From Bacteroidota bacterium (GTDB taxonomy: Bacteria > Bacteroidota > Rhodothermia > Rhodothermales > UBA10348), in the NCBI GenBank assembly GCA_029262775.1, contig JAJCYR010000005.1:3183-67182 (forward strand): a DNA stretch of 64,000 bases, read 5' to 3'. The position numbers were made by a program, and so were the translations under genes. Positions 1 to 64,000 of the stretch are shown here, piece after piece. How positions within the stretch are numbered: position 1 is the first letter of the stretch; each line of letters begins with the position of its first letter. The notes beneath the pieces were generated by a model. It had not been told where the DNA came from. It saw only the letters and a program-made list of their open reading frames with translations, and did not search any database.

Positions 1-1
1 G

Positions 2-247
2 GTGCCGGGTGACAATCTGATTACCCGGGATCTGGATCTTCGCACACTCCGGGAGGGTGACCAGATCTGCGTCGGCAGCGTCATCCTTGAGCGCACTTCC
101 GGCATGCACAGGCCGTGTTCGTTATTCGCTCGGCGGATTTCCGAAGAGGCCCGCCGGGCCGTTCTTGCCACCAATACGCGCGGTGCCCTGTTTGTCGTCC
201 TGCAGAGCGGCATTGTGCGCATTGGAGACCCTATCAGATTCTCGTGA
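2..247 (+). CDS. MOSC domain protein, C-terminal part (5' end outside window)
   Basis: ORF enters from the window edge. GDQICVGSVILERTSGMHRPC... with a conserved Cys resembles MOSC/YiiM-like C-termini. TGA at 245-247. Confidence 0.5.
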   Translation: MPGDNLITRDLDLRTLREGDQICVGSVILERTSGMHRPCSLFARRISEEARRAVLATNTRGALFVVLQSGIVRIGDPIRFS

Positions 248-286
248 AATGGTTTGTGGGGCGTTTTGTCCTGCCGGACGGACAGA

Positions 287-1687
287 TCAGGCTCCGGGGA
301 TTCCGGGTTCGGTCATGTGCCGGACATTGAGCACTTCGCTTAGTTTGTCCTCGTCCATGAGGCCCAGTTCAAGGACTACATCGCGAACAGACTTCCGCTC
401 GGCTGCACTTTTCTTGGCGACCTTGGACGCCTGGTCGTATCCGATTTCGCGGTTCAGCGCGGTCGCTATGGACGGGTTCAGTTCCAGGAGTTGTCGGCAG
501 CGCTCCCGATCGGCCTCAATCCCGTCCAGGCACTTCGTCCGGAACGCATGCAGCGATCCGGAAAGGATGGAAATACTCTCGAGCATGGCGTGTGCCATGA
601 CGGGCATCATGACATTCAGCTCAAAATTTCCATGCTGTCCGCCGGTGGTGATGGTCACATGATTTCCCATGACGCGGGCACAGACCATCATCATGGCCTC
701 ACTCTGCACCGGGTTGACCTTACCGGGCATAATCGATGAACCGGGCTGAATGGCCGGCAACTGGATTTCGGCCAGGCCCGATGTAGGGCCGGAGGACAGG
801 TGCCGGATATCGTTGGCAATTTTCATCAGGGACGTAGCCAGCGTGTTGAGAACGCCCGATGCATGCACGTACGCGTCCCGGGCGGCCTGTGCTTCGAAGT
901 GGTTTTCCGCCTCCCGGAAGGGATGATCGGTCATGCGCGCAATATTCCCGATTGCGGCATTGGCGAACCCTGGTGGGCAGTTGATGCCCGTTCCTGTGGC
1001 CGTTCCTCCCAGCGCCAGCTCGGACAGGTCGTCCACCGCCGCGTCGAGGCGCCGCACGGCCTTTTCAAGCTGAGCGGCCCATCCGCCAAATTCTTGACCA
1101 AGCCGGACCGGTGTGGCATCCATGAGGTGGGTGCGCCCCGATTTCAGTACGTCATCAAAGGCATGTGACTTGGCGTGGAGCGAGGCGACGAACGCTCGGA
1201 GTGCCGGAATGAGCTCCTGTGTGATGGCGAGCGTGGCGGCCACGTGCATGGCCGTCGGGATGACGTCGTTCGAGGACTGGGACATGTTCACGTCGTCGTT
1301 CGGATGCACCAGTTTGCTACCCCGATCACCCCCCATAGCCACCGTTGCCAGATTAGCAATGACTTCGTTGGCATTCATGTTGGTCGATGTACCCGATCCG
1401 GTCTGGAAAATGTCCAGTACGAACTCCGCATCGTACCTGCCCTTCTGAACGCTTCCGGCCGCCTCAACGACTGCATCCATCCGATCCTTGGGCAACTGGC
1501 CGATTTCGTTGTTGGCACGAGCAGCGGCCGCTTTGATGATGGCCAGAGCCTCTATGAACCGGCGCGGAAATCGGATGCCGGAGATGGGGAAGTTTTCCAG
1601 CGCACGCTGCGTCTGCGCGGCATACCAGGCGTTTTCGGGGACGTGGACGTCTCCCAGCGAATCCTTCTCAATGCGAAAATCACTCAT
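287..1687 (-). CDS. fumC: Class II fumarate hydratase
   Basis: GSSIMPGKVNPVQSEAMMMV signature, with GNFELNV as in FumC. True start is MSDFRIEKDSLG (ATG at 1687); the upstream 87 codons of the listed ORF are an extension. Confidence 0.9.
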   Translation of the reverse strand: MSDFRIEKDSLGDVHVPENAWYAAQTQRALENFPISGIRFPRRFIEALAIIKAAAARANNEIGQLPKDRMDAVVEAAGSVQKGRYDAEFVLDIFQTGSGTSTNMNANEVIANLATVAMGGDRGSKLVHPNDDVNMSQSSNDVIPTAMHVAATLAITQELIPALRAFVASLHAKSHAFDDVLKSGRTHLMDATPVRLGQEFGGWAAQLEKAVRRLDAAVDDLSELALGGTATGTGINCPPGFANAAIGNIARMTDHPFREAENHFEAQAARDAYVHASGVLNTLATSLMKIANDIRHLSSGPTSGLAEIQLPAIQPGSSIMPGKVNPVQSEAMMMVCARVMGNHVTITTGGQHGNFELNVMMPVMAHAMLESISILSGSLHAFRTKCLDGIEADRERCRQLLELNPSIATALNREIGYDQASKVAKKSAAERKSVRDVVLELGLMDEDKLSEVLNVRHMTEPGIPGA

Positions 1688-1775
1688 GGCAGCCTCTGTT
1701 ATGGTGTGTGAACGAAATGTACTGGATGGGACGGGCTCTGCGTGTTGATCTTTTCTGAAGATTGTATCTTTCAGA

Positions 1776-2645
1776 ATGGTTCTGATCGAAACGAAATCCC
1801 GGATGCACGAGCGCGTACGTGCGTGGAAGCGCGCGGAAAAACGGATAGCACTCGTGCCGACCATGGGGGCGCTGCATGACGGGCACATGGAGCTCGTTGC
1901 GCGGGCGGCCGGGGAGGCCGACGTGGTGGTGGTGTCCACCTTCGTCAATCCGACCCAGTTTGGTCCGACGGAAGATTTCCGTGCCTATCCACGAGACGTG
2001 GTATCGGACATCCAACTGCTGGAATTGCAGGGATTGGCACAGTGCATGTTCGCCCCGGGGCCGCGCGAGGTCTACCCCATGTGGCCGAACAGGACCTGGG
2101 TCAACGTAGAGGGGATGGATGTTACGCTATGTGGGGCGAGTCGCGAGGGACATTTCAGGGGTGTCGTCACGGTGGTGGCGAGACTTTTGGCCATGATTCA
2201 GCCGGATGTTGCTGTTTTCGGCATGAAAGATGCCCAGCAATTTTTCATTCTGTGTAGACTCTGTCAGGACATGGGTTTCGCTACGCGTATGCTGGGCGAA
2301 GCGACCGTTCGCGAGGCGGACGGACTGGCCTTGTCCTCGCGGAATCGGTATTTATCGGAGGAGGAGCGGTTGCAGGCACCCAGACTGTATGCCGCGGTGC
2401 AGGCGGCCGAGCGACGTATTCTGCGTGGTGAGCGGCGTGTTCACGCACTGGAGGAGATCATGCGCCGGGAACTGGCCGGGACGAGGGTGGATTATGCGAG
2501 TATTGTAGATACATCCCTGTTGCAACCGATAGACGAGCTGCAGCCAGGCATGGAAGTGCTGGCTGCTGTTGCCGTTCATTTTGGCCGGGCCCGCCTCATT
2601 GACAATGTAGTGGTCACGGTTCCCGATGATCCAGATGGCCCATGA
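1776..2645 (+). CDS. panC: Pantoate--beta-alanine ligase
   Basis: ALVPTMGALHDGHMELV and STFVNPTQFGP motifs. ATG at 1776. Confidence 0.92.
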   Translation: MVLIETKSRMHERVRAWKRAEKRIALVPTMGALHDGHMELVARAAGEADVVVVSTFVNPTQFGPTEDFRAYPRDVVSDIQLLELQGLAQCMFAPGPREVYPMWPNRTWVNVEGMDVTLCGASREGHFRGVVTVVARLLAMIQPDVAVFGMKDAQQFFILCRLCQDMGFATRMLGEATVREADGLALSSRNRYLSEEERLQAPRLYAAVQAAERRILRGERRVHALEEIMRRELAGTRVDYASIVDTSLLQPIDELQPGMEVLAAVAVHFGRARLIDNVVVTVPDDPDGP

Positions 2646-2706
2646 TTGCCGTGAAACCTTCACGCCCCAATGCGATAGGAGCACCTGCAATCACACATCG
2701 CCGCCC

Positions 2707-3099
2707 ATGCAGGTAACCATGTTTCGCGCAAAGCTCCATCGCGTCCGCGTGACGCAGGCGGAGTTGTACTATGAAGGTTCGATCACCATAGACGAAGAAC
2801 TGCTCTCCGCAGCTGGCATTCTGCCCTACGAGCAGGTGCATGTGGTCAACGTGAACAACGGAGCGCGTTTTGAGACCTACACCATCCCTGCAGAAGCAGG
2901 CACGCGGACCATCTGCCTCAATGGTCCGGCCGCGCGACATGCGGCCGTGGGAGACGAGGTGATTGTCATTGCCTATGCGCGTATGTCACTGCAGGAAGCG
3001 CAGAGTCATGCCGCACGCGTGGTTCTCGTCGATGAACAGAATAATCCGCGCGAAGTCAAGGACCTCCGGGTCGACCATCCGGAGTACGCACCGGCCTAA
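2707..3099 (+). CDS. panD: Aspartate 1-decarboxylase
   Basis: MQVTMFRAKLHRVRVTQAELYYEGSITID aligns with the E. coli PanD N-terminus, including the processing-site Gly-Ser. Adjacent to panC. Confidence 0.9.
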   Translation: MQVTMFRAKLHRVRVTQAELYYEGSITIDEELLSAAGILPYEQVHVVNVNNGARFETYTIPAEAGTRTICLNGPAARHAAVGDEVIVIAYARMSLQEAQSHAARVVLVDEQNNPREVKDLRVDHPEYAPA

Positions 3100-3101
3100 C
3101 A

Positions 3102-3145
3102 GGCCCTCCGAACGAGAGCGCCCGCTACCTAATCAACAGCCTTCA
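3102..3145. repeat. Solo copy of the hairpin-plus-terminal-repeat arm of the MITE-like family
   Basis: ctccgaacgagagcgcccgctacctaatcaacagccttcagg matches 22338-22379 at about 38 of 43 positions by eye. It overlaps the phoH stop codon. Confidence 0.45.
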
Positions 3146-4118
3146 GGGTACGGGTCTCTTGGGAACGGGACGAGTACGCGTTGATGATGTCTTTCACGAG
3201 GCGATGACGAACGACGTCCGACTGGTCAAAATAGACGAAGTCAATGCCCTGTATTTTGTCCAGGATCTCTTCTGCCTGCACGAGGCCGGACAACTCTTTC
3301 GGAGGCAGGTCGGTCTGCGTCACATCACCCGTTACGATAGACCGGCTGTTTGCACCCAAGCGGGTAAGAAACATCTTCATTTGCGAAGCCGTCGCGTTCT
3401 GGGCTTCATCCAGGATGACAAACGCAGAGTTGAGCGTTCGTCCGCGCATGTAGGCAAGTGGCACAATTTCAACCGTGTTCTGCTCCATGAATCCCTTGAG
3501 TTTATCCCGGGGCAGCATGTCTTCCAGTGCATCGTACAGGGGACGCAGGTACGGGTCTACCTTGTCCCTGAGATCGCCAGGCAGGAAGCCAAGTCGTTCG
3601 CCAGCCTCGACCGCCGGCCGGCACAGCACAATCCGCTTGACCTGGCGCGACTTCAGAGCGGCGACGGCGAGGGCGACGGCGGTATACGTTTTCCCTGTTC
3701 CGGCGGGCCCAATCGCAAATACAATATCATTTCGACGAGCAGAGTCGACGAGCTTGATCTGATTGGCCGTTTTGGCCTTGACACTGCCTCCCGACGGGGT
3801 GAAGAGAATGGTGTGCGATGCGGCGTGTGACTCCCCGGGTTGGCCCGAGGTATCGACACCCTTCTGAAACAGCGCAAGAACGGTGTCGACATCTCTTTCC
3901 GTCAGATTACCATTGCGGTTGAGCAGAATGACCAACTCGTCCAGAATGCGTTCAATTCTTGTGAGAGCGTCCTCGTCTCCCCGGAGTATGACATCATTTC
4001 CCCTGGCTGTAATTTGGGTTTCTGGAAATGCTGCCTCAATGCGGCGCAGATAGATGTCGTTGAAGCCGAACAGAAGAAGCGGTTCGGCTTTGTCTATGTG
4101 AATGCGTTTATCGGCCAA
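3129..4118 (-). CDS. phoH: PhoH-family ATPase
   Basis: Walker A GPAGTGKTYTAVA, ILDEAQN and the PhoH C-terminal core. The only in-frame start is TTG at 4118. Confidence 0.85.
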   Translation of the reverse strand: MADKRIHIDKAEPLLLFGFNDIYLRRIEAAFPETQITARGNDVILRGDEDALTRIERILDELVILLNRNGNLTERDVDTVLALFQKGVDTSGQPGESHAASHTILFTPSGGSVKAKTANQIKLVDSARRNDIVFAIGPAGTGKTYTAVALAVAALKSRQVKRIVLCRPAVEAGERLGFLPGDLRDKVDPYLRPLYDALEDMLPRDKLKGFMEQNTVEIVPLAYMRGRTLNSAFVILDEAQNATASQMKMFLTRLGANSRSIVTGDVTQTDLPPKELSGLVQAEEILDKIQGIDFVYFDQSDVVRHRLVKDIINAYSSRSQETRTLKAVD

Positions 4119-4164
4119 ATGAAGTTATCATGGTTTGATAGGTACAAATCGAAGGAAGTACGGT

Positions 4165-4989
4165 ATGAACAACACCCTTGTGGTGGAATTTACGAAAATG
4201 AGTGGTGCCGGAAATGACTTCATAGTCATTGACAACCGATTCTACCATTTCGGAGATGAAGAGTTGTCCCGACTGGCGACGACGTGGTGTCCTCGCCGAA
4301 CGGGGGTAGGCGCCGACGGTGTGCTGGCGCTCAACTCATCGCCGGACGTTGATTTTCGTATGCGATATTTCAATGCCGATGGGTCACGGGGTACCATGTG
4401 TGGCAACGGAGCCCGCTGCCTCGTACTGTTTGCTACGCTGGCGGGGATGGACGGATCGAACCTGGTTTTTGACAGTGACGCAGGCATGTATGCGGCCCGG
4501 GTAACGGGCCCTTCACGTGTGCGCCTCCAGGTCCCTGCGCCGAGGGACTATCGAGAGGACGTGGCCATGCCGGAGGCATCGGGGTTCGGCACGGCCAGCT
4601 ATATCTGGACCGGGACGGAGCATGCCGTGGTGTTTGTGCCGAAGGTGTCGATCCTCGACCTGTTGCGTTCAGGTCCGACCATGCGCAACGCCCCCGCGCT
4701 TGGCGAAGCGGGCGCGAATGTGGACTACGTGGAAGTGTTGAGTCAGAATGCACTGCGTGTCCGAACGTGGGAAAAAGGCGTGGAAGCCGAGACCCTGGCG
4801 TGCGGAACGGGCGCGCTGGCCTCTGCGGTGGTGGCCGCACAGGCAGCACACGTGTCCGGACCGTCCATTGACGTTCACATGCCCGGTGGGACACTTCGCG
4901 TGCATATGGACGGAGACCCACTCGCCCCGGATCAGCTTGCGCTCGAGGGCGAGGCCCGCGTCGTTTACCGGGGCACGCTGGACATGTAG
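4165..4989 (+). CDS. dapF: Diaminopimelate epimerase
   Basis: FTKMSGAGNDFIVID and the second catalytic Cys region LACGTGA. Start chosen at MNNTLVVEF. Confidence 0.88.
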   Translation: MNNTLVVEFTKMSGAGNDFIVIDNRFYHFGDEELSRLATTWCPRRTGVGADGVLALNSSPDVDFRMRYFNADGSRGTMCGNGARCLVLFATLAGMDGSNLVFDSDAGMYAARVTGPSRVRLQVPAPRDYREDVAMPEASGFGTASYIWTGTEHAVVFVPKVSILDLLRSGPTMRNAPALGEAGANVDYVEVLSQNALRVRTWEKGVEAETLACGTGALASAVVAAQAAHVSGPSIDVHMPGGTLRVHMDGDPLAPDQLALEGEARVVYRGTLDM

Positions 4990-5017
4990 ATATAAAAGGG
5001 CCTGTTAAAGAAGCGGA

Positions 5018-7105
5018 CTACTGCAGGAAAATGCGCCGGTTGTCGTCAATACTGGCCGACTCGCGGAGCGTGGCAATCCATTGCTGGCGAACCTGGTTGC
5101 GTCGCTGGGCGATCATGCGTTCCTTCATGTTCTGGACCTCAGACGGCGTGAGCGGAGTGGGTTCCGTCACGGACGTGACACGAAGTACGTACGCTGCCGC
5201 CTCGCCACTGAGAACGTCGCTGACATCCCCTTCCGACATACCAACCGCTGTCCCTACAAATTTCGGATCGCGGCCGAGGCCTGGAATGACCATGTTGGAG
5301 AATCCTATGCCACTGGCTGTACGCTGGGGTGAATTCACTGCACTGCCAAGACCATCGAAGCCATGGGTTTCAAGCGCTTCGCGAAGGCGGGCCACCTGGA
5401 TTTCGGCCTTGAGCTTATTGCGCAGACGAGGTTCCAACTGGCTCTTGACGTCTTCGAATTCGCGGAAGCCTTCAGGAATGACTGTATTCAGCCGGGCAAC
5501 CAGGAAAACGTCGTTGAGTTCGATGACCTCAGAGACACCACCGGGCTCGCCAGTTTCCAGAAACAGCTGCAGGACACGACTGTTGCCAAGACCTGGAACG
5601 AATTGCTGTCCGTCTTCCACGCTCACTGTCTGGATGGCCATACCCCGGCGTTCGGCTTCCTCATCAAAGCTGCCCTCTTCCGTAGAAAAGAATTGCAGGT
5701 CATCCAGTTCGGACTGGGCGGCATTGAGCGTTGCGGCACTCGCCCGCAGACCGAGGGCATAGTCGGCAATTTGTGCTTCAAGCTCCGCCCGCTCGGTGAC
5801 TTCGATCAGGTGATACCCGAATTGGGTTTCCACGGGGCCCACAAGGCGTCCTATCGGGGCATCGAAGGCAGCTTCTTCAAACTCAGCCACCATGCGTCCT
5901 GGACCAAACCACCCGAGGTCTCCACCGCGGCTTGCCGTGCCATCGTCTCCGAATTCACGCGCCATGTCTTCGAAGTTTTCGCCGTTCAGGATGCGGCGAC
6001 GGACATCGTTGGCCTCTGTCCGTGCTTCGGCACGCGCCTCGACGTCGTCCTCAGGTGCACGGAAAAGGATATGGCGGGCCTTGACTGCAGGCTCCTCCGG
6101 CTCACGGACGTCGACGACCTTGATCAGATGCACCTCGTTGCCTAACACGATGGGTCCGACTATGCTACCGGGCTCGGGATTGCCGAAGACCGCCGCAGAA
6201 AGAGTTTCGTCGAGCTCATCGGGGCGAAAATAGGCGCTGGACCAGGGGCGCTCGGAACCGTTTCTGGCCAGGAACAGTGAGTCATTGTCCGATTCAACGA
6301 AACTCCCGCGAAGCAACTCCATGTCACGGAAAATGGCAGCTGTGTCGGCTGCGGTCGGCGACTTCGACAGGGTTACGTATGAAAAGGTGTACGATTTCTT
6401 GCGTGCAAATTCGTCCTTGTGATCGTTATAGAACGTCCGGAGATCACGGTCCGAATAGGAAATGGAGTCGTCCGGTAGCGCCGCATAGCGCAGTGCTACA
6501 AACTCCGCATTCACGGTCAGATTCTGCCGCCGATGCTCTTCCATGACATCTGCATCGGAGATGCGCACCGTGGCACCCACGAGGTTGTCGAGCTTTTCCC
6601 GACGCCGTTCCTGACGCAGATAATTTTCAATGTTGATCCAATCCTGAACCGCTTCCGGATTGTCGATGAAGTTCTGAAGCAGCGAGCGGTCCACACCGTC
6701 ATTGCCATCGGAGAAGTAGGCCTTGATGATGGGGTGGGGGTCCGCTCCCTCGACCATGTCAATCAGTTCCTGGTCGGAGACGGCAATGCCGAGACGATCC
6801 ATTTCCTGTTCCCGTAGTCGGGCTTCGACCAGCTGATTGAATACCCGCTCACGGGTCTGATCAAGCATCTGCGGGGGCATGCTCTCGCCGGCCTGGTTCG
6901 AATAGCTCTGAACCTGCGCGTTTACGGCATTGTTGTACTCCTCAACCGTGATGACGTCTCCGTTCACACTGCCGATATTATTGCCGACGTTTCCAACGGC
7001 ATCAAGGCCGCCGGAATCCTGGAGTACCCAGATGACGCCGAAGGCAAATACGAGTATCCAGAGAATGACACCGGTGTTGTCCCGGAGACGGTTCATTACA
7101 CCCAT
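5018..7105 (-). CDS. Periplasmic chaperone / peptidyl-prolyl isomerase, PpiD-like
   Basis: N-terminal membrane anchor (NTGVILWILVFAFGVIWVL) and a parvulin domain (ARHILF...GGDLGWFGPGRMVAEFEEAAF). Start at 7105 or 7096. Confidence 0.75.
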   Translation of the reverse strand: MGVMNRLRDNTGVILWILVFAFGVIWVLQDSGGLDAVGNVGNNIGSVNGDVITVEEYNNAVNAQVQSYSNQAGESMPPQMLDQTRERVFNQLVEARLREQEMDRLGIAVSDQELIDMVEGADPHPIIKAYFSDGNDGVDRSLLQNFIDNPEAVQDWINIENYLRQERRREKLDNLVGATVRISDADVMEEHRRQNLTVNAEFVALRYAALPDDSISYSDRDLRTFYNDHKDEFARKKSYTFSYVTLSKSPTAADTAAIFRDMELLRGSFVESDNDSLFLARNGSERPWSSAYFRPDELDETLSAAVFGNPEPGSIVGPIVLGNEVHLIKVVDVREPEEPAVKARHILFRAPEDDVEARAEARTEANDVRRRILNGENFEDMAREFGDDGTASRGGDLGWFGPGRMVAEFEEAAFDAPIGRLVGPVETQFGYHLIEVTERAELEAQIADYALGLRASAATLNAAQSELDDLQFFSTEEGSFDEEAERRGMAIQTVSVEDGQQFVPGLGNSRVLQLFLETGEPGGVSEVIELNDVFLVARLNTVIPEGFREFEDVKSQLEPRLRNKLKAEIQVARLREALETHGFDGLGSAVNSPQRTASGIGFSNMVIPGLGRDPKFVGTAVGMSEGDVSDVLSGEAAAYVLRVTSVTEPTPLTPSEVQNMKERMIAQRRNQVRQQWIATLRESASIDDNRRIFLQ

Positions 7106-7230
7106 GGAATAGAACGGCTGCTGTCGAATGTAAAATGACCGGCCGCACACGTGATGTGCGGCCGGTGCGAAGCTCATCAATATACAGCCTTTCTCCGTGA
7201 ATGTTCAGTACATCTGTACTGAAAAATGGG

Positions 7231-7992
7231 TCAGGCGGCGCGGTTCGACATCACGGACAGCTGGTAGCGGAGCGTTTTGAGGACCTTGGCGAGAATCTGA
7301 CTGATTCGGGCCTCAGTCCGGTCCATGAGCTCGGCGATCTCACGCAGTGTGAGGTTCTCAAAGTAGTAAAGGGTGAGGATGGTCTGTTCACGGTCTGGCA
7401 ACTCGTTGATCAGCGTCTGTATATATGCTTTCAGACTGTCGCGGTCAATGGCTTCAAAGGCCAGCAATGTGTCGTTGTTCGGAATGGATTCGATCATCGT
7501 ATGATCGTCTTCGCCGTTCACGGGGGAGTGCAGGGACAGGGAGAAGCGACACTGGGCGTCCTTGAGCAGCGTGTGGTAGTCGTACAACGACATGTCCAGA
7601 AATTTGGCTACCGCCTGGTCTGTGGGCTCTTCGCCCAATTCCTGCCGCAGGGTGTCCATGGCCCGGTGCGCCTCGGCAAGCAGCCGGCGCCGCTCTCGGG
7701 GCAGGACATCGATGGAGCGCAGGTAGTCAACGAGGGCACCACGAATGCGTCCGTATGCATAGGAGACGAAGGGCGTTCCGCGCTCGGGATCGAAACCATC
7801 GAGAGCCTGGAGCAGACCAAGTTGCCCCACGCTTTCCAGGTCTTCGCGGGATGCCAACGGGTGATCCGGAATATTCAGGCGTCCAACGATAGAGCGTACC
7901 AGGGGAACGGCGGCCGTGACAACGGCCGTACGATTCGTATCGGAGGGGTTTACGGCGAACGCTACGGCAACGGTTTGAAGATCCTGCGACAT
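7231..7992 (-). CDS. fliA: RNA polymerase sigma factor, FliA/WhiG (sigma-28) family
   Basis: Region 2 (LESVGQLGLLQALDGFDPERGTPFVSYAYGRIRGALVDYLR) and region 4 HTH (LTLREIAELMDRTEARISQI). Confidence 0.8.
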   Translation of the reverse strand: MSQDLQTVAVAFAVNPSDTNRTAVVTAAVPLVRSIVGRLNIPDHPLASREDLESVGQLGLLQALDGFDPERGTPFVSYAYGRIRGALVDYLRSIDVLPRERRRLLAEAHRAMDTLRQELGEEPTDQAVAKFLDMSLYDYHTLLKDAQCRFSLSLHSPVNGEDDHTMIESIPNNDTLLAFEAIDRDSLKAYIQTLINELPDREQTILTLYYFENLTLREIAELMDRTEARISQILAKVLKTLRYQLSVMSNRAA

Positions 7993-8019
7993 GGCGGTGA
8001 GGGGTTGAGGGGGTTGGAA

Positions 8020-8289
8020 TCAGGCCGCTTTCTGGGCATCCATATCCTGGATGTCCTCGCGCGAATCGGCCTCTACATAAGGGGCGTTCTCGGTGATGCG
8101 GGCAGAAGATTCCATATCGTCCATGAGGCGGTGCACTGCGAAATCGCCCAACAGCAGCAGCGCCCAGGTCGTGCATCCGGCAGAACAGGCCCACAGTAGA
8201 GATGGCAAAAGGCCGATACCCACCTGCAACAGGTGGCTGGCGGTCAGTGCGGCAACCAGGAGGCTGAACTGTATGATGAGGCTTCGCAT
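8020..8289 (-). CDS. Small two-TM protein with acidic tail, co-transcribed with fliA
   Basis: Hydrophobic segments LIIQFSLLVAALTASHLL and TWALLLLGDFAV. The listed ATG at 8322 lies inside the -12 promoter element, so Met at 8304 or 8289 is more likely. Confidence 0.4.
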   Translation of the reverse strand: MRSLIIQFSLLVAALTASHLLQVGIGLLPSLLWACSAGCTTWALLLLGDFAVHRLMDDMESSARITENAPYVEADSREDIQDMDAQKAA

Positions 8290-8321
8290 GGGATATGGAA
8301 TCATGTTTCGATTCCTGTTCA

Positions 8322-8337
8322 TGCAAAGCGTGTGCCA
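8322..8337 (-). promoter_or_regulatory. Sigma-54 (-24/-12) promoter
   Basis: Minus strand reads TGGCACacgctTTGCA, with consensus GG-N10-GC spacing. It lies directly upstream of the small ORF and fliA, and downstream of an NtrC-type activator gene. Confidence 0.6.
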
Positions 8338-8536
8338 GTCGCTCCTGATTTCAGTCCCGATTCTCGAAAATCAGGCTTAAGGATGTCCCTGTGCGGGTTT
8401 ACGCAGAAGAACTCTGGCGCACGTCAGGAGGCGGGATCTCTGGAATGCGGAATAATATTCCCGATTCACGGTATGCCGGCGACGGAACATCTTTCCGGAA
8501 TCGGGTGCCCGACGAGATCACTGAAGAAGGGTCCGC

Positions 8537-9937
8537 TCAGGTCAGATATCCTTCCTCGCGATACTTTTTCAGCTTATTCCGAATGGTGCGGGCACTGATT
8601 CCCAGCTTGTCTGCCGCTTTCTGCTGGTTATGGCCACTTTCCTCGAGCGCTTCGAGAATCATGTGCCGTTCCATCTCCTCGATGGTGTCATGCCGTGACG
8701 CAGCGTCCGTGCTGGGAGACGAACGAGAGCCGGCATTATAGAAGAAGCTGTCATACACGTCAGCCACGTCCACGACGGGGCGGTCTGCCGAGAGCAGCAC
8801 ACCCCGCTGGATCATATTTTCGAGTTCGCGCACGTTTCCTGGCCAGTCCTGTGCGAGCAGGCGCTGCAGGAGGGCATCCGAGAGGACCTTGGCCGGCAGA
8901 CCGTACAGCCTGCAGTATTTTTCCGCGAAATGCTGCGTCAGAAGCGGCACGTCATCCATGCGTTCGGCAAGTTCCGGAACGGTGAGGGGAAATACGGCAA
9001 GCCGATGGTAGAGGTCTTCGCGGAAGAGACCGTCTGCTATGGCCTGAGACAGGTTGCGGTTGCTCGTCGCGACGACGCGGACATTTACCTTTGTTATTTC
9101 CGCCGCCCCAATTTTCTGCACCTCCTGTTCCTGCAGGACCCGCAGCAGTTTGGCCTGGATGGGAAGGTCAATCTCGGTGATTTCGTCCAGTAGCAAGGTT
9201 CCTCCGTCGGCGCGCTCAAACGCACCTGTCATGTCCTCGACGGCGCCCGTGAAGGCACCCTTCCGATGACCAAACAAGTGGCTTTCAACCAGGTCGCGCG
9301 GCAGGTTGGCACAGTTGAGTGTCAGGTATGGCCCTGACGCCCGGTCACTCTGATTGTGAATGAGGCGCGCCAGGATTTCCTTGCCGGTGCCGCTGGCTCC
9401 CTGGATGAAAACGGGGGCACGGTTTTTGGCAACGCGGGGGAGCATGTCCTTCAGACGCCGGATGGGCTCGGATTGGCCCACGTACATGTCATCGATGGCT
9501 TTCTGCCCCGTACGGACCGATGCTGCCTGTTTGGTCGCTGAGGTGTTTTCCTGCGTTTCTTCCGGCAGCGGCGTGTTAAGAGATTTCTGAACGCGCTCAA
9601 CCAGTTCGGCGGCTGTAAATGGCTTGGGAATGTAGTCAATGGCCCCGTGCTGCATCATGCGGACCGCGTGCTGCACGTTGGCATGCGCCGTGACCATGAT
9701 GACGCGGGTCCGCGGGTAACGCTCGCGGATGTGGCTGAGAAGTGAAAACCCGTCCATGTCAGGCATCATGAAGTCCGTGACCACAATGTCAAACGTCTGC
9801 GCTGCCAGGATATCGATGGCCTGCACAGCACTCGACGAGCACGTCACCTCAAAGCCATGCCTGGAAAACAGGCGTTCAAACAGATTGTGGAGGAGGTGTT
9901 CGTCATCGACGAAGAGGAGCCGGGGGGTGTGTGACAT
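8537..9937 (-). CDS. Sigma-54-dependent response regulator (NtrC family)
   Basis: REC domain (LLFVDDE...DFMMPDMDG), AAA+ domain (GASGTGKEILARLIH, GAFTGA-type loop) and a C-terminal Fis-type HTH (AADKLGISARTIRNKLK). Confidence 0.9.
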   Translation of the reverse strand: MSHTPRLLFVDDEHLLHNLFERLFSRHGFEVTCSSSAVQAIDILAAQTFDIVVTDFMMPDMDGFSLLSHIRERYPRTRVIMVTAHANVQHAVRMMQHGAIDYIPKPFTAAELVERVQKSLNTPLPEETQENTSATKQAASVRTGQKAIDDMYVGQSEPIRRLKDMLPRVAKNRAPVFIQGASGTGKEILARLIHNQSDRASGPYLTLNCANLPRDLVESHLFGHRKGAFTGAVEDMTGAFERADGGTLLLDEITEIDLPIQAKLLRVLQEQEVQKIGAAEITKVNVRVVATSNRNLSQAIADGLFREDLYHRLAVFPLTVPELAERMDDVPLLTQHFAEKYCRLYGLPAKVLSDALLQRLLAQDWPGNVRELENMIQRGVLLSADRPVVDVADVYDSFFYNAGSRSSPSTDAASRHDTIEEMERHMILEALEESGHNQQKAADKLGISARTIRNKLKKYREEGYLT

Positions 9938-10015
9938 GGAGGGAATGTTGCGTCATCAGTACGCAAATATACCGCATATCATCAGCAAGTTTCAGGTCCG
10001 GTTGCCACGCGTGTA

Positions 10016-10762
10016 TCAGGGCACCGGCAAGGTCAATGTGAACGTCGTTCCGTTCGTCTCTGAGCTTGATTCGAGCACGAGTGCGCCTTTGTGCAGTCGT
10101 GCAATCTGCTCGGCCAGCGGTAATCCCACGCCCAGATTCCATGCCTTTGTTGTATGGAACGGTTCAAAAATGAGGTCCGGGGACGTATTGTGACTGAGGG
10201 CGCCCTCGTTGTGCACGCGAATCTCAATGGAAGGAGGCGCACTGGCTGCCGAAGTTTCCCGGGCGAGGGAGACGGTTACCGTCGATCCTTCGTGATGCGT
10301 AGCTTCGAGAGCATTCGTGACGAGTGCCATGACGGCCTGCCGTAGGGCTTTCGGATCGGCCATCACACGCTGGCCATCGGGAAGAGCCACGTCAAAGCGC
10401 ACACGGCAGGCATCAGAGTCTGGCAGGATACGTTGTATCTGTAGGAGCACGTCTGTCAATACCACAGCGCGCAGTACAACAGGGGGTGGCGAGTGGTACA
10501 GATCCAGGTCCTCCAATACGGCTTCAATCCGCCGGGTGCCCTCCAGAATACGAATGCCTGACTCCCGGTCCTCTGGTGTGGCAAGCGACGTCATGAGCAG
10601 TTCCGTGTAGCCTTCAATTCCGCTCACCAGACTGCCTATCCGGTGGCGTAGCACCTGTGCGAACTCCTCGTAGGAGGTTTCCTGCGCAGGGCGCTCGCCG
10701 CGGCGTCGAACGGCGGGTCTGTTCTGGGCGATCTGTCTGGATGTTTTCGACATGGAGGTCAT
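10016..10762 (-). CDS. Soluble sensor histidine kinase (HisKA + HATPase_c, no TM segment)
   Basis: H-box VLRHRIGSLVSGIEGYTELL. N and G boxes: LVTNALEAT, FEPFHTTK, GVGLPLAEQI. Confidence 0.75.
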   Translation of the reverse strand: MTSMSKTSRQIAQNRPAVRRRGERPAQETSYEEFAQVLRHRIGSLVSGIEGYTELLMTSLATPEDRESGIRILEGTRRIEAVLEDLDLYHSPPPVVLRAVVLTDVLLQIQRILPDSDACRVRFDVALPDGQRVMADPKALRQAVMALVTNALEATHHEGSTVTVSLARETSAASAPPSIEIRVHNEGALSHNTSPDLIFEPFHTTKAWNLGVGLPLAEQIARLHKGALVLESSSETNGTTFTLTLPVP

Positions 10763-10789
10763 GAAAATATGGTTTCGGGGTCACGGCGC

Positions 10790-11653
10790 CTAATGCGTCG
10801 CGACAAAGTCAAACGAAGAAAACGGAGCGCTCGGCAGCTCGGCGGCGACGGTCTCAATGGCGTCTTCCAATTGGCAACCCAACAGGTGCCGCGCGGCGTC
10901 GGCAGACTCCATGTCATTGAACCCGGAGGCCGTCGCCGCATAACCTCCATCGGCTGCTATCTGTGCAGCGACGCTCACCAGCAGGTGGAGAAAAGGTGAG
11001 AGTGTGGACGGATGGGCCACTGGGTGCCCTCCCAGCGACATGACGTCGACCAACCCGGTCGGAAGCGCGAAGCGAAGGCCTGCGAAAGCGCCTGTTTCGG
11101 CCGCATCGAATCCGAAAAGAAGTTGTTGAGGTGTTCTCCAGTCGTGCGTATCGAACAGAATTGTCTGCGGCGAGATGTCCGCCATGGCGCCAAACTGGGA
11201 CGGGAAGGACTGCGCAAGCACCAGCGTTCCGTAATTGAACAGCAGGCCCGCGCTGAATGCCATGCCAGGCGGTGTGCCGGTCGAGCTCGGCCACGAACCC
11301 TCCGCCAGGCGGTGGGCAATGTGGGCAGTGGCGAACGCTTCCTGGCGGATGGCTCGAACCGCCTCGGGCTCCCGGATGTCCTCCTGCGTGGACATGATCA
11401 TGCGGGCAACACTCGGGGGCTCAAGGACATCAATGGCCTGTGTCAGGCTGCCCACCGTGTTTCGAAGTCCGTAATAGGCGTTGTTTGCCCTTTTAAGAAG
11501 GCCTGCGGCCGTGAACGGGTCCCGTGCCACGATCCCGGCCAGGGTAGCGGCTTCGAGGGGGAGTCCGGTTTCAATCATGTTCCTGACGCGCTCGGCCACC
11601 GACCCGAGGGGCGGTCGCAGCAGCGCAAGGCCGGTGAAGAGGGTAGGTTTCAT
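10790..11653 (-). CDS. HDOD domain protein
   Basis: PPLGSVAERVRNMI...IVARDPFTAAGLLKRANNAYYGL fits the HDOD pattern. ATG at 11653 (MKPTLFTG); the 147 upstream codons of the listed ORF overlap the next gene. Confidence 0.7.
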   Translation of the reverse strand: MKPTLFTGLALLRPPLGSVAERVRNMIETGLPLEAATLAGIVARDPFTAAGLLKRANNAYYGLRNTVGSLTQAIDVLEPPSVARMIMSTQEDIREPEAVRAIRQEAFATAHIAHRLAEGSWPSSTGTPPGMAFSAGLLFNYGTLVLAQSFPSQFGAMADISPQTILFDTHDWRTPQQLLFGFDAAETGAFAGLRFALPTGLVDVMSLGGHPVAHPSTLSPFLHLLVSVAAQIAADGGYAATASGFNDMESADAARHLLGCQLEDAIETVAAELPSAPFSSFDFVATH

Positions 11654-11664
11654 GGGATCTGACC

Positions 11665-12507
11665 TCAGGCTGCAAGTCGAAGTGCACCACTGCCGGAAAG
11701 GCGGCGGGCTTCGTCGATGTGTCCCTGCTTGATGTTCAGCGCTACAAGTCGCCGCCTCAGCAGCTGGCTCTCGGAGCGCGATTCGTAGAATTGGGTGTAG
11801 AGTACGAGAGCTTCCTCCTGCCATCCCTGCTGGGAGATCGCCTGAAGCACCTCGTCCGCTTCGGATTCGGAACGATCCCGGATCATGATCGATGCGACGG
11901 CCGCGGCATCGCCCGGATTGTTGCGGTACAGGGCGAGCCGGAAGAAGTCCTCGCGCAGAGGTGCCGGCATGGTTTCCAGGCCTTCGGGATAGGCACTCAC
12001 GAGATGATCGGCAACGTCCTCCCATTCCCCAAGCTGCCAAGACCAGGCGGCGAGCAGGGTGTGGGTCTCGGTTGAGGAGAGCACCGTATCCCACGCGGTC
12101 TGCGTATCACCGACGGCCAGATTGGACAGGTGCAGGTATGCAGCCAGAAAGTCTTTGCGACCGGCCAGCACGTTGACCTGTATCATGTGCGATGCGAGCT
12201 GATTCGGGTACAGGTCCAGTGAGCGGCCGGCCATGCGCCTGGCTGGCTCCGTGGCGCCCATTTGCCGCTGCGCTTCGGCCAGCGCCATTTCCATGGCAGC
12301 CCGTTCTTCCGGGTGGAAGATCCGGGACTGATCCATGGCCTGCCGGGCCTGGGCTGACGCGGCTTCCCAGTTGCGATTCCGCATATGGTCCCAAATGGGT
12401 GCAAGCGTCGAGAAGGGGAGGCTTGTGCAGTCGAACGAAGGTTCGGGAACGCGATACCCACTCAGTAAAGATTCCTGGCGGGGCTGGAGAGTTACTTTGC
12501 GCATCAT
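11665..12507 (-). CDS. Hypothetical helical-repeat (TPR-like) protein, first gene of the regulatory operon
   Basis: Coding-like composition, with repeated A/L-rich helix pairs. It ends 12 nt before the HDOD start. No family recognised. Confidence 0.5.
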   Translation of the reverse strand: MMRKVTLQPRQESLLSGYRVPEPSFDCTSLPFSTLAPIWDHMRNRNWEAASAQARQAMDQSRIFHPEERAAMEMALAEAQRQMGATEPARRMAGRSLDLYPNQLASHMIQVNVLAGRKDFLAAYLHLSNLAVGDTQTAWDTVLSSTETHTLLAAWSWQLGEWEDVADHLVSAYPEGLETMPAPLREDFFRLALYRNNPGDAAAVASIMIRDRSESEADEVLQAISQQGWQEEALVLYTQFYESRSESQLLRRRLVALNIKQGHIDEARRLSGSGALRLAA

Positions 12508-12565
12508 GACGGTTCGGAGGTTTGTTCATTCCGGGCATCCCGGTGTTCAGGTTCTCCCCTCGACA

Positions 12566-12581
12566 TGCAAACGGCCTGCCA
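12566..12581 (-). promoter_or_regulatory. Sigma-54 (-24/-12) promoter
   Basis: Minus strand reads TGGCAGgccgtTTGCA with the correct spacing, about 60 nt upstream of ATG 12507. Confidence 0.55.
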
Positions 12582-12705
12582 ACCCCGAAATACGTACCAA
12601 ACGTAGCAAATCCGGCTAAACACGGGCCGTGGTGCGGTAATCCTTTCCGCCTGGGCCGCAATTCTTTCCCCGTGCAGGGACAATGGAGAGTACCGGCCAT
12701 AACGA

Positions 12706-12742
12706 AATGAGGCCCGGAGCGCAGTGCGCTCCGGGCCTCATT
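12706..12742 (-). terminator. Intrinsic terminator after rpmA
   Basis: Perfect 14-bp stem gaggcccggagcgc/gcgctccgggcctc, extendable to about 17 bp, followed by ATTTCGTT on the minus strand. Confidence 0.6.
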
Positions 12743-12788
12743 GAAACCCTCGGTTGTCCGACCTGCGGACAGTCGAATTTCCTGAAAC

Positions 12789-13043
12789 CTACTCGCTGTC
12801 CACGTGGACGAACTTGCGGTCACCCTGTCCACGCGAAAAGCGGACCTTGCCGGTCTGCGTGGCGAAGAGGGTGTCGTCGCCCCCACGGCCCACATTGCTT
12901 CCCGGATGAAATTTTGTGCCACGCTGGCGGACAATGATGGCGCCTGCCTGCACAAACTCGCCACCATAAGCCTTGATGCCAAGCATCTGGGGGTTGGAAT
13001 CCCGACCGTTCTTGGTCGATCCCATTCCTTTCTTATGTGCCAT
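12789..13043 (-). CDS. rpmA: 50S ribosomal protein L27
   Basis: [24 protein letters not shown]... is a canonical L27. Confidence 0.95.
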
Positions 13044-13114
13044 TGCTGAACTCCTTTTGGATTTGGTTCGTGTCGGATCGGACCCGGGTCAGATCCTGCT
13101 CATTATGGTGCAGA

Positions 13115-13429
13115 TCAGCCGGCGTTGAGCGCGGTCACCTTGATCTGTGTGTAGGGCTGCCTGTGGCCCCGTTTGACCTTGTAGCCCTTGCGGCGCTTTT
13201 TCTTGAACACAAGCACCTTGTCTGCCTTGAGGTGGTCGAGCACCGTAGCGTCGACCGATGCACCTTCGACGGTCGGCGTTCCCACCGATACGTTCTCGCC
13301 GTCGGCAACGAGGAGCACCTTGTCAAACGAGAGCGTGGAAGAGGTATCTGCCGACTGGCGGGGGATGTACAGCGTGTCGTCCTGGGACACCTTGTACTGC
13401 TTACCGGCGATTTCTACGATCGCGTACAT
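13115..13429 (-). CDS. rplU: 50S ribosomal protein L21
   Basis: MYAIVEIAGKQYKV... is a canonical L21, upstream of rpmA. Confidence 0.95.
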   Translation of the reverse strand: MYAIVEIAGKQYKVSQDDTLYIPRQSADTSSTLSFDKVLLVADGENVSVGTPTVEGASVDATVLDHLKADKVLVFKKKRRKGYKVKRGHRQPYTQIKVTALNAG

Positions 13430-13539
13430 ATCTTGCCTCTGCTTTGGGCGGCGGGTTGGTTACCGTCGCGAGAGTGTATACGAAAATATTCAGTCCATCA
13501 ATATACGGCACGCATTGCAGCCGTTCAAAGCATGCGGAT

Positions 13540-14196
13540 ATGGAAGAATTGAGAATTCAGGGGACAGGTGTCGTGCTCCGGCCCGGAAAACTGGTATGTG
13601 TGGGGCGGAATTACGCTGCCCATGCACGCGAAATGAAGAGCGACGTTCCCGCGGAGCCCATGCTCTTTCTGAAGCCTGCCAGCAGCCTTATTGGCCCACG
13701 TGGACAGATTCAGCTACCGCCCGAGTCGCAGGATGTTCACCATGAGGTCGAACTGGTAGTGATTCTCGGAAGGCACCTGCGCTGCGCCAGTCCCGACGAA
13801 GCCCTCGGCGCAATCGCGGGACTGGCGGTGGGGCTGGACCTGACGGCGCGTGACATCCAGCAACGTGCCAAGGAGAAAGGCCATCCGTGGAGTGTATCGA
13901 AAGGTTTCGACACATTCGCTCCGCTTGGCCCCATTGTGGAGGCCGACGCCGGGCAGCCGCGTCGCATCTCACTGAAAGTGAACGGCGAGCTGAAGCAGGA
14001 GGCCATGACGAGCGACATGCTCTTCCCAGTGGCCGACCTGTTGGCGTATGTGTCTGGGATCTTTACGCTTGAACCGGGCGATCTGCTCTTTACGGGCACG
14101 CCCGAAGGGGTAGGTCCCATTCGCAATGGCGACGTGCTGTTGGCAGAGATCGAAGGACTGCCGCCGCTGGAAATCACCGCCGTCCGTACTCGTTGA
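13540..14196 (+). CDS. Fumarylacetoacetate hydrolase (FAH) family protein
   Basis: KLVCVGRNYAAHAREM...MLFLKPASSL...HHEVELVVILG...GDLLFTGTPEGVG. ATG at 13540. Confidence 0.85.
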   Translation: MEELRIQGTGVVLRPGKLVCVGRNYAAHAREMKSDVPAEPMLFLKPASSLIGPRGQIQLPPESQDVHHEVELVVILGRHLRCASPDEALGAIAGLAVGLDLTARDIQQRAKEKGHPWSVSKGFDTFAPLGPIVEADAGQPRRISLKVNGELKQEAMTSDMLFPVADLLAYVSGIFTLEPGDLLFTGTPEGVGPIRNGDVLLAEIEGLPPLEITAVRTR

Positions 14197-15406
14197 GGTA
14201 GGCCATCGCGAATTCGGTCGGCGTGAGGCGGCGGCGGATGAGTTCGGGGGTTCCATCCGTGTGAATCCAGACTTCGGCGGGTAACGGGCGCATGTTGTAG
14301 GTCGATGAGAGTGACATGCCGTAGGCACCCGTATCGAGAATAGCCACGATATCGCCTTCGGCCAGTTCCGGTACGCCCCGGTCCCGGGCAAAAAAATCGG
14401 CCGATTCGCATATATTGCCGACAACATCGTACGTCTTTGGCGTACCGTCCGGACGCGACAGGTTGCAGATTGTGTGCCACGCGTCATAGAGAGCTGGACG
14501 GAGGAGGTGCCCCATGCCGGTATCGAGGCCGGCAAACGTTCTGCTGCCCGTTCTTTTGATGGTGTTCACCCGGCTGAGTAGTACACCCGACTCGGCCGTG
14601 AAGTAGCGTCCCGGCTCAAACCGGATTTCCAGACTCTTTGACGGGTGGGAGGCCACAAATTTCCGGATCGAGGCCACAATGGTCGATCGAAACTCCGCCA
14701 GGTCAAGTGGCGCCTCCCCTGCGCGGTAGGGTACGCCGAGGCCGCCGCCTACATTGATGAACTGCAGATCATTGAGGCGCCGGGCCGTTTCGAGAATGAC
14801 AGCAGCCGCATTCCACAGGATTTCGGTGCTCAGGATGCCGCTGCCAATATGCTGATGCAGTCCGACAATTCGGAGGTCATACCGAGCGGCAACGTCCAAT
14901 ACGCGGTCCATCTGTTCGACCGGAATGCCGAATTTGCTTCGGTCGCCCCCCGTGACCACGTGAGCGTGGTGGCCCGCGCCGATCTGCGGGTTGATGCGGA
15001 CGCAGACGTCGCTCTCGCCGAACGCCTCGCCGAGCCGACGGAGCCCCGACAGTTCTCCGATGTTCATGGTGACGCCGGCCTCCACGGCATACCGCATTTC
15101 ATGGTCGGTCATGTTGTTGGCCGAGTACAGGATGTGGGCCGGGTCAAAACCGAGGCGTAGCACAAGTTCGAGCTCTCCAGGCGATACGGCGTCGATTCCC
15201 AGCCCACATCGGCGCATGACGTCGAGAAGCGGCGGGCAGTGGTTTGCCTTCATGGCGTAGAGCAGGCGCACGGGAATGCCCTCCAGATGCGCCTTGAACT
15301 CGTTAATGCGTGCGAGGATGGTGGCCTCATCGTAGACGTATACGGGCGTGCCGTGCCCGGCGGCGATCTGCTTCAGCAGGCCAGGATGAAACGGGTGGGT
15401 GGACAT
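14174..15406 (-). CDS. lysA: Diaminopimelate decarboxylase
   Basis: PLP-Lys motif YAMKANH, GGGLGVPY and CESAD. Group IV decarboxylase fold. Confidence 0.9.
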   Translation of the reverse strand: MSTHPFHPGLLKQIAAGHGTPVYVYDEATILARINEFKAHLEGIPVRLLYAMKANHCPPLLDVMRRCGLGIDAVSPGELELVLRLGFDPAHILYSANNMTDHEMRYAVEAGVTMNIGELSGLRRLGEAFGESDVCVRINPQIGAGHHAHVVTGGDRSKFGIPVEQMDRVLDVAARYDLRIVGLHQHIGSGILSTEILWNAAAVILETARRLNDLQFINVGGGLGVPYRAGEAPLDLAEFRSTIVASIRKFVASHPSKSLEIRFEPGRYFTAESGVLLSRVNTIKRTGSRTFAGLDTGMGHLLRPALYDAWHTICNLSRPDGTPKTYDVVGNICESADFFARDRGVPELAEGDIVAILDTGAYGMSLSSTYNMRPLPAEVWIHTDGTPELIRRRLTPTEFAMAYLNEYGRR

Positions 15407-15439
15407 GATGGTGGGCGGGTCAGGTCTCGGATGGTTCGG

Positions 15440-16192
15440 TCAGAGCAGCAGTTCGGCGACAATGAAATCTGCAATCAGGATGTTTACACAGCTCACGACA
15501 ACCGCTTGGGTAGTGGATGAGCCGACGCCTTGGGCGCCCCCATGCGTGTTGAAGCCTTTCCAGCAGGCGATTGACGTGATGATGTATCCGAAAGCGAGCG
15601 ATTTCGTCATGCCATACATGGCGTCGAAGGGCGCAAAGTAGGTTCGCGCACCGCGCACGAATGCATCCATCGAAAGAAAGCCCATGTATTCGCCAGCAAA
15701 GCCGCCAGCCAGCACGGCTACGAGCGCGGAGGCCACGTACATGGCGGGAAACATCAGCAGGCCGGCAAGTACGCGGGGGAGCACGAGGTGGCTGACGCTG
15801 TTCAGGCCCATGGCTTCGAGGGCATCGATTTGTTCGGAGACCTGCATGGTGCCGATTTCGGCGGCAACGCTCGCGCCCACACGCGAGGCCATGACGAGGC
15901 CGGGGACGAGGGCGCAGAGTTCGAGCATAAGCGTGGGAACGACAATGGCGCCGATGGCATCTTCCGTGAGGACGGTATTCTGAAGCTGGTATGCGGTCTG
16001 AAGCGTCGTCACGACGCCGGCAAAGGCGCTGGCGAGCATGACGACAGGAAGCGCATCGAATCCGAGGCGGACGGCCTGCTGGAAGACCTCGCGGCGCAGG
16101 TGCACAGCCGAACGGGCAGAGGAGATGGCTTTGCACATGAACAGCACATAGTTGCCAAGGGACGACACGAGACTGGTGACGGCCGTGATCAT
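15440..16192 (-). CDS. mlaE: MlaE-family ABC transporter permease
   Basis: MlaE/Ttg2B core (VGASVAAEIGTMQVSEQIDALEAMG). ATG at 16192 overlaps the upstream TGA (ATGA). Confidence 0.85.
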   Translation of the reverse strand: MITAVTSLVSSLGNYVLFMCKAISSARSAVHLRREVFQQAVRLGFDALPVVMLASAFAGVVTTLQTAYQLQNTVLTEDAIGAIVVPTLMLELCALVPGLVMASRVGASVAAEIGTMQVSEQIDALEAMGLNSVSHLVLPRVLAGLLMFPAMYVASALVAVLAGGFAGEYMGFLSMDAFVRGARTYFAPFDAMYGMTKSLAFGYIITSIACWKGFNTHGGAQGVGSSTTQAVVVSCVNILIADFIVAELLL

Positions 16193-18864
16193 GATAGCGG
16201 GATGCTGGATGAGGTACGGGCAGCCGGATTGGTCGATGCCGTGTCCCGGCGGCGCGCATCGCGAAGGGTGCGCACGAGAAGGCGCAGGCTGTCGGGCCGG
16301 AAGCCGCGCTGGCGATTGGCGCTTCCAATTCGGAAAGCCAGCGTCCACTGGGTCATGAGCGTGTACCACGCCCTGAAGAGGGAGATCTCTGGGTCGTATA
16401 TGTGTGTTGCTTCTGAGGACACGCCGTTCAGTTCAAGGATTTTGAATCCGTCACCATGGACGAGACGGTCGGGGTCGGGCACCCGAATATCGTATCGACC
16501 GAAAAAGAAACCGTCTGTCTGACGGGATATCCGGTCAATCGTTTCCAAGAAGACGGGGTTCATGTGGCGGCGGCCATTGAGGAAGAGCGCGCCGCGGGAG
16601 TGGGTGCCGACTTCGGCGAGAGGGATTCTTGTGCCCTTGTCAAAGACGTGACCGAGGTCGGAGGAGAACCGCTTCATGAAGAGAGGCGCCATGCTGACGG
16701 CGCGCTCGTGATCGAGAATGAGCCGTTCGAGGGTGCGGCGTCCATCGGCGCGCAGCCAGACGGGGCGCTTTTCGGTGACGGAGAAGATCCGGCCGGAGGG
16801 CTGGCCGGGCTCGCGCACGTAAAAAACGCCGAGTTCGAGGCCGTCCACGAACTCCTGGGCAATGATGTCGTCCTCGTGGCAGGTGAAATACTGGTCAACG
16901 TCGGCCTGGGTGCGGGCAATCCAGACGCCCTGGCCCCGCTCGCCGATGTCGGGTTTGAGTACAATGGGGAAGGACAGGCCGTGCTGCTCGATAAAGGCCA
17001 TGACGCGCCCCGTCCGGTCGTTGGCCGCCCCGGGAATGAGCCGCCAGATGGCGACGTGCTGCTCGCTGTGGTGCAGGAGTTCCAGGATATCCCGCTTCCG
17101 TTCGCCCAGGAAGCCACCGGTGAACATGCCGGGATTGGATGCAGTGAAGAGGGTCAGGGAGCGGTACCGGATGGCAACGAGCAGTATCCAGACGACGACG
17201 GGGGCGTAGAAGATGGGTATCGGCCAGAATTCCCACCGCGAAATGCGGTGCCAGCGGGAGAGGAGCCGGCGCCGGCCGTTGTGCGTCGTGAGCGGGATGC
17301 CAATGTGGATGGTCAGGTAGAGCACGACCACGAGGACGACGAGCATCCAGATCGCGTAGGCTTCGTAGGTGGCGTAGAAATCGAGGATTTCCGTCCCGGC
17401 CCACGCCGAGAGTCCCGTGATGAGGGGTGTCCAGACAATGGCCGCCGCCGTGAAGTATCCCAGGAAAATCCAAAAGGGCGTTCGCAGTATCCCGGCGGCG
17501 ACGTACGTGGGAAGGCGCGTACCCGGCACGAACCGGCTGGCCAGAATGACGTGAGGTCCTTTTTCCCGGAACCAGCTGGCGCCGCGGTCGAGTTGGGCCT
17601 CCGTGAGCATCCAGGAAAACGGGGGAATGGCGAGCAGTCGACGTCCCAGCAGGCGCCCGGCGGCATAGAGGGCCACGTCGCCGATCACAATACCGAGGAA
17701 GGCGGCGAGGAGCGCCAGTTCGATGGACATGGTCCCGCGTGCGGCCAGGAGACCGGCTCCGATGGCCGAAAGGTCCTCACTCACGAAGGATATGAAAATG
17801 ATGAGCACGACCAGAATGAACAGGGCGAAGCCCGAAGAGGGGGGGACGCTCGTGGCGTCGAACGGGCGCTCGGCGGCGCGTATGCGCTCTGGTAGGGCTG
17901 TGGCGCGGGTCGGCGCCTCCTGGCGCTCGACCCGCGCCACAAACCTCGCAATGTGTCCGGCCGTCATTTCGGCTTCCTGGAAGGGTAGACCATGACCAAG
18001 GGACTCGAGGCTCACGAGCTCACTCTGTGGCACAATGCGGTGGTGTTCCAGCGCGGCTTCATAGGGCACGAGTGGATCGTCCACGCCGTGGATGATCTGC
18101 ATGGGCCCTTCCCAGGCCATGAGGTACTTCCGCAGTGGCCGCTGGTCCGAGTCGTAGAAGTTCCGGGCGTAGGATCTGCCCAGAATGGCATTGTCAAACC
18201 ATCCGAAGTGCGGTACCAGTTCGGAGACGGTCCAGATGGCGGCGAGCTGCAGGGCATGAATTGCTCTGTTCATGTGGTATGTACCCATCAACTCCAATTC
18301 CTGCACGCCGATCGCCGAAAGGAGCTGGACAGAGGCCACGCGGTCGGGAGACTCGTGTGCGGCCTCTATGGCGATGCCGCCGCCCATACTGTACCCCACG
18401 ATGTGTGCCCTGCGAATACCCAGCGAGTCCTGCAGTGCCATCAGGTAGCGCGCGTGGGCCGCAATGGAGTAGTCGTCAATGCGTAGGGTTGACCCTCCAA
18501 AACCTGGCATATCGGGCGTAATAACGCGAAAACGGCCATCCTCGGAGAGCGCCCTGTGGAGGGCCCGCATGGAGCGGGATGCAACCGGGCTGCCGTGCAA
18601 CACGAAGAGTACCGGCCGGGCCGAGTTGCCAGCCGCAGAAGTATCCGGCAGCGAATGGCCAGGCGCCGAATCGAGATAGGCAATGCGTACGGGCTTGGCG
18701 CCCGGCCGCGGCCGGGCCATGCGCACGTACTGATCATCGAGGGGACCGGGATCGTTCTGCGTCCAACGCGTCACATGTGATGCTGCGAGCAGCACCAACC
18801 AGGCTATGAAAAGTCGCCCCGTGAGCCGCCGCAGGCGACCCGTGGATGCCGCCTGTTTCGTCAA
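16189..18864 (-). CDS. Triple-fusion protein: alpha/beta hydrolase, DedA/VTT membrane domain, ATP-grasp ligase
   Basis: N-terminal anchor, then a hydrolase (HGSPVAS..., nucleophile elbow GYSMGG), a DedA-like region (SEDLSAIGAGLLAARG...ASRFVPGTRLP) with further TM helices, and a C-terminal ATP-grasp (IVLKPDIGERGQGV...EFVDG...ILELNG). TTG start lies 2 nt after the DinB stop. Confidence 0.75.
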   Translation of the reverse strand: MTKQAASTGRLRRLTGRLFIAWLVLLAASHVTRWTQNDPGPLDDQYVRMARPRPGAKPVRIAYLDSAPGHSLPDTSAAGNSARPVLFVLHGSPVASRSMRALHRALSEDGRFRVITPDMPGFGGSTLRIDDYSIAAHARYLMALQDSLGIRRAHIVGYSMGGGIAIEAAHESPDRVASVQLLSAIGVQELELMGTYHMNRAIHALQLAAIWTVSELVPHFGWFDNAILGRSYARNFYDSDQRPLRKYLMAWEGPMQIIHGVDDPLVPYEAALEHHRIVPQSELVSLESLGHGLPFQEAEMTAGHIARFVARVERQEAPTRATALPERIRAAERPFDATSVPPSSGFALFILVVLIIFISFVSEDLSAIGAGLLAARGTMSIELALLAAFLGIVIGDVALYAAGRLLGRRLLAIPPFSWMLTEAQLDRGASWFREKGPHVILASRFVPGTRLPTYVAAGILRTPFWIFLGYFTAAAIVWTPLITGLSAWAGTEILDFYATYEAYAIWMLVVLVVVLYLTIHIGIPLTTHNGRRRLLSRWHRISRWEFWPIPIFYAPVVVWILLVAIRYRSLTLFTASNPGMFTGGFLGERKRDILELLHHSEQHVAIWRLIPGAANDRTGRVMAFIEQHGLSFPIVLKPDIGERGQGVWIARTQADVDQYFTCHEDDIIAQEFVDGLELGVFYVREPGQPSGRIFSVTEKRPVWLRADGRRTLERLILDHERAVSMAPLFMKRFSSDLGHVFDKGTRIPLAEVGTHSRGALFLNGRRHMNPVFLETIDRISRQTDGFFFGRYDIRVPDPDRLVHGDGFKILELNGVSSEATHIYDPEISLFRAWYTLMTQWTLAFRIGSANRQRGFRPDSLRLLVRTLRDARRRDTASTNPAARTSSSIPLS

Positions 18865-18866
18865 AA

Positions 18867-19421
18867 TCAGGGCCTGTTGACTCTTTGTGGTACGTGGCTG
18901 CCCGTGATCGTTTTCGAGCGATGCTGCAGCGTGGACGGTGCCACGCCAAAATCCGGCGTTGGCTCAACGCCCTGGATACGGAGAATGAGGGCGATCAGGG
19001 CATAATGATGGATGGTGTGGGCCTGGAGATATTGCAACTCCCGTTTGATGGTGGAGTCGGACAGGGGGGAATCATTTTCTGGGGCGTTTGAGGCGGCCAT
19101 TTTGATCTCGAGGGGAGCGTCGACGGTGCTCATGGCATCGAGATCATGAATGATGCCTTCCATGATGTCCATGGCGCTCTCGCGGCTCGATGAAATCCTG
19201 GGGTCGCGTTTCCGGGCGTCATAGTCAACATGACCAGAGGCGAGGCCCTCCATGAACAGCTGATAATGCTCCACGATATGGCGCATGTGCTCGCCAACGC
19301 CAGACGGGAAAAGCGTGGCGTGCGTGGCTGTGTACTCGGCATCGGTAAGCGAGGCGAGGAGGTCAATGCCCTGCCAGAGGTGTAGCTGGTTAAGGGCTGC
19401 GAGTGTGTCTGTGCGCTTCAT
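18867..19421 (-). CDS. DinB-fold (DinB_2-like) protein
   Basis: Four-helix pattern with spaced His residues (HMRHIVEHY...HTIHHYALI). ATGA overlap with the upstream gene. Confidence 0.65.
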   Translation of the reverse strand: MKRTDTLAALNQLHLWQGIDLLASLTDAEYTATHATLFPSGVGEHMRHIVEHYQLFMEGLASGHVDYDARKRDPRISSSRESAMDIMEGIIHDLDAMSTVDAPLEIKMAASNAPENDSPLSDSTIKRELQYLQAHTIHHYALIALILRIQGVEPTPDFGVAPSTLQHRSKTITGSHVPQRVNRP

Positions 19422-20188
19422 CTGGCTTGCGTTGTGGGTGCCTGCAAATATAGCTCTTCTACGGAACGGAAAGCGGCGATCGACAACGTTTTACGGTCTG
19501 CCGGCTCAATGGGTGCGCTCCCGTAGCGGATACGTGCATTGAAGCGGGAAAACGTTAGCACGCGCCAAATATGTTCTCCGAACGACATGTCACCCCACCA
19601 GCAGAGGTCTATCGTGGCATCGCCGCCCGGCAGGTCGTAGGATATGGCGGCGGTGTGGACGGGCAGCCCCAATTCTGCCGGTACGGACATGAGCGGCGCC
19701 TTGAAGGGGAGCACGCTTGCCCCGGACGATGATGTGCCCTCCGGAAAGAATACGATGCCGTCGCCATCCGCAAGCACGCTTCGCATGTCGTCAGTGACGC
19801 GCGGAATGTCCCGAATGCGGGAGCGCTCTATGAAGATCGTCCCGAAGGTCTGTGCCAACCAACCAATGCCCGGCCAGTGGGCCAGGTCGGCGCGCGATAC
19901 CAGACGGGCTTTGGCGGTGGCTATGACCACCAGGATATCCAGGTAGCCGAGGTGGTTTGCCACAAGGCAGAAGGGGGGCTCGGGCGGGGACCCGCCGACA
20001 TGCAACCGGCCGCCCATGATGCGAAGCAGACCGCGCGCCCAGCACCCGGTAATTGTATGGCGCCACGTGACGCGTCCGTGAACGGTCCTGTGTTTGAACA
20101 CACGACCAATCCACCATGTCAGGGTGAGGAAAAAGGTGACCAGGACCATGGCAACCATCCGGCCGCCCGCCCGCACATGCTTGATCAT
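19418..20188 (-). CDS. Lysolipid acyltransferase (PlsC/LPLAT family, OlsA-like)
   Basis: HX4D motif ANHLGYLD, FPEGT motif and an N-terminal TM helix. ATGA overlaps on both sides. Confidence 0.8.
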   Translation of the reverse strand: MIKHVRAGGRMVAMVLVTFFLTLTWWIGRVFKHRTVHGRVTWRHTITGCWARGLLRIMGGRLHVGGSPPEPPFCLVANHLGYLDILVVIATAKARLVSRADLAHWPGIGWLAQTFGTIFIERSRIRDIPRVTDDMRSVLADGDGIVFFPEGTSSSGASVLPFKAPLMSVPAELGLPVHTAAISYDLPGGDATIDLCWWGDMSFGEHIWRVLTFSRFNARIRYGSAPIEPADRKTLSIAAFRSVEELYLQAPTTQAR

Positions 20189-20988
20189 GAAATGGTATAG
20201 AACGCCAAGTCGGACTGCTGCAGACTCTTCACGTCGAAGAGAGCAAGGAAATCTATTGTCTTGAATTCCGTATCCATGGCCGGAGGTCCACAGATGCGGG
20301 CTCCAAAACTAAGGTACGCGCGCATGAGGCGTGGGGGACGGATGGGCGGGAGCGTGGATCCCTCGGGAATTTCATTACAACAGGCGTAATCGGGCTGTGG
20401 CAGAATGCAGAGATCAGGGTGCATGTGCCCGTGCTCCTTCAAATAGGCGAGCGTGGCGCTGCCTTCCCGAGGATCCTGGCTTGTGATCGAACAGCAGCCA
20501 AAAAGGAAGCGTGAGCCTGTTGTCTGCAGGTAGTAACCGATTCCCTTCCAGAGTAGATAGAGTACCCTGAGACTCCGGTGCTCACGTAGAATACAGGCTC
20601 GACCTGTTTCCACACTTGTATCCAGTATCGATGGCGGAACGTTCGAAAAAATAAACTCGTTTTCGGAATACCATCCCTGGCCGCGGTGGGCCATGGTCGA
20701 GGTCTGCATCCGGTATGTACCGACCACGCGTCCGGATGGAACGTGACGGACGTAGAGGTGGTGGAACACATCGTCGTACTGGTCGATGTCTCGGCCCGTC
20801 TCGTGCGACGCGTCCAGACCTTCGTTCAGTTCCAGATTGAACACATGGTAGCGAAGCTCCTGAACGGCATGGAGGTCTTCCCGAGAGTGCACCCATCCCA
20901 GTTCGTACGCGCCATTGACGAACGTCCGCTCGGGAGCGGTGCTTTCGGGTGACCTCAGGCCAGTAGATATGTCGGGCTGTGCGTTCAT
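20185..20988 (-). CDS. GNAT-family N-acyltransferase, OlsB/GlsB-like
   Basis: LRYHVFNLELNEG...DQYDDVFHHLYV...VVGTYRM...ETGRACILREHR...PRLMRAYLSFGA matches the Acetyltransf_5-type lipid N-acyltransferase pattern. Confidence 0.75.
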   Translation of the reverse strand: MNAQPDISTGLRSPESTAPERTFVNGAYELGWVHSREDLHAVQELRYHVFNLELNEGLDASHETGRDIDQYDDVFHHLYVRHVPSGRVVGTYRMQTSTMAHRGQGWYSENEFIFSNVPPSILDTSVETGRACILREHRSLRVLYLLWKGIGYYLQTTGSRFLFGCCSITSQDPREGSATLAYLKEHGHMHPDLCILPQPDYACCNEIPEGSTLPPIRPPRLMRAYLSFGARICGPPAMDTEFKTIDFLALFDVKSLQQSDLAFYTIS

Positions 20989-21051
20989 GACCGTGTTTAA
21001 CGTATACTACGTACGCTTTGTTGTCATCAGCATAATCAATACGTAAAGATC

Positions 21052-21417
21052 ATGTCGGACGTCACGCTTTTCACGTGGAATGAGATGCCCAAGGAAGACT
21101 TGTCACCCCTGATATCGCGCCGCCTGGTGAGTGGTGAGCGCATGATGTTGGCGCATGTCTACCTCAAAAAAGGCAGTATTGTACCGCGGCACCAACATGA
21201 CAACGAGCAGATCACCTATATCCTGGAGGGCGCCCTCCGCTTTTTTATTGGCGAAAACGGAGACCAGATAGTTGATGTGCGCGCCGGGCAGGTTCTTCTT
21301 ATTCCTTCCAACGTGTGGCATAAGGCGGAAGCGCTCGAAGACACGCTCGATGTGGATGTGTTCAGCCCACCGCGCCAGGATTGGCTCGACGGTTCGGACG
21401 CATATCTTCGGGGATGA
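21052..21417 (+). CDS. Cupin domain protein
   Basis: Cupin motifs PRHQHDNEQITYILEG and LIPSNVWH. Confidence 0.75.
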   Translation: MSDVTLFTWNEMPKEDLSPLISRRLVSGERMMLAHVYLKKGSIVPRHQHDNEQITYILEGALRFFIGENGDQIVDVRAGQVLLIPSNVWHKAEALEDTLDVDVFSPPRQDWLDGSDAYLRG

Positions 21418-21441
21418 CCAGGCGCACGTGTCAACACGCCT

Positions 21442-22071
21442 CTAAAAGGCCCCACCCTTCAGTGAGCGCAAATAGTTCTTGAAGCCGGGCTTGTTGTAGT
21501 TGGCCATGCCCGAATGGACGGTCCCGAGCGTGCCATCCGAACCGATGACATAGGTCGTTGGCAGCACACGACTGGTATAGGGCTCAGGAAGTGGGGAGGC
21601 AAGGCGGTAGACCGGCAGCGTGTATCCCTTCTGCTGCATGAAGACCCGTGCTTCCTGCGCCGTATCGTCCGTGGAAATCATCACAAAAATAATATCTTCC
21701 TCCTTGACATCCTGGTAAAGGTCCTCAATGAAGGGCATTTCGGCCAGGCAGGGGGGGCACCAGGTGGCCCAGATATTCATGAAAATGGGCTTTCCCCTGA
21801 ATTCCGACAGCGAGACGTGCTCGCCGTCCAAGGTGACCAACTCGACGTCGAAATTGGCAGGCTGCCGGTTCTCCTCCGCCCAGTTCACGTCTGCCTGGAA
21901 CAGTCCGGTTGCCAGGACGGCCTGTTGCAACCAGCCTTGTGCCGTCGTTCCCGTGTCGGTGAACCGGAAAAAGGCAAAAATGCCGATTACCACCGCCCAC
22001 TCGGCCAGACTGCGCAGCTTGGAACGGCGCTTTGGAGAGGGTTTCTGCTTCTTGTTTTCCGTACGGGTCAC
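21442..22071 (-). CDS. TlpA-family thiol:disulfide oxidoreductase, membrane anchored
   Basis: WATWCPPC active site. I place the start at GTG 22071 because the listed N-terminus (to 22143) is encoded by the repeat arm. Confidence 0.75.
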   Translation of the reverse strand: MTRTENKKQKPSPKRRSKLRSLAEWAVVIGIFAFFRFTDTGTTAQGWLQQAVLATGLFQADVNWAEENRQPANFDVELVTLDGEHVSLSEFRGKPIFMNIWATWCPPCLAEMPFIEDLYQDVKEEDIIFVMISTDDTAQEARVFMQQKGYTLPVYRLASPLPEPYTSRVLPTTYVIGSDGTLGTVHSGMANYNKPGFKNYLRSLKGGAF

Positions 22072-22084
22072 GTGTCTCTTTTTT

Positions 22085-22377
22085 AGAAGGCTGTTGAATA
22101 AGTAGAGGGTCTCTCGAACGAGGGTCTTACGCGGTGCAGACAAGGAAGGGCGACGACGCGATGCCGTAGCATCGTGGAGGAGCCATGACGAACGTATGCG
22201 CCCGTAACCCCCTCGTTCCCTTCGGGTTCGGGCGGCATGACAACATCTTCCGCGTTGTCCCTTCTATGCGTAGCTATGGCTATGCAGACGTCGGGACGCC
22301 TTGAAGAGGCCGGGTATCCGGCCGTGTTGTCATGGCGCTCCGAACGAGAGCGCCCTCTACTTGTTCAACAGCCTTCT
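22085..22377. mobile_element. MITE-like non-autonomous element, copy 1 (~293 bp)
   Basis: Terminal inverted repeats agaaggctgttgaataagtagag (22085-22107) and ctctacttgttcaacagccttct (22355-22377), each with a subterminal hairpin. The internal ~70-nt core is shared with copy 2. Confidence 0.5.
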
Positions 22378-22457
22378 GGTGCACGCCCCTTGGATTTCGA
22401 CGACGCACTCATGTTACGCAGCGCCCGGCGCGTTCATGCGGCGCATGGTCACATCGC

Positions 22458-23279
22458 TCAGATTTCGAACGTCATTCCTTCGAATGCGGCCGTGCAGGCG
22501 ATATCCCCGCCGAGCGCCTCGCATGCAGCGAGGTGGAGTGCATCGATCTCCAGATCGCTTCGCTGGAAATCGTGGTGGAACAGGATCAAATGGCCTACCT
22601 GCGCATCGCGCGCCAGTTGGCACACATCCGGGAGGAAGCTGTGTCCCCAACCGGTGCGCTGCGCCCGCTCTTCGTCCAGGAACTGGGTATCGTGAACAAG
22701 TACGTCGGCCCCGCGGCAAAATTCGAGGAACGTACCGAAGGGGACGCCACCATGCTCCGCATCGAGTTCATTATCCGTCATGTAGACCATGCTGCGCCTG
22801 GGCCCCTGAATCCGGAATCCGAAACATGTACCGGTGTGGTTCATCTCCTGCCAGGACACGTGCAGGCCACGCTGGGACAATACGTCATCCATGCTGCGCC
22901 CATCCACACGTATATCGGCTTGGATGTCATCGCGGCACAGCGGAAAATGAATGCCGTCAAACTGCGACATGGCCTGTCGGCCAACGTCCGGTGCAGGCTC
23001 TGTCAGAAAAACGATCTGATTGCCTGGGCACATGAGCGGGGCAAAGAACGGGAGGCCCTGGATATGATCCCAGTGGGGATGAGAGAGGAGCACATAATAG
23101 GTGTGGGGCGGCTCGGGCGCTTCAAGGCCCATGGCCGCAAGGCCGGTACCGGCGTCAAGAATGAGTGTCGCACCGTCGTCAACGGAGATGGAGATACAGG
23201 ACGTGTTGCCGCCGTAGCGAACCGTGTGGGGGCCGGGTGCGGGCAGGGAGCCGCGCGCGCCCCAGATGTGCACCTTCAT
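22458..23279 (-). CDS. MBL-fold metallo-hydrolase
   Basis: SHPHWDHIQG (HxHxDH) and later His/Asp ligands. Confidence 0.8.
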   Translation of the reverse strand: MKVHIWGARGSLPAPGPHTVRYGGNTSCISISVDDGATLILDAGTGLAAMGLEAPEPPHTYYVLLSHPHWDHIQGLPFFAPLMCPGNQIVFLTEPAPDVGRQAMSQFDGIHFPLCRDDIQADIRVDGRSMDDVLSQRGLHVSWQEMNHTGTCFGFRIQGPRRSMVYMTDNELDAEHGGVPFGTFLEFCRGADVLVHDTQFLDEERAQRTGWGHSFLPDVCQLARDAQVGHLILFHHDFQRSDLEIDALHLAACEALGGDIACTAAFEGMTFEI

Positions 23280-23353
23280 GCGCCTGGAGTTTGAACGATA
23301 TCAAGGTAATAAGAAGCGGGGACAATCGGCAGGTTCATTCGTTCGGAGTCGGC

Positions 23354-24124
23354 ATGTTGTTCCACCGTATATACCGGAATGAACAGGTCCGGGATTGGGT
23401 TGTCTTCGTGCATGGCGCCGGGGGATCGTCCGTGGTCTGGTTCAAACAGATCAGGGCATTCCGCCCCTGGTTCAATATTCTCATGGTCGATCTGCGGGGC
23501 CACGGCCGGTCGGCCGCGTACGGTGGCAATGGCAGCCCGTACTCCCTCGAGGGTATTTCCAGTGATATCCTGGACGTCATGGACCACCACAGAATAATAG
23601 ACGCACATTTCGTCGGAGTTTCACTCGGTACGGTACTGATCCGCACGTTGCAGGAGCGTCATCCGACGCGTGTGCGTTCGGCCGTATATGCAGGGGCCGT
23701 GGTCGGGTTCACGGCGCCCGCACGTTTGCTGATTGCTGCCGGGCATTCGCTCAAATACATCGTTCCCTTCCAGGCTCTGTACGCGGTATTTGCCTGGATC
23801 ATCATGCCTGGCAGAAAGGCGCAGGAAGCGCGCAGGGTGTTCCGGCGGGAAGCCAGATCGGTCCGACCGGCCGAATTCCGGCGGTGGCTGCGCCTGACGC
23901 GCGAAGTGCATTCGAAACTGGCTGCCCGGTCCACGTTGGCGCGTAGCTCTCCGACCCTCTACGTCATGGGCGCGCGGGACTACCTGTTTCTGGCGCCGGC
24001 GCGCCGCGCCGTAGAGACCGATCCGTCCGCTGTACTCAATGTGGTGGAGCGGGCCGGTCACGTGTGTAATATCGAGCAGCCCGCGCTCTTCAACCGGATT
24101 GCTATCGCCTTCTTGAGACGGTGA
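23354..24124 (+). CDS. Alpha/beta hydrolase
   Basis: VVFVHGAGGS, nucleophile elbow GVSLG, C-terminal GHVCN. ATG at 23354. Confidence 0.8.
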   Translation: MLFHRIYRNEQVRDWVVFVHGAGGSSVVWFKQIRAFRPWFNILMVDLRGHGRSAAYGGNGSPYSLEGISSDILDVMDHHRIIDAHFVGVSLGTVLIRTLQERHPTRVRSAVYAGAVVGFTAPARLLIAAGHSLKYIVPFQALYAVFAWIIMPGRKAQEARRVFRREARSVRPAEFRRWLRLTREVHSKLAARSTLARSSPTLYVMGARDYLFLAPARRAVETDPSAVLNVVERAGHVCNIEQPALFNRIAIAFLRR

Positions 24125-25070
24125 ACTGCACCAGATTGTCGAGCGCGGTGCGGGCATCGCCCGGAGGGAGTGCTGTGAGCTCGCCGCGCGCCGCGTCCGC
24201 ATGGTGGATCATGCGTCCACGCGCATAGTCGAGGCCTCCATACTGCTTCACGAACGCCGCCACCTGCGCCACATCCCCATTCGATTTTTCCGACTTGCCG
24301 ACGAGCGCCAGTATGCGTCGGCGCTCACGGGACGGAGCTTCCCGAAGGGCGTGAATGAGCGGAAGCGTCATTTTTTTCTCCCGAATATCGATTCCAAGCG
24401 GTTTTCCAACGTCGGTCTGTCCAAAGTCGAACAGATCGTCACGAATCTGGAATGCCAGTCCGAGCTGCTCGCCGAATCGGCTCATGAGTTCGACCGTCTC
24501 CCCGTCGGCACGGACACTCACCGCGCCGCACCGCGTGCAGGCTGACAGCAACGAGGCGGTTTTGTCTGAAATAATACGAAAATACGTCTCCTCGTCGATG
24601 TCCAACTTCCGGGATTTCTCAATCTGCAGCAACTCTCCCTCGCTCATGCGCCTGACGGCATCGGACACCACGTGCAGCAGGTCGTACTCCCTGGCATCGA
24701 GCGCCAGGAGTAGCCCGCGGCTCAGCAGAAAGTCGCCCATCAGGACAGCAATCTTGTTCTTCCAGAGGGCATTGATCGAAAATACGCCCCGGCGCCGGTC
24801 GGCATCATCGACCACGTCGTCGTGCACCAGCGTTGCCGTATGCAGCAGTTCTACAAGCGCTGCTCCCTGATAGGTGGCACCGGTGACCTCGCCGCAGGCG
24901 TGAGCCGACAGCAGAACGAGAGTAGGACGAAGCTGTTTGCCCTTCTTGCGAAGCAGGTAGCGCACAATCAGATTCAGGATGCGGACGTCCGAACGCATGG
25001 CAGACCTGAAATAGGTCCTGAACTCGTCCAGTTCCGCTGAAACTGGTTGTTGGATGTCTTTCAGCGTCAT
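24102..25070 (-). CDS. ispB: Polyprenyl diphosphate synthase (octaprenyl/heptaprenyl type)
   Basis: DDxxD motifs LVHDDVVDDADRRRG and FQIRDDLFD. ATG at 25070. Confidence 0.88.
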   Translation of the reverse strand: MTLKDIQQPVSAELDEFRTYFRSAMRSDVRILNLIVRYLLRKKGKQLRPTLVLLSAHACGEVTGATYQGAALVELLHTATLVHDDVVDDADRRRGVFSINALWKNKIAVLMGDFLLSRGLLLALDAREYDLLHVVSDAVRRMSEGELLQIEKSRKLDIDEETYFRIISDKTASLLSACTRCGAVSVRADGETVELMSRFGEQLGLAFQIRDDLFDFGQTDVGKPLGIDIREKKMTLPLIHALREAPSRERRRILALVGKSEKSNGDVAQVAAFVKQYGGLDYARGRMIHHADAARGELTALPPGDARTALDNLVQFTVSRRR

Positions 25071-25089
25071 GCGCGATATACTCCGTCTT

Positions 25090-26109
25090 TCATGACAGGT
25101 TTTTGAAGCGCCATGATTGGCGCCTGAGCAATACCAGGAAGAACGGCACGCCGGCAATCGATGATACAATACCGACTGGAATTTCCTGGCCGGGCAATAC
25201 GCTTCGTGCCAGGGCGTCCGCGGCCACGAGAAAGAGCCCACCGCCCAGGAATGCGGCCGGAACAACGTATCGGTGCGAGACGCCTGTGAAGCCCCGTACT
25301 ACGTGGGGTACAATAAGCCCCACAAACCCAATGGCGCCCGATATGGCGACCAGCGTGCCGGTCACAAGTGCCGCAAGTACGATCAGGACATGCTTCATGC
25401 GCTCGACCGGAATCCCCAGCCCTGCCGCCGGTTCTTCGCCAAGGAGCAGCGCGTCGAGCGATCGCGAGAAGACCATGAGAATACCGAGGCCGAGGAGAGC
25501 CGCCGCAGTGGCCACGGGTAAATCAGACAGCGTCAGCCCCGAAAATGACCCGAGCAGCCAGAAGAGGACGGCCCGCAGCCGGTTGGCGTCGGGCGATGCA
25601 AACGACACGAAGGAGGACAGGGCGCCGGTGAGCGACGCCAGTGCCACGCCCGCCAGGAGCAATCTGGTGACGGAGAGCCCATCCCCCGTCCTGGCCACGG
25701 CATACACGAGCACGATGGTAGCCAATGCCCCGAGGAATGCCGCGAGCGAGACGCTCATTGCCCCCAGGAACACGGGCGGCAGCAGTCCCATGTAGAACAG
25801 CGATGCCCCCGCCGATGCCCCCCCGGAAATCCCGAGGATGTAGGGCTCGGCAAGCGGATTGCGCACGAGTGCCTGCATGGCCACACCCACAATGGAGAGA
25901 CCGGCGCCCGTGATCCACGCCCCCAGGACACGCGGCAGCCGGGACTCCAACAGGATCAGCCTCTCGGTTTCCGTGAGCGAACCGCGACCGGTCACGAAAT
26001 CGGCCAATGCCGCCCAGCCCACGTCGGCGCTTCCGACCGTCAGGCCGAACGCGAACGTCAGTACGCTGGCCACGCCGAGTCCGACCAATGACCATCCACG
26101 CCTCGTCAT
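25090..26109 (-). CDS. FecCD-family ABC permease (BtuC/HemU-like)
   Basis: Multi-TM FecCD pattern (LPRVLGAWITGAGLSIVGVAMQALVRNPLAEPYILGISGGA). ATGA overlap with the binding-protein gene. Confidence 0.88.
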   Translation of the reverse strand: MTRRGWSLVGLGVASVLTFAFGLTVGSADVGWAALADFVTGRGSLTETERLILLESRLPRVLGAWITGAGLSIVGVAMQALVRNPLAEPYILGISGGASAGASLFYMGLLPPVFLGAMSVSLAAFLGALATIVLVYAVARTGDGLSVTRLLLAGVALASLTGALSSFVSFASPDANRLRAVLFWLLGSFSGLTLSDLPVATAAALLGLGILMVFSRSLDALLLGEEPAAGLGIPVERMKHVLIVLAALVTGTLVAISGAIGFVGLIVPHVVRGFTGVSHRYVVPAAFLGGGLFLVAADALARSVLPGQEIPVGIVSSIAGVPFFLVLLRRQSWRFKNLS

Positions 26110-27086
26110 GGCCGTTCCCGGAATAACTGTGGATGCGCACCCCGCGCCATAATCCACGCCCCTTCAATCATGCGCGGCCCCGGACGAAGCACAAGGTCGG
26201 CGGGTACGCTGACAATGCGGCCATCCCGGACGGCCGGCACGGTCCGCCACAGGGGATGTGCCACCAGCAGTTCCCGGCGGGCGTCCGGAGCCGTACCAAA
26301 GGGCCCCACGATGATCTCAGGGGCACGCTCCATCATGAACTCATCGGTGAGCACGGGCGCTTCATTCGGAAACGTGCGCGTAACGGACTCCAGACCGGCC
26401 CATAACATCACGTCGTGCATGTAACTCTCTGGCCCAAACGACCACGGTGTGCCGGTTGAGATCAGAAAAACGGCGTCGGGACGCGTTTCCAGGCGGCTGG
26501 TGCGCTCCATGAGCGCGTGTAGACGGTTCTGGAGGCTGTCAATGACCGCGTAGGCGCGCTCTGTGCGCCCTGTCAGCTCACCGATGAGGCTCAGCCCGTT
26601 CAGGACGTCTTCCAGATTGGATCCCGCAAGGTACACAACCGGAATTCCGAGCGCCTCGAGCGCCCTCGCGTCGCGGGGCGCGTTCACCTGACTGGATGCC
26701 AGTACGAGGTCGGGACCGAGCATGGCAAGTCGTTCAAAATCGACCGGAAGGACCTGATACGTAGGCAGGTTCTCGACTTCAGGTGGCCAGGTGTCGGCGT
26801 CGGTCACGCCTACCAGGCTACCGGTACCGGCGACGAGGGCAATCATTTCGGTCACACTGGGGGCGAGCGGAGCGAGCCCCGAAACGGGAACGCGTAGCGT
26901 TACCTCTCGGCCCAGTGCGTCGGTGATGGTCGTATCGCGGGAGGCGGATTGGGACCCCCCAGGGCCGGTCTGGGAAGGGTTGCCGCAGCCGGTCCACATG
27001 ACTGCGCTCAACAGGAGCATACTCCACGCCCAGCCCACGGTGGTGTGGGGCCGGAGGATCTGGAAATGGTGGAGTCGTATCGTCAT
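26106..27086 (-). CDS. Periplasmic binding protein for cobalamin/iron-complex uptake (BtuF-like), lipoprotein
   Basis: Lipobox MWTGC. The class III SBP pattern is seen in RVPVSGLAPLAPSVTEMIALVAGTGSLVGVTD. Start uncertain (27086 to 27020). Confidence 0.78.
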   Translation of the reverse strand: MTIRLHHFQILRPHTTVGWAWSMLLLSAVMWTGCGNPSQTGPGGSQSASRDTTITDALGREVTLRVPVSGLAPLAPSVTEMIALVAGTGSLVGVTDADTWPPEVENLPTYQVLPVDFERLAMLGPDLVLASSQVNAPRDARALEALGIPVVYLAGSNLEDVLNGLSLIGELTGRTERAYAVIDSLQNRLHALMERTSRLETRPDAVFLISTGTPWSFGPESYMHDVMLWAGLESVTRTFPNEAPVLTDEFMMERAPEIIVGPFGTAPDARRELLVAHPLWRTVPAVRDGRIVSVPADLVLRPGPRMIEGAWIMARGAHPQLFRERP

Positions 27087-27138
27087 GGGCTCCGCAAGAT
27101 AGCGCACCCATTTATATCATCCGGCGTATCTTGCCCAA

Positions 27139-27996
27139 ATGAACAGGGAAGAAAAAGAGCAGGTTCTGGCGCGGCTCAAGGCCCGCTATACGAGGGAGTT
27201 CGGCGAGGAAGGACTCGGCCACGTCATGTCCGCTGGCGCGGATCGCGTGGGTCTTCATTCGGACCGGGCCGGTATCCGTGGGTATTCCGCGTGCGATTTG
27301 GCACCGGCTCTGGCGCGTGCCATTGATCACACGGCGCTCAAACCAGAGACTACAGAAGAAGACGTAGAGACGCTTTGCAGGGAAGCGGGTGCGTACTGTT
27401 TTGCCAGCGTGTGCGTGAATCCATGTTACGTCCGCCTGGCAGCACGCCTGCTTGCAGGGTCGGGGGTGGCCGTCTGTACGGTGATCGGATTTCCTCTCGG
27501 CGCATCGGCCTCTGCGGTCAAGGCCATGGAGGCCACCGAAGCCGTCCACGACGGCGCCACCGAGGTCGATATGGTCATAAGCGTAGGCATGCTCAAGTCT
27601 GGCAGGCACGAGTTCGTGGAAAATGATATCCGTGGCGTTGTGGATGCCGCGCGCGCCGCATCCAGCGCATTGCCAGGTTCAGAACGTGTGCTGGTGAAGG
27701 TCATTCTGGAAACAGCATTGCTTACCGATGAGGAGAAAGTGATTGCCAGCGTGCTTGCCAAAAATGCGGGAGCCGATTTTGTAAAGACATCTACCGGATT
27801 CTCGAAAGGGGGCGCAACGGCCGCCGATGTCGCACTCATGCGCCGGGCGGTGGGGCCGCGCATGGGGGTCAAGGCGTCGGGTGGGGTGCGCTCGCGGGAA
27901 GATGCCGAAACCATGATAGCGCATGGGGCAACGCGGATCGGCGCCAGCGCATCGGTAGCCATCATGCAGGGCGAAAAAGGAAAAGGGACCTATTGA
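27139..27996 (+). CDS. deoC: Deoxyribose-phosphate aldolase
   Basis: [25 protein letters not shown] and VKTSTGF (Schiff-base Lys). Confidence 0.88.
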
Positions 27997-28565
27997 TGCG
28001 AAGATCAGCCATTCAGACGGCGTCGTCATGCGGCGCTTTTATTCTGACGACGGGCCTCCTGGTGCTGGGAAGTGGGTGCGCCTCCGGACCCCGTATGGCC
28101 ACGGATCAAGAGGCACCCGAGGCAGCTGCACCCAAAACGTGGGCCGACGTCGAGACGGTAGACCTGTCCGGCCGTGACGTTTCGGTGCCTGTCCGGTCAC
28201 GTGTCGTAGAGCACGACGTGCCGGAATCGCTGCTTGAAAGCCGGGCCGACGACGGCATTGTGGAGGAGATCATGGGCTATCGCGTGCAGGTATTTTCGTC
28301 CATCGACCGGAATGAGGCCCTGATCATGCTCGACTCCGTGATGGAGTGGGTTGATAGTCTCGAGGAGGAAAGGCGACGGGCACTGGGACTGTCGAGAAGC
28401 GGGCAAGAGGAAGTGGCGCGCACCATATTCGCCTCACCCTACTACCGCGTGCGTGTGGGCGACTTTCGCACCAAGGACCAGGCCGTAGTGCTCAGAAACG
28501 CCATGGAACGCCGATTTCCACAGCTGCTCGTGGTGCCTGACCAGGTGCGGGTAACGCGCAACTGA
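27996..28565 (+). CDS. SPOR domain lipoprotein
   Basis: Lipobox LGSGC. C-terminal SPOR-like region: GYRVQVFS...YYRVRVGDFRTKDQA. TGATG overlap with deoC. Confidence 0.7.
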   Translation: MRRSAIQTASSCGAFILTTGLLVLGSGCASGPRMATDQEAPEAAAPKTWADVETVDLSGRDVSVPVRSRVVEHDVPESLLESRADDGIVEEIMGYRVQVFSSIDRNEALIMLDSVMEWVDSLEEERRRALGLSRSGQEEVARTIFASPYYRVRVGDFRTKDQAVVLRNAMERRFPQLLVVPDQVRVTRN

Positions 28566-28593
28566 ACGGGCGGCATGCGCTCGAACGGCTGAT

Positions 28594-29337
28594 TCACAGG
28601 TGTTGCCCGGCGGACCAGGCGGCCCCGATGATGCCCGCCTCGTTCTCCAGCTCTGCAATCACGAGTTCGGCCTCTGTCTCCAGGAAATGGCGGTACAGGG
28701 CCACTTTTTCGGGGCGCGATACGCCGCCTCCGAGAATGATGGTGTCGGGAGCAAACAGGAATTCCAGCAGATCCAGGTACTCCTGGAAGCGTGCGGCCCA
28801 GGCCTCCCAGGACAGCGCTTCTTCCTTCCGGATGCGGCTCGATGCCCAGTCTTCCGCCGCACCGCCCCGGAGCGGCAGGTGTCCCAGTTCGGTGTTCGGT
28901 ACCAGATGCTGATCGGTGAAGAGCGCCGTGCCGATCCCCGTGCCAACGGTGACGAAGAACACGACGCCCATGCGACCACGGCCGGCGCCGAACGCGACCG
29001 ATGCTACGCCCGCCGCATCGGCATCGTTCAGGCAGTGGGTCCGGCATCCTGTGGCACCGGTAAGGAGCTCATCTACACGCGTCTCAATCCAATTCTCGTG
29101 GATGTTGGCCGCCGTGTGCACAACCCCGTGCTCTACGCGCGCTGGAATTGTGCAGCCGAGCGGGCCGTGCCAATCAAAATGCCGGGTAATTTGCCGCGCA
29201 ACGAGGGCCACGGCTTCCGGGGTGGCTTCGGGTGGCGTATCGACCCGAAACCGCTCCGTCGTGAGCGCTCCGTTGTCCGTATTGACGAGCGCGCCCTTGA
29301 TTCCCGTGCCGCCGATATCGATTCCCAGTATTTCCAC
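28594..29337 (-). CDS. ROK-family glucokinase (polyphosphate/ATP glucokinase type)
   Basis: GIDIGGTGIKGA, LNDADAAG and GTGIGTALF. Confidence 0.8.
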   Translation of the reverse strand: MEILGIDIGGTGIKGALVNTDNGALTTERFRVDTPPEATPEAVALVARQITRHFDWHGPLGCTIPARVEHGVVHTAANIHENWIETRVDELLTGATGCRTHCLNDADAAGVASVAFGAGRGRMGVVFFVTVGTGIGTALFTDQHLVPNTELGHLPLRGGAAEDWASSRIRKEEALSWEAWAARFQEYLDLLEFLFAPDTIILGGGVSRPEKVALYRHFLETEAELVIAELENEAGIIGAAWSAGQHL

Positions 29338-29433
29338 GTGTGATGACCGTTTGGTTACCCGCGCAATCTACAATACTATACGAAGGCTTCCTGCTTCATC
29401 CCGAAACTCCATCGGCCCTTCGGGCCCAGATCC

Positions 29434-31065
29434 ATGCCCCACCACCCCGATGCCGGACGCCCGGTTCCCGCCCACCTGCTGGCCAACATTCCACGCCTCG
29501 TTTCGGCCTATTACACGACGCCGGCCACGGATTGCGGTCCGGTGGCGTTCGGCACGTCCGGGCACCGCGGCACGTCGACTTCCGGGACGTTCAATGAGGC
29601 GCACATTATTGCTGTCGTGAGTGCGGTCTGCGACTGGCGCGACGGACAGGGGATTGGCGGACCGCTGTTTCTGGGGGCCGATACGCATGCGTTGAGCGAG
29701 CCGGCCCTTGCGACCGCGCTCGAGGTCCTGGTGGCGCGGGGCGTTCATGTGATCGTGCAGTCCGGAGGGTTGCCGGTGCCGACTCCCGCCGTGTCACGCG
29801 CCATTTTGCGGCACAACCAGGAGGCGCGCAGTGCAGCCCGGGCCGATGGCCTGATCATTACGCCGTCGCACAATCCGCCTGGCGACGGGGGCATCAAGTA
29901 CAACCCGCCGAGCGGCGGGCCGGCGGGGGCCGACGTCACGTCGGTCGTGGAGGCGCGAGCGAATGAGATATTAAGAGCGGCGGTCACGGTACCGCGCGTC
30001 GCGCTCCGTGCGGCGCGCCAGGCGGCCGAGGAACGGGACCTGCGGGCGGCCTACGTGGCCGAACTCGGCAGCGTCATTGACATGGAAGCCATTCGCCGAG
30101 CCGACTTGCGTTTGGGGGTGGATCCCATGGGTGGGGCGGCTGTCGGATACTGGGACCTGATTGCCGAAACCTACGGCGTTCGCGTGGACGTGGTCCAGGA
30201 CCGGGTCGATCCCACGTTTTCGTTCATGCGGCTCGATCATGACGGAAAAATCCGCATGGACTGCTCCTCGCCGTGGGCGATGGCCGGCCTCGTGGAACTC
30301 GCCAGTCGCTTCGATCTCGCGTTTGGTAACGACCCGGACGTAGACCGACACGGTATTGTGACGCGATCGGCCGGGCTCATGAATCCGAATCACTACCTGG
30401 CGGTGGCCATCGAGTACCTGTTCACCCGTCGCGGCTGGCCGTCCCGGGCCGCGATTGGCAAGACCCTCGTTTCGAGTTCCATGATTGACCGCGTGGCGGC
30501 GCGCCTCGGGCGTCGTGTGGTCGAGGTTCCGGTTGGCTTCAAGTGGTTTGTGGACGGACTCCTGGATGCTTCGCTCGGTTTCGGCGGGGAGGAGAGCGCC
30601 GGTGCATCGTTTCTTTCGATGGATGCGACGGCCTGGTCAACCGACAAGGATGGTATCATCATGAACCTGCTCGCAGCCGAGATACTGGCGGTGACCGGAA
30701 AGGACCCGGGCGAGCACTATGCGCGCCTGACCGACGTGTTTGGAGCGCCCGTCTACGCCCGAACCGATGCCCCGGCGACAAAGGCGCAGAAAGACGCTCT
30801 GAAGGCGCTTTCCGCGGACGACGTACAAGGAACCACGCTTGCGGGCGATCCAGTGACGCGGATTCTGACGCGGGCTCCAGGTAACAATGCACCGATCGGC
30901 GGTCTGAAGGTGGAGTCCGACCACGGGTGGTTCGCCGCGCGGCCATCCGGCACCGAGGACATCTACAAGATCTACGCCGAGAGTTTCCGCTCAGAAGAGC
31001 ACCTGACGGCTATTCAGCGGGATGCCCTGACACTTGTCGCGACCGTGCTGCCTCCCGGCGCTTGA
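29434..31065 (+). CDS. pgm: Phosphoglucomutase, alpha-D-glucose phosphate specific
   Basis: FGTSGHRG, phosphoserine loop [22 protein letters not shown]. Confidence 0.9.
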
Positions 31066-32143
31066 GATACGCGTCGCGTGCAATGGCCACGTCTTCCAAG
31101 TACCACTCGAGCTCGGGGATAGTAAGTGCCTGTGGGCCATCGACAAGCGCCTTCGAGGGCACCGGGTGGAAGTCGACGAGCACCATGTTGGCGCCGGCGA
31201 TCACGCCCTGCGCCGTGGCATGCATGACATCGCTCAGGCCATCGGGCGCCACATCGCGCGTACCAACCGAGTGGGAGGGGTCAATACAGACCGGCATGCG
31301 CGTCAGGCGCTTTACGACCGGCACGTGCGCAAAGTCGACCAGGTTGCGGTGCGGATCGCCCATGCTCGTCTTCACCCCCCGGAGCGTAAAGACCACATTC
31401 GGGTTGCCCTCGCTGGCCAGGTATTCGGCGGCGTTGAGTGACTCGTCGAGCGTGATCCCAAAACCGCGCTTGAAGAGAACAGGGTACACACTCTGCCTGC
31501 CCACGGCCTTGAGCAGCTCGAAATTCTGCGTATTCCGCGTGCCGATCTGCAGCATGACACCCGTGGGGCGTCCGGACGCTTCGAGCGCCGCATCGATTTC
31601 CTCCACATGCGATTCGTGCGTGACCTCCATGGCGATCACCTTGATGTCGTACTTGCCGGCAAGGTCGAATACGTACGGGAGGCAGGCTGCACCATGGCCC
31701 TGAAAGGAATAGGGGCTCGTTCGGGGTTTGTAGGCGCCCATTCGGGTGGTCTGCTGGCCGTGCTCCTGGAGCGCCTGCATCATACGCTCTACGTGTTCCT
31801 CGGTGTCGACGGCACACAGCCCGGCAAACACGTGCAGCGAGTCCTGATCGAAACGGAGGCCGTTGTATGTAAAGCCGTTCTGGCGGTCGTCATGACCATG
31901 CCGCCCCAGAATGCGGTAGGAATTTTGAACGCGGACGACCCGTTCGACAGAGGGAAGCCCCTGCATCGCCAACGGGCTCAGCGCTTTCGTGTTACCCAGC
32001 AGATAGATCTCAGTCAGACGCTGCTCGGTCCCCTCTATCTCATGCTTGGTCCACGTAATGTCCTCGAGCGAGTCCAGATGGCGGGTGAGCTGGGCCCACT
32101 CGGGGCTCTCGGGGTCGGTGTTCGGCTTGAGAATCAAAATCAT
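31010..32143 (-). CDS. 3-deoxy-7-phosphoheptulonate (DAHP) synthase, type I-beta with N-terminal regulatory domain
   Basis: [19 protein letters not shown] and CIDPSH motifs, plus an N-terminal ferredoxin-like extension. ATG at 32143. Confidence 0.85.
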
Positions 32144-32398
32144 GGTGGGGCACTGGTAGTGGGCCGCCAAACTACGTTTTTCGGGTGCATGAAATTCGGC
32201 GAATCCCGGGTTTTCAGATCCTTGATTGCTTTATTTACCGTATAATCAAACAGTCAGATACCCACTGGCCTTTGTGCGCGCGCCATGTTTTTTTCGAAAG
32301 GAACCGCAAATCCGGCGGATTTCTGCGTTCTCAAAACGTGGTTCCGTATGACACCTTTTTTTCGACCGTCACTGACTATTATGAGCGACAGATACGCA

Positions 32399-35300
32399 AT
32401 GCATTCATTTTTACGTTTGGGAGCAGTCGCCCTTCTCACGGCCGTTCTGGCGGTGTCTGGTGTCCACGCCCAGGATCAGGGCTCGGTCGGCACCGGGCAG
32501 ATCGGAATAGACGGGATCCACTTCATTGGGGCTGCCGCACCGGTTACCAACAACGATCCGAACGCCGGCACGCAGGAAGCGGGCATGAACGAAAGAGCTA
32601 CGCTCATGACGGGCACGGACGTATACATTGAGATCACCGTGAGCCAGCCCGGCTTTTTGAATATTTTCGGTGATCACAATAACGACAGTGTGTTTCAGAC
32701 AGATGGGAATCCGGCGACGGCGAACCTGGCGGAATCGTCCCAGCACGTCCTGGAAAATTACGCGGTAGTAGCGGGGTTCAATTTGATCGAGATTGATCTC
32801 GCAACCATTGCCGCCGGTATCAACCCCACGCTATTCCGTGTAATATTTTCAGATGTGGCACTCACTGATCCGACAGAACAGGGGCCAGATGCAGATTATT
32901 CCCTGCTGAACGGTGAAATAGAAGACTACACCGCTACCGTCATCCAGCAGGATGTAGCCGCGACCGTCTTCGTGGAGGATGGTGATACGATTACCATTTC
33001 GCGTTCGGGCTCGGACTTTGTAGCGACCAATTATTTCCGGGCACCCATCGGGGCGCTCGACGGCGGCGTGACCATTGACGGTACGGCATTGGACGAAACC
33101 TACGCATTCGACTTCTCGGGCGGCATGCCCATACCTACCGGAGGATTGAATTTGCTTCCAGGGGCCGGCACCGACGAGCTCTCGCTGTTGGGAACGCCTG
33201 CTGGACGGACTTGGGTTGGCATTGAGCACGACTACGCGACCGAGGAGGTCGTCATGACGAACGACCTTGCGGAGGTATTTACAATCAGCTTCGCTGACCT
33301 GGAGCTGCTTAGGGATCAACTCGTTTCGACCAATAAATTGTTTACGGGAACGGGATTGGCCGATCAGATTTTCCTGGACAAGGGTACCGTCCCAGTCGAT
33401 GGATTCAGTGGTTTTTCGATCACCGGCAATGTATTGACTTCTGCCTATGTGGATCCTACAGGATTGCTGCAGGTGGACGCTGGCGCCGATAACGACGTCA
33501 TTACTCTGTCCGACCTGGATGACCAGACCCCATTCACAGGTTCATTGATTATCAATGGCGAAGCCGGAGATGACGAACTCATCGTGGAATGGGCCGATGG
33601 TCACGTTCCCAACTTGACGTTCAATGGTGGTGCTGATAGTGGTGGTGGCGACACGATCCAGCTTCAGAATACCGGCGGACCGGTGCCCGATGAGGTCAAT
33701 TTTGTCGCCGTAAGCGCCAATGACGGAACGATAGGCATAGAAACGGGCGCAACCGTCAGTACGGTCACGTATACCGGCCTGGAACCCATCATCGACCTGA
33801 TTCCAACGGCCAGTAAGACGTTTACCTATCCGGCGACCGACGACAACGTGACGCTCGACATAGGTGGTGGTAGTGCGGGCCGTGATCTCATATTTACGTC
33901 CGGTCCCGTAACGGCAGAATCGGTTGAATTTGTGACGACCGGGCTTGCTTCCATCACCATCTCAGGTGGGCTGGGTGACGACGTATTCGGGATCCAGCCA
34001 AGCTCTGTATATGACATTTTTGTGGATGGGGAAAATGAACCCGTTGCGGACGTGATCAACATCGACATCAGCTCGCTCCTGGGCCCGCTGACCATCAATC
34101 TGACCGAGACTGGAACGGAGGACGGCATCTATACCTTCTCCACGCTCCCCGGTCTGTCGGTCACCTATGCGGAGATGGAGCAGGTTGGTATGCGTTTCTC
34201 GGATCCCGACGCCTTCCCGGGGGCGACCTACCCGGGTGATATCATGTACCCGCTGAATACGGAAAGTGGCATATCGATCGAGCCGTACTTCAACTGGGAT
34301 ATCGACAACTGGCCGGGCGCATCTCCCATCCAGGCGCTGACGCTCAACATGAGCCTGAATTCGGACGTGTCGTCGCCGTTCTACTCACGACCGGTATTCA
34401 CGGGTGACCCTGGTATTGTGGGCGACTTCCTGATTACCGATGTGGATGACACGTTCGACATGGCCAATGGCATTCCCATTCAGAACAGCACCAAGTATTA
34501 TTGGAATCTGGAAGCAGATCTGGGTCTTGGAGGCATCATTTTCTCAGATACGCGGGAGTTTACGACCATTGACGCACTGTTGCCGCAGCTCAACCATCCC
34601 CGGGACCGGACTATTGCTGATGTGAATTCGTTTGATTTTGCATGGGATGTGGGCGCTGTAGCCAATAACCAGGTCTACTGGCGACTCGATGTGGACGTGA
34701 GTACGGTGGCGGGATTTGATGGCGCAACGCCGTCCGTAGTGGGAGGTGACGCTGAAAATGATGACGACACGGCGCTGGTCGACGGATACACACCGGAAAC
34801 GTCGTTTGCGGCGTCCGATCTGCCGTTGCCCATCGTGTTCAGTTCGGAATACGCGTGGCGTGTTTCGAGCATGTGGCCAATTCCTCCGACGGGATGGGTC
34901 CCGCAGGAAATCCATGACCTGGATGAGACGGACCGCATGGTCAGTATTTCTGACACCGTCTCATTCCGCACAACGGACCTGTTGGCTGCCCCGACACCGA
35001 GCTACCCCATAAATGGTGCAGATGTCTTTGTGAATGATCCGGTTACGTCGTGGTTTGTCGGTTTGCCGTTCAACGTGCTGACATTTGACGTTGAGCTGTT
35101 TGAGGACGATGGTACGGGAAACCCCCAGGGGGGCGTCGTATGCTCAGGTACCGGCATTACGGGCCTGACCTTTGACACCGGGGACGGGGCGTTCTGCCCG
35201 CCAAATGGTGGACTCAGCCCGGGTGTGGGTTACGTCTGGCGCGTCCGAAGCGATCTGAATGGCGTGAAGTCGCCGTGGTCTGGATGGGAGCCATTCACGA

Positions 35301-36913
35301 CGCTTGGTGTGGGTACGAACGTAGTCGTAACACCGAGCTACCCGGTCGGAGACCTCGAAATATATACGACCGCTCCCAAGTTCCACTGGTTCACGGCGAC
35401 AAAATTCGGCGGTCTTGATTACACGGTGCATTTCCTCGACCTGACGGATCCGCCGGTAGGCACGCCAGCCAGCTGTGCAGCGCTCAAGGCAGATCCAAAC
35501 GTTGTCAACATGCCTACGACGGATGTCCCGAGCATTCAGATTACGGGTCTGGAGCCGGGTCATGACTATGCATGGTGTGTAACGTCATCCAACGGCATCA
35601 CCCCCGATCTGGAGTCGCCCATTGCTACGTTCAGTGTGGCTGGCGGTAATGTCGATGCCATTCCGGTTGCAGCCTGGCCTGTCGGCAATCCGACGGCCTA
35701 TTCCCTGGAGCAACTCCTGACCTGGTACCTTGATGGTTCGGCCCTGGGAGTGATCGATTACGAGGTCCAGATCTGCGACGATGCGGCGTATACCGTAAAC
35801 TGCTCAACTACGGTTGGTCTTACCCAGACGCAGTACCTCGTCACAGGTCTGTCTTTCGGCGACCAGAAGTATTGGCGCGTCCGGGCCAACTATACGGGTG
35901 GCGGCCAGTCCGACTGGACGAACCCGCGCTCACAGGGGTCGTTCAACGTCACGGGTGTGTTGTCGACGCTCTCCGCAGAGCTGACGCACCCGGTTGGTGG
36001 CAAGCTGCTGGTCGAGCCGGAAGCGACGTTCAGTTGGTTTGTCAATGGCTCTTCCAACGTGCCGTTGACCTACCGCGTGCAGTACAGCTACACCGAGCTG
36101 TTCATTCAGATCGGGACGGTTACCATCACGACAACAACGACCAATACATTCCTGGATGTGGAGGACCTTCTTCCGGGTCATACCTACTGGTGGCATGTCC
36201 AGATCTCGAACGATGGTGGCGCCACGTTCGGCGCCTGGTCCCCGACCGCCACGTTCGTCGTGGCAGCGGGTGCTGTGGCCGTGCAGCCGCAGGTGGGTAG
36301 CCCATCGAACGGAGTTCGTTTGTCAACGTCCAGCCCGACGCTGAGTTGGATTCTACCAATTGCCCCCGGTGCTGAGCAGTCCTATGAGCTGACGCTGAGT
36401 ACGTCTCCCGACATGTCTGATCCGATCATTTATTCGGACATTCCTGAGCCATTCTTCAACCTCGAGGCATTGGTAGCGGGAACGTATTTCTGGCAGGTGC
36501 GCTCGTTCGGCAACGGAATCAGCTCTGCCCACTCCGGAGTCGGCGTGTTCTCTACGTCCGCCGTCAGTGTGGGCATTGAAAACGAGGGTGATGGCTCGCG
36601 CTCGGTCGATGACCCGGCTGACAAGGTGGTACCTGACGTATTCAGCCTGAAGCAGAACTATCCGAACCCTTTCAGTCCGTCTACGACCATCGAGTATGGG
36701 GTGGCGGAGACATCAGGTGTGACGCTCCGCATTTTCGACGTGTTGGGACGTGAAGTTCGGACGCTCGTGGACCAGACGGTCGCCCCTGGACAGCACTCCG
36801 TCCGGTGGGACGGCACGGATGTGAACGGTCGCCGCCTGCCGAGTGGACTCTACCTGTACCGCATGGAAGCGGGCTCGTTCAGCTACACGCGGAGCCTGGT
36901 CCTGATGCAATAG
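32399..36913 (+). CDS. Giant secreted T9SS cargo protein (GEVED-like N-domain, Ca-binding-like middle, 7 FN3-like repeats, T9SS CTD)
   Basis: Signal peptide MHSFLRLGAVALLTAVLAVSGVHAQ, then NGEIEDY. Seven ~100-aa modules (P..G....P.F.W ... Y.W.V) span roughly 34245-36560. The CTD is QNYPNPFSPSTTIEY...LYLYRMEAGSFSYTRSLVLMQ. Confidence 0.8.
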   Translation: MHSFLRLGAVALLTAVLAVSGVHAQDQGSVGTGQIGIDGIHFIGAAAPVTNNDPNAGTQEAGMNERATLMTGTDVYIEITVSQPGFLNIFGDHNNDSVFQTDGNPATANLAESSQHVLENYAVVAGFNLIEIDLATIAAGINPTLFRVIFSDVALTDPTEQGPDADYSLLNGEIEDYTATVIQQDVAATVFVEDGDTITISRSGSDFVATNYFRAPIGALDGGVTIDGTALDETYAFDFSGGMPIPTGGLNLLPGAGTDELSLLGTPAGRTWVGIEHDYATEEVVMTNDLAEVFTISFADLELLRDQLVSTNKLFTGTGLADQIFLDKGTVPVDGFSGFSITGNVLTSAYVDPTGLLQVDAGADNDVITLSDLDDQTPFTGSLIINGEAGDDELIVEWADGHVPNLTFNGGADSGGGDTIQLQNTGGPVPDEVNFVAVSANDGTIGIETGATVSTVTYTGLEPIIDLIPTASKTFTYPATDDNVTLDIGGGSAGRDLIFTSGPVTAESVEFVTTGLASITISGGLGDDVFGIQPSSVYDIFVDGENEPVADVINIDISSLLGPLTINLTETGTEDGIYTFSTLPGLSVTYAEMEQVGMRFSDPDAFPGATYPGDIMYPLNTESGISIEPYFNWDIDNWPGASPIQALTLNMSLNSDVSSPFYSRPVFTGDPGIVGDFLITDVDDTFDMANGIPIQNSTKYYWNLEADLGLGGIIFSDTREFTTIDALLPQLNHPRDRTIADVNSFDFAWDVGAVANNQVYWRLDVDVSTVAGFDGATPSVVGGDAENDDDTALVDGYTPETSFAASDLPLPIVFSSEYAWRVSSMWPIPPTGWVPQEIHDLDETDRMVSISDTVSFRTTDLLAAPTPSYPINGADVFVNDPVTSWFVGLPFNVLTFDVELFEDDGTGNPQGGVVCSGTGITGLTFDTGDGAFCPPNGGLSPGVGYVWRVRSDLNGVKSPWSGWEPFTTLGVGTNVVVTPSYPVGDLEIYTTAPKFHWFTATKFGGLDYTVHFLDLTDPPVGTPASCAALKADPNVVNMPTTDVPSIQITGLEPGHDYAWCVTSSNGITPDLESPIATFSVAGGNVDAIPVAAWPVGNPTAYSLEQLLTWYLDGSALGVIDYEVQICDDAAYTVNCSTTVGLTQTQYLVTGLSFGDQKYWRVRANYTGGGQSDWTNPRSQGSFNVTGVLSTLSAELTHPVGGKLLVEPEATFSWFVNGSSNVPLTYRVQYSYTELFIQIGTVTITTTTTNTFLDVEDLLPGHTYWWHVQISNDGGATFGAWSPTATFVVAAGAVAVQPQVGSPSNGVRLSTSSPTLSWILPIAPGAEQSYELTLSTSPDMSDPIIYSDIPEPFFNLEALVAGTYFWQVRSFGNGISSAHSGVGVFSTSAVSVGIENEGDGSRSVDDPADKVVPDVFSLKQNYPNPFSPSTTIEYGVAETSGVTLRIFDVLGREVRTLVDQTVAPGQHSVRWDGTDVNGRRLPSGLYLYRMEAGSFSYTRSLVLMQ

Positions 36914-36953
36914 AACGGAAGGGGCGGGGCGCCGTGAGGCGCCCCGCCCCTGT

Positions 36954-38141
36954 TCATATAACGCCGTGCTTTTTGCCAACGCGCACGAAGGCATTCACGC
37001 ACCGCTCGAGGTGTGCCATATCGTGGGCCGCCGAGACCTGCACGCGGATTCGCGCTTCGCCCTCAGGCACGACCGGGTAGCTGAACCCGATGACATAAAT
37101 CCCTTCCTGCAGCAGGTCCGACGCCATGTCCTGGGCCAGTCGCGCGTCGTAGAGCATGATGGGCACAATGGGGTGCACGCCCGGCCTGATATCGAACCCG
37201 GCCGTGGTCATCTGCTCGCGGAACCAGGATGTGTTTTCTTTCAGCGTGTCCCGAAGCGCCGTCGTTTCTGTCAGCATGTCGAGCACCTTCAGGCTCGTAT
37301 GCGCGATGACGGGTGCCAGCGAATTTGAGAACAGGTAGGGACGTGAGCGCTGCCGGAGCAGCTCAATGATTTCTTTGCGACCGGTCGTGAAACCACCCAT
37401 TGCGCCGCCGAGGGCCTTACCGAGCGTGCTCGTGATTATATCCACGCGGTCCAGTACGCCGCAGTGCTCGGCCGCTCCACGACCCGTCGGCCCGAAAAAG
37501 CCGGTCGCGTGGCATTCATCGACCATGACCATGGCGTCATAACGGTCGGCAAGGTCACAAATGGCATCGAGATGCGCCACGTCGCCGTCCATGCTGAAGA
37601 CCCCGTCCGTGACAATGATGCGCCGGTTGGCGTCGGCGCTCTCGCGCAGGCACCGCTCCAGATCGTGCATGTCATTGTGGGCATACCGGTAGCGGGCCGC
37701 CTTGCACAGACGCACGCCGTCTATGATGGAAGCGTGATTGAGCGCATCGGAAATAATGGCGCTGTCCTTATCCAGAATGGGTTCGAAGACGCCCCCGTTG
37801 GCGTCAAAGCAGGCTGCGTAGAGAATGGTGTCTTCCATTCCATGGAAGGCTGCAATGCGGCGCTCGAGCTCCTTGTGCACATCCTGCGTACCGCAAATGA
37901 AGCGGACAGACGACAATCCGAATCCGTACCGGGCAACACCTTCCTGGGCAGCCTGAATCAGGTCAGGGTGGTTGGAGAGGCCCAGATAATTGTTGGCGCA
38001 GAAGTTGAGTACGTCCTTGCCGCCGGCAACTGATATTTCGGCGGCCTGTTGCGAGGTGATAACGCGCTCTTCCTTATAGAGCCCGGCCTCCTTGATGTCA
38101 TCGAGAAGAGCCTGAAGTTGGGGGCGAACGGAATCGTACAT
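36954..38141 (-). CDS. kbl: Glycine C-acetyltransferase (2-amino-3-ketobutyrate CoA ligase)
   Basis: Alpha-oxoamine synthase pattern ([27 protein letters not shown]). Next to tdh. Confidence 0.9.
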
Positions 38142-38220
38142 GTCGATGGTTGCTGTTTTTGTGCTTACGCTTACGTAAAATCGGGAAGTCCAAGAGTGCC
38201 ATAGAGGGTCCTCTACTTCT

Positions 38221-39189
38221 TCAACGGCGTTTCAGCCTTTCGAGAAGGGACGTATGGCCCAGACGACGAGCCACATTCATGAGCATGTCGAAGACCAAAC
38301 GGTCGAGGCCGTAGTCGGGCAGCCAGTCCCAGTCGTTGCGGGCCGAGCTGTCGTCAATGGACTGTGGCCATGAGTCGGCAATGTCCTGCCGGTAATCCGG
38401 GACGTATGTACACGTGAATCCCGGCATATACCGCGAAATGGCATCGGCAAGCTCGGCGGGCGTGAAACTGATGGCCGCCACGTTGTAGCTCGTTCGTACG
38501 GTGAGCCGATCGGCATCCGCGGCAAGTAGATCGAGAACAGACTTGACGGCATCGGGCATGTACATCATGGGCATGCGCGTATCGGGTCCCACGAAGCACC
38601 GATAGCTGCCTCTCGAGACCGCATCGAAAAACATGGCCACGGCCCAGTCGGTGGTACCTCCACCGGGAGGGGCAGCGTGACCCACTACGCCCGGAAACCT
38701 GACGCTGCGCACATCGACCCCGTACTGGGCGGCGTAGAACTGGGACAGCAGTTCGCCCGTTACCTTGGTCACGCCGTACATGGTTCGAGGCTCGGTAATC
38801 GTGTGTTGTGGCGTATCGGTACGCGGGGTCGTTGGCCCGAAAGATGCTATCGAAGACGGCCAGAACAGGGGGATCTGCCGCTGTCGGGCTGCATCAAGCA
38901 TGTGCTTGAGACCCGTTACATTGACCGACCAGCACAGATCGGGATATTGCTGCCCCGTTGCGGACAGTATGCCGGCCAGATGGATGATCTGCGTAAACTC
39001 ATGACGGTCCAGCAGTCGCTCCACGGCGCGCTCGTCGGTGACATCGAGTACCTCGAACGGAACAGGAGGTGGGTCTGCCTGGGGAGGACGCAGGTCCGTG
39101 GCCAGCAGACGGTCCGCGCCGTGCCGCGCCGAAAGCGTCTCTGTAAGGTCCACACCAATCTGGCCATTGGCACCGGTAATCAGAATCAT
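38221..39189 (-). CDS. tdh: L-threonine 3-dehydrogenase, SDR/epimerase-fold type
   Basis: [11 protein letters not shown] Rossmann motif, YGVTK catalytic motif, and operon context with kbl. Confidence 0.78.
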
Positions 39190-39373
39190 TGGGTCACACG
39201 GATTTGGACGGGAAGATCTTACGGCCTGTCAAGAGACCGTAAGACATCAAGATATACTGCATGGGCGATACGCTCTACGGATTGACTGAACGTTCACATG
39301 AATGTAGTTCCGGTGCACGATTTTTGGAACGATCTGTCTGCTTCTCCGTGTCAGTCCGTCGTCTACAAGCAAC

Positions 39374-40468
39374 ATGAAACCTATGAAACGCCTCCGCACT
39401 GCGCTCCTTCTCACCCTGCCGCTCCTGTTGGTCCCAGCCTGTGCTTTGACCGGTGCCAATCGCTCTGCGGCGACGGTCCAGGACTTCGTCTATGTGACCA
39501 ATCAGAGTAACGGAACCGTCACGGTGATCAATGCCAATACACTGGAAATCGAGGCGACTGTTGACCTCACGCAGCTCGGTTTTGACCAGAATACCAAGCC
39601 GCACCATGTGGCCGTGGAGCCTGATGGGTCGTTCTGGTACGTGACGCTCATAACCGGTGGCAAGGTGCTCAAGTTCAACGCGGACAATGACCTCGTGGGG
39701 CAGGCCGAATTTGAAGTGGCGGGGCTGTTGGCGCTCGACCCGTCGTCCAACAATCTGTTCGTGGGGCGGTCCATGGCGGCCGTCAACCCGCCGCAGCGCA
39801 TTGGTATGATTGACCGGACCAGCATGGAGATCGAAGAACTCGATGTGTTCATTCCGCGCCCGCACGCCATTGCCGTATCGAAGGATGGAAGAAAGGTTTA
39901 TGCCGGATCGCTCGCTGAAAACCGATTTACGACGGTGGATCTCGATTCGGGGGACCTCACCTTTACCGATGTCGACGACGGCGGCAACCTCCACCATATG
40001 TTCGTGGACTTCGCGATTTCGCCCGATGGGAAAACAATGATCACTGGGGGACAGATGTCCGGCAAGCTCATGTTTTTCGACGCTACGGCGAGTGCCGAAC
40101 TGCCCATGGAAAAAATGATCGACGTCAACGACCAGCCGTGGCATCCCGTATTCTCAGCCGACGGCAAGTATGCCTATTTTGCCAACAAAACGGCGAATTC
40201 CCTGACGGAAGTGGACATGAAGACACGCGAGGTATCGCGCGTCGTCGAGGGCGAGGGATTCAACCAGCCACACGGTGCGGCCATTTCTCCTGACGGGAGG
40301 TATGTGTTCGTGAGCAATAACAATCTTGACAACAGCCGCCCGAGTGCGACCAATCCGAATTCCTTCCCCGGTACGGTAACCGTCGTTGACCGCGCGTCAT
40401 TTGAAGTGGTGAAAGTCATCGAAGTCGGACCCTACGCCTCTGGCATTGCCACGCGTCAAAGTAACTGA
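39374..40468 (+). CDS. YncE/YVTN-type beta-propeller lipoprotein
   Basis: Lipobox LLVPAC. Repeated FVYVTNQSNGTVTVIN / VSPDGR-type blades. The antisense ORF 39275-40144 is rejected. Confidence 0.75.
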   Translation: MKPMKRLRTALLLTLPLLLVPACALTGANRSAATVQDFVYVTNQSNGTVTVINANTLEIEATVDLTQLGFDQNTKPHHVAVEPDGSFWYVTLITGGKVLKFNADNDLVGQAEFEVAGLLALDPSSNNLFVGRSMAAVNPPQRIGMIDRTSMEIEELDVFIPRPHAIAVSKDGRKVYAGSLAENRFTTVDLDSGDLTFTDVDDGGNLHHMFVDFAISPDGKTMITGGQMSGKLMFFDATASAELPMEKMIDVNDQPWHPVFSADGKYAYFANKTANSLTEVDMKTREVSRVVEGEGFNQPHGAAISPDGRYVFVSNNNLDNSRPSATNPNSFPGTVTVVDRASFEVVKVIEVGPYASGIATRQSN

Positions 40469-42315
40469 TGGCGCACATGAACCGAACTTTCTCAGCGATC
40501 ACGTTCGTTTTTGCCCTGGTTCTTGCAGGTTGCGGTTCGGCAGGGTCGTCGACCGCCCCAGATAGCGTGGGCGGCGGTTTTCCGCCGGTGTTTGAGCGGG
40601 ATGTTGCTCCGTTTTCGGTACGTGATGAAGAGGGCAAACCGTATGACATGCCTTTTCGGGGCGGGTTGAACGTGCCGCGTGCCCAGTTCACCGATATCGA
40701 TGCGGACGGCGACTTCGACCTGTTCATTCAGGAGTCGGCGGGCCAGATCATCCACTTCGAAAATACGGGAACGCCCACCGAGCCCGAATTCTCGTGGCGC
40801 TCGGATGAGTACCAGGGCCTGGACGTAGGGGAATGGTACCGCATGCTCGATATTGATGGCGATGGTGACACGGATATCCTGTCCGAGGAGCGGTTCAGTT
40901 ACGTCCGCTTATACCGAAACGAGGGGACACCGGAACGTGCGCAGTTCGAAGTGGCCATGGATTCACTGAGAGATGCGGACGGGACACCCATTTTTGCCGA
41001 TCGTCAAAACATTCCGCACATTATGGACCTGGATTGCGATGGGCATATGGACCTGTTCATTGGACGCGTGACAGGGACCATCACACGGTACGAATCGGTG
41101 GGCATGGGTGCCGACAACGTACCACGCTTCCGCTTCGTGGAAGACCGGTGGGAGGGCATCGAAATCGTGGGCGAGAACGTGTCGCTTCACGGTGCCAATA
41201 CCATGACCTTCGGCGACATTGATGGAGACGGTGACTCGGACCTGCTCTGGGGCGATTTCTTCGAGGCCGGATTACTGCTCGTCCGGAACCAGGGATCCTG
41301 TTCGGCGCCCTCGTTCCGGAGCGAACCGCAGAACTTTCCGCTCGGCGATCCGGTGACGACATCCGGCTACAATGCGCCGGTTCTGGTGGATATTGATGCG
41401 GACGGTGATCAGGACATTTTCATGGGCGTGCTCGGTGGTGCGTTCAACCCGAATGCATCGACCCGGGAAAACTTCTATTTCTTTGAGCAGACGGGTTCGG
41501 AATCGTTCGAGCTCCTCACAACGCGTGCAATTCGCGACATCGATTCGGGGAGTGAGAGTGTCGTACGGCTGGTGGACCTCGACGGGGACAGCGACCTGGA
41601 CATGCTCGTCAGCAATAAAATTGAGCCGGCAAATTCGCGTACATCCCTGATATTCCGATACGAGAACGTGGGGACCACGACCTCGCCGGAATTTCGGTTT
41701 CGTGGCACGGAGGACTGGGTCGAGACCTACCATCAGAATCCCACCTTCGGAGACTTGGACGGTGACGGGGATCTGGATGCCATGGTGGGTACCTGGAACC
41801 GCGACATCGCGCTCGTGACCAACTCGGGATCGGCGGGCTCCTTTGAACCGGAATTGATTGACGCCAAGGCAGTGCAGCTCACGCGGGGTCAGAATACCGC
41901 GCCTGTTCTGGTGGATCTGGATGCAGATGGGGATCTGGATATGGTCGCGGGTGAAGCATCGGGCGTGCTGAATTTCTGGCGCAATGTGGGCACGCCGACG
42001 CGGGCTGAGTTTGAGCTGGTGAGCGATTCCTGGCTGGACATCGACGTGGGCCGCCGCGCGTTTCCGACGTTCGTGGACCTCGACGGAGACGGGGACCAGG
42101 ATCTCGTGCTGGGGTCGGAACTGGAAGGGCTGCTGCTTTTTTTGAATACCGGAACGCCGGAAGTACCGAAATTTGAAGCATTCGGTCGGCTCAATGTGCC
42201 GGTTCAAGGACTGTCCGCACCAGAGTTCGCCGATATAGACGGCGATGGTGACATGGATCTCTTCGTTGGCGGTGTCTCGGGCGGCGTGCAGTTTTACTGG
42301 AATGGGATGCGTTAA
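40468..42315 (+). CDS. FG-GAP/VCBS repeat lipoprotein (integrin-alpha-like propeller)
   Basis: Lipobox LAGCGS. About ten D.D.DGD.D Ca-loop repeats (DIDADGDFDLF, DLDGDGDLDAMVG, and others). Overlaps the upstream stop by 1 nt (TGATG). Confidence 0.8.
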   Translation: MAHMNRTFSAITFVFALVLAGCGSAGSSTAPDSVGGGFPPVFERDVAPFSVRDEEGKPYDMPFRGGLNVPRAQFTDIDADGDFDLFIQESAGQIIHFENTGTPTEPEFSWRSDEYQGLDVGEWYRMLDIDGDGDTDILSEERFSYVRLYRNEGTPERAQFEVAMDSLRDADGTPIFADRQNIPHIMDLDCDGHMDLFIGRVTGTITRYESVGMGADNVPRFRFVEDRWEGIEIVGENVSLHGANTMTFGDIDGDGDSDLLWGDFFEAGLLLVRNQGSCSAPSFRSEPQNFPLGDPVTTSGYNAPVLVDIDADGDQDIFMGVLGGAFNPNASTRENFYFFEQTGSESFELLTTRAIRDIDSGSESVVRLVDLDGDSDLDMLVSNKIEPANSRTSLIFRYENVGTTTSPEFRFRGTEDWVETYHQNPTFGDLDGDGDLDAMVGTWNRDIALVTNSGSAGSFEPELIDAKAVQLTRGQNTAPVLVDLDADGDLDMVAGEASGVLNFWRNVGTPTRAEFELVSDSWLDIDVGRRAFPTFVDLDGDGDQDLVLGSELEGLLLFLNTGTPEVPKFEAFGRLNVPVQGLSAPEFADIDGDGDMDLFVGGVSGGVQFYWNGMR

Positions 42316-42326
42316 GAATAAGCCCT

Positions 42327-43115
42327 CTACCGTATCAGCACTTTGACCCAATCGTCGATCGGACCCTGAAAAAGGGGGCTCGGACCCGCCGCCCCGCGCC
42401 CGCCGAAGTCGCGCCCCACGGCGCCAAATCCACCCGAATTGCCACGCGCCCCGGGGAGCGTACTGCCTGCTTCCTCGTCCGTCGGCCGGGGCGCCTGCTC
42501 GGTGGCAAATCCCACCCGCAGCATACCTTCCATAGGCGTTGGGACGGCAAATTCATCGCTCCGGGCGGCTGAACGGGGAATGCGGAGTTCCATGGTGAAT
42601 GCGCCGAATTCAAAGCTGTAGGCCGCTTCCAGACCGGCCAGGGAGGCAAGCTGGCGCCGAATGGGTTTTCCCTCCTCGAAATACAGGTCTACCAGCGGCG
42701 CCGAGTCGCGCAGCAGGTCCATGCGTTCCTCCGTCTCGCGCGGCATCTCGGACTCGGACGTGGGCCCCCCTGGCGATGCATTCAGGATGCCGACCGGATA
42801 TCTCACGCCGAGGCTTTTCGTCTTTTCACCGGACGGATCGAACCAGATGGTGATGCCGCGAGCGGCAATCTGCTGCACGGTCGCGCGCTGCGTACTCAAG
42901 ACCCCGATGTAGTACCAGTCCTCGTCGTGTTTGACGCCCACGCGCAAACGCGTATCGGCGATCTCGACCGTATGGTCCATCCACTCGACCATGTCGGCGT
43001 CGGTACGGTGATCCCTTTCCGGCGCCGTGCTCGTAACAGAGCCACCGCCCGCACATCCCATGAACCCGATGGCCATGACGCTCACGGTAGCCATACCGAT
43101 GGCACCCGGCGGCAT
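42327..43115 (-). CDS. Hypothetical lipoprotein
   Basis: Lipobox FMGCAGG and coding-like composition. No family recognised. Start uncertain (43148, 43115 or 43094). Confidence 0.45.
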   Translation of the reverse strand: MPPGAIGMATVSVMAIGFMGCAGGGSVTSTAPERDHRTDADMVEWMDHTVEIADTRLRVGVKHDEDWYYIGVLSTQRATVQQIAARGITIWFDPSGEKTKSLGVRYPVGILNASPGGPTSESEMPRETEERMDLLRDSAPLVDLYFEEGKPIRRQLASLAGLEAAYSFEFGAFTMELRIPRSAARSDEFAVPTPMEGMLRVGFATEQAPRPTDEEAGSTLPGARGNSGGFGAVGRDFGGRGAAGPSPLFQGPIDDWVKVLIR

Positions 43116-43198
43116 AACACGGAAAGATCGATCCAGAAAAAGGTCCATAGCTGGTGCTGGATTTTTTATGTTGGAGATTCACCCACGCGCTGGTATAC

Positions 43199-45172
43199 AT
43201 GTCAAATAAAAAGTGGGTCCGTGTTCTGGACCATAACGAATTACCCGAGGGCCGTGTGACATCTGTCACCTGCGGACTGAAGACGCTCTGCCTTACGCAT
43301 CATGGCGGGAAGTATGGAGCGCTCGACAACCACTGCCCGCATCAGGGAGGGCCACTCGGGGAGGGCACGATCGAGAATGGTCTACTTCGATGTCCATGGC
43401 ACGGCTGGGATTACGATCCCATCAGCGGAAAGGCACCGGGCTATGACGACGGCGTGGAGACGTTCGAGATTGAGACGCGCGAGGACGGAATCTATGTCTG
43501 TGTACCGGAGGAGCCCGAGCACGCGCGGACGGTTTCCGATGTCATGATGGAAACCCTCGTGGCGTGGGGCGTGAAGCATGTCTGGGGCATGGTTGGACAT
43601 TCAAATCTGGGCCTCGCCGAGGCCGTGCGCCAACAGGAACGAGCCGGCAGACTGCACTATTACGGCATCAGGCATGAAGGCGCCGCCAGTTTTGCCGCTT
43701 CTGCGTATGGAAAGCTGACCGGACGCCCTGCGGCCTGTCTGGCTATTGCCGGACCGGGTGCAACCAATCTGCTCACGGGCCTGTGGGATGCGCACGTGGA
43801 CCGTTCGCCCGCGATCGCGCTGACGGGCCAGGTCGACACGCAGGTCCTGGGTCCGGGTGCCTTCCAGGAAGTAGACCTCAAGGGAGCATTCGGGAGTGTT
43901 GCCGTCTGGAGTCAGACGGTGCTTCCGGGCTCGCGCCACGCTGAACTTGCCACGCTCGCGGCCAAAAATGCCATCCTGGAGCGCGGCGTGAGCCATCTGA
44001 TATTTCCCGACGAAGTGCAGACCATCCCGGCGCCGGCTGAAGATGCGCCGGCATCCGGACCCGAGGGACGCCTGACAGACCGCCGCGTGCGGCCGGCCCG
44101 GGCAATGATTGAAGCGGCAGCAGAGCGCGTAGCCCGGGCCGCCCGTCCCGTGATCGTGGTGGGACACGGGGCTCGGTTCCACATGGAACAGGTGATTATG
44201 CTGGCCGAACGGCTCGAAGCGCCTGTTCTTACCACCTTCAAGGCAAAGGGACAGATTTCCGACCACCATCCGCTGGCGGCTGGCGTGCTGGGGCGCAGCG
44301 GGACGCCCGTGGCGAGTTGGGTGATGAACGAGAGTGATTTGCTCATCGTAGTCGGAGCCAGTTTTTCGAATCACACAGGTATTGCATCGAAGATCGATAC
44401 CATTCAGATCGATTTTGAACCGATGGCGCTGGGCCGTTTCCACGCCGTGTCGCTTCCTGTGCTCGGCGAAATCGGGGAGACGCTGACGGATTTGGCGGAG
44501 GTGCTCGGTAGGCACAGGCCAATGAAGGAACCGAACAAAGACCAGAAACGCGACCTTGCAGAGCGCCAAGCGCTCTGGCAGTCCGAAAAGATCCGCCGGC
44601 GATTGGATGACCAGTCAAAGGGATTGTCGTCAGCGTATGTATTCGATGTGCTCTCGCGTCTCGTACCGGAAGATGCCATTATTCCGGTCGATGTGGGTAA
44701 CAACACGTACTCGTTCGGCCGTTATTTCGAGTGTCGCAGGCAGACGGTGCTCATGTCCGGCTACCTCGGGTCCATCGGGTTCGCGCTTCCGGCCGCCATG
44801 GGCGCGTGGGCAGCGACGCAGGAAGAAGGAACGCCGTTTGAGGGGCGGAAGGTCGTGTCCATCTCGGGCGATGGCGGGTTCGGGCAGTACATGGGAGAGC
44901 TCACGACGCTCGTCAAGTACGGAATGAACATCACGCATATCCTGCTCAACAACAGCGAACTCGGCAAAATCTCAAAGGAGCAGCGTTCGGGCGAATGGGC
45001 CGTATGGGAGACGGACCTTGTGAACCCGTCATTTGCCAAATATGCACATCTGTGTGGCGCGATGGGCATTCGCGTCAGTGCGCCCGACGCGCTCAAAAAG
45101 GCCGTAAAGGCCGCACTCCAGCACGAGGGGCCGTCACTTGTCGAGATCCGGACCAACGCGCTGCTCGTCTGA
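43199..45172 (+). CDS. Rieske [2Fe-2S] domain fused to a PoxB/acetolactate-synthase-family TPP enzyme
   Basis: Rieske ligands CPHQGGPL and CPWHGWDY in residues ~45-90. These are followed by a TPP Pyr domain (GPGATNLLTGL), a middle domain and the TPP-binding motif ISGDGGFGQYMGELTTLVKYGMNITHILLNNSELG. Confidence 0.8.
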   Translation: MSNKKWVRVLDHNELPEGRVTSVTCGLKTLCLTHHGGKYGALDNHCPHQGGPLGEGTIENGLLRCPWHGWDYDPISGKAPGYDDGVETFEIETREDGIYVCVPEEPEHARTVSDVMMETLVAWGVKHVWGMVGHSNLGLAEAVRQQERAGRLHYYGIRHEGAASFAASAYGKLTGRPAACLAIAGPGATNLLTGLWDAHVDRSPAIALTGQVDTQVLGPGAFQEVDLKGAFGSVAVWSQTVLPGSRHAELATLAAKNAILERGVSHLIFPDEVQTIPAPAEDAPASGPEGRLTDRRVRPARAMIEAAAERVARAARPVIVVGHGARFHMEQVIMLAERLEAPVLTTFKAKGQISDHHPLAAGVLGRSGTPVASWVMNESDLLIVVGASFSNHTGIASKIDTIQIDFEPMALGRFHAVSLPVLGEIGETLTDLAEVLGRHRPMKEPNKDQKRDLAERQALWQSEKIRRRLDDQSKGLSSAYVFDVLSRLVPEDAIIPVDVGNNTYSFGRYFECRRQTVLMSGYLGSIGFALPAAMGAWAATQEEGTPFEGRKVVSISGDGGFGQYMGELTTLVKYGMNITHILLNNSELGKISKEQRSGEWAVWETDLVNPSFAKYAHLCGAMGIRVSAPDALKKAVKAALQHEGPSLVEIRTNALLV

Positions 45173-45263
45173 GCCCGGCTCCCGGTCCGGCTGGAAGGGA
45201 ATGGAAAACAGGTTGCCGTGCCGGACATCCGCGACGGCCCTCGAATCGGTCTGGGGCTGGGCG

Positions 45264-45698
45264 TCAGTCGTCTTTGGGCGGATCTTCCTCGTCCTCGCCG
45301 TCCCCGTCATCATTCTCGGTATCCTCGTCGTTGGCGACGGCGTCGAGCACGTCGGCCAGGTCCTCGCTGTCGGCCGTGGTATCGTCATCATCGTCATCGT
45401 CGTCATCGACCCGGCCCTTGGGGGCCACACGCGCCGGATCGGCGTCGGGCGCCAGAATGTAACGTGCGCCGAGCGGATGCCGCCCATCGGTGACGACCAG
45501 TCCCTGCTCTATGAGCCGCTTGGCGGTAATAATGGGACACGGGTCATAGCCCTTGCCAGGCATGAAGAAATTGGCGCTTTTGCGCGCAGTCGATACAATG
45601 AGCACATATCCCTTTGACATTTTCGCATGGGCATGAAGGGCCCATTTTTCGCGCGATACGGAAGGGGCTGCCCGTGAATCAAGGTAGTCTTCTGACAT
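45264..45698 (-). CDS. Hypothetical protein with polyaspartate/acidic C-terminal tail
   Basis: Starts 10 nt after the aguA stop. Globular N-half, then DDDDDDDDDTTADSEDLADVLDAVANDEDTENDDGDGEDEEDPPKDD. Confidence 0.5.
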   Translation of the reverse strand: MSEDYLDSRAAPSVSREKWALHAHAKMSKGYVLIVSTARKSANFFMPGKGYDPCPIITAKRLIEQGLVVTDGRHPLGARYILAPDADPARVAPKGRVDDDDDDDDDTTADSEDLADVLDAVANDEDTENDDGDGEDEEDPPKDD

Positions 45699-45708
45699 AG
45701 GCCCTTAC

Positions 45709-46725
45709 TTAACGTGGTATTTGTTGGGAGAGGCAGTGCACTGCGCCCAGTCCCCTGATAACTTCCGTGCAGGAGATGGGCGCAATTTCCCTGTCGGGGA
45801 AGAGATACGCAAGCAATTCCTGCATGATGTCATCTTTCTCGCCGCCATAGGCTGGCATGAGAACATGGCTGTTGCCGATGTAGAAATTCATATAGCTCGC
45901 CGGCAGTCGCACGCCGCCATGACGGACAGGATCCGGGTGAGGCGCCTGGCGCAGCGAAAAATTCGATGGCAACGAGCGCTTCAGGATGTCCAGGTTTTCG
46001 AGAAACCCGTTCCGGTGTACGTTGTCGTCAGGGGCCAGTGGGTAGACCACCGTCGTCTGGTTCACGAAACGGGCGAGGTTGTCGATATGGCCATCCGTGT
46101 CATCACCCTCAAGTTCACCGCCGAGCCACACAACATGGTTGGCACCGAGCACCCGCTGGAGCAGCACCTCGGCGCGCCGAGCGTCGAGGCCTGGGTTACG
46201 GTTGGGGTTGAGAAGACACGACGCGGTGGTAAGTATGACGCCGTCGCCATTTGTTTCAATGGCGCCGCCCTCGAATGTAATGCCTACGTGTTCGACGGGG
46301 TCGCCGATGTGCGCGGCCATGCGCTGGGCCGCGAGGCGGTCCAGGTCAAACGGAGGGTACTTGCCACCCCAGGCATTGTACTTCCAGTTCACGGCGAGTC
46401 GGCGTCCGGAGGCGTCGAGAACCCAGGTAGCGCCGTGATCGCGGCACCAGGCATCGTTGGTCGGCAGGACGACGTATTCTACGCTCGACAACGATCCCAC
46501 GAGGCCCTCCACGTGGCGTGCGTGATCGGGACTCAACACATTGAGGAAAACACGCTCGCCTACTGCGAGCAGCCGCACACATGCTGCGAGCACCTGCTCC
46601 GTCACTTCGAGCCCGTCCGGCCAGGTGTCCAGATTGTGTGGCCAGGAAAACCAGGTGCCCGCGTGGGGTTCCCACTCGGCGGGCATACGCCGGGCGGGGG
46701 GCGAAGTGGCCACATCGCGCATCAT
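45709..46725 (-). CDS. aguA: Agmatine deiminase
   Basis: MPAEWEPH, DAWCRDHG and catalytic GAVHCLSQQ. ATGA overlap with aguB. Confidence 0.88.
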   Translation of the reverse strand: MMRDVATSPPARRMPAEWEPHAGTWFSWPHNLDTWPDGLEVTEQVLAACVRLLAVGERVFLNVLSPDHARHVEGLVGSLSSVEYVVLPTNDAWCRDHGATWVLDASGRRLAVNWKYNAWGGKYPPFDLDRLAAQRMAAHIGDPVEHVGITFEGGAIETNGDGVILTTASCLLNPNRNPGLDARRAEVLLQRVLGANHVVWLGGELEGDDTDGHIDNLARFVNQTTVVYPLAPDDNVHRNGFLENLDILKRSLPSNFSLRQAPHPDPVRHGGVRLPASYMNFYIGNSHVLMPAYGGEKDDIMQELLAYLFPDREIAPISCTEVIRGLGAVHCLSQQIPR

Positions 46726-47648
46726 GGCTCGCCCTGGTCCACGAATCGGCGGGTGAGCGCTCCGTACGCATCGATACGACGATCGCGGAAAAAAGGCCAT
46801 CCGTGGCGCTGTTCGGCAATATCTGCGACGTTCACGACCACAACGAGTACAGCCGCTTCGTCCACGGGGGCTTTCGATCGGATAACGCCGTCCGGCCCGG
46901 CCAAAAACGACTGGCCCCAGAACTCGATACCACTGGGGTGCGCACCGCCCTGCTCCGTCGGCTCAAATCCGAACCGGTTCACGGCGGCCACGAAGCAGCC
47001 GTTCGCAACAGCGTGCGAGCGCTGCATGGTCTCCCAGGCAGCATGCTGCGCCTTGCCATGGCTTTCTTTTTCGTACGGATGCCACCCGATGGCGGTCGGA
47101 TACACCAGCAGATCGGCACCCATCAGGGCCGTCAAACGAGCCGCTTCCGGATACCACTGATCCCAGCATATGAGTACGCCGACGCGCAGATCGGCCGTTT
47201 CGAACACCTTGAAGCCCAGGTCGCCCGGCGCGAAGTAGAATTTTTCGGAGTAGAGCGGATCGTCCGGAATGTGCATTTTCCGATATTTGCCCAGGTAGCC
47301 CCGATCGGGATCGATCACGGCCGCCGTGTTGTGGTAGAGTCCGGGGGCGCGCTTTTCGAAGAGGCTCGCCACAATACTCACCCCAAGCCGTTTCGAGACG
47401 CCCTCCAGTTCCAGCGTTGCGGGCCCCGGCACCGGTTCAGCCAGTGAAAATAGCGCTGCATCTTCCTTCTGGCAGAAGTAGGGGGAGAGGAAGAGTTCCG
47501 GAAGGATGACGAGCCGGGCCTGCCGCGCGGCGGCTTCTTCGATGGCGGTAACGGCGCGTTGCATGCTCTCGTCGCGTGACGAACTGGGCGCCATCTGGGC
47601 AAGCGCAACGCGAACGCCGGAACCGGTCATGTCAGCGGGGCGGATCAT
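46722..47648 (-). CDS. aguB: N-carbamoylputrescine amidase
   Basis: Nitrilase-superfamily Glu-Lys-Cys triad: LPELF, YRKMHIP, LICWDQWYPE. Confidence 0.88.
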   Translation of the reverse strand: MIRPADMTGSGVRVALAQMAPSSSRDESMQRAVTAIEEAAARQARLVILPELFLSPYFCQKEDAALFSLAEPVPGPATLELEGVSKRLGVSIVASLFEKRAPGLYHNTAAVIDPDRGYLGKYRKMHIPDDPLYSEKFYFAPGDLGFKVFETADLRVGVLICWDQWYPEAARLTALMGADLLVYPTAIGWHPYEKESHGKAQHAAWETMQRSHAVANGCFVAAVNRFGFEPTEQGGAHPSGIEFWGQSFLAGPDGVIRSKAPVDEAAVLVVVVNVADIAEQRHGWPFFRDRRIDAYGALTRRFVDQGEP

Positions 47649-49597
47649 GGGTCGTGGCGGGTGTAGTACGTATGCTGGTTGAACACCGCCTTGTACTGCT
47701 CGAGCAGCTCGAATCCACGCTTGGGACGAATGGTTCCATCGTCAATTTTTGTGCGGATGATCTTGTTCATGCGGCTGTGCAGGTCCTGCGGAAAGTACTG
47801 GACGAGCGCCAGCATATCCTGAACCGTTGTGCCCGGAATTATTTTTTCGACATAAAACCCGTCCTCTTCCTGGTCGTCGGCATAGACGTGTGCTTCCGAT
47901 ACGCGACCGAACAGGTTGTGCGTGTCGCCCATGATGTCCTGATAGGCGCCCATGAGGAAAAAGCCCAGGTAATAGGGCTCGTTCGGCCGAAGCGCATGCA
48001 TATCCATGAACCGGCGGTCGTCGTTGGCGGAGACATAACTGCTGACCTTGCCGTCCGAGTCGCAGGTCAGGTCCACGAGCACAGCGCGGCGGTCCGGCTC
48101 TTCGTCGAGCCGTTGTAGCGGTACGATGGGAAAGCGCTGGCCAATGGCCCAGTGATCGAGTGCCGACTGGAAGACGGAGAAATCACAGAGACACTGATCC
48201 ACGAGGTGGGTGTCGAGGGCTTCAAGTTCGGGCGGGAGCACTTCCTCCTCATCCATCGCATGCAGCATGCGGTTGACGCGGCGGCAGACCGACCAGTAGA
48301 GTCGCTCGGCGAGCGCCTTTTCCTCGAGCGAGAGGTAGCCAAACCCGAACAACGTGTCTGCCTCCTGCCGCTTGCCGGCGGCATCGTGAAATGCTTCCAG
48401 GAGCTGCGCCAGGTCAAGTTCTGTTTCGGACGTAATCCAGGATAGGGTTTCCGTCAGGTCCAGTACGACCTGGTGGGCATCGTCCTGCGGCGCGAAGTCG
48501 GGCTCGACTTCGTCTTTGCGGTACATGCCGAGCGTATTCACAACGAGCACGCTGTGATGGGCCGTCAAGGCGCGACCGCTTTCGGATATGATCACTGGAT
48601 GCGGCGCATTGTGCATATCGCAGACCTCTTTGATGGTCTGAACGACGGCATTGGCATACTCCTGTAGCGAATAGTTGATACCATCGTCATCACTGGCATA
48701 GGATGCACCGTAATTCACGCCCAGGCCCCCACCCACATCCAGATACTCCACGGGGCAGCCCCGATCCCGAAGCTGGACATACACCTGCGTGATTTCCTTG
48801 ACGGCTTTCTTGAGCGATCGGATATCCGAAATCTGGCTGCCCAGGTGGAAATGCAGCAGTTTGAACGCATCCATCCGGTCCCATTCCTTGAGCTGGTCCA
48901 TAAGGCGGACGAGCTCAGGTATGGAGATGCCAAATTTGGACAGATCTCCACCCGAGTCGGCCCACTTGCCCGCACCGGCGGTCGTGAGCCGCACGCGTAC
49001 GCCGAACTGCGTGTCGATGTGGCGCTGCCTGGAGGCTGCCATGAGGGCCAGAAACTCATCGTATTTCTCCATCACCGGGATCACATTCTTGCCCAGAAGC
49101 TGACCAGTGAGAATGAGATCGACCGAGGTCTGATCCTTGTATCCATTGCAGATGAGCAGCGTATCGTCACGCTCCAGGTGCGGCAGCGCTGCAATGAGCT
49201 CGGCCTTTGAACCACACTCAAGACCCATCCCGTAGGGCCTGCCGGCGTCGAGTACTTCCTCCACGACCTCGTGGAGCTGATTCACCTTGATCGGATAGAC
49301 CCCGTTGTACGTGTTTTCGTAGGAAAGCTCGGTAATGGCATCCCGGAAGGCCTCATTGAGCTGGACCACCCGCCCATGCAGAACATCCTGGAAGCGAATC
49401 AGGATGGGAAAGGTCACACCGCGTTCGACAAGGGTGTCCACGACGCGGCGGATGTCCATGGTGGCCTCCCGTGTGGTCACCGCTACATGTCCGTTGTCGC
49501 CAACGGTGAAATAGCCGTCACCCCAGGTGCTCATGAGGTACTGGACCTCGGAATCGTACGGAGTCCAGCGTGTGCTGGTCGTTGTATTATGGGTCAC
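47645..49597 (-). CDS. speA: Biosynthetic arginine decarboxylase
   Basis: Full-length SpeA pattern (YPIKVNQ PLP-Lys region, HFHLGSQ, GGGLGVNY). ATGA overlap with aguB. Confidence 0.92.
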   Translation of the reverse strand: MTHNTTTSTRWTPYDSEVQYLMSTWGDGYFTVGDNGHVAVTTREATMDIRRVVDTLVERGVTFPILIRFQDVLHGRVVQLNEAFRDAITELSYENTYNGVYPIKVNQLHEVVEEVLDAGRPYGMGLECGSKAELIAALPHLERDDTLLICNGYKDQTSVDLILTGQLLGKNVIPVMEKYDEFLALMAASRQRHIDTQFGVRVRLTTAGAGKWADSGGDLSKFGISIPELVRLMDQLKEWDRMDAFKLLHFHLGSQISDIRSLKKAVKEITQVYVQLRDRGCPVEYLDVGGGLGVNYGASYASDDDGINYSLQEYANAVVQTIKEVCDMHNAPHPVIISESGRALTAHHSVLVVNTLGMYRKDEVEPDFAPQDDAHQVVLDLTETLSWITSETELDLAQLLEAFHDAAGKRQEADTLFGFGYLSLEEKALAERLYWSVCRRVNRMLHAMDEEEVLPPELEALDTHLVDQCLCDFSVFQSALDHWAIGQRFPIVPLQRLDEEPDRRAVLVDLTCDSDGKVSSYVSANDDRRFMDMHALRPNEPYYLGFFLMGAYQDIMGDTHNLFGRVSEAHVYADDQEEDGFYVEKIIPGTTVQDMLALVQYFPQDLHSRMNKIIRTKIDDGTIRPKRGFELLEQYKAVFNQHTYYTRHDP

Positions 49598-49608
49598 GTC
49601 GGGGAAGG

Positions 49609-50586
49609 TCAGTTGGCAGCAAGGCGCTCCAATACGTACGTAAACAGGAGCGGTGCCACAATGGTCGCATCGGACTCAATGACGTAGGACGGGGTGCCTG
49701 CAGCAAGCTTGCCCCAGGTTATTTTTTCGTTCGGGACAGCGCCGGAATACGAGCCGTAGCTGGTTGTGGAGTCACTGATCTGGCAGAAATAGGCCCAGAG
49801 CGGCGTGTTCTCCTGCAGCAGATCCTGCTCCAGCATGGGCACCACGCAGATCGGGAAGTCGCCCGCAATGCCGCCACCGATCTGGAAAAACCCGATACCC
49901 GCGTCGCACGACGTGCGCTGGTACCAATCCGCGAGCCATGTCATGTACTCTATACCCGAGCGAACGGAGTGCACGTTTTTGATATCGCCCTTGATAACGT
50001 GGCTGGCGAAGATGTTGCCCAGCGTTGAGTCTTCCCAGCCGGGTACGATGATGGGAAGATCCCGCTCGGCGGCGGCCAGCAGCCAACTGTCGCGAGGGTC
50101 AATCTGGTAATGGGGTTCCAGTTCACCGCTGAGCAGGATGTCGTACATGAACTGGTGCGGAAACCGTGGAGAACCGCTATGATCGGCACGCTTCCAATGT
50201 TCGAGCACCACGTCCTCAATACGCCGGATGGCTTCTTCTTCAGGAATGCACGTATCGGTGACGCGGTTCAGGTGACGCCGCAAAAGCCCTTCTTCGTCGG
50301 CCCGCGTCAAATCACGGTACCGCGGTATGCGCTCGTAGTGGTCGTGCGCAACGAGGTTGAAGACATCTTCTTCGAGGTTGGCGCCCGTGCACGTGATGGC
50401 ATGAACGTGCCCCTGCCGGATAAGCTCTGCCAGCGAGAGGCCGAGCTCGGCCGTACTCATGGCTCCCGCCAGGGTCACCATCATGCGGCCACCGCCGCGG
50501 ATGTGATCCACATATCCGCGCGCGGCATCGACGAGAGCAGCGGCATTGAAATGTCTGAAGTGATGGTCGAGGAAATCAGCTATCAC
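49609..50586 (-). CDS. Deoxyhypusine synthase-like protein (probable homospermidine synthase type)
   Basis: DHS-family pattern (TLAGAMSTAELG, TCTGANLEEDV, IGGGIAGDF). GTG start. Confidence 0.85.
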   Translation of the reverse strand: MIADFLDHHFRHFNAAALVDAARGYVDHIRGGGRMMVTLAGAMSTAELGLSLAELIRQGHVHAITCTGANLEEDVFNLVAHDHYERIPRYRDLTRADEEGLLRRHLNRVTDTCIPEEEAIRRIEDVVLEHWKRADHSGSPRFPHQFMYDILLSGELEPHYQIDPRDSWLLAAAERDLPIIVPGWEDSTLGNIFASHVIKGDIKNVHSVRSGIEYMTWLADWYQRTSCDAGIGFFQIGGGIAGDFPICVVPMLEQDLLQENTPLWAYFCQISDSTTSYGSYSGAVPNEKITWGKLAAGTPSYVIESDATIVAPLLFTYVLERLAAN

Positions 50587-50592
50587 GAGAGG

Positions 50593-50817
50593 CTACCACT
50601 CCTCGTCGTCTTCTTCCCAGTCGTCTTCTTCATCCCACTCGTCATCTTCATCCTCATCGTCATCCAGAATATACTCATCGTCATCTTCCTCGTCATCGTC
50701 TTCCCAGTCTTCTTCCCAGTCGTCATCGGACGCCTGCAGGGCCAGGACATTGTCGTGACGGCGATCTACCTCGAGGAGGTCTTCCTGGAGGAGGCTGGTA
50801 TGGAGTGTCATTTCCAT
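50593..50817 (-). CDS. 74-aa hyper-acidic Asp/Glu/Trp-rich protein
   Basis: Ends 6 nt before the DHS-like start on the same strand. The C-terminal 45 residues are almost entirely D/E, with W at regular intervals and a terminal W. Confidence 0.45.
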   Translation of the reverse strand: MEMTLHTSLLQEDLLEVDRRHDNVLALQASDDDWEEDWEDDDEEDDDEYILDDDEDEDDEWDEEDDWEEDDEEW

Positions 50818-51153
50818 GGCTGTTCGGGGTTGTGTGCTGTTCGGCTGTTTGCGTGCAGCAAAGACAACGGAAAGTACGACAATACCCAGCGTCTCCGTTT
50901 ATGAATTTTTTTGACTCCGGGTATTGGGTAGCCCATCATGCGGCCTCGCACTGCGAAGGGACGCGCGACTTGAATTGCTGCGCGGCGACGGCATAGCCCC
51001 ACCCTGCGCTCCGTCCACGAAATGTACCTGAGAAACTGTTCCATGGTGTATTATGGGTCGCGATGCGTTGGTGGACCCAATGGCGGGTTTGTTTCGGCCG
51101 TCATCTGGATTACTCTTCCAGCAGGTCTTTATTTCTTCCAAACGGTACTTCCT

Positions 51154-53244
51154 ATGCTGCCACTCGCAGTCAATGTGGCCTTCCTCTTCGAAATCGTCGT
51201 GCTCTTCGTGGCGGCTGTGGTTATGGCCTATCTGTGCTATCGGATTGGTCTCGTGCCCATTGCCGCCTTTCTCATTACCGGGGTCATCATTGGCCCGACG
51301 GCGCTTGGATTGGTCTCTGATCAGGAAATGGTCGATGTACTGGCCGAGATAGGCGTCATCCTGCTGCTCTTCACGATCGGGCTGGAGTTCAGCCTTGAAA
51401 AGCTCTCGCGCCTGGCGCGGGCCATATTTGTCGCCGGTACGCTGCAGGGCGCATCGGTCATTCTGATTGTGACGGGCGTTGCCGTGGCCTTCGGAACGGA
51501 ACTGAACGCGGGTATCTATACCGGATTCCTGATCGCACTCAGCTCAACTGCCATCGTACTTGGACTCCTTACCGACCGAAAGGAAACCGATACGCCCCAG
51601 GGCCGGCTGTCCCTTTCCATCCTGATTTTCCAGGACTTCTCGATTGTGGGCATGGTGCTACTCGTGCCGCTGCTCTCCGGGGAAGGAGGGTCCACGCTCG
51701 AGCTCCTGTGGATCCTTGTTCGGGCCATACTGATTATTGTGGTAATCCTGGTGCTGGCCCGCAGGATAGTGCCCTGGATACTCGAAAAGGTGGTCCACAC
51801 GGGACGTCAGGAGCTTTTTCTGCTCACAGTGGTGACCATCTGCCTCGGTACGGCAGCCCTGGTGAGCCTGTTCGGGGTGAGCCTTGCGCTCGGGGCTTTC
51901 ATGGCGGGACTCGTGGTCAGCGAGAGCCACTACAGCGAGCAGGCGCTGAGCGAAATCCTGCCACTGCGCACCATTTTCAACGTGGTCTTCTTCGTCTCGG
52001 TAGGCATGCTGCTCGACGTTTCGTTTCTGCTTGACAACATCGGAGTCGTGCTGCTCGTTGGGCTGTCCATTCTGGTACTCAAAACCATCACGACCTCGGC
52101 GAGTGTGCTGGCGCTCGGCTATCCTCTACGGATTGCGGCAGCTGTCGGCTTTGGGCTTGCACAGATCGGTGAGTTCTCGTTCGTTTTGGAGCGGGCAGGC
52201 CGAACGGCAGGCCTCTCGCCGGCGGGCATGGGCGATGCCGGAACGCAGATTTTCATTGCAGCCACGGTGCTTCTCATGCTGGTCACCCCTTTCCAGCTCC
52301 AAGGGTCGGTACGGTTCGGTGAATTCGTGGCGCGTCTGATGTCGGGACGGGGAGCGGTGAATCGGTCGGATGGGGGTCCGTTGCCGGACACGCTGACCAG
52401 CGGTCCGCTCGTCCCTGAAACGAGGACTCTGTCGCCCGCGGACGTCGAGACGCCTCATCTGGAAGATCATGCGGTAATTGTCGGCTATGGACAGGCCGGA
52501 CGTCGCCTCGTCCAGGTGCTTCAGAACAGAGGCATTCCGTTTATCGTCATCGAAATGAATCCGAATGCGGTCCAGGAGATGCGCAGCAAGGCGATACCGG
52601 CGCTGTACGGTGATGCATCCCGGGCTCATATCCTGGAGTCAGCTGGCATTCACGAAGCTAAAATGTGCGTCCTCGTTATCAATGATCCGACCATTACGCC
52701 GCGTATTACCCAACAGGCACGCTATTTGAATCCGACACTCCAGATCGTGGTCCGGACCCGGTATCTGATAGATATGGAGCGCCTGCAGCGCGTAGGTGCG
52801 GACATCGTCGTACCTGAAGAGATGGAGACCACCGTCCGCATTTTTTCTCATGTGCTTGGAGCCTACATGATTCCGCCGGACGAAATCGACAGGCAGGTCA
52901 AGCTTCTGCGCAAGGAAGACTACGGAATTGTTCGTGGAAGTATCCAGGAAGCGCATCTGATGGTACTCGAGGGACTTGATGAGGACGGACTGCATACGCG
53001 CGCCGTGGCTGTTCGCGAAGGGGCACCTGCCGCGGGTTGCACGCTCGGAGAGTTGGAATTGCGTCGCAAATACGGACTCACGGTACTGGCGGTGCGCCGC
53101 GAGGGCAAAACGACGGCATCACCGTCGGGCGAGTTCAGGCTGCACGCGGGCGATCGTCTCGTCATGGTGGGCTCGGCCGATCGTTTCGCGCACTGTGCCG
53201 ATATTTTTCGTGTACCGGAGACGGCGCATCAATCGAAGGCGTAG
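51154..53244 (+). CDS. CPA2-family cation:proton antiporter with TrkA-N/TrkA-C (KefB/KefC-like)
   Basis: Na_H exchanger TM core (EIGVILLLFTIGLEFS), Rossmann motif VIVGYGQAGRRL and a C-terminal RCK_C domain. ATG at 51154. Confidence 0.85.
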   Translation: MLPLAVNVAFLFEIVVLFVAAVVMAYLCYRIGLVPIAAFLITGVIIGPTALGLVSDQEMVDVLAEIGVILLLFTIGLEFSLEKLSRLARAIFVAGTLQGASVILIVTGVAVAFGTELNAGIYTGFLIALSSTAIVLGLLTDRKETDTPQGRLSLSILIFQDFSIVGMVLLVPLLSGEGGSTLELLWILVRAILIIVVILVLARRIVPWILEKVVHTGRQELFLLTVVTICLGTAALVSLFGVSLALGAFMAGLVVSESHYSEQALSEILPLRTIFNVVFFVSVGMLLDVSFLLDNIGVVLLVGLSILVLKTITTSASVLALGYPLRIAAAVGFGLAQIGEFSFVLERAGRTAGLSPAGMGDAGTQIFIAATVLLMLVTPFQLQGSVRFGEFVARLMSGRGAVNRSDGGPLPDTLTSGPLVPETRTLSPADVETPHLEDHAVIVGYGQAGRRLVQVLQNRGIPFIVIEMNPNAVQEMRSKAIPALYGDASRAHILESAGIHEAKMCVLVINDPTITPRITQQARYLNPTLQIVVRTRYLIDMERLQRVGADIVVPEEMETTVRIFSHVLGAYMIPPDEIDRQVKLLRKEDYGIVRGSIQEAHLMVLEGLDEDGLHTRAVAVREGAPAAGCTLGELELRRKYGLTVLAVRREGKTTASPSGEFRLHAGDRLVMVGSADRFAHCADIFRVPETAHQSKA

Positions 53245-54494
53245 AACGGGACATGCCCAAGCGGCATGTCAGCGCTCCACTCCACGAAGCCGTCTGCGCC
53301 GGTGAGGGCCAGAAGATCGCCCGATCCGTTCATGGGCACGCGTGTGGCCACGCCGTTCGCGTTCATCCGTACAGGAACGAACTGTGTCCAGCCTATTTTT
53401 GCGGCCGGAAGGTCGTGACACGCCACATGATGGCGACAGGAGCGGAACGTTCTCCCGGTGGCGGCAACGCCCGCAGCACGTCCCACTTCAAAAGCAGACA
53501 GAAAGGGCAGCACATACCGGTACAGGCAGACGAGCGCCGACACGGGGTTTCCTGGCAGTCCGAATACGAATGCCCCGTCCTTGGCTGCGCCAAACCAGAG
53601 CGGCTTGCCGGGGCGCTGTCTGATTTTGTGGAATACCTCCCGAACCCCACACGATGCCAGTACGCCGGGAACAAGGTCAAACCGGCCGGCCGAGACGCCG
53701 CCCGTGAGGATGATCACATCAGCGCTGCCGAGGCCGGACAAGACCGCGGTTCGGATCGGCACCTCATTGTCTGGAACGTGCACAACATGGTCAGGGGCAT
53801 ATCCGTGGCCGCCCAGCGCAGCAGCCAGAGCAGGGCCATTGGACTGCCTGATCTGGTGGTCTTTTACGCGCGATGCGACGGGGACCGTTTCATTGCCCGT
53901 CGTGATGATATGAACCCTCGGAAGCGCAGCGACCTGCACCTTCGCACAACCGACCGATGCCAGCGCGGCTACTTCCGGCGCGCGGATGCATTGGCCTGCT
54001 CTGAGCAGGATGTCTCCCGCGCGCCGATCGCTGGCGCGGGCGTGGATGTTCCGGCCAGGTGCGACGCGGAGGGCATCTTCGAGATGCCCGTCCGTAATGT
54101 GTGCCCACCCATTTTCCACGCGCAGCCACTCTACGGGCAGCACGGCGTCGCATCCAGCGGGAAGGGAAGCGCCCGTCATGATTTCAATACAGGATTCTGG
54201 TTCGGCGAGCGCGTGACGGGGCTCGCCGGCGGCCTGCGTACTGGCAATGGGCAGCGCATGCTCGCCCCTCGCCAGCCGCTCAGCCAACGCGTCCGAACGC
54301 ACCGCAATTCCGTCCATAGCCACGCGGTCAAACGGCGGAAAATCCCGGTCGGCCACGACCTTCTCTGCCAACACACGGCCCCTGGCGCGGGCAAGTTCGA
54401 CCCATTCCAGCGCGTCTTTGCCAGGTACAACGGCCTGAATATGGCTGAAAAGCTCCTCCGTTATCAGTTGGCTGGCTTCCTGGACGGAAATCAT
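53229..54494 (-). CDS. moeA: Molybdopterin molybdenumtransferase
   Basis: FPPFDRVAMDGIAV, central MoCF-binding domain (IILTGGVSAGRFD) and LPGNPVSA. Confidence 0.88.
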   Translation of the reverse strand: MISVQEASQLITEELFSHIQAVVPGKDALEWVELARARGRVLAEKVVADRDFPPFDRVAMDGIAVRSDALAERLARGEHALPIASTQAAGEPRHALAEPESCIEIMTGASLPAGCDAVLPVEWLRVENGWAHITDGHLEDALRVAPGRNIHARASDRRAGDILLRAGQCIRAPEVAALASVGCAKVQVAALPRVHIITTGNETVPVASRVKDHQIRQSNGPALAAALGGHGYAPDHVVHVPDNEVPIRTAVLSGLGSADVIILTGGVSAGRFDLVPGVLASCGVREVFHKIRQRPGKPLWFGAAKDGAFVFGLPGNPVSALVCLYRYVLPFLSAFEVGRAAGVAATGRTFRSCRHHVACHDLPAAKIGWTQFVPVRMNANGVATRVPMNGSGDLLALTGADGFVEWSADMPLGHVPFYAFD

Positions 54495-54699
54495 GAGTTA
54501 TGCGGGGGGTCTACCATCATCTCAGGCCGTAACGAAACCGGTAGCGGGAGGTTGCCACGCAGGCTCGGGTAGGTTCGACCCTTGGAATTGCTTGAGGCGT
54601 TTGCAAACACGATAAAATTGTCTCACCGGCAGAGCGTCGAGGAGGGGTGCTGTCTCTTCACAAGGAACCGACGGAGTCTCTTTAAGAACCGGCGTTCCG

Positions 54700-55418
54700 A
54701 TGGAGTTGGAGTTGGTCGTGAACAAGGCACTACGGAAGGAGGCAGGGCTCCGCTATCAGTCGGCTGCGGACATGGTTGCCGATCTCGCGGCATTGAAGAC
54801 CACGTCGGGATCCGAAGCGCGGCTTTCGTCGGTATCTCCGTCGGGTACGCACACCACGCCGCCGTCGCCGAAAAAAACGCCGGTCGCTGCGTTGGTCATT
54901 GTTGGATTGGTGGCCCTCCTGCTTGGTGCGGGTCTGTCTTCCGTCTTGCTGCTCACGGAGCCGGCCCGGAAAATCACTTCACTGGCAGAGACACCCGCAT
55001 TTTCCCCGGATTCGCGCTTTTTGGCCTTCGCTTCGGACGGAACGTTGTACCGGGTCTTCAGGGTGACGCTCCGGAGCGCATTACGGACACGATCCGGGAC
55101 ATTGTCGGGCTGCACTGGGCCCAGGATGGGTATCTGTATTACGCGGCTGACTATGCGGACGGTGCTTCCCGCGTAAGGGCTGACGGCGGCGAGGTAGAGG
55201 TCATCACCGTGCCCGATCGGGACGGAGGCGACGTGGGTCACGTATACCCCGAAATGTTGGCCGATGGCAAGACCATGCTGTTCACGGCGTACAGTCGGGA
55301 CGGCTACGAATTGCGGATGATGGATATTGAGTCCAAGAAAACGGTCAAGCTCGGACCGGGCGTTACTCCGCACTTCATTGAACCTGACAGTTATCCCGCC
55401 TGGCGCTGCCTGTGCTGA
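54700..55418 (+). pseudogene. Fragment of a Ser/Thr kinase with TM and TolB-like beta-propeller: 5'-truncated and frameshifted
   Basis: Only the last kinase helix survives (LELVVNKALRKEAGLRYQSAADMVADL), followed by a TM segment and PAFSPDSRFLAFASDG. The frame switches near 55050-55070 to ...LHWAQDGYLYYAADY...MLADGKTMLFTAY. Confidence 0.55.
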
Positions 55419-55879
55419 TCCAGCAGCCATTTGTATAGACTGGGGGCTGCACGGAACGAGGTATGCCTGAGGCGATGTGTGGCTTCTGGGATGTCGATTA
55501 AGCCGTGTGTCCCCGCTTCATTCAGCACGCCAAGCGTCCCGGCGACGGGCAGACCGCGCTGTTGCGCAATGGTTCGTGCAGCGTGCTCGTCGAGGATAAT
55601 CAGATCGGCGTTGAGCTTCTCGGCGAGCAGGATCGCTTCACGCTCCCCTCGGTGCAGGGCGTCGAGGTGAACGTCGTTGACAGGCTCTACGGTGTGTATG
55701 TCCAGCCAGTCGGGTGGCAGTGCGATCCAAGCGCGGACGGATGCAGGCGTACCGGGATCGGAAAGCTCGTCGCGGACTGCGGTGGGGATTGCTATAGTAC
55801 CGAAGCGCTCGGGCAGGATGTGATCCGCACCGATCAGCACGAGGTAGTTGAGTGGAGACGTGTTTGAGACAACGCTCAT
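55391..55879 (-). CDS. PIN-like toxin (DUF3368 family)
   Basis: VVSNTSPLNYLVLIG...GEREAILLA...LIILDEHAAR pattern. 4-nt overlap with the upstream antitoxin gene. Confidence 0.72.
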   Translation of the reverse strand: MSVVSNTSPLNYLVLIGADHILPERFGTIAIPTAVRDELSDPGTPASVRAWIALPPDWLDIHTVEPVNDVHLDALHRGEREAILLAEKLNADLIILDEHAARTIAQQRGLPVAGTLGVLNEAGTHGLIDIPEATHRLRHTSFRAAPSLYKWLLDQHRQRQAG

Positions 55880-56142
55880 GAGCCGGTCGCGTTGCGGATC
55901 GTCTCCATGTCACGCAGTAGGTCTTCCTCGGTGTAATGGAGATACGCCTGCTTTTGGTGCAAGAAGGTTTCGGTCTCTGAGCGGGAACGATGTCCGAGTA
56001 AGCGACCGACTTCGGCAGCCGAGAGCACTTCGTCTCGGTAGGCCTCGACCGCCAGCGCTTCCAGGGTGCGCTGGGGCAGATTGCTCCAGCTCGCTTGTAG
56101 CCGGCTCATCATATCTTCCGGCAGGTTGATGGTAATGGTCAT
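55876..56142 (-). CDS. UPF0175-family antitoxin
   Basis: 88 aa. ...TLEALAVEAYRDEVLSAAEVGRLLG... is typical of UPF0175. Paired with the DUF3368 PIN gene. Confidence 0.72.
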   Translation of the reverse strand: MTITINLPEDMMSRLQASWSNLPQRTLEALAVEAYRDEVLSAAEVGRLLGHRSRSETETFLHQKQAYLHYTEEDLLRDMETIRNATGS

Positions 56143-56340
56143 TGCTGAAGACCGTATTTGCTGAAGGTTGGGTGTTCAAACGCATCCCCACGGTTTTATA
56201 TCCCAGCGATACCTACCGCGTGATGAAAAGACGCGCTATGGGAGCGGACGCGGCGGCATCGCCCAGAAGAGGTGTCCCGCTACGAGGCCCAGGGCGATGA
56301 CGCCCCAGACAATGAGCGGCTCGCTGATCGAGAGCGCCCG

Positions 56341-56784
56341 GGCGCCGGCTACGAGGGGGCTCTTCAGACGGATGGATATCAGGTTTACGACGAATTTTTC
56401 GCAAGTGACAAGATCACACCCCACGGGTGCATGGCGCACGCATGTCGTTACTTTTTCGAGACCAAAGACAGTGATCCCGAGTGGGCAGATTATGCCCTCA
56501 CCGAGATCGAGAAGCTCTTTGCGATCGAGCGGACGTTCAAAGAAACCGGGGCCTCGCACGAGGAGCGGCTCCGGGTGCGGACAGCCGAGTCCACTCCGAT
56601 TCTGGAGCAATTCAAGAGCTGGGTGCAGAACCACCGCGGCCTACCAAGAAGCGGCTGGGGCCGGGCGACCCATTACTCTCTGGCGCAGTGGGACAAATTG
56701 GTCCAATACACCTGAGATGGGCGGGTCGAGATATCGAATAGCTGTTACCGCATCGCTGGAGTCCCAAGGCGTAAGCTGGACTGA
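56341..56784 (+). pseudogene. IS66-family transposase, C-terminal fragment with in-frame stop
   Basis: LQTDGYQVY...CMAHACRYF...LFAIER... then TGA at 56713, followed by DGRVEISNS..R...RRKL, the remnant of the DGR.EIDNN...GRKN motif. The N-terminal DDE part is missing. Confidence 0.65.
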
Positions 56785-56840
56785 GAAAATCCTCCTCTCC
56801 TCGCTGAGAGACGGCGAAATAGTGAATCGGGCTGTGTCAA

Positions 56841-56945
56841 CCATGTGGCTGGGCGGACGGATACGACTGGCATGCTTGTGTCGGGGATGCCACACTGGAT
56901 CGACTCATACACAACGCACACCGAATTACTTTATCGGTAGCAGGC
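56841..56945 (+). pseudogene. IstB-like (IS21 helper ATPase) C-terminal remnant
   Basis: The frame reads ...WHACVGDATLDRLIHNAHRITLSV, matching the AILDRLxHHAxxIxL motif. No upstream ATPase core. Confidence 0.4.
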
Positions 56946-56979
56946 CCTTGGGTGACCCCGATGGAGCAGACGCATCCCT

Positions 56980-57432
56980 TCAGAGGTCAGTCAGCGTCGC
57001 ATAGCTGATAGATGAAACGTGGTCCAGCGGCAGCCGATTAGATATATCAAAGACCATTCCCATTGGGGTCAAGGGAGCGATCGTAACCATGACATTGGCT
57101 TTCTTATCCTGGACATTTGCCAAAAAGGTCTCTGTGAGCTCTTCAAGCCTGGTACTCATCCCGTCCAGTTGGATGCGACCATCGGCATCGATCAATGAAC
57201 GTTGATACAAATCTGAGAACAGGTATGTCGAGTCTTGGCTTCGTTGTAGCGAGGTAATCCCTCCTCCTAAACCGAGGGGGAGCATGGTTGAATCAAAAGG
57301 CACAATCGCAACATCCGTGATATTCTCTCGCTCCGGCCCCTGGCAAGAGCACACGACGACCATCACGACAAACAAACCAGAGGTCAACGAGGAGCTTCGG
57401 AACCTTCGATGGAATAACCAGCCTCTTGCCAT
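56980..57432 (-). CDS. Hypothetical lipoprotein in a low-GC patch
   Basis: Lipobox-like VVVCSC. The C-half is loosely ExbD/TolR-like (IDADGRIQLDG...VMVTIAPLTPMGMVFDI). GC is visibly lower than in the flanks. Confidence 0.4.
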   Translation of the reverse strand: MARGWLFHRRFRSSSLTSGLFVVMVVVCSCQGPERENITDVAIVPFDSTMLPLGLGGGITSLQRSQDSTYLFSDLYQRSLIDADGRIQLDGMSTRLEELTETFLANVQDKKANVMVTIAPLTPMGMVFDISNRLPLDHVSSISYATLTDL

Positions 57433-57477
57433 GCTTCAATACCTCCGCGAAGAACATAAATGGGGTTGTTGACTTTT

Positions 57478-57667
57478 GGTACGGTTCGACTTCTACCCGG
57501 AAAAATAGTGAACGCCCACCCGGCACGAGGCCGAGCGGGCGTTCAATGGCTCCCCGGGTAGGATTTACTCGCCGCTGGGGCAGGTGGCATCCCTTTCAGG
57601 CCGAGCAATAGGCTCGTAAGTCGCTCGCTCTGCTCGCTCGTTTGAACCTCCCTCGCGCCAAAGGCGC
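57478..57667. repeat. tRNA-Asn-end-bearing repeat unit U1 (~190 bp)
   Basis: About 95% identical by eye to 57836-58027. It contains tggctccccgggtaggatt (57547-57565), the last 19 nt of tRNA-Asn, a terminator-like hairpin, and an inverted ggttcgacttctacccgg tRNA-end copy. Confidence 0.8.
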
Positions 57668-57668
57668 C

Positions 57669-57833
57669 AGAAGCGTTTTGAAAAACCATCACGCACCCTT
57701 CTGCGGCGGCGAAACACCATCTACGGCGTTGTCCCTCCTATGCGTAGCTATGGCTACGCAGACGTCGGGACGCCTTGTATCTGGCATTTCGGCGCTCGCA
57801 TCTTGGCGCACGCTGGTTCTTCAAAACGCTTCT
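57669..57833. mobile_element. MITE-like non-autonomous element, copy 2 (~165 bp)
   Basis: TIRs agaagcgttttgaaaaacc (57669-57687) and ggttcttcaaaacgcttct (57815-57833). It shares the ~70-nt core with copy 1 and interrupts the U1/U2 junction, which is uninterrupted at 58027/58028. Confidence 0.55.
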
Positions 57834-57835
57834 CG

Positions 57836-58027
57836 GGTACGGTTCGACTCCTACCCGGGTAAAATATTGAACGCACACCCGGCACGAGGCCGAGCGGGCG
57901 TTCAATGGCTCCCCGGGTAGGATTTACTCGCCGCTGGGGCAGGTGGCATCCCTTTCAGGCCGAGCAATAAGGCTCGTAAGTCGCTCGCTTTGCTCGCTCG
58001 TTTGAACCTCCCTCGCGCCAAAGGCGC
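57836..58027. repeat. tRNA-Asn-end-bearing repeat unit U2 (~190 bp)
   Basis: Duplicate of U1, carrying the tRNA-Asn 3'-end copy at 57906-57924. Confidence 0.8.
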
Positions 58028-58053
58028 TCGGATACGGTTCGACTCCTACCCGG

Positions 58054-58094
58054 AAAAAAACAGAGCACCCCAAGCTGAAGCTTGAGGTGCTCTG
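58054..58094 (-). terminator. Intrinsic terminator of tRNA-Asn
   Basis: On the minus strand, cagagcacctcaagc-ttca-gcttggggtgctctg is followed by TTTTTTT. Confidence 0.75.
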
Positions 58095-58096
58095 TT

Positions 58097-58171
58097 TGGC
58101 TCCCCGGGTAGGATTCGAACCTACGACCCTGCGGTTAACAGCCGCATGCTCTACCGCTGAGCTACCGAGGA
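58097..58171 (-). tRNA. tRNA-Asn (GTT), CCA encoded
   Basis: Reverse complement is TCCTCGGTAGCTCAGCGGTAGAGCATGCGGCTGTTAACCGCAGGGTCGTAGGTTCGAATCCTACCCGGGGAGCCA. It folds as a cloverleaf with a 7-bp acceptor stem and anticodon loop CTGTTAA. Confidence 0.93.
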
Positions 58172-58314
58172 GTGGAGAGCCTGCAATATAAGAAGACCGT
58201 CACACACGACACAACCCTCTTTGCCGTCTTTTCAAGACGAGGGCGTACGCGAGGGAGTCCATGGAGTCGGCCGAGTTTGCCTGGTCCGCCGAGTCTGTCG
58301 TGGGACCAGGATGG

Positions 58315-60243
58315 CTACTCGGGCAACATGATATTGTTCGATCGATTCACATCCGGAAGGAACCCATCCGGGTCTATTTCGACGCGTTCGATAGTGCCTG
58401 GTGGGAACATGACCGTCGCGCCTCGCGCGCCGCCGAGCCACGTCGACACCGGAATCCACTCGTCGGCCGTTCGTCCATCCCGGTAGGTGACGCGTACGGG
58501 CGTCGGGAAGGGCGAGAGCCCGAAATCCTCCACCGTCACTTCCACGCCCGTTTCGAGCGAGACCACACTTGCAACGCCCTGATCGAGCGTCCACGTTTCG
58601 TAGAGCATGCTCGTCCAGAACCAGTCCAGATCCATGCCGAGTACGTCCTCAAACGTGTTGAACAGATCGTGTGGCTGTGGATGCTTGAACGCCCAGCGCC
58701 GCGCGTATTCCGTGTAGGCCTCGTAAAAACGATCCTGGCCCACCATGCCGCGCAGAGCGTGCAGCGCCACGGCCGGCTTGTTGTACGACGCAATGCCGCG
58801 TGCGGCCGTCCCCACCGGATACCGGTCCCCGTGGCGCATGGGCTCGACCTCCTGCCCCGTTCCGGCAATGAAATAGTAGCTTTGGCGGGCTGGATCCCAA
58901 CTCTCGTCGCCCCAGAAATCTGCACTCGCCTCGGCCGTATTGAAAGACGTCAGCCCCTCATCCATCCAGGTATACTCCTTCTCATTCTGGCCCACGATCA
59001 TGGGAAACCACATATGGGCGATCTCGTGGAACGTCGTTCCGAAGAGCCGCCTGTCGCTTCGCGCACCGCCGATCAGCGTAATCATAGGGTACTCCATGCC
59101 GCCCCCGATAATGCCTTCGACCGTCGTCATGTGCGGCCAGGGATAGGGCATGTCCAGCTGCCCCGACAGGAACTCGATGGAGTAGCGTGCGAACTCTGCC
59201 GAGCGGTCCCAGGCTGGCGTGCCGTCGCGGTAGAGTGCATGGATCATGGAATGGTTGCCTGCGGCATCGACCACCGCGTGCGTCGCATCCCACACAAAAC
59301 GGGTCGATGCGCCAAACGCGAAGTCCCGTACCTGTTCTGCCCTGTACTGCCATGTCAGCACATCCGTCGGGCTGGCCACCAGCGCACTACCGGCTTCGAG
59401 ATCGGCCACTGTTACCACGTGTACCACGTCGTCGCCTTCGGCGGCCCGGTCCAGGCGCGATATGGTCTGCTCCGAGAGCACACTCCGCCGGGAAATCAGG
59501 TCACCCGTGGCGCCCACGATCATGTTGTCGGGTACCGTGAGATGTACGTCATAATCGGCAAAATCCATGTAGAACTCGCCGTTCCCCATGTACGGATCGG
59601 CCGTCCAGCCATTCACATCATCGTACACGGCGACCTGTGGATACCAGTATCCGAGGTAGAACACCTCGCCGTCCGTTCCCATGCGCGGCGCCCCGACCTC
59701 CGGGACCTGGAATGTCCACGAAACGTCCACATCGACCGTTCCGCCGGGTGCGACCGGTGCCGTACCGCGAAGCGTCATGACGGTACCCTCGGTCACGTAC
59801 CCCGTGAGCCGGAGCGATGCCCGCTCCACGAGCGGCGCGCCGTTCCAGGCGACGCCGGTCACACGAACGCCCCCGGAAATCTTCTGCGGCCGATTCCGGA
59901 CCACGCCCTCCGCGTTCAGATTCTGGCGCAGGTGGACAGGCAGCACAAAGAGTGTATCGGGCGACTGATTGGTATACGAAATGGTCACGTCTCCGCGCAG
60001 CATTCGCGTATCGGGCGAGAGCGTAGCATGGATCGTATACCGGACCGTGTTCATCCAGTAGTCCGGACCGGGATGACCCGTCCGGGTGCGGGTGCCCGTC
60101 TCAACAGCGGCCTCGAAACCAGGCTCCTCCATGACGGGATAGGGAACAGGCCGCGGGGCCGGTTGGGATACCATCCAGGACTGGGCATGGGCGGTAGGAG
60201 CTGCCAGAAGCAGGGCGAACAGAATGCGGACCCAGGTCGTCAT
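58315..60243 (-). CDS. M1-family zinc metallopeptidase (aminopeptidase N-like), secreted
   Basis: HEIAHMWF plus WMDEG gives HExxH-x18-E. Signal peptide MTTWVRILFALLLAAPTAHAQ. The antisense 686-aa ORF is rejected. Confidence 0.85.
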   Translation of the reverse strand: MTTWVRILFALLLAAPTAHAQSWMVSQPAPRPVPYPVMEEPGFEAAVETGTRTRTGHPGPDYWMNTVRYTIHATLSPDTRMLRGDVTISYTNQSPDTLFVLPVHLRQNLNAEGVVRNRPQKISGGVRVTGVAWNGAPLVERASLRLTGYVTEGTVMTLRGTAPVAPGGTVDVDVSWTFQVPEVGAPRMGTDGEVFYLGYWYPQVAVYDDVNGWTADPYMGNGEFYMDFADYDVHLTVPDNMIVGATGDLISRRSVLSEQTISRLDRAAEGDDVVHVVTVADLEAGSALVASPTDVLTWQYRAEQVRDFAFGASTRFVWDATHAVVDAAGNHSMIHALYRDGTPAWDRSAEFARYSIEFLSGQLDMPYPWPHMTTVEGIIGGGMEYPMITLIGGARSDRRLFGTTFHEIAHMWFPMIVGQNEKEYTWMDEGLTSFNTAEASADFWGDESWDPARQSYYFIAGTGQEVEPMRHGDRYPVGTAARGIASYNKPAVALHALRGMVGQDRFYEAYTEYARRWAFKHPQPHDLFNTFEDVLGMDLDWFWTSMLYETWTLDQGVASVVSLETGVEVTVEDFGLSPFPTPVRVTYRDGRTADEWIPVSTWLGGARGATVMFPPGTIERVEIDPDGFLPDVNRSNNIMLPE

Positions 60244-60353
60244 GTCAGAAAACACCTGAAAGTGGGGCAGAAGTACGGCAATGTTCCACAACGTAGTCGG
60301 CCCCGTGGTCGCCGTTCGTAGGGGTTTCCCCGAAATACGTATTCAGCAGCCGT

Positions 60354-62606
60354 CTACAACATGATCAAATACGTGAGCTTGGCAATCCCGACCATATTGT
60401 TGAGCAGCAGATCGGCCCGCGGGTCGAAAACATCCTCGCTGTCACTGGGTACGTGGTAGCTCGTATTGAAAACCAGAAACAGATCCGACCCCGGCGTATG
60501 GATCCAGTCAATCCGGATATTGGCCGTCGCATTGCGCGAAAAGTTGTCATATTGAATGAGCGCCTTGGCAAAGAGCTTCCGGCTCACACTCCCCAGAATA
60601 TCGATAGATGCGGTCGTCGCGTTGAAGTCACCCCCCGAGATCGGCAGATCGACGGTAGAGTAGCGCAGGCTACCACCGAGCGTGAGGTACTTCGACTGCC
60701 TGTAGCCGCCCGATGCGTTCCAGTCCGTGCGCGTTCCGTGAAAGAAGTCGCCCGTCTCGAGTCCCGCCGAGAGAGAGAGGCGGCGCCCCGGGTCGGACGT
60801 GAAACTGAGGCCCACCCGATTGAATGTATAGTCGCCGGGCACAATCTCTGCGTCGGGGCGGATGAAGAAAGGCTGTTCCAGGCGCTCGAATTCGCGGCTT
60901 CCGGTAAGCTGGATGCTGTCGCGCTGGCGGAGTTGGAAGCCGACCGAAGGGTTGATGCTCCAGGACTGTTTGTCGCCGTCCTGACCGGTGATATAAATAC
61001 CCATCGTATGCGCGGTGATCTGCCGGAAGGGACCGTTTTCCAGGAAGGGCGACCAGGTGAGTGTACCGACACTCTGGCGCATGTCCCGGCGTCTCACGAA
61101 TCCGAGTCCGGGGTTGAAGTCGGTGCTGACGCTCGTATAGGAGAGGCTGCCACCGTAGACGGCATTCCGCAGGCTCAGGCTCACACGGCCCGCCTGTTCG
61201 CCGTCGAATGTGTCGTCCGATGCCACGACGCCCGTGTACCAGGCGTCAAATTCGCTGCGACTCCAGAACCGGACCTGGGTATCTGCGCCAAAGGCCCGAT
61301 TCCAGTCGCCACCCCGGTCGAGCGAGGTGAAAATAGCGCCGGCTGTGGCGCGCGGGCGGACCTCGGTCCGCGCGCGCGCCACAAAGTTGTTCGCCGACCG
61401 CGATCCCAGTAGATCGCTCATTTCATCGCCCGTCTCAATGTTGAGCAGCCCCACCGAGACGCGCCCGACCTGTCCCGTAGCGCGGGCACCCGCCAGAATG
61501 CGCTCCGTCAGTCCAATTCGGCGCGAAAAGAAGGTCTGCGTCTGGCGCGAGGAGCCGTGCTCAAAGAGTCCGGACCGCTCCAGGAAGAACTGCCGTTTTT
61601 CCGGGAAAAAGAGGCTGAAACGGGTCAGGTTGACCTGGGCATTGTCCGCCTCGACCTGGGCAAAATCCGTGTTGACCGTCGCATCTATCGTAATATTCGA
61701 CGTCAGGCCGTACTTCAGGTCAAATCCGACCTCGTTGTTCAGGTCCGAATTCGTATTGTCAACGCTCAGGTCGGGTCGCACTTTCTGGGCGCCACTCACG
61801 ACGTACGGGGTCAACTCGATGTTCTTTCCGCGGCTGATGTTCTTGATGCCAGTCAGGCGGCCGTATTCGCTGACCGTCCGCATGTCGTCGCTGTACCCCG
61901 AACCATAGGAGAGCGGAATGAGGGGCCAGTTCAGTGTTTCGTTCTTGCGGTTGATTTTGCGGCGCATAAAGAGGCCGAATTCCAGTTCCTCACCCTCCGG
62001 GAAACGGAGTTGCCGGAAGGGAATAGAGACTTCGAGCGTCCAGCCTTCCTCGTTGATGACGGTTTCGCTCGTGAACACGGCGTCCCACGAGTAGGAATCG
62101 AGTGTGATCGCCTCGTCGGCAATCATGGCATCGTCCTGTGTACCAAGGGCGTTCATTTCAAACAGGTAGGCGTTGCGGCCGTCGAGAAAGGTATCGAGCC
62201 CGATGTACGCATGGTCATCCCGATCATTTCGTCCGCCGCGTTCCATGTTTTTGGCGCGGATGAGTTCGGGACTCTTGTCCTTGAAGCTGAATGCGAAATA
62301 GAGATAGTCGCGGTCGTAGGCCACCTTGGCCCATGTTTCTTCCGTAGGCAGGGCGCCCTCGTTTGGCCAGCGCTGCCGGAAGTCCGAGATCGGGTCAATG
62401 AACTGCCAGGCATCGTCGTCCAGGCGGCCGTCAATGCGGGGCGCTTCCTCGACAAAGACCGCTTCGATGGTCGGAAGGGCAGCTGGTGAGCCGTTGTCGC
62501 CGCCCGATGCGGTCTGTGCGCTGGCAGTGGGCACGGACAGCAGTACGGTAAATGCGATGGCCGCGCAGAATGCGGCAGACGGCTCGGCGGTCGTTTTGGG
62601 GGGCAT
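60354..62606 (-). CDS. DUF5916-type outer-membrane protein (CBM9-like domain plus beta-barrel)
   Basis: RIDGRLDDDAWQFIDPISDFRQ...DRDDHAYIGLDTFLDGRNAYLFEMNALG...WDAVF...WTLEVSIPFRQLRF pattern. The long C-terminal region has alternating beta-strand character. Start at 62606 (or 62672); the listed 980-aa ORF over-extends across the opposite-strand gene. Confidence 0.7.
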   Translation of the reverse strand: MPPKTTAEPSAAFCAAIAFTVLLSVPTASAQTASGGDNGSPAALPTIEAVFVEEAPRIDGRLDDDAWQFIDPISDFRQRWPNEGALPTEETWAKVAYDRDYLYFAFSFKDKSPELIRAKNMERGGRNDRDDHAYIGLDTFLDGRNAYLFEMNALGTQDDAMIADEAITLDSYSWDAVFTSETVINEEGWTLEVSIPFRQLRFPEGEELEFGLFMRRKINRKNETLNWPLIPLSYGSGYSDDMRTVSEYGRLTGIKNISRGKNIELTPYVVSGAQKVRPDLSVDNTNSDLNNEVGFDLKYGLTSNITIDATVNTDFAQVEADNAQVNLTRFSLFFPEKRQFFLERSGLFEHGSSRQTQTFFSRRIGLTERILAGARATGQVGRVSVGLLNIETGDEMSDLLGSRSANNFVARARTEVRPRATAGAIFTSLDRGGDWNRAFGADTQVRFWSRSEFDAWYTGVVASDDTFDGEQAGRVSLSLRNAVYGGSLSYTSVSTDFNPGLGFVRRRDMRQSVGTLTWSPFLENGPFRQITAHTMGIYITGQDGDKQSWSINPSVGFQLRQRDSIQLTGSREFERLEQPFFIRPDAEIVPGDYTFNRVGLSFTSDPGRRLSLSAGLETGDFFHGTRTDWNASGGYRQSKYLTLGGSLRYSTVDLPISGGDFNATTASIDILGSVSRKLFAKALIQYDNFSRNATANIRIDWIHTPGSDLFLVFNTSYHVPSDSEDVFDPRADLLLNNMVGIAKLTYLIML

Positions 62607-62735
62607 GCGGCTCGGTTGTGGGTGAGAAGCCAATATAATGCACCAGAATAATGCACCGACACTTTTCGTCATGGTCTCCGTAGTTTCGTTCTGCAGGCCC
62701 ATTTTCAAGTCATCACGCACTATCAGCATACTGCC

Positions 62736-63275
62736 ATGGATTCTATTAAGCCGATACCACATCTGTTCATTCTGATTCTCCTGTCCCTCGTGATTTATCC
62801 GGTCACGTCGGCCGCGGCCCAGTCTGACACGGAGGCAGACGTCATGGCCGTTATTAACAGGTTTTTCCATGCATTCGCCGAGCGGGACTCGGCCCGTATG
62901 GCGGCCGAAGTCGACATGGACGGCCGTTTGGTGATCACGGCGTTCACGCCGGATGGCGCCCCATTCATTCGCCCGATTCCGATGCGGTCCTTTATTCCAA
63001 GCATTGCGAACAGGCAGGGGCCACCGATTGAGGAGACCATCTGGAATCCGGTCGTTGAGATCCACGACAACCTTGCAACTGTCTGGGTCGAATACAATCT
63101 CTGGGTTGGTGACGCGATCGATCACTGCGGGAAGGACGCCTTCCAACTGGCCCGCTTTCCGGCCGATGCGGACGAAGCGGCCGAAGCGGCCGCTGGAGAG
63201 GCCGCCTGGAAAATCATCGCCGTGGCTGATACGCAGCGCCGTGAGGGGTGCACCGACAGGGGACTTCGGCGATAG
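62736..63275 (+). CDS. Secreted NTF2-like (SnoaL/DUF4440-type) protein
   Basis: Signal peptide ending SAAAQ. VINRFFHAFAERDSARM...ATVWVEYNLW is typical of the NTF2-like fold. Confidence 0.62.
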   Translation: MDSIKPIPHLFILILLSLVIYPVTSAAAQSDTEADVMAVINRFFHAFAERDSARMAAEVDMDGRLVITAFTPDGAPFIRPIPMRSFIPSIANRQGPPIEETIWNPVVEIHDNLATVWVEYNLWVGDAIDHCGKDAFQLARFPADADEAAEAAAGEAAWKIIAVADTQRREGCTDRGLRR

Positions 63276-63384
63276 ACGCTCCGCAATCCAATGCACGGTC
63301 AGTCACTTCAAATCAGAGTGAAATGGCGCCCAGGCGTTGAACGCTCCGTGGATCTGGCGTATTATCAGGTCTTGTCACCGAATG

Positions 63385-63472
63385 GCCCTGGTGGCGGAAC
63401 TGGTAGACGCGCTAGATTCAGGTTCTAGTGAGCATTACGCTCGTGGAGGTTCGAGTCCTCTCCAGGGCACCA
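63385..63472 (+). tRNA. tRNA-Leu (CAG), long variable arm, CCA encoded
   Basis: GCCCTGG...CTAGATTCAGGTTCTAG...GGAGGTTCGAGTCCTCTCCAGGGCACCA. Type II tRNA with anticodon loop TTCAGGT. Confidence 0.92.
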
Positions 63473-63484
63473 ACTGTGTTACTA

Positions 63485-63523
63485 CAAGGCGCTAATTCAT
63501 AAGGAATTAGCGCCTTGATTTTT
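63485..63523 (+). terminator. Intrinsic terminator of tRNA-Leu
   Basis: 14-bp stem caaggcgctaattc/gaattagcgccttg followed by ATTTTTAT. Confidence 0.75.
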
Positions 63524-63672
63524 ATGGTCGATCTACACCAGATCTACAAATCACGCATCGAAGTTGCTTGGCTACGCTTCAAGGTAACAGTTGAAGCGCG
63601 ACCATCGTCCACGGGTAAGCCCGTGGAGTTCTATCTTTGGCCGCTTAAATGGTAGCAACAGCCTTATAGTGA

Positions 63673-63777
63673 GCCGAGGTGTGCCGCTGCGTAATCACCG
63701 CCCGTATCTACGCCGATGTCACCCCCGACGCCATGCGCGCTCGGGTTCAGGCTGCTTTTTCAGAAATGGACACGTAG
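63673..63777 (+). pseudogene. Possible tyrosine-recombinase C-terminal remnant
   Basis: The short open frame reads ...CVITARIYADVTPDAMRARVQAAFSEMDT*, resembling the ..TT.IY.HV..E.L...V.. integrase tail around the catalytic Tyr. No upstream body. Confidence 0.3.
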
Positions 63778-63804
63778 AGAACCCAGTCTATACATATTTG
63801 TATA

Positions 63805-64000
63805 ATGAATGTGATAGCAGATAATCGACTGGACGACCGGAAACCCCTCTTTTGGTATGCGTCCACATACAAGGACTATATCGCCTTTCCCGAGGAGGTG
63901 CAAGATGATGCTGGATTCCAGCTTGATCGCGTGCAGCAAGGTCTCGACCCACTCGACTTCTCGTCCGAATCCGGGGTCGGTGGCGGGGTCTACAAGATTC
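63805..64000 (+). CDS. HigB/Gp49-like (RelE-superfamily) toxin, 3' end outside window
   Basis: My translation is MNVIADNRLDDRKPLFWYASTYKDYIAFPEEVQDDAGFQLDRVQQGLDPLDFSSESGVGGGVYKI. It fits the W.GSS..DL..FP..V....G..L..VQ.G..P.D.KP pattern. It is absent from the ORF track because it runs off the window. Confidence 0.6.
   Translation, partial: MNVIADNRLDDRKPLFWYASTYKDYIAFPEEVQDDAGFQLDRVQQGLDPLDFSSESGVGGGVYKI

Follow-up and report, generated by a model that had tools for sequence, protein, structure and literature searches.

The 64-kb window analysed here, i.e. the whole stretch of DNA, contains five consecutive minus-strand ORFs between positions 20988 and 15440, and the question arises whether these genes form one expression unit and what their products might synthesize together. 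All genes and features described below lie on the minus strand.

Arrangement of the five genes

The ORF list and the reverse-complement sequence revealed an OlsB-like GNAT gene (20988-20185, 267 aa, ATG start), an OlsA/PlsC-like gene (20188-19418, 256 aa, ATG start), a gene for a DinB-fold protein (19421-18867, 184 aa, ATG start), a gene for a three-domain membrane fusion (18864-16189, 891 aa, TTG start), and a gene for an MlaE-family permease (16192-15440). The latter encodes 250 aa when counted from its ATG, and the mechanical ORF extends upstream as far as a GTG at 16369. The reverse-complement sequence contains three ATGA stop/start overlaps, namely TTTCATGATCAAG at the GNAT/PlsC junction (20188-20185), GCCAGATGAAGCGC at the PlsC/DinB junction (19421-19418), and CTATCATGATCACG at the fusion/MlaE junction (16192-16189). 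At the fourth junction, the TGA stop codon of the DinB gene (18869-18867) and the TTG start codon of the fusion gene (18864-18862) are separated by a gap of two nucleotides (18865-18866). This TTG start is supported because the N-terminal STxRLRRL stretch of the fusion is conserved and because a non-ATG start was likewise called in P0003, a relative with 79% identity. The five genes are translationally coupled, and with three overlaps and one 2-nt gap the single expression unit postulated in the initial annotation was borne out. Its domain calls were also confirmed by Pfam HMMs for every product, and the catalytic motifs are all intact across the operon products.

Conserved partners of the fusion gene

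The first two products had been assigned to the two-step route to N-acyl-amino-acid lipids, which is described in PMC12971839. The GNAT matched Pfam Acetyltransf_5 (6.7e-27) and two NCBIfam OlsB models (1.8e-31 and 1.8e-30), while the PlsC protein matched Pfam Acyltransferase (1.3e-18) and NCBIfam OlsA (2.6e-40) and contains the HX4D motif HLGYLD (19954-19937) as well as an FPEGT motif (19747-19733). These matches and motifs agree with the assignment, but the scores of 110 and 107 bits for OlsB (cut-offs 320 and 350) and 138 bits for OlsA (cut-off 300) are far below the NCBI equivalog cut-offs, so that even the first product is a prediction from homology. The DinB protein matched DinB_2 (5.9e-6, 27.2 bits, cut-off 24.8) and DinB (25.1 bits). 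In 15 operon-linked homologues, H48, H135, H139, R47, R70, R72, and R127-E128 are invariant, and the protein is a putative three-histidine metalloenzyme.

Synteny was quantified at 64 loci whose upstream sequence covered 3.5 kb or more. These loci stemmed from Rhodothermales, KSB1, Acidobacteriota, Gemmatimonadota, Planctomycetota, Verrucomicrobiota, Desulfobacteraceae, and Pseudomonadota MAGs. Upstream of the fusion gene and on the same strand, GNAT was present at 45, PlsC at 41, and DinB at 40 of the 64 loci, and at least one of these three partners was found at 57. At about 10% of the loci, no partner gene was present within 4-5 kb, and the neighbours seemed unrelated. The genes of the conserved core, i.e. 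OlsB-like GNAT, OlsA-like PlsC, DinB, and fusion, keep this order in no fewer than eight phyla. The arrangement is not due to chance: the order persists even where the identity to the relatives falls to about 42%. Thus, the synteny that the initial annotation had proposed to examine was indeed found, with all four genes on one strand in many phyla.

However, the gene list proposed at that time was not the full set. In relatives, a TANGO2-family gene, which has no counterpart in the window, is frequent between the DinB and fusion genes. On a 616-kb contig, genes called independently gave the order Acetyltransf_5, Acyltransferase, a 178-aa gene, TANGO2, and DedA-ATP-grasp, and in P0325 a single protein joins TANGO2, hydrolase, DedA, and ATP-grasp. 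We take the conserved core to comprise GNAT, PlsC, DinB, an optional TANGO2, and the hydrolase-DedA-ATP-grasp membrane fusion. No cultured organism was found to carry the operon, and Bacteroides and Gluconobacter, known makers of Ser-Gly or taurine-ornithine lipids, were not among the carriers seen.

Domains and topology of the membrane fusion

The fusion has more than 1,671 homologues, none of which bears a functional name, and is present in at least 572 GTDB species genomes. In the literature searched, neither a description of the protein nor a system of this composition was found, in agreement with the initial annotation. The AlphaFold2 model has a mean pLDDT of 84.8. A K/R-rich N-terminal tail (mean K+R of 3.7 across homologues) precedes membrane helix A (18816-18766, residues 17-33; hydrophobic segment 15-35). 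Next is an alpha/beta-hydrolase domain (18747-17920, residues ~40-315; Abhydrolase_1 7e-27) with an invariant Ser-Asp-His triad formed by S159 (GYSMGG, 18390-18388), D263, and H291. By fold, it resembles esterases and lipases, among them ABHD6 and the membrane-anchored phospholipase PlaF (6i8w). A large subset of the homologues lacks this domain, which is thus not essential to the core reaction. It turned out to be dispensable, as DedA+ATP-grasp proteins of about 560 aa occupy the same operon context.

The DedA/VTT membrane domain (17850-17281, residues ~339-528) matched VTT_dom (4.8e-14, 53 bits, cut-off 33.9), and its residues E363, D364, D396, R444, and R450 are invariant. A weak match of the fusion to the NCBIfam model of the undecaprenyl-phosphate transporter UptA (51 bits, cut-off 250) would be in line with a general DedA-type transporter with accessory domains, active for example in polyprenyl-phosphate recycling or proton-coupled lipid transport, that adjoins aminolipid genes without sharing their substrate. 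The roughly 10% of loci without partner genes also fit this explanation. However, the UptA score is far below the cut-off, the synteny extends across phyla and is accompanied by translational coupling, P0325 carries TANGO2 joined to the fusion, and the ligase residues of the ATP-grasp domain are invariant, and we regard a general transporter as quite improbable.

The ATP-grasp ligase domain (17163-16285, residues ~568-860) is of the carboxylate-amine ligase type and matched the Pfam RimK ATP-grasp family (6.4e-6). Loss of its ATP and Mg ligands would have argued against the initial annotation, but the lysine K637 (codon 16956-16954) and the Mg ligands D792, E811, and N813 (codons of E811-N813, 16434-16426) are invariant in 36 of 36 aligned homologues. 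Profile matches in the PDB were CphA2 (7ta5, 1.4e-8), cyanophycin synthetase (5e-7), GshAB, and Ddl. The domain model (pLDDT 88.6, pTM 0.85) retrieved CphA1 (7wae, 2e-10), GshAB (3ln6), CphA2 (7ta5), and Ddl as best Foldseek matches, albeit with a modest similarity (TM-score about 0.5, 15-18% identity). The nearest solved relatives (cyanophycin synthetase G domain, GshAB, CphA2, and Ddl) are thus carboxylate-extending amino-acid ligases, and the amide-forming role assigned previously agrees with the nearest amino-acid and peptide ligases by both profile and fold. On this basis, the domain belongs to the ligase branch that phosphorylates a carboxylate and then joins an amino group to it. Whereas ATP-grasp enzymes usually have a soluble substrate-binding N-domain, a conserved membrane-proximal FTAxNPG...GESK segment takes its place here, which suggests that a lipid is the carboxylate substrate.

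Because the nearest structural relatives include the polymerising enzymes CphA1 and CphA2, a single added residue is not the sole possibility. As in CphA and RimK, the C-terminus could be extended repeatedly, with the N-acyl amino acid as primer, and the resulting lipopeptide would be exported via DedA before the hydrolase releases or transfers it. In favour of this, the best matches by fold and by profile are processive polymerases, namely the cyanophycin synthetases 1 and 2 and 8fxh, a protein with a RimK domain, and a shared GDGxxTLExLI insertion aligns with CphA. However, this similarity is modest, the single-residue adders GshAB and Ddl match equally well, the conserved set contains neither a second ligase domain nor other polymer machinery, and lipid-anchored polymers of this kind are not reported in the reviews that were consulted. 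Lipid-primed synthesis of oligo- or poly-amino acids therefore seems decidedly unlikely.

A reversed order of steps was also considered, in which the ATP-grasp enzyme makes a free dipeptide or amide that is then N-acylated by the GNAT, or supplies an unusual amino acid. Ddl and L-amino-acid ligases are among the ATP-grasp matches, and the score of the GNAT, below the OlsB cut-offs, leaves its substrate unassigned. However, the ATP-grasp domain is always membrane-tethered, either by fusion to DedA or by a hydrophobic helix of its own, whereas a ligase for soluble substrates would not need a tether. In addition, acylation comes first in Bacteroides, where the Ser-Gly lipid is made via the glycine lipid (PMC12971839). 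We give little credence to a reversed order.

The charge distribution was used to predict the topology. The K+R values of the DedA loops alternate (10.2, 0.7, 6.3), and hydrophobic helix H (17220-17167, residues 549-566; hydrophobic segment 549-565) is positively flanked on both sides (K+R of 6.3 in the preceding G-H loop and 2.2 in the following flank). ATP-grasp-only proteins have an R-rich N-terminal tail followed by helix H. We infer that helix H dips into the cytoplasmic leaflet without crossing the membrane. The ATP-grasp domain is predicted to be cytoplasmic from the charge distribution and the TANGO2 fusion. The hydrolase is probably periplasmic, based on charge statistics and one fusion, P0325, in which a TANGO2 domain of the cytoplasmic type and an R-rich linker precede helix A. 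A canonical N-in topology of DedA would, in contrast, place the hydrolase in the cytoplasm.

The predicted layout of the fusion, with a cytoplasmic synthase, a translocating membrane domain, and an exoplasmic hydrolase, fits the logic of MprF. Accordingly, a tRNA-independent variant could be envisaged, in which a free amino acid is activated and esterified or amidated onto the hydroxyl or amine of another lipid, e.g. phosphatidylglycerol or a lyso-lipid. The product would be flipped by DedA and hydrolysed by the periplasmic domain as the matching aminoacyl-lipid hydrolase, in the manner of PA0919/AcvB, and the OlsBA-like genes would be adjacent for no other reason than a common role in tuning membrane charge. 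ATP-grasp enzymes can make esters (the D-Ala-D-lactate ligase 1e4e is among the fold matches), and GNAT and PlsC are missing from some loci. However, GNAT-PlsC-DinB lie immediately upstream on the same strand at about two thirds of the loci, and the retention of this order across phyla exceeds what co-regulation usually preserves. Furthermore, the best structural relatives (the CphA1 G domain and GshAB) extend the carboxylate of a peptide or acyl-amino acid, and the membrane-proximal segment points to a lipid in that role. Therefore, MprF-like aminoacylation is considered unlikely.

A possible pathway and lineage-specific neighbours

Our tentative reading, which we consider plausible but short of probable, is that the operon encodes an aminolipid synthesis-and-elaboration system, in which ATP-grasp extends, DedA translocates, and the hydrolase remodels the lipid. 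The GNAT would attach a 3-hydroxyacyl chain to the nitrogen of an amino acid, and the PlsC enzyme would esterify the 3-OH, yielding an acyloxyacyl amino-acid lipid whose alpha-carboxylate is free. The membrane-dipping helix and the FTAxNPG...GESK segment would keep the ATP-grasp domain on the cytoplasmic side of the membrane, where it could convert this carboxylate into an acyl phosphate and couple it to an amine. Candidates for the amine are amino acids and compounds of the taurine or polyamine type, and the head group would thereby become a dipeptide or be extended in another way. DedA may then carry the lipid to the outer leaflet. There, the Ser-Asp-His hydrolase, which has an N-terminal anchor and is probably periplasmic, could remove or remodel either an acyl chain or the newly attached group. 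DinB, with its three-His metal site, and TANGO2, with its N-terminal Cys, might introduce further modifications. There are precedents for such extensions: the transfer of taurine to the carboxyl of ornithine lipid is ATP-dependent and its gene is not known (PMC12971839), and the Ser-ligating gene for Ser-Gly lipids has not been identified (PMC12746155).

The initial annotation was thus supported in part: domains, coupling, synteny, and ligase residues stood, whereas MlaE as a fixed member of the system did not. The permease matched Pfam MlaE (1e-62) and scored 172 bits against TIGR00056 (cut-off 212). It follows the fusion gene in only 4-5 of 70 loci with downstream sequence (L001-L004 and L018), all from Rhodothermales relatives, and is a lineage-specific addition outside the conserved core. 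No ORF with an ABC signature was found in the 64-kb window. In Rhodothermales, the added, coupled permease may serve envelope trafficking.

A sixth gene on the same strand, omitted from the initial annotation, begins 33 nt past MlaE. It is lysA, encoding diaminopimelate decarboxylase (15406-14174; TIGR01048 equivalog, 391 bits, cut-off 298). The intervening sequence contains no terminator-like site, and lysA is probably co-transcribed with the operon. It adjoins the operon only in Rhodothermales relatives and is an ordinary housekeeping neighbour.

Operon layout and conserved gene order

Five minus-strand genes of the window form a translationally coupled chain, as had been proposed in the initial annotation. 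They encode an OlsB-like GNAT protein (20988-20185), an OlsA/PlsC-like acyltransferase (PlsC, 20188-19418), a DinB-fold protein (19421-18867), an 891-aa protein that unites an alpha/beta-hydrolase, a DedA/VTT, and an ATP-grasp domain (hereafter the fusion, 18864-16189), and an MlaE permease (16192-15440). When the reverse complement was read, ATGA stop/start overlaps were confirmed at 20188-20185, 19421-19418, and 16192-16189, and 2 nt were found to separate the DinB stop codon (18869-18867) from the TTG start codon of the fusion at 18864. The arrangement is real and no artefact. The TTG start is credible because it retains a K/R-rich tail and a hydrophobic helix, both conserved in homologues, and because a relative of the fusion with 79% identity also has a non-ATG start.

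The domains named earlier proved correct for every gene in Pfam and NCBIfam searches. The GNAT protein belongs to the wider Acetyltransf_5/OlsB-like GNAT family (6.7e-27; 94.6 bits vs. 22.4 in Pfam), and PlsC matches PF01553 (67.5 bits vs. 23), with HLGYLD at residue 79 and FPEGT at residue 148. Their best NCBIfam matches were OlsB (NF052555 and NF052554, 109.7 and 106.6 bits, cut-offs 320 and 350) and the OlsA equivalog (138.1 and 113.4 bits, cut-off 300), respectively. Because these scores are far under the cut-offs, the two enzymes belong to the OlsB/OlsA-like families without being orthologous to the ornithine enzymes characterised so far, and homology does not define which amino acid forms the head group. 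The DinB-fold protein marginally exceeds the Pfam gathering scores (DinB_2 27.2 bits vs. 24.8, DinB 25.1 vs. 23) and has no NCBIfam match. The fusion contains Abhydrolase_1, VTT_dom (DedA), and a short RimK-type ATP-grasp match, its NCBIfam matches being weak and all far under the cut-offs. The permease domain of MlaE is clear in Pfam (212 bits, 1e-62); the cut-off of the TIGR00056 subfamily is missed (172 vs. 212 bits).

While the five genes of the operon were confirmed, its 3' end had been drawn incompletely: a sixth same-strand gene, lysA (14174-15406), lies 33 nt 3' of the MlaE gene. No terminator-like site was found between the two, and lysA is probably co-transcribed with the operon. With 391 bits against 298, its product clears the NCBI cut-off of the lysA equivalog and is thus a diaminopimelate decarboxylase of the ordinary kind; a role as head-group decarboxylase was ruled out on this ground and because lysA adjoins the fusion operon in one order only. 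With lysA beside an amino-acid-lipid operon, a lysine head group is conceivable, as a guess only. A promoter and terminator scan of 13900-21500, with FCB-group promoters outside its coverage, yielded counts not above those of shuffled sequence and no site at a gene boundary. Across the complete window, Rfam and tRNA searches detected just two tRNAs, both distant, and neither a riboswitch nor a leader in the vicinity of the operon.

Synteny was analyzed by tblastn searches of the window proteins against 80 loci of different species and by independent ORF clustering, and upstream counts were based on those 64 loci at which the sequence extends 3.5 kb or more upstream. On the same strand and upstream of the fusion gene, a GNAT gene was found in 45, a PlsC gene in 41, and a DinB gene in 40 of the 64 loci; all three were present in 29 and at least one of them in 57. 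The fusion very probably acts on the product of the adjacent GNAT and PlsC genes. That it is instead a general DedA transporter and merely a neighbour of aminolipid genes we regard as quite improbable, given the shared gene order. In 20 loci, a TANGO2-family gene of ~280 aa with an MCT...NRDE start lies between the DinB and fusion genes, often sharing 4 nt with the fusion start, and in one homologue (P0325, 1,121 aa) TANGO2 is joined in frame to hydrolase-DedA-ATP-grasp. An independently gene-called 616-kb contig carries, in this order, Acetyltransf_5, Acyltransferase, a 178-aa gene, TANGO2, and DedA-ATP-grasp.

The conserved system consists of GNAT, PlsC, DinB, an optional TANGO2, and a DedA-ATP-grasp protein with or without hydrolase. 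Of the five-gene system initially described, the GNAT-PlsC-DinB-fusion synteny thus holds across phyla, but MlaE is not part of the core, TANGO2 has to be added, and the hydrolase is optional. MlaE is placed outside the conserved system because its gene is found 3' of the fusion only in Rhodothermales-like relatives (loci L001-L004 and L018; 4-5 of 70 loci); it is a lineage-specific, though translationally coupled, addition. Adjacency of lysA to the fusion operon is likewise restricted to Rhodothermales-like relatives. MlaF and MlaD, the MlaFEDB partners, are not encoded alongside MlaE, and the 64-kb window contains no ABC-signature ORF. In L003 and L018, the gene after MlaE is amino-acid/cation transporter-like, not MlaF.

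For the DinB-fold protein, an alignment of 15 homologues revealed invariant H48, H135, and H139, a putative three-histidine metal site. A PDB profile search retrieved only the unannotated 'DinB-like protein' 3dka (1.6e-3), and in a profile search of 5.8 billion proteins all matches were free-standing, ~170 aa long, and labelled 'DinB family', without a functional clue.

Domains and membrane topology of the fusion

More than 1,671 homologues of the fusion were found, all of them without a name or labelled 'alpha/beta fold hydrolase'. With each GTDB species represented by one genome, at least 572 carriers were counted, labelled as Rhodothermales/Bacteroidota, KSB1, Opitutales/Verrucomicrobiota, Acidobacteriota, Gemmatimonadota, Planctomycetota, Desulfobacteraceae, Calditrichota, and Pseudomonadota. 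An exhaustive HMMER search with the ATP-grasp part yielded 973 clusters (50% identity) at E <= 1e-30 from at least eight phyla. This set comprises three length classes: ~860 aa (hydrolase, DedA, and ATP-grasp), ~560 aa (DedA and ATP-grasp), and ~370 aa (a helix and ATP-grasp), some of the last of which may be fragments. An apparent 3.5-kb match at locus L067 was considered as an extra fused domain and rejected, as the ORF encodes an ordinary 879-aa fusion. At the hydrolase-less locus L081, a search for a separate hydrolase gave no match; at L082, also hydrolase-less, a 290-aa Abhydrolase_1 gene has 23% identity to the fusion hydrolase and is not an orthologue. One homologue, P0020, has a low-complexity insert of ~40 residues (GTTGTFGTTGTTGTTGTEDSGD...) between helix H and the ATP-grasp core (alignment columns ~650-690).

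Alignment of 36 full-length homologues showed that the active sites are intact. The hydrolase has invariant S159 (in GYSMGG), D263, and H291, and the DedA domain invariant E363, D364, D396, R444, and R450. An ATP-grasp region devoid of ATP/Mg ligand residues, a possibility raised earlier against the proposed role, was not found: K637 (in VLKPDxGxRGxGV), D792, and E811/N813 (in ELNG) are invariant. DedA/VTT membership is clear (VTT_dom 53.3 bits vs. 33.9), and transport is a predicted function. The hydrolase assignment rests on an Abhydrolase_1 score of 95 bits and on esterase/lipase fold matches, which include ABHD6 and PlaF (6i8w), an N-terminally anchored membrane phospholipase. Like the phospholipase A PlaF and OlsI, the fusion has a single N-terminal helix followed by a Ser-Asp-His alpha/beta-hydrolase. 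OlsI shows that this fold is able to acylate lyso-ornithine lipid (PMC12493201). The likeness is generic, with ~20% identity in the fold matches, and the fusion has DedA and ATP-grasp domains in addition.

When the full-length model of the fusion was used for a fold search, generic alpha/beta-hydrolase matches dominated to such an extent that the ATP-grasp domain had to be modelled on its own (AlphaFold2, pLDDT 88.6, pTM 0.85). Foldseek searches with this model retrieved CphA1 (7wae, 2e-10), GshAB (3ln6), CphA2 (7ta5), and then many Ddl structures, with a probability of 1.00 for CphA1, GshAB, and Ddl. A PDB profile search with the C-terminal 336 residues gave CphA2 (7ta5, 1.4e-8), cyanophycin synthetase 1 (5e-7), a RimK-domain protein (8fxh), GshAB, and Ddl. 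The nearest solved relatives are thus the cyanophycin synthetase G domain, CphA2, and the C-terminal ATP-grasp of GshAB/GshF (profile 1.4e-8 to 2.4e-5, fold E 2e-10 to 1e-9). The fusion shares the motifs VLKPxxGxxGxGV, GDGxSTLxxLI, and ELN with CphA and GshAB, at 15-20% identity and a TM-score of about 0.5 to CphA, CphA2, and GshAB. By fold, ATP-binding Lys, and Mg ligands, the domain is an ATP-grasp carboxylate-amine ligase; the RimK match (26.3 bits vs. 21) is partial. CphA, GshAB, and Ddl activate a carboxylate by phosphorylation and couple it to an amino acid via the amino group of the latter, and the substrate of the CphA1 G domain and of GshAB is the C-terminal carboxylate of a peptide. 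The fusion is not itself a cyanophycin synthetase: TIGR02068 scored 21.7 bits against a cut-off of 850, and the Mur-ligase-like M domain is absent in Pfam searches. A lipid-primed synthesis of oligo- or poly-amino acids would fit the proximity to cyanophycin synthetases, but we give this alternative little credence.

The usual three-domain layout, in which a soluble N-terminal domain binds the substrate, is not present. Only ~65 residues precede the central domain; they come after a hydrophobic helix (helix H, residues 549-566), positively charged on both flanks, and contain an invariant, family-specific FTAxNPG...GESK motif. Helix and motif stand in place of the CphA/GshAB-type substrate domain, and the ATP-grasp domain is membrane-embedded. 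They may be an adaptation to a membrane-resident carboxylate substrate. In a reversed order, ligation would precede acylation; the Ddl matches would suit this order as well, but the membrane tether of the domain would not, and we think it has a small chance of being correct.

The topology was evaluated from the charges of the loops. In the 36 homologues, the mean number of K and R residues is 3.7 in the N-terminal tail, 10.2 in loop D-F, which follows the first long DedA helix, 0.7 in the next loop (F-G), and 6.3 in loop G-H, ahead of helix H. In the ATP-grasp-only proteins, the N-terminus is an R-rich tail and helix H comes next, so that helix H cannot span the membrane if the ATP-using domain stays cytoplasmic. 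The N-termini of hydrolase-less variants carry no positive charge ahead of the first DedA helix, and in P0325 helix A comes after a TANGO2 domain that has no signal sequence and a linker rich in R. The hydrolase would lie on the inside in a canonical N-in DedA topology. The loop charges, the hydrolase-less N-termini, and the TANGO2 domain with R-rich linker of P0325 together favour another order, in which the N-terminus would be inside, helix A would cross the membrane, and a periplasmic hydrolase would be followed by the DedA bundle and a cytoplasmic ATP-grasp domain.

A candidate route of aminolipid elaboration

Substrates, products, and the direction of transport are what we infer from these results. 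With a confidence slightly short of an even chance, we propose, as the simplest interpretation, that the operon serves aminolipid synthesis and elaboration. As in the OlsB/OlsA pathway, GNAT and PlsC would produce an acyloxyacyl amino-acid lipid whose carboxylate stays free; the membrane-embedded ATP-grasp domain would couple this carboxylate to an amine, the DedA domain would translocate the lipid, the hydrolase, probably exoplasmic, would remodel it, and DinB and TANGO2 would contribute further steps. A more far-reaching version, which we consider rather doubtful, regards the fusion as the first lipid head-group ATP-grasp ligase and as a self-contained 'ligate, flip, trim' machine that would convert OlsBA-type lipids to dipeptide-type, longer, or amine-capped lipids at the cytoplasmic face, translocate them with the DedA domain that it contains, and edit them on the periplasmic side. 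If true, this would represent a new tRNA-independent route to charged membrane lipids and a direct substrate assignment for a DedA domain.

A precedent for the functional logic is MprF together with PA0919/AcvB, in which a cytoplasmic head-group synthase is joined to a lipid-translocating domain and an exoplasmic hydrolase acts on the same lipid. The likeness of synthase, translocator, and exoplasmic hydrolase extends to this logic only. The proteins are not homologous: an ATP-grasp stands against a tRNA-dependent GNAT-fold synthase and a DedA/VTT domain against the MprF flippase, and the fusion, unlike MprF, has all three functions in one polypeptide. Neither an LPG-synthase (DUF2156) nor an MprF flippase domain was found with Pfam. 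An MprF-like aminoacylation of another lipid would fit the shared logic; we judge it to be improbable.

Ornithine lipids are made via OlsBA, OlsF, or OlsHI and undergo five modifications, according to a 2026 review (PMC12971839). The operon resembles the OlsB/OlsA genes, as well as those for glycine lipid (GlsB/GlsA) and glutamine lipid (GluB/OlsA), in its two enzyme families, the B-then-A order, and the overlapping genes. It differs in that the described OlsB/OlsA-type pathways are without a DinB, TANGO2, DedA, ATP-grasp, or alpha/beta-hydrolase partner (PMC12971839). Transfer of taurine to the carboxyl group of ornithine lipid is ATP-dependent, the gene being not known, and Ser-Gly and Orn-Ser-Gly head groups exist, with glycine lipid as intermediate (PMC12971839). 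The Ser-adding enzyme of Ser-Gly lipids is still unassigned, and in B. dorei Pfam searches for ATP-grasp and other amide-forming domains gave no candidate (PMC12746155). The reaction proposed here resembles the formation of cerilipin (taurine on ornithine lipid) and of the Ser-Gly lipids flavolipin and lipid 654 in that an N-acyl amino acid would be amidated at its free carboxylate, and the cerilipin reaction requires ATP, as expected of an ATP-grasp enzyme. However, the producers of these lipids (Gluconobacter, Bacteroidia/Flavobacteriia) are absent among the fusion carriers seen. For this reason, and because of the empty B. dorei search, the fusion is at most analogous to, and not the same as, the enzymes sought there.

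Aminolipid operons of the OlsBA type are known; the ligase/translocase/hydrolase module that this one carries is uncharacterised and widely distributed. As far as the literature searched goes, the fusion family and the operon are undescribed, in accordance with the novelty suspected in the initial annotation: no paper was found that joins DedA with ATP-grasp, DedA with ornithine lipid, ornithine lipid with DinB, or OlsB with ATP-grasp. A literature search on the lipids of Rhodothermus, Gemmatimonas, and related genera gave nothing useful. Aminolipids are widespread phosphorus-free membrane lipids, and which enzymes extend their head groups is an open question, as publications of 2025-2026 state for the Ser and taurine additions. 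The operon offers a candidate enzyme class for this extension, the membrane-embedded ATP-grasp proteins, and makes the question directly testable. It also ties DedA/VTT, a family with much-debated substrates, to a specific lipid pathway by gene fusion, and links the poorly understood TANGO2 family to bacterial lipid metabolism. The cluster is found in phyla that are abundant in soil and sea but poorly cultured (Acidobacteriota, Gemmatimonadota, Verrucomicrobiota, Rhodothermales). A common, overlooked class of environmental lipids could be what it produces.

Neighbouring genes and sequence composition

Additional genes were observed near the fusion in several lineages. Just 5' of the GNAT gene, a membrane protein of ~360 aa with Ferric_reduct and Rieske domains is encoded at L009, L010, L015, L020, L027, L029, L050, L056, and L081, i.e. 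in Acidobacteriota, Gemmatimonadota, and related loci, usually followed by an unannotated protein of ~260 aa (X6). A function as lipid hydroxylase or desaturase module is conceivable for it. A secreted-looking protein of ~245 aa with an AHEIAH (HExxH-like) motif and no Pfam match is encoded near the fusion at L041, L043, L045, L047, L053, L059, L065, and L070, mostly downstream, but upstream and on the opposite strand at L047 and L065. A small DoxX-like membrane protein is a neighbour at L020, L025, L027, L044, L055, and L065.

A search for alternative aminolipid synthases at loci without GNAT/PlsC revealed only unrelated genes (GDP-mannose dehydratase, POT transporter, response regulator, M24 peptidase). 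Two of these loci have a peptide-related gene beside the fusion. At L005, a POT-family di/tripeptide transporter gene (4636-6087) lies two genes upstream of the fusion, with a 276-aa unannotated gene and TANGO2 in between; at L033, the start of an M24 metallopeptidase gene (10547-11839) overlaps the fusion stop. MAGs labelled Heliomicrobium/Heliobacteriaceae (Firmicutes) also carry the operon (L024, L031, L032, L043, L045, L051, L059). These labels are odd against the otherwise diderm, non-Firmicute distribution and may be due to mislabelled co-assembly bins.

In the window, a cupin gene (21052-21417, plus strand) is divergent from the GNAT gene, 63 nt from its start, and a gene for a TlpA-like thioredoxin-fold protein (21442-22143, minus strand) lies upstream of the operon. 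Both positions are kept in L001-L003 and L018, whereas in L004 the thioredoxin-fold gene is ~3.4 kb farther upstream; this synteny is lineage-specific for Rhodothermales relatives. Between MlaE and lysA, a gene of ~735 aa that is amino-acid/cation transporter-like by sequence alone is found at L003 (11417-13624) and L018 (11532-13751). On the other side of lysA in the window, a convergent FAH-family hydrolase gene (13537-14196, plus strand) overlaps its 3' end by 23 nt, and ~0.7 kb past that end two small minus-strand ORFs (12789-13429) resemble, on visual inspection, genes of the ribosomal proteins L21 and L27 (rplU-rpmA). The segment 16001-18000 is the window maximum for GC content (0.634), GC skew (0.141), and AT skew (0.133); it corresponds in position to that part of the fusion gene which encodes the membrane and ATP-grasp domains, and likely reflects coding-strand composition, not foreign origin.

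Follow-up and report, generated by a model that had tools for sequence, protein, structure and literature searches.

The minus-strand open reading frame at positions 18864..16189 of the window, meaning the whole 64,000-nucleotide stretch of DNA that was analysed, is, judged from sequence comparisons, a genuine three-domain fusion and not a merge artefact. Its product, P0001, is possibly, at a likelihood slightly short of even, an inner-membrane component of a conserved pathway that tailors aminolipids. The 891-codon frame (16189..18864) has a TTG start and encodes an 891-amino acid chain composed of a transmembrane (TM) anchor, an α/β-hydrolase domain, a DedA domain, a membrane anchor helix, and an ATP-grasp domain, as assigned from Pfam matches, homologues, and an AF2 model of the entire protein (mean pLDDT of 90.6, pTM of 0.73). 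An earlier, sequence-only reading had described a hydrolase, a DedA, and an ATP-grasp domain in a single chain at exactly this span, without naming the minus strand, and the Pfam matches of all three domains exceed their gathering scores. Every motif it quoted was located in the translation. Its statement that no alternative ATG precedes the first TM helix is likewise correct: from the upstream stop codon to helix 14–32, the frame contains no ATG, no GTG, and no TTG besides the start itself, and the two closest homologues have a non-ATG "L" start at the same position. The survey for the same architecture that it had suggested returned more than 100 full-length homologues with all three domains. 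The best 120 database homologues are 775–909 amino acids in length and cover 87–100% of the query, and two independent assemblies, at 82% and 79% identity, contain this frame without interruption. Across the 102 homologous sequences used to judge invariance, the catalytic triad, the acid/Arg motif of DedA, and the Lys and Mg residues of ATP-grasp are all invariant.

The α/β-hydrolase domain (residues ~46–313; 17926..18729, minus strand) was assigned from Pfam, triad invariance, and Foldseek, and is predicted to be periplasmic. It matches Abhydrolase_1 (PF00561) at 7e-27 and 95.1 bits, against a gathering cut-off of 25.8, and contains the motifs GYSMGG (157–162), IHGVDDPLVP (258–267), and LGHGLPF (289–295). 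The triad residues Ser159, which sits in the G-x-S-x-G nucleophile elbow, Asp263, and His291 are invariant in the 102 sequences, and a set of invariant polar cap residues (Glu191, Asn199, Asp240, Gln241, Arg242, and Arg245) is specific to the P0001 family. In Foldseek searches, this domain aligns with many esterases at a probability of 1.00 (TMt of 0.63–0.76) and also with ABHD6. A further match, to PDB ID 6i8w, an entry described as a membrane phospholipase A, extends over 339 columns; the likeness to this PlaF-type enzyme is one of the α/β-hydrolase domain, at ~22% identity, and indicates no specific subfamily. PlaF itself is held by a TM anchor at its N-terminus and carries a domain that lies in the periplasm. 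The same fold is found in OlsI, an O-acyltransferase that acts on lyso-ornithine lipid (PMC12493201) and that is likened to the P0001 hydrolase by description only.

The DedA/VTT domain (residues 345–526; 17287..17832, minus strand), supported by Pfam, motif invariance, and the AF2 model, comprises two re-entrant helices and three TM helices and matches VTT_dom (PF09335) at 4.8e-14 (53.3 bits, cut-off 33.9). The segment SEDLSAIGAGLLAARG (362–377) includes Glu363 and Asp364 of re-entrant helix 1, whereas ASRFVPGTRLP (442–452) includes Arg444 and Arg450 (R-x5-R) of re-entrant helix 2; these four residues are invariant in the 102 homologues. The COG0586 motif (bioRxiv 10.1101/2023.01.04.522824) is defined by one or more acids where the first re-entrant helix has its tip and by two Arg residues at the second, and the VTT domain, two re-entrant helices, and three TM helices are common to P0001 and COG0586 proteins such as E. 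coli YqjA/YghB and B. subtilis UptA. With its Asp and two Arg residues, the domain belongs to the UptA/YqjA (COG0586) type rather than to the scramblase-like COG0398 type, and the earlier description of it as "lipid-scramblase-type" was not borne out. The fusions reported for COG0586 are to PAP2 and rhodanese (bioRxiv 10.1101/2023.01.04.522824); in contrast, P0001 has enzymes at both ends of its DedA domain. The best NCBIfam match, to UptA (NF052604; 1.8e-13), reaches 51 bits against an equivalog cut-off of 250, and assignment as a UptA orthologue was rejected in favor of a resemblance. The DedA domain is closest to undecaprenyl-phosphate transporters, not to any known aminolipid transporter.

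Between the DedA and ATP-grasp domains (17104..17283, minus strand), hydropathy, the AF2 model, and K/R counts delineate an Arg-rich amphipathic helix (528–542), a fully hydrophobic "WEFWP" helix (549–566), and a conserved, NP-containing return segment (567–587). This anchor region is modeled with a pLDDT of at least 95 in the AF2 domain model and is kept in stand-alone ATP-grasp relatives, where it follows an N-tail of 5–9 K/R. Segments 528–587 are proposed to form a monotopic, cytoplasmic-face anchor of the ligase; alternatively, helix 549–566 could be a true TM helix. The ATP-grasp ligase domain that follows (residues ~588–877; 16234..17103, minus strand) was assigned from the RimK Pfam match, invariant residues, AF2, and Foldseek. 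The Pfam match is partial, covering only residues 621–674 (6e-6, 26.3 bits, cut-off 21). The motifs IVLKPDIGERGQGV (634–647), AQEFVDGLELGV (669–680), and FKILELNG (807–814) mark this domain, and its invariant residues are Lys637, Arg643/Gly644, Gln670, Glu677, Lys699, Arg790, Asp792, Glu811, and Asn813. Based on motif position (VLKPD, GRYDIR, and ELNG), Lys637, Lys699, Arg790, Asp792, Glu811, and Asn813 are read as a putative ATP- and Mg-binding set. The AlphaFold and Foldseek checks that had been suggested agree with both soluble assignments: the hydrolase fold matches esterases, and the ATP-grasp model (pLDDT of 93.5, pTM of 0.91) matches CphA1/CphA2, GshF, and Ddl/VanA, with a probability of 1.00 to CphA1, GshF, and Ddl (E of 3e-10 to 1e-6; TM of ~0.4–0.5 over 255–300 columns; 10–18% identity). 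The conserved Lys, Arg, Asp, Glu, and Asn residues are shared with the cyanophycin synthetase G domain, the GshF module, and the Ddl and VanA ligases. A typical ATP-grasp enzyme would have three subdomains, including a full N-terminal one that binds the substrate; in P0001, membrane-associated helices may occupy that position, and only ~65 residues, with a single strand in the AF2 secondary structure, separate the anchor helix from the VLKPD strand. Cyanophycin synthetase, GshF, and D-Ala-D-Ala ligases all catalyze the joining of an amino acid to a carboxylate. The substrates of the P0001 domain, deduced solely from fold neighbors at 15–18% identity, would likewise be a carboxylate and an amino acid or amine.

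The N-terminal helix TM0 (residues 14–32; 18769..18825, minus strand), evident from hydropathy and from an AF2 helix spanning residues 2–35, resembles an uncleaved signal-anchor with a K/R-rich cytoplasmic N-tail, which averages 2.2 K/R and 0.4 D/E in the 102 homologues. In two-domain DedA–ATP-grasp relatives, DedA is directly preceded by K/R-free N-tails or by signal peptides or lipoboxes, which argues that the N-terminal end of DedA, and hence the hydrolase, is periplasmic. Cysteine accessibility in YqjA located the residue that precedes re-entrant helix 1 on the periplasmic side and assigned the subsequent loops, together with the C-terminus, to the cytoplasm, and K/R counts over the 102 sequences agree with this orientation. 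In the stand-alone ATP-grasp relatives, a strongly basic N-tail ahead of the hydrophobic helix fits a cytoplasmic ligase. From these comparisons we infer that the N-terminus is cytoplasmic, that TM0 exports the hydrolase to the periplasm, that DedA adopts the YqjA orientation, and that ATP-grasp lies on the cytoplasmic face. Of the earlier suggestion of coupled chemistry, the placement of the two enzymes on opposite membrane faces is thus favored by comparative topology, whereas the edit-and-religate cycle found no specific support.

The fusion gene is co-oriented with, and translationally coupled behind, three genes on the minus strand. The first encodes an OlsB-like N-acyltransferase (20185..20988; PF13444), followed by an OlsA-like lyso-aminolipid O-acyltransferase of the PlsC family (19418..20188), which overlaps both neighbors by 4 nt, and a DinB_2-family protein (18867..19421; Pfam), the stop codon of which lies 2 nt before the TTG. 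Downstream, the start codon of an MlaE-family permease gene (15440..16192, minus strand; Pfam) overlaps the stop codon of the fusion gene; this permease accompanies 6 of 69 related loci, only those of the closest, Rhodothermales-type relatives. The OlsB-like and OlsA-like proteins match their family-level Pfam models and score 110 and 138 bits, respectively, against equivalog cut-offs of 320 and 300, which led to rejection of an equivalog-level OlsBA ornithine-lipid operon. The two are read as an aminolipid synthase pair whose amino acid, because of these scores well below the cut-offs, is possibly other than ornithine. Of the 69 loci, 77% have an OlsB-like gene, 67% a PlsC gene, 67% an upstream DinB gene, and 41% a TANGO2 gene; 63 loci carry one or more of these four partners, 6 (~9%) carry none, and 19 (about a quarter) have no PlsC-type O-acyltransferase and at least one of the other three. 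The linkage to OlsB-like, OlsA-like, and DinB-like genes recurs in about ten phylum-level lineages, and in many phyla the OlsB-like and OlsA-like genes lie on the same strand and often overlap. This neighborhood points to acyloxyacyl aminolipids as the likely substrate class.

Relatives of P0001 are encoded in at least 564 species genomes from about ten phylum-level lineages, including cultured Fodinibius salsisoli, and a literature search found no paper describing a hydrolase–DedA–ATP-grasp protein. The best 150 clusters from a search with ATP-grasp only, classed by length with a Pfam or sequence check on a sample, include 57 of triple-fusion size (≥780 amino acids), 34 of two-domain size (500–620), and 12 of stand-alone size (≤440). 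One four-domain fusion (P0200) carries TANGO2, a cytoplasmic domain, at its front, ahead of the TM0 helix, a DinB-like C-terminus is found directly upstream of one two-domain form, and a TANGO2-like C-terminus, read by eye, precedes one stand-alone form. The varied fused and split forms, together with the TANGO2 fusion, indicate modularity and provide Rosetta-stone evidence for the aminolipid-tailoring reading. A hydrolase–DedA paralogue outside aminolipid clusters counts against that reading, as do the ~9% of loci with none of the four partners and the closeness of the DedA domain to undecaprenyl-phosphate transporters.

In the pathway that we tentatively favor, OlsB and OlsA would build an acyloxyacyl amino-acid lipid at the inner leaflet, and ATP-grasp would activate a carboxylate, most likely the free α-carboxylate of the lipid head group, as an acyl phosphate before ligating an amino acid or amine. 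Acyl-phosphate ligation is proposed because of the chemistry of the nearest structural relatives. The COG0586-type DedA domain would then move the lipid to the outer leaflet, and its buried Asp/Glu and two Arg residues would fit a negatively charged head group and coupling to protons. The periplasmic hydrolase would act last, perhaps by removing an ester-linked acyl chain, or by cleaving the newly ligated group off again and so regulating how much of the lipid is present. If the hydrolase simply reversed the ligase in the same chain, a futile cycle would result. The lipid product, the substrate, and the activity given here are candidate assignments for the family.

An unlikely alternative to this order of events is a relay in which ATP-grasp, like VanA, makes an energy-rich ester that links an amino acid to a hydroxyl group of a lipid (for example, a lyso-aminolipid with its 3-OH free), DedA flips the charged lipid, and the periplasmic Ser-His-Asp domain passes the group on to an acceptor in the periplasm or outer membrane, following the logic of Dlt and MprF. 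An inside ligase, a flippase, and an outside hydrolase fold would suit the carriage of ATP energy to an ATP-free compartment, the ester-forming D-Ala-D-lactate ligase is among the ATP-grasp fold neighbors, α/β-hydrolase-fold proteins such as OlsI can be acyltransferases (PMC12493201), and 19 of the 69 loci have other partners and no PlsC-type enzyme. However, the best ATP-grasp fold matches are amide-forming ligases, the neighborhood suggests no acceptor, and OlsA, which is kept in most loci, would occupy the 3-OH.

A different topology, in which both soluble domains are cytoplasmic, is quite improbable. The hydrolase fold would then be a biosynthetic O-acyltransferase or thioesterase beside the ligase, much as the α/β hydrolase OlsI O-acylates lyso-ornithine lipid, and DedA would only export the finished lipid. 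The 35 residues that lead into the DedA domain include six Arg, and if helix 549–566 is a true TM span, the span count puts both domains on the same side. This arrangement, however, requires DedA to be inverted relative to YqjA, with at least 18 K/R in periplasmic loops, conflicts with the signal peptides and lipobox directly before DedA in relatives, and leaves TM0 without a purpose. The TANGO2–TM0–hydrolase order of P0200 further argues for one membrane crossing between TANGO2 and the hydrolase.

It is very unlikely that P0001 serves polyprenyl phosphate or the cell envelope, with a UptA-like transporter, a Ddl-like ligase, and a periplasmic esterase linked only indirectly to OlsB. The UptA match, the Asp/Arg/Arg signature of COG0586, the presence of Ddl among the fold neighbors, and the six loci that lack all four partners agree with such a role; the distance of the UptA score from its equivalog cut-off and the OlsB-like/OlsA-like linkage in many phyla do not, and no peptidoglycan or glycan genes are consistently near the related loci.

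Finally, an assembly or frameshift error that fused separate genes has a negligible probability. Contigs from three metagenome runs match the P0001 DNA with 0 substitutions and 0 indels and all end at 17909–17931, in the hydrolase–DedA linker, so the evidence across the linker comes from the conserved homologues rather than from reads; the break site, however, is an 11-bp GC-rich inverted repeat, the two frames of one relative reflect a frameshifted copy whose second frame begins mid-motif at PGTRLP, and over 100 full-length homologues, drawn from independent assemblies, keep the same frame and a conserved linker, which rules out such an artefact.

Aminolipids take the place of phospholipids when cells face stress or run short of phosphate; to our knowledge, only a few steps of their tailoring have been described, and no transporter. 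Ornithine lipids are tailored by the OlsC/D/E hydroxylases and the OlsG methylase, and we know of no aminolipid tailoring enzyme that is an ATP-grasp, DedA, or α/β-hydrolase fusion. Like the OlsB/OlsA pathway, the P0001 operon begins with OlsB-like and OlsA-like genes. Cerilipin arises when taurine is joined to the carboxylate of ornithine lipid at the expense of ATP, a reaction known from biochemistry, with its gene unknown (PMC12971839); an ATP-dependent amide ligase acting on a head-group carboxylate is the kind of activity proposed here for ATP-grasp. The P0001 family would supply a candidate for an orphan head-group ligation of this sort. A similar logic of cytoplasmic head-group addition, lipid translocation, and level control by an extracytoplasmic hydrolase is seen in MprF, an aminoacyl-PG synthase-flippase that works with the periplasmic aminoacyl-PG hydrolases PA0919/VirJ/AcvB and AhyD (PMC6103681). 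MprF is, in contrast, aminoacyl-tRNA-dependent and has a different flippase fold, whereas P0001 would be ATP-driven, with a DedA translocator and all three parts in one chain. The two are unrelated in sequence and fold, and the resemblance is one of logic only; no Pfam or NCBIfam match to the MprF synthase (DUF2156/GNAT-like) or flippase domains was found in P0001.

The most specific form of the aminolipid-tailoring reading, a tRNA-independent, ATP-driven synthase-flippase-hydrolase in one chain, in which ATP-grasp extends the head-group carboxylate and DedA has an aminolipid substrate, is possible and rather doubtful. If it is true, ATP-grasp would be the first identified enzyme to extend an aminolipid head group at its carboxylate, giving a lipodipeptide or amine-amidated aminolipid, and would be the kind of enzyme that has been looked for in cerilipin formation since the 1970s. 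DedA would be the first of its kind with an assigned aminolipid substrate, and, together with the DinB and TANGO2 partners, the family would constitute a new membrane-lipid branch in about ten bacterial phyla. The family would offer a concrete substrate hypothesis for a transporter of the DedA superfamily, the mechanism of which is still debated, and with its one chain it could let synthesis, translocation, and periplasmic processing be examined side by side. The frequent partner TANGO2 is linked to disease in humans and has a contested function, for which the bacterial operon context provides a testable handle. With family members in at least 564 species, cultured F. salsisoli among them, such experiments are feasible.

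The three-domain gene lies on the minus strand of the window at 16189–18864 as a single open reading frame of 891 codons that opens with TTG and ends in TGA; a plus-strand reading of this interval contains stops throughout and was rejected. Every motif quoted in the sequence-only reading is found in the translation, and the TTG start claimed there holds, with no other canonical start codon in frame ahead of the first hydrophobic helix. The TTG falls 2 nt past the stop codon of the preceding gene, and the two closest homologues have a non-ATG start codon at the same position. The three domain assignments are borne out by Pfam matches above the gathering score, in the order Abhydrolase_1 (7e-27), VTT/DedA (4.8e-14) and RimK-type ATP-grasp, the last covering only residues 621–674 (6e-6). 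By sequence, each domain is placed within a known superfamily.

This architecture is not the product of a frameshift or an assembly merge. The fusion protein, searched by word index against 5.8 billion proteins, gave 3046 matches, the best 120 of which are 775–909 aa long with 87–100% query coverage and 45–82% identity; any names carried by these 120 are generic ones, for example ‘alpha/beta fold hydrolase’ or a label from JGI for an esterase or DedA protein. With one genome scanned per species, at least 564 species have a relative, and the best 80 of these species span Bacteroidota/Rhodothermia/Balneolaceae (among them the cultured Fodinibius salsisoli), KSB1, Calditrichota, Acidobacteriota, Gemmatimonadota, Verrucomicrobiota, Planctomycetota, Desulfobacteraceae and Pseudomonadota. 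Contigs of three biofilm-metagenome runs match the window with zero differences, which is not independent support because these runs are probably the window’s own source. All of these contigs end at 17909–17931, inside the hydrolase-DedA linker, where the coding sequence at 17902–17937 contains a perfect, GC-rich inverted repeat of 11 bp (GGCGCGGGTCG ... CGACCCGCGCC), and they therefore do not bridge the linker. The linker is bridged, and conserved, in independent assemblies. The locus L089 (5001–7759), from a long-read metagenome assembly, was considered as a split version of the gene and rejected as a frameshifted copy: its ORFs of 415 and 453 aa are separated by a frameshift within the DedA domain, the second starting partway through the DedA motif, and the split reflects an error of assembly or a pseudogene. 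L073, which looked like a match of 3.5 kb, proved to be an ordinary gene of 879 aa.

The active sites are intact. In an alignment of 102 full-length members, the invariant residues are Ser159, Asp263 and His291 in the hydrolase, Glu363, Asp364, Arg444 and Arg450 in DedA, and Lys637, Arg643, Gly644, Gln670, Glu677, Lys699, Arg790, Asp792, Glu811 and Asn813 in the ATP-grasp domain; the hydrolase cap also contains many invariant polar residues (Glu191, Asn199, Asp240, Gln241, Arg242 and Arg245).

A confident AlphaFold2 model of the whole protein, built from the 102-sequence alignment (mean pLDDT 90.6, pTM 0.73), predicts a long N-terminal helix (residues 2–35) and an alpha/beta domain (46–313) followed by a short conserved linker. 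The DedA part of the model consists of a first re-entrant element (345–361 and 363–375), a TM helix (381–412) followed by cytoplasmic helices, a second re-entrant element (438–459) and two TM helices (464–486 and 504–526). An Arg-rich helix (528–542) and a fully hydrophobic ‘WEFWP’ helix (549–566) then precede the ATP-grasp domain. In a Foldseek search, the whole model returned only esterase/lipase matches, including human ABHD6 and the membrane phospholipase A entry 6i8w, and none for the other domains. Sequence searches of the PDB with the ATP-grasp part gave marginal matches only (0.008 or weaker), and a fold search was therefore used for this part, with residues 528–891 modelled separately (pLDDT 93.5, pTM 0.91) since the whole model had matched only hydrolases. 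At E values of 3e-10 to 1e-6, the separate model is matched by cyanophycin synthetases 1 and 2, by the ATP-grasp module of bifunctional glutathione synthetase, and by D-Ala-D-Ala and D-Ala-D-Lac ligases. In all of these enzymes an amino-acid or peptide carboxylate is phosphorylated and then joined to an amino acid, or to a hydroxy acid in one of them. In the fusion protein, predicted membrane helices take the position in which a full N-terminal substrate subdomain of the ATP-grasp domain would be expected.

The fusion gene (18864–16189) is the fourth gene of a minus-strand operon with 4-nt overlaps or a 2-nt gap between genes. It follows an OlsB-like N-acyltransferase (PF13444, 20988–20185), an OlsA-like PlsC acyltransferase (20188–19418) and a DinB_2 protein (19421–18867), and precedes an MlaE-family permease (16192–15440) whose start codon overlaps the fusion-gene stop codon. 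The OlsB and OlsA matches are clear, yet below the equivalog cut-offs, and the amino acid is therefore left unassigned. TANGO2 is absent from the window, and neither MlaF nor MlaD was seen among the ORFs examined at 8000–28000. The same arrangement is also found in a 2-Mb Rhodothermales-like contig, KSB1, Blastocatellia and another Bacteroidota MAG. For a wider survey, partner HMMs were built and all ORFs of the fetched loci were scored. Same-strand neighbours across the 69 loci that extend 3 kb or more upstream are OlsB-like (77%), PlsC-like (67%), DinB-like (67%), TANGO2-like (41%), a Rieske/ferric-reductase membrane protein (26%) and MlaE (9%, 6/69), the last in the closest Rhodothermales-type relatives only. 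The Rieske and ‘unk261’ HMMs were cross-contaminated via fused ORFs, and only the Rieske/FRD count was used. One or more of the four core partners (OlsB-like, OlsA-like/PlsC, DinB-like or TANGO2-like) are present in 63 of the 69 loci.

Additional genes are observed around these loci. A Ferric_reduct+Rieske membrane protein and a ~255-aa protein without a Pfam match are frequent immediately ahead of the OlsB-like gene (18/69 loci, including L002 3894–5722 and L005 1–1657) and may serve the same pathway as a lipid-hydroxylase or -desaturase pair. A ‘Rieske/ferric-reductase’ match in the window at 43154–45172 (+) was rejected as a partner, as this 672-aa ORF is an unrelated Rieske-TPP enzyme with an unusual combination of an N-terminal Rieske [2Fe-2S] domain and a complete three-domain thiamine-pyrophosphate enzyme. 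A conserved ~230–255-aa protein without a Pfam match immediately follows the fusion gene in L004 (9650–10348) and 7 other loci, several of these loci being from Acidobacteriota. In L013, L019 and L021 (Desulfobacteraceae, Verrucomicrobiota), the OlsB-like domain is instead part of a 612–621-aa protein downstream of the fusion gene, guessed from its size to be an OlsF-type bifunctional synthase. About 2 kb upstream of the operon, at 22458–24124, the window contains an MBL-fold hydrolase (−) and a second, stand-alone alpha/beta hydrolase (+, 23165–24124); L001 likewise has a similar alpha/beta hydrolase close to its cluster. The adjacent lysA was considered as a hint of a lysine lipid and rejected, as it is a bona fide LysA that adjoins the operon only in the closest Rhodothermales-type relatives.

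The domains also occur in other combinations. A full HMMER pass over 1.8 billion cluster representatives with the ATP-grasp part returned 2432 clusters. Size classes were assigned to the best 150 of these by length and WEFW motif, with architectures verified on a sample: 57 proteins are of triple-fusion size (780 aa or more), 34 of DedA-ATP-grasp size (M-started, 500–620 aa) and 12 of stand-alone ATP-grasp size (M-started, at most 440 aa), the last retaining the Arg-rich and ‘WEFWP’ helices. One relative from this search, P0200 (1121 aa), is a four-domain fusion in which TANGO2, an Arg-rich stretch, a TM helix, alpha/beta hydrolase, DedA and ATP-grasp follow one another. A DinB-like C-terminus lies directly ahead of one two-domain (DedA-ATP-grasp) gene, and the C-terminus ahead of one stand-alone ATP-grasp gene is, as read by eye, TANGO2-like. 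The modularity of fusions and operons is taken as Rosetta-stone evidence that these parts work together, with DedA-ATP-grasp as the probable core module. A 519-aa hydrolase-DedA paralogue without ATP-grasp is found in Pyrinomonadaceae (L088 5001–6560), next to TPR and peptidase M14 genes and with no aminolipid cluster.

Domain sidedness was derived from comparative topology. In E. coli YqjA, cysteine accessibility shows the tip region, and the residue that precedes the first re-entrant helix, to be periplasmic, and the loop after the tip region and the C-terminus to be cytoplasmic (bioRxiv 10.1101/2021.10.18.464800). Transferred to the fusion protein, this topology would make the end of its hydrolase domain periplasmic, and the family-wide K/R counts (N-tail, 2.2; loop 410–440, 5.9; loop 525–548, 6.5; loop 486–505, 1.0) agree with such an orientation. 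The strongest argument comes from the two-domain relatives, whose N-termini before DedA are either short tails without K/R or genuine signal peptides, one with an LVSC lipobox, which argues that the N-terminal end of DedA is exported. In the triple fusion, a 300-residue hydrolase takes the place of this N-terminus. Ahead of it is an extra helix, TM0 (residues 14–32), that is absent in the short-tailed two-domain forms and probably acts as a signal anchor; in P0200, TM0 is preceded by a cytoplasmic-type TANGO2 domain (N-terminal Met-Cys) and the Arg-rich stretch. The ATP-grasp domain must be on the cytoplasmic side because it requires ATP. Given this placement and the 5–9 K/R within the 17–28 residues preceding the hydrophobic helix of stand-alone relatives, helix 549–566, the weak point of the topology, is best taken for an anchor of monotopic or re-entrant type and not for a span. 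The earlier suggestion of chemistry on opposite membrane faces is supported by this arrangement, in which the hydrolase would be periplasmic and the ATP-grasp domain cytoplasmic.

We infer all of the chemistry proposed for the fusion protein, and its most economical account would be a four-step aminolipid model. An acyloxyacyl amino-acid lipid would be made by OlsB and OlsA. The ATP-grasp domain, tethered at the cytoplasmic face, would turn the free carboxylate of this lipid into an acyl phosphate and then join an amino acid or amine to the activated carboxylate. The biochemical precedent drawn on for this ligation is the ATP-dependent transfer of taurine to the ornithine-lipid carboxylate, for which the gene is still unknown (PMC12971839). 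Outward movement of the lipid would be carried out by the COG0586-type DedA domain; in COG0586 DedA proteins, the membrane-buried Asp/Glu and two Arg residues are the proposed sites of proton coupling and of anionic head-group binding (bioRxiv 10.1101/2023.01.04.522824). Lastly, the periplasmic Ser-Asp-His domain would de-esterify or trim the lipid, which MlaE, in the closest relatives only, may hand on toward the outer membrane.

An activate-flip-transfer relay, in which the hydrolase fold would work as a transferase, is considered unlikely. An all-cytoplasmic arrangement that gives the hydrolase an OlsI-like O-acyltransferase role (PMC12493201) is quite improbable. A polyprenyl-phosphate role is very improbable, the nearest NCBIfam model of the membrane part being the undecaprenyl-phosphate transporter UptA at 51 bits, far below the equivalog cut-off of 250.

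The fusion protein is an orthologue of none of UptA, OlsI, MprF or any characterised ATP-grasp protein. The fusions reported for COG0586 DedA proteins are with PAP2 and rhodanese (bioRxiv 10.1101/2023.01.04.522824). Full-text literature searches returned no paper on DedA together with ATP-grasp or on this gene cluster, searches for DedA with aminolipid, OlsB or TANGO2 returned none on the fusion protein, and neither the protein nor the cluster appears in the 2024 and 2026 aminolipid reviews. The fusion gene is rated as a putative module for tailoring and exporting aminolipids whose enzyme architecture is undescribed. The P0200 fusion physically ties bacterial TANGO2 to the hydrolase-DedA-ATP-grasp system, and the fusion protein is of clear interest for lipid and DedA specialists.
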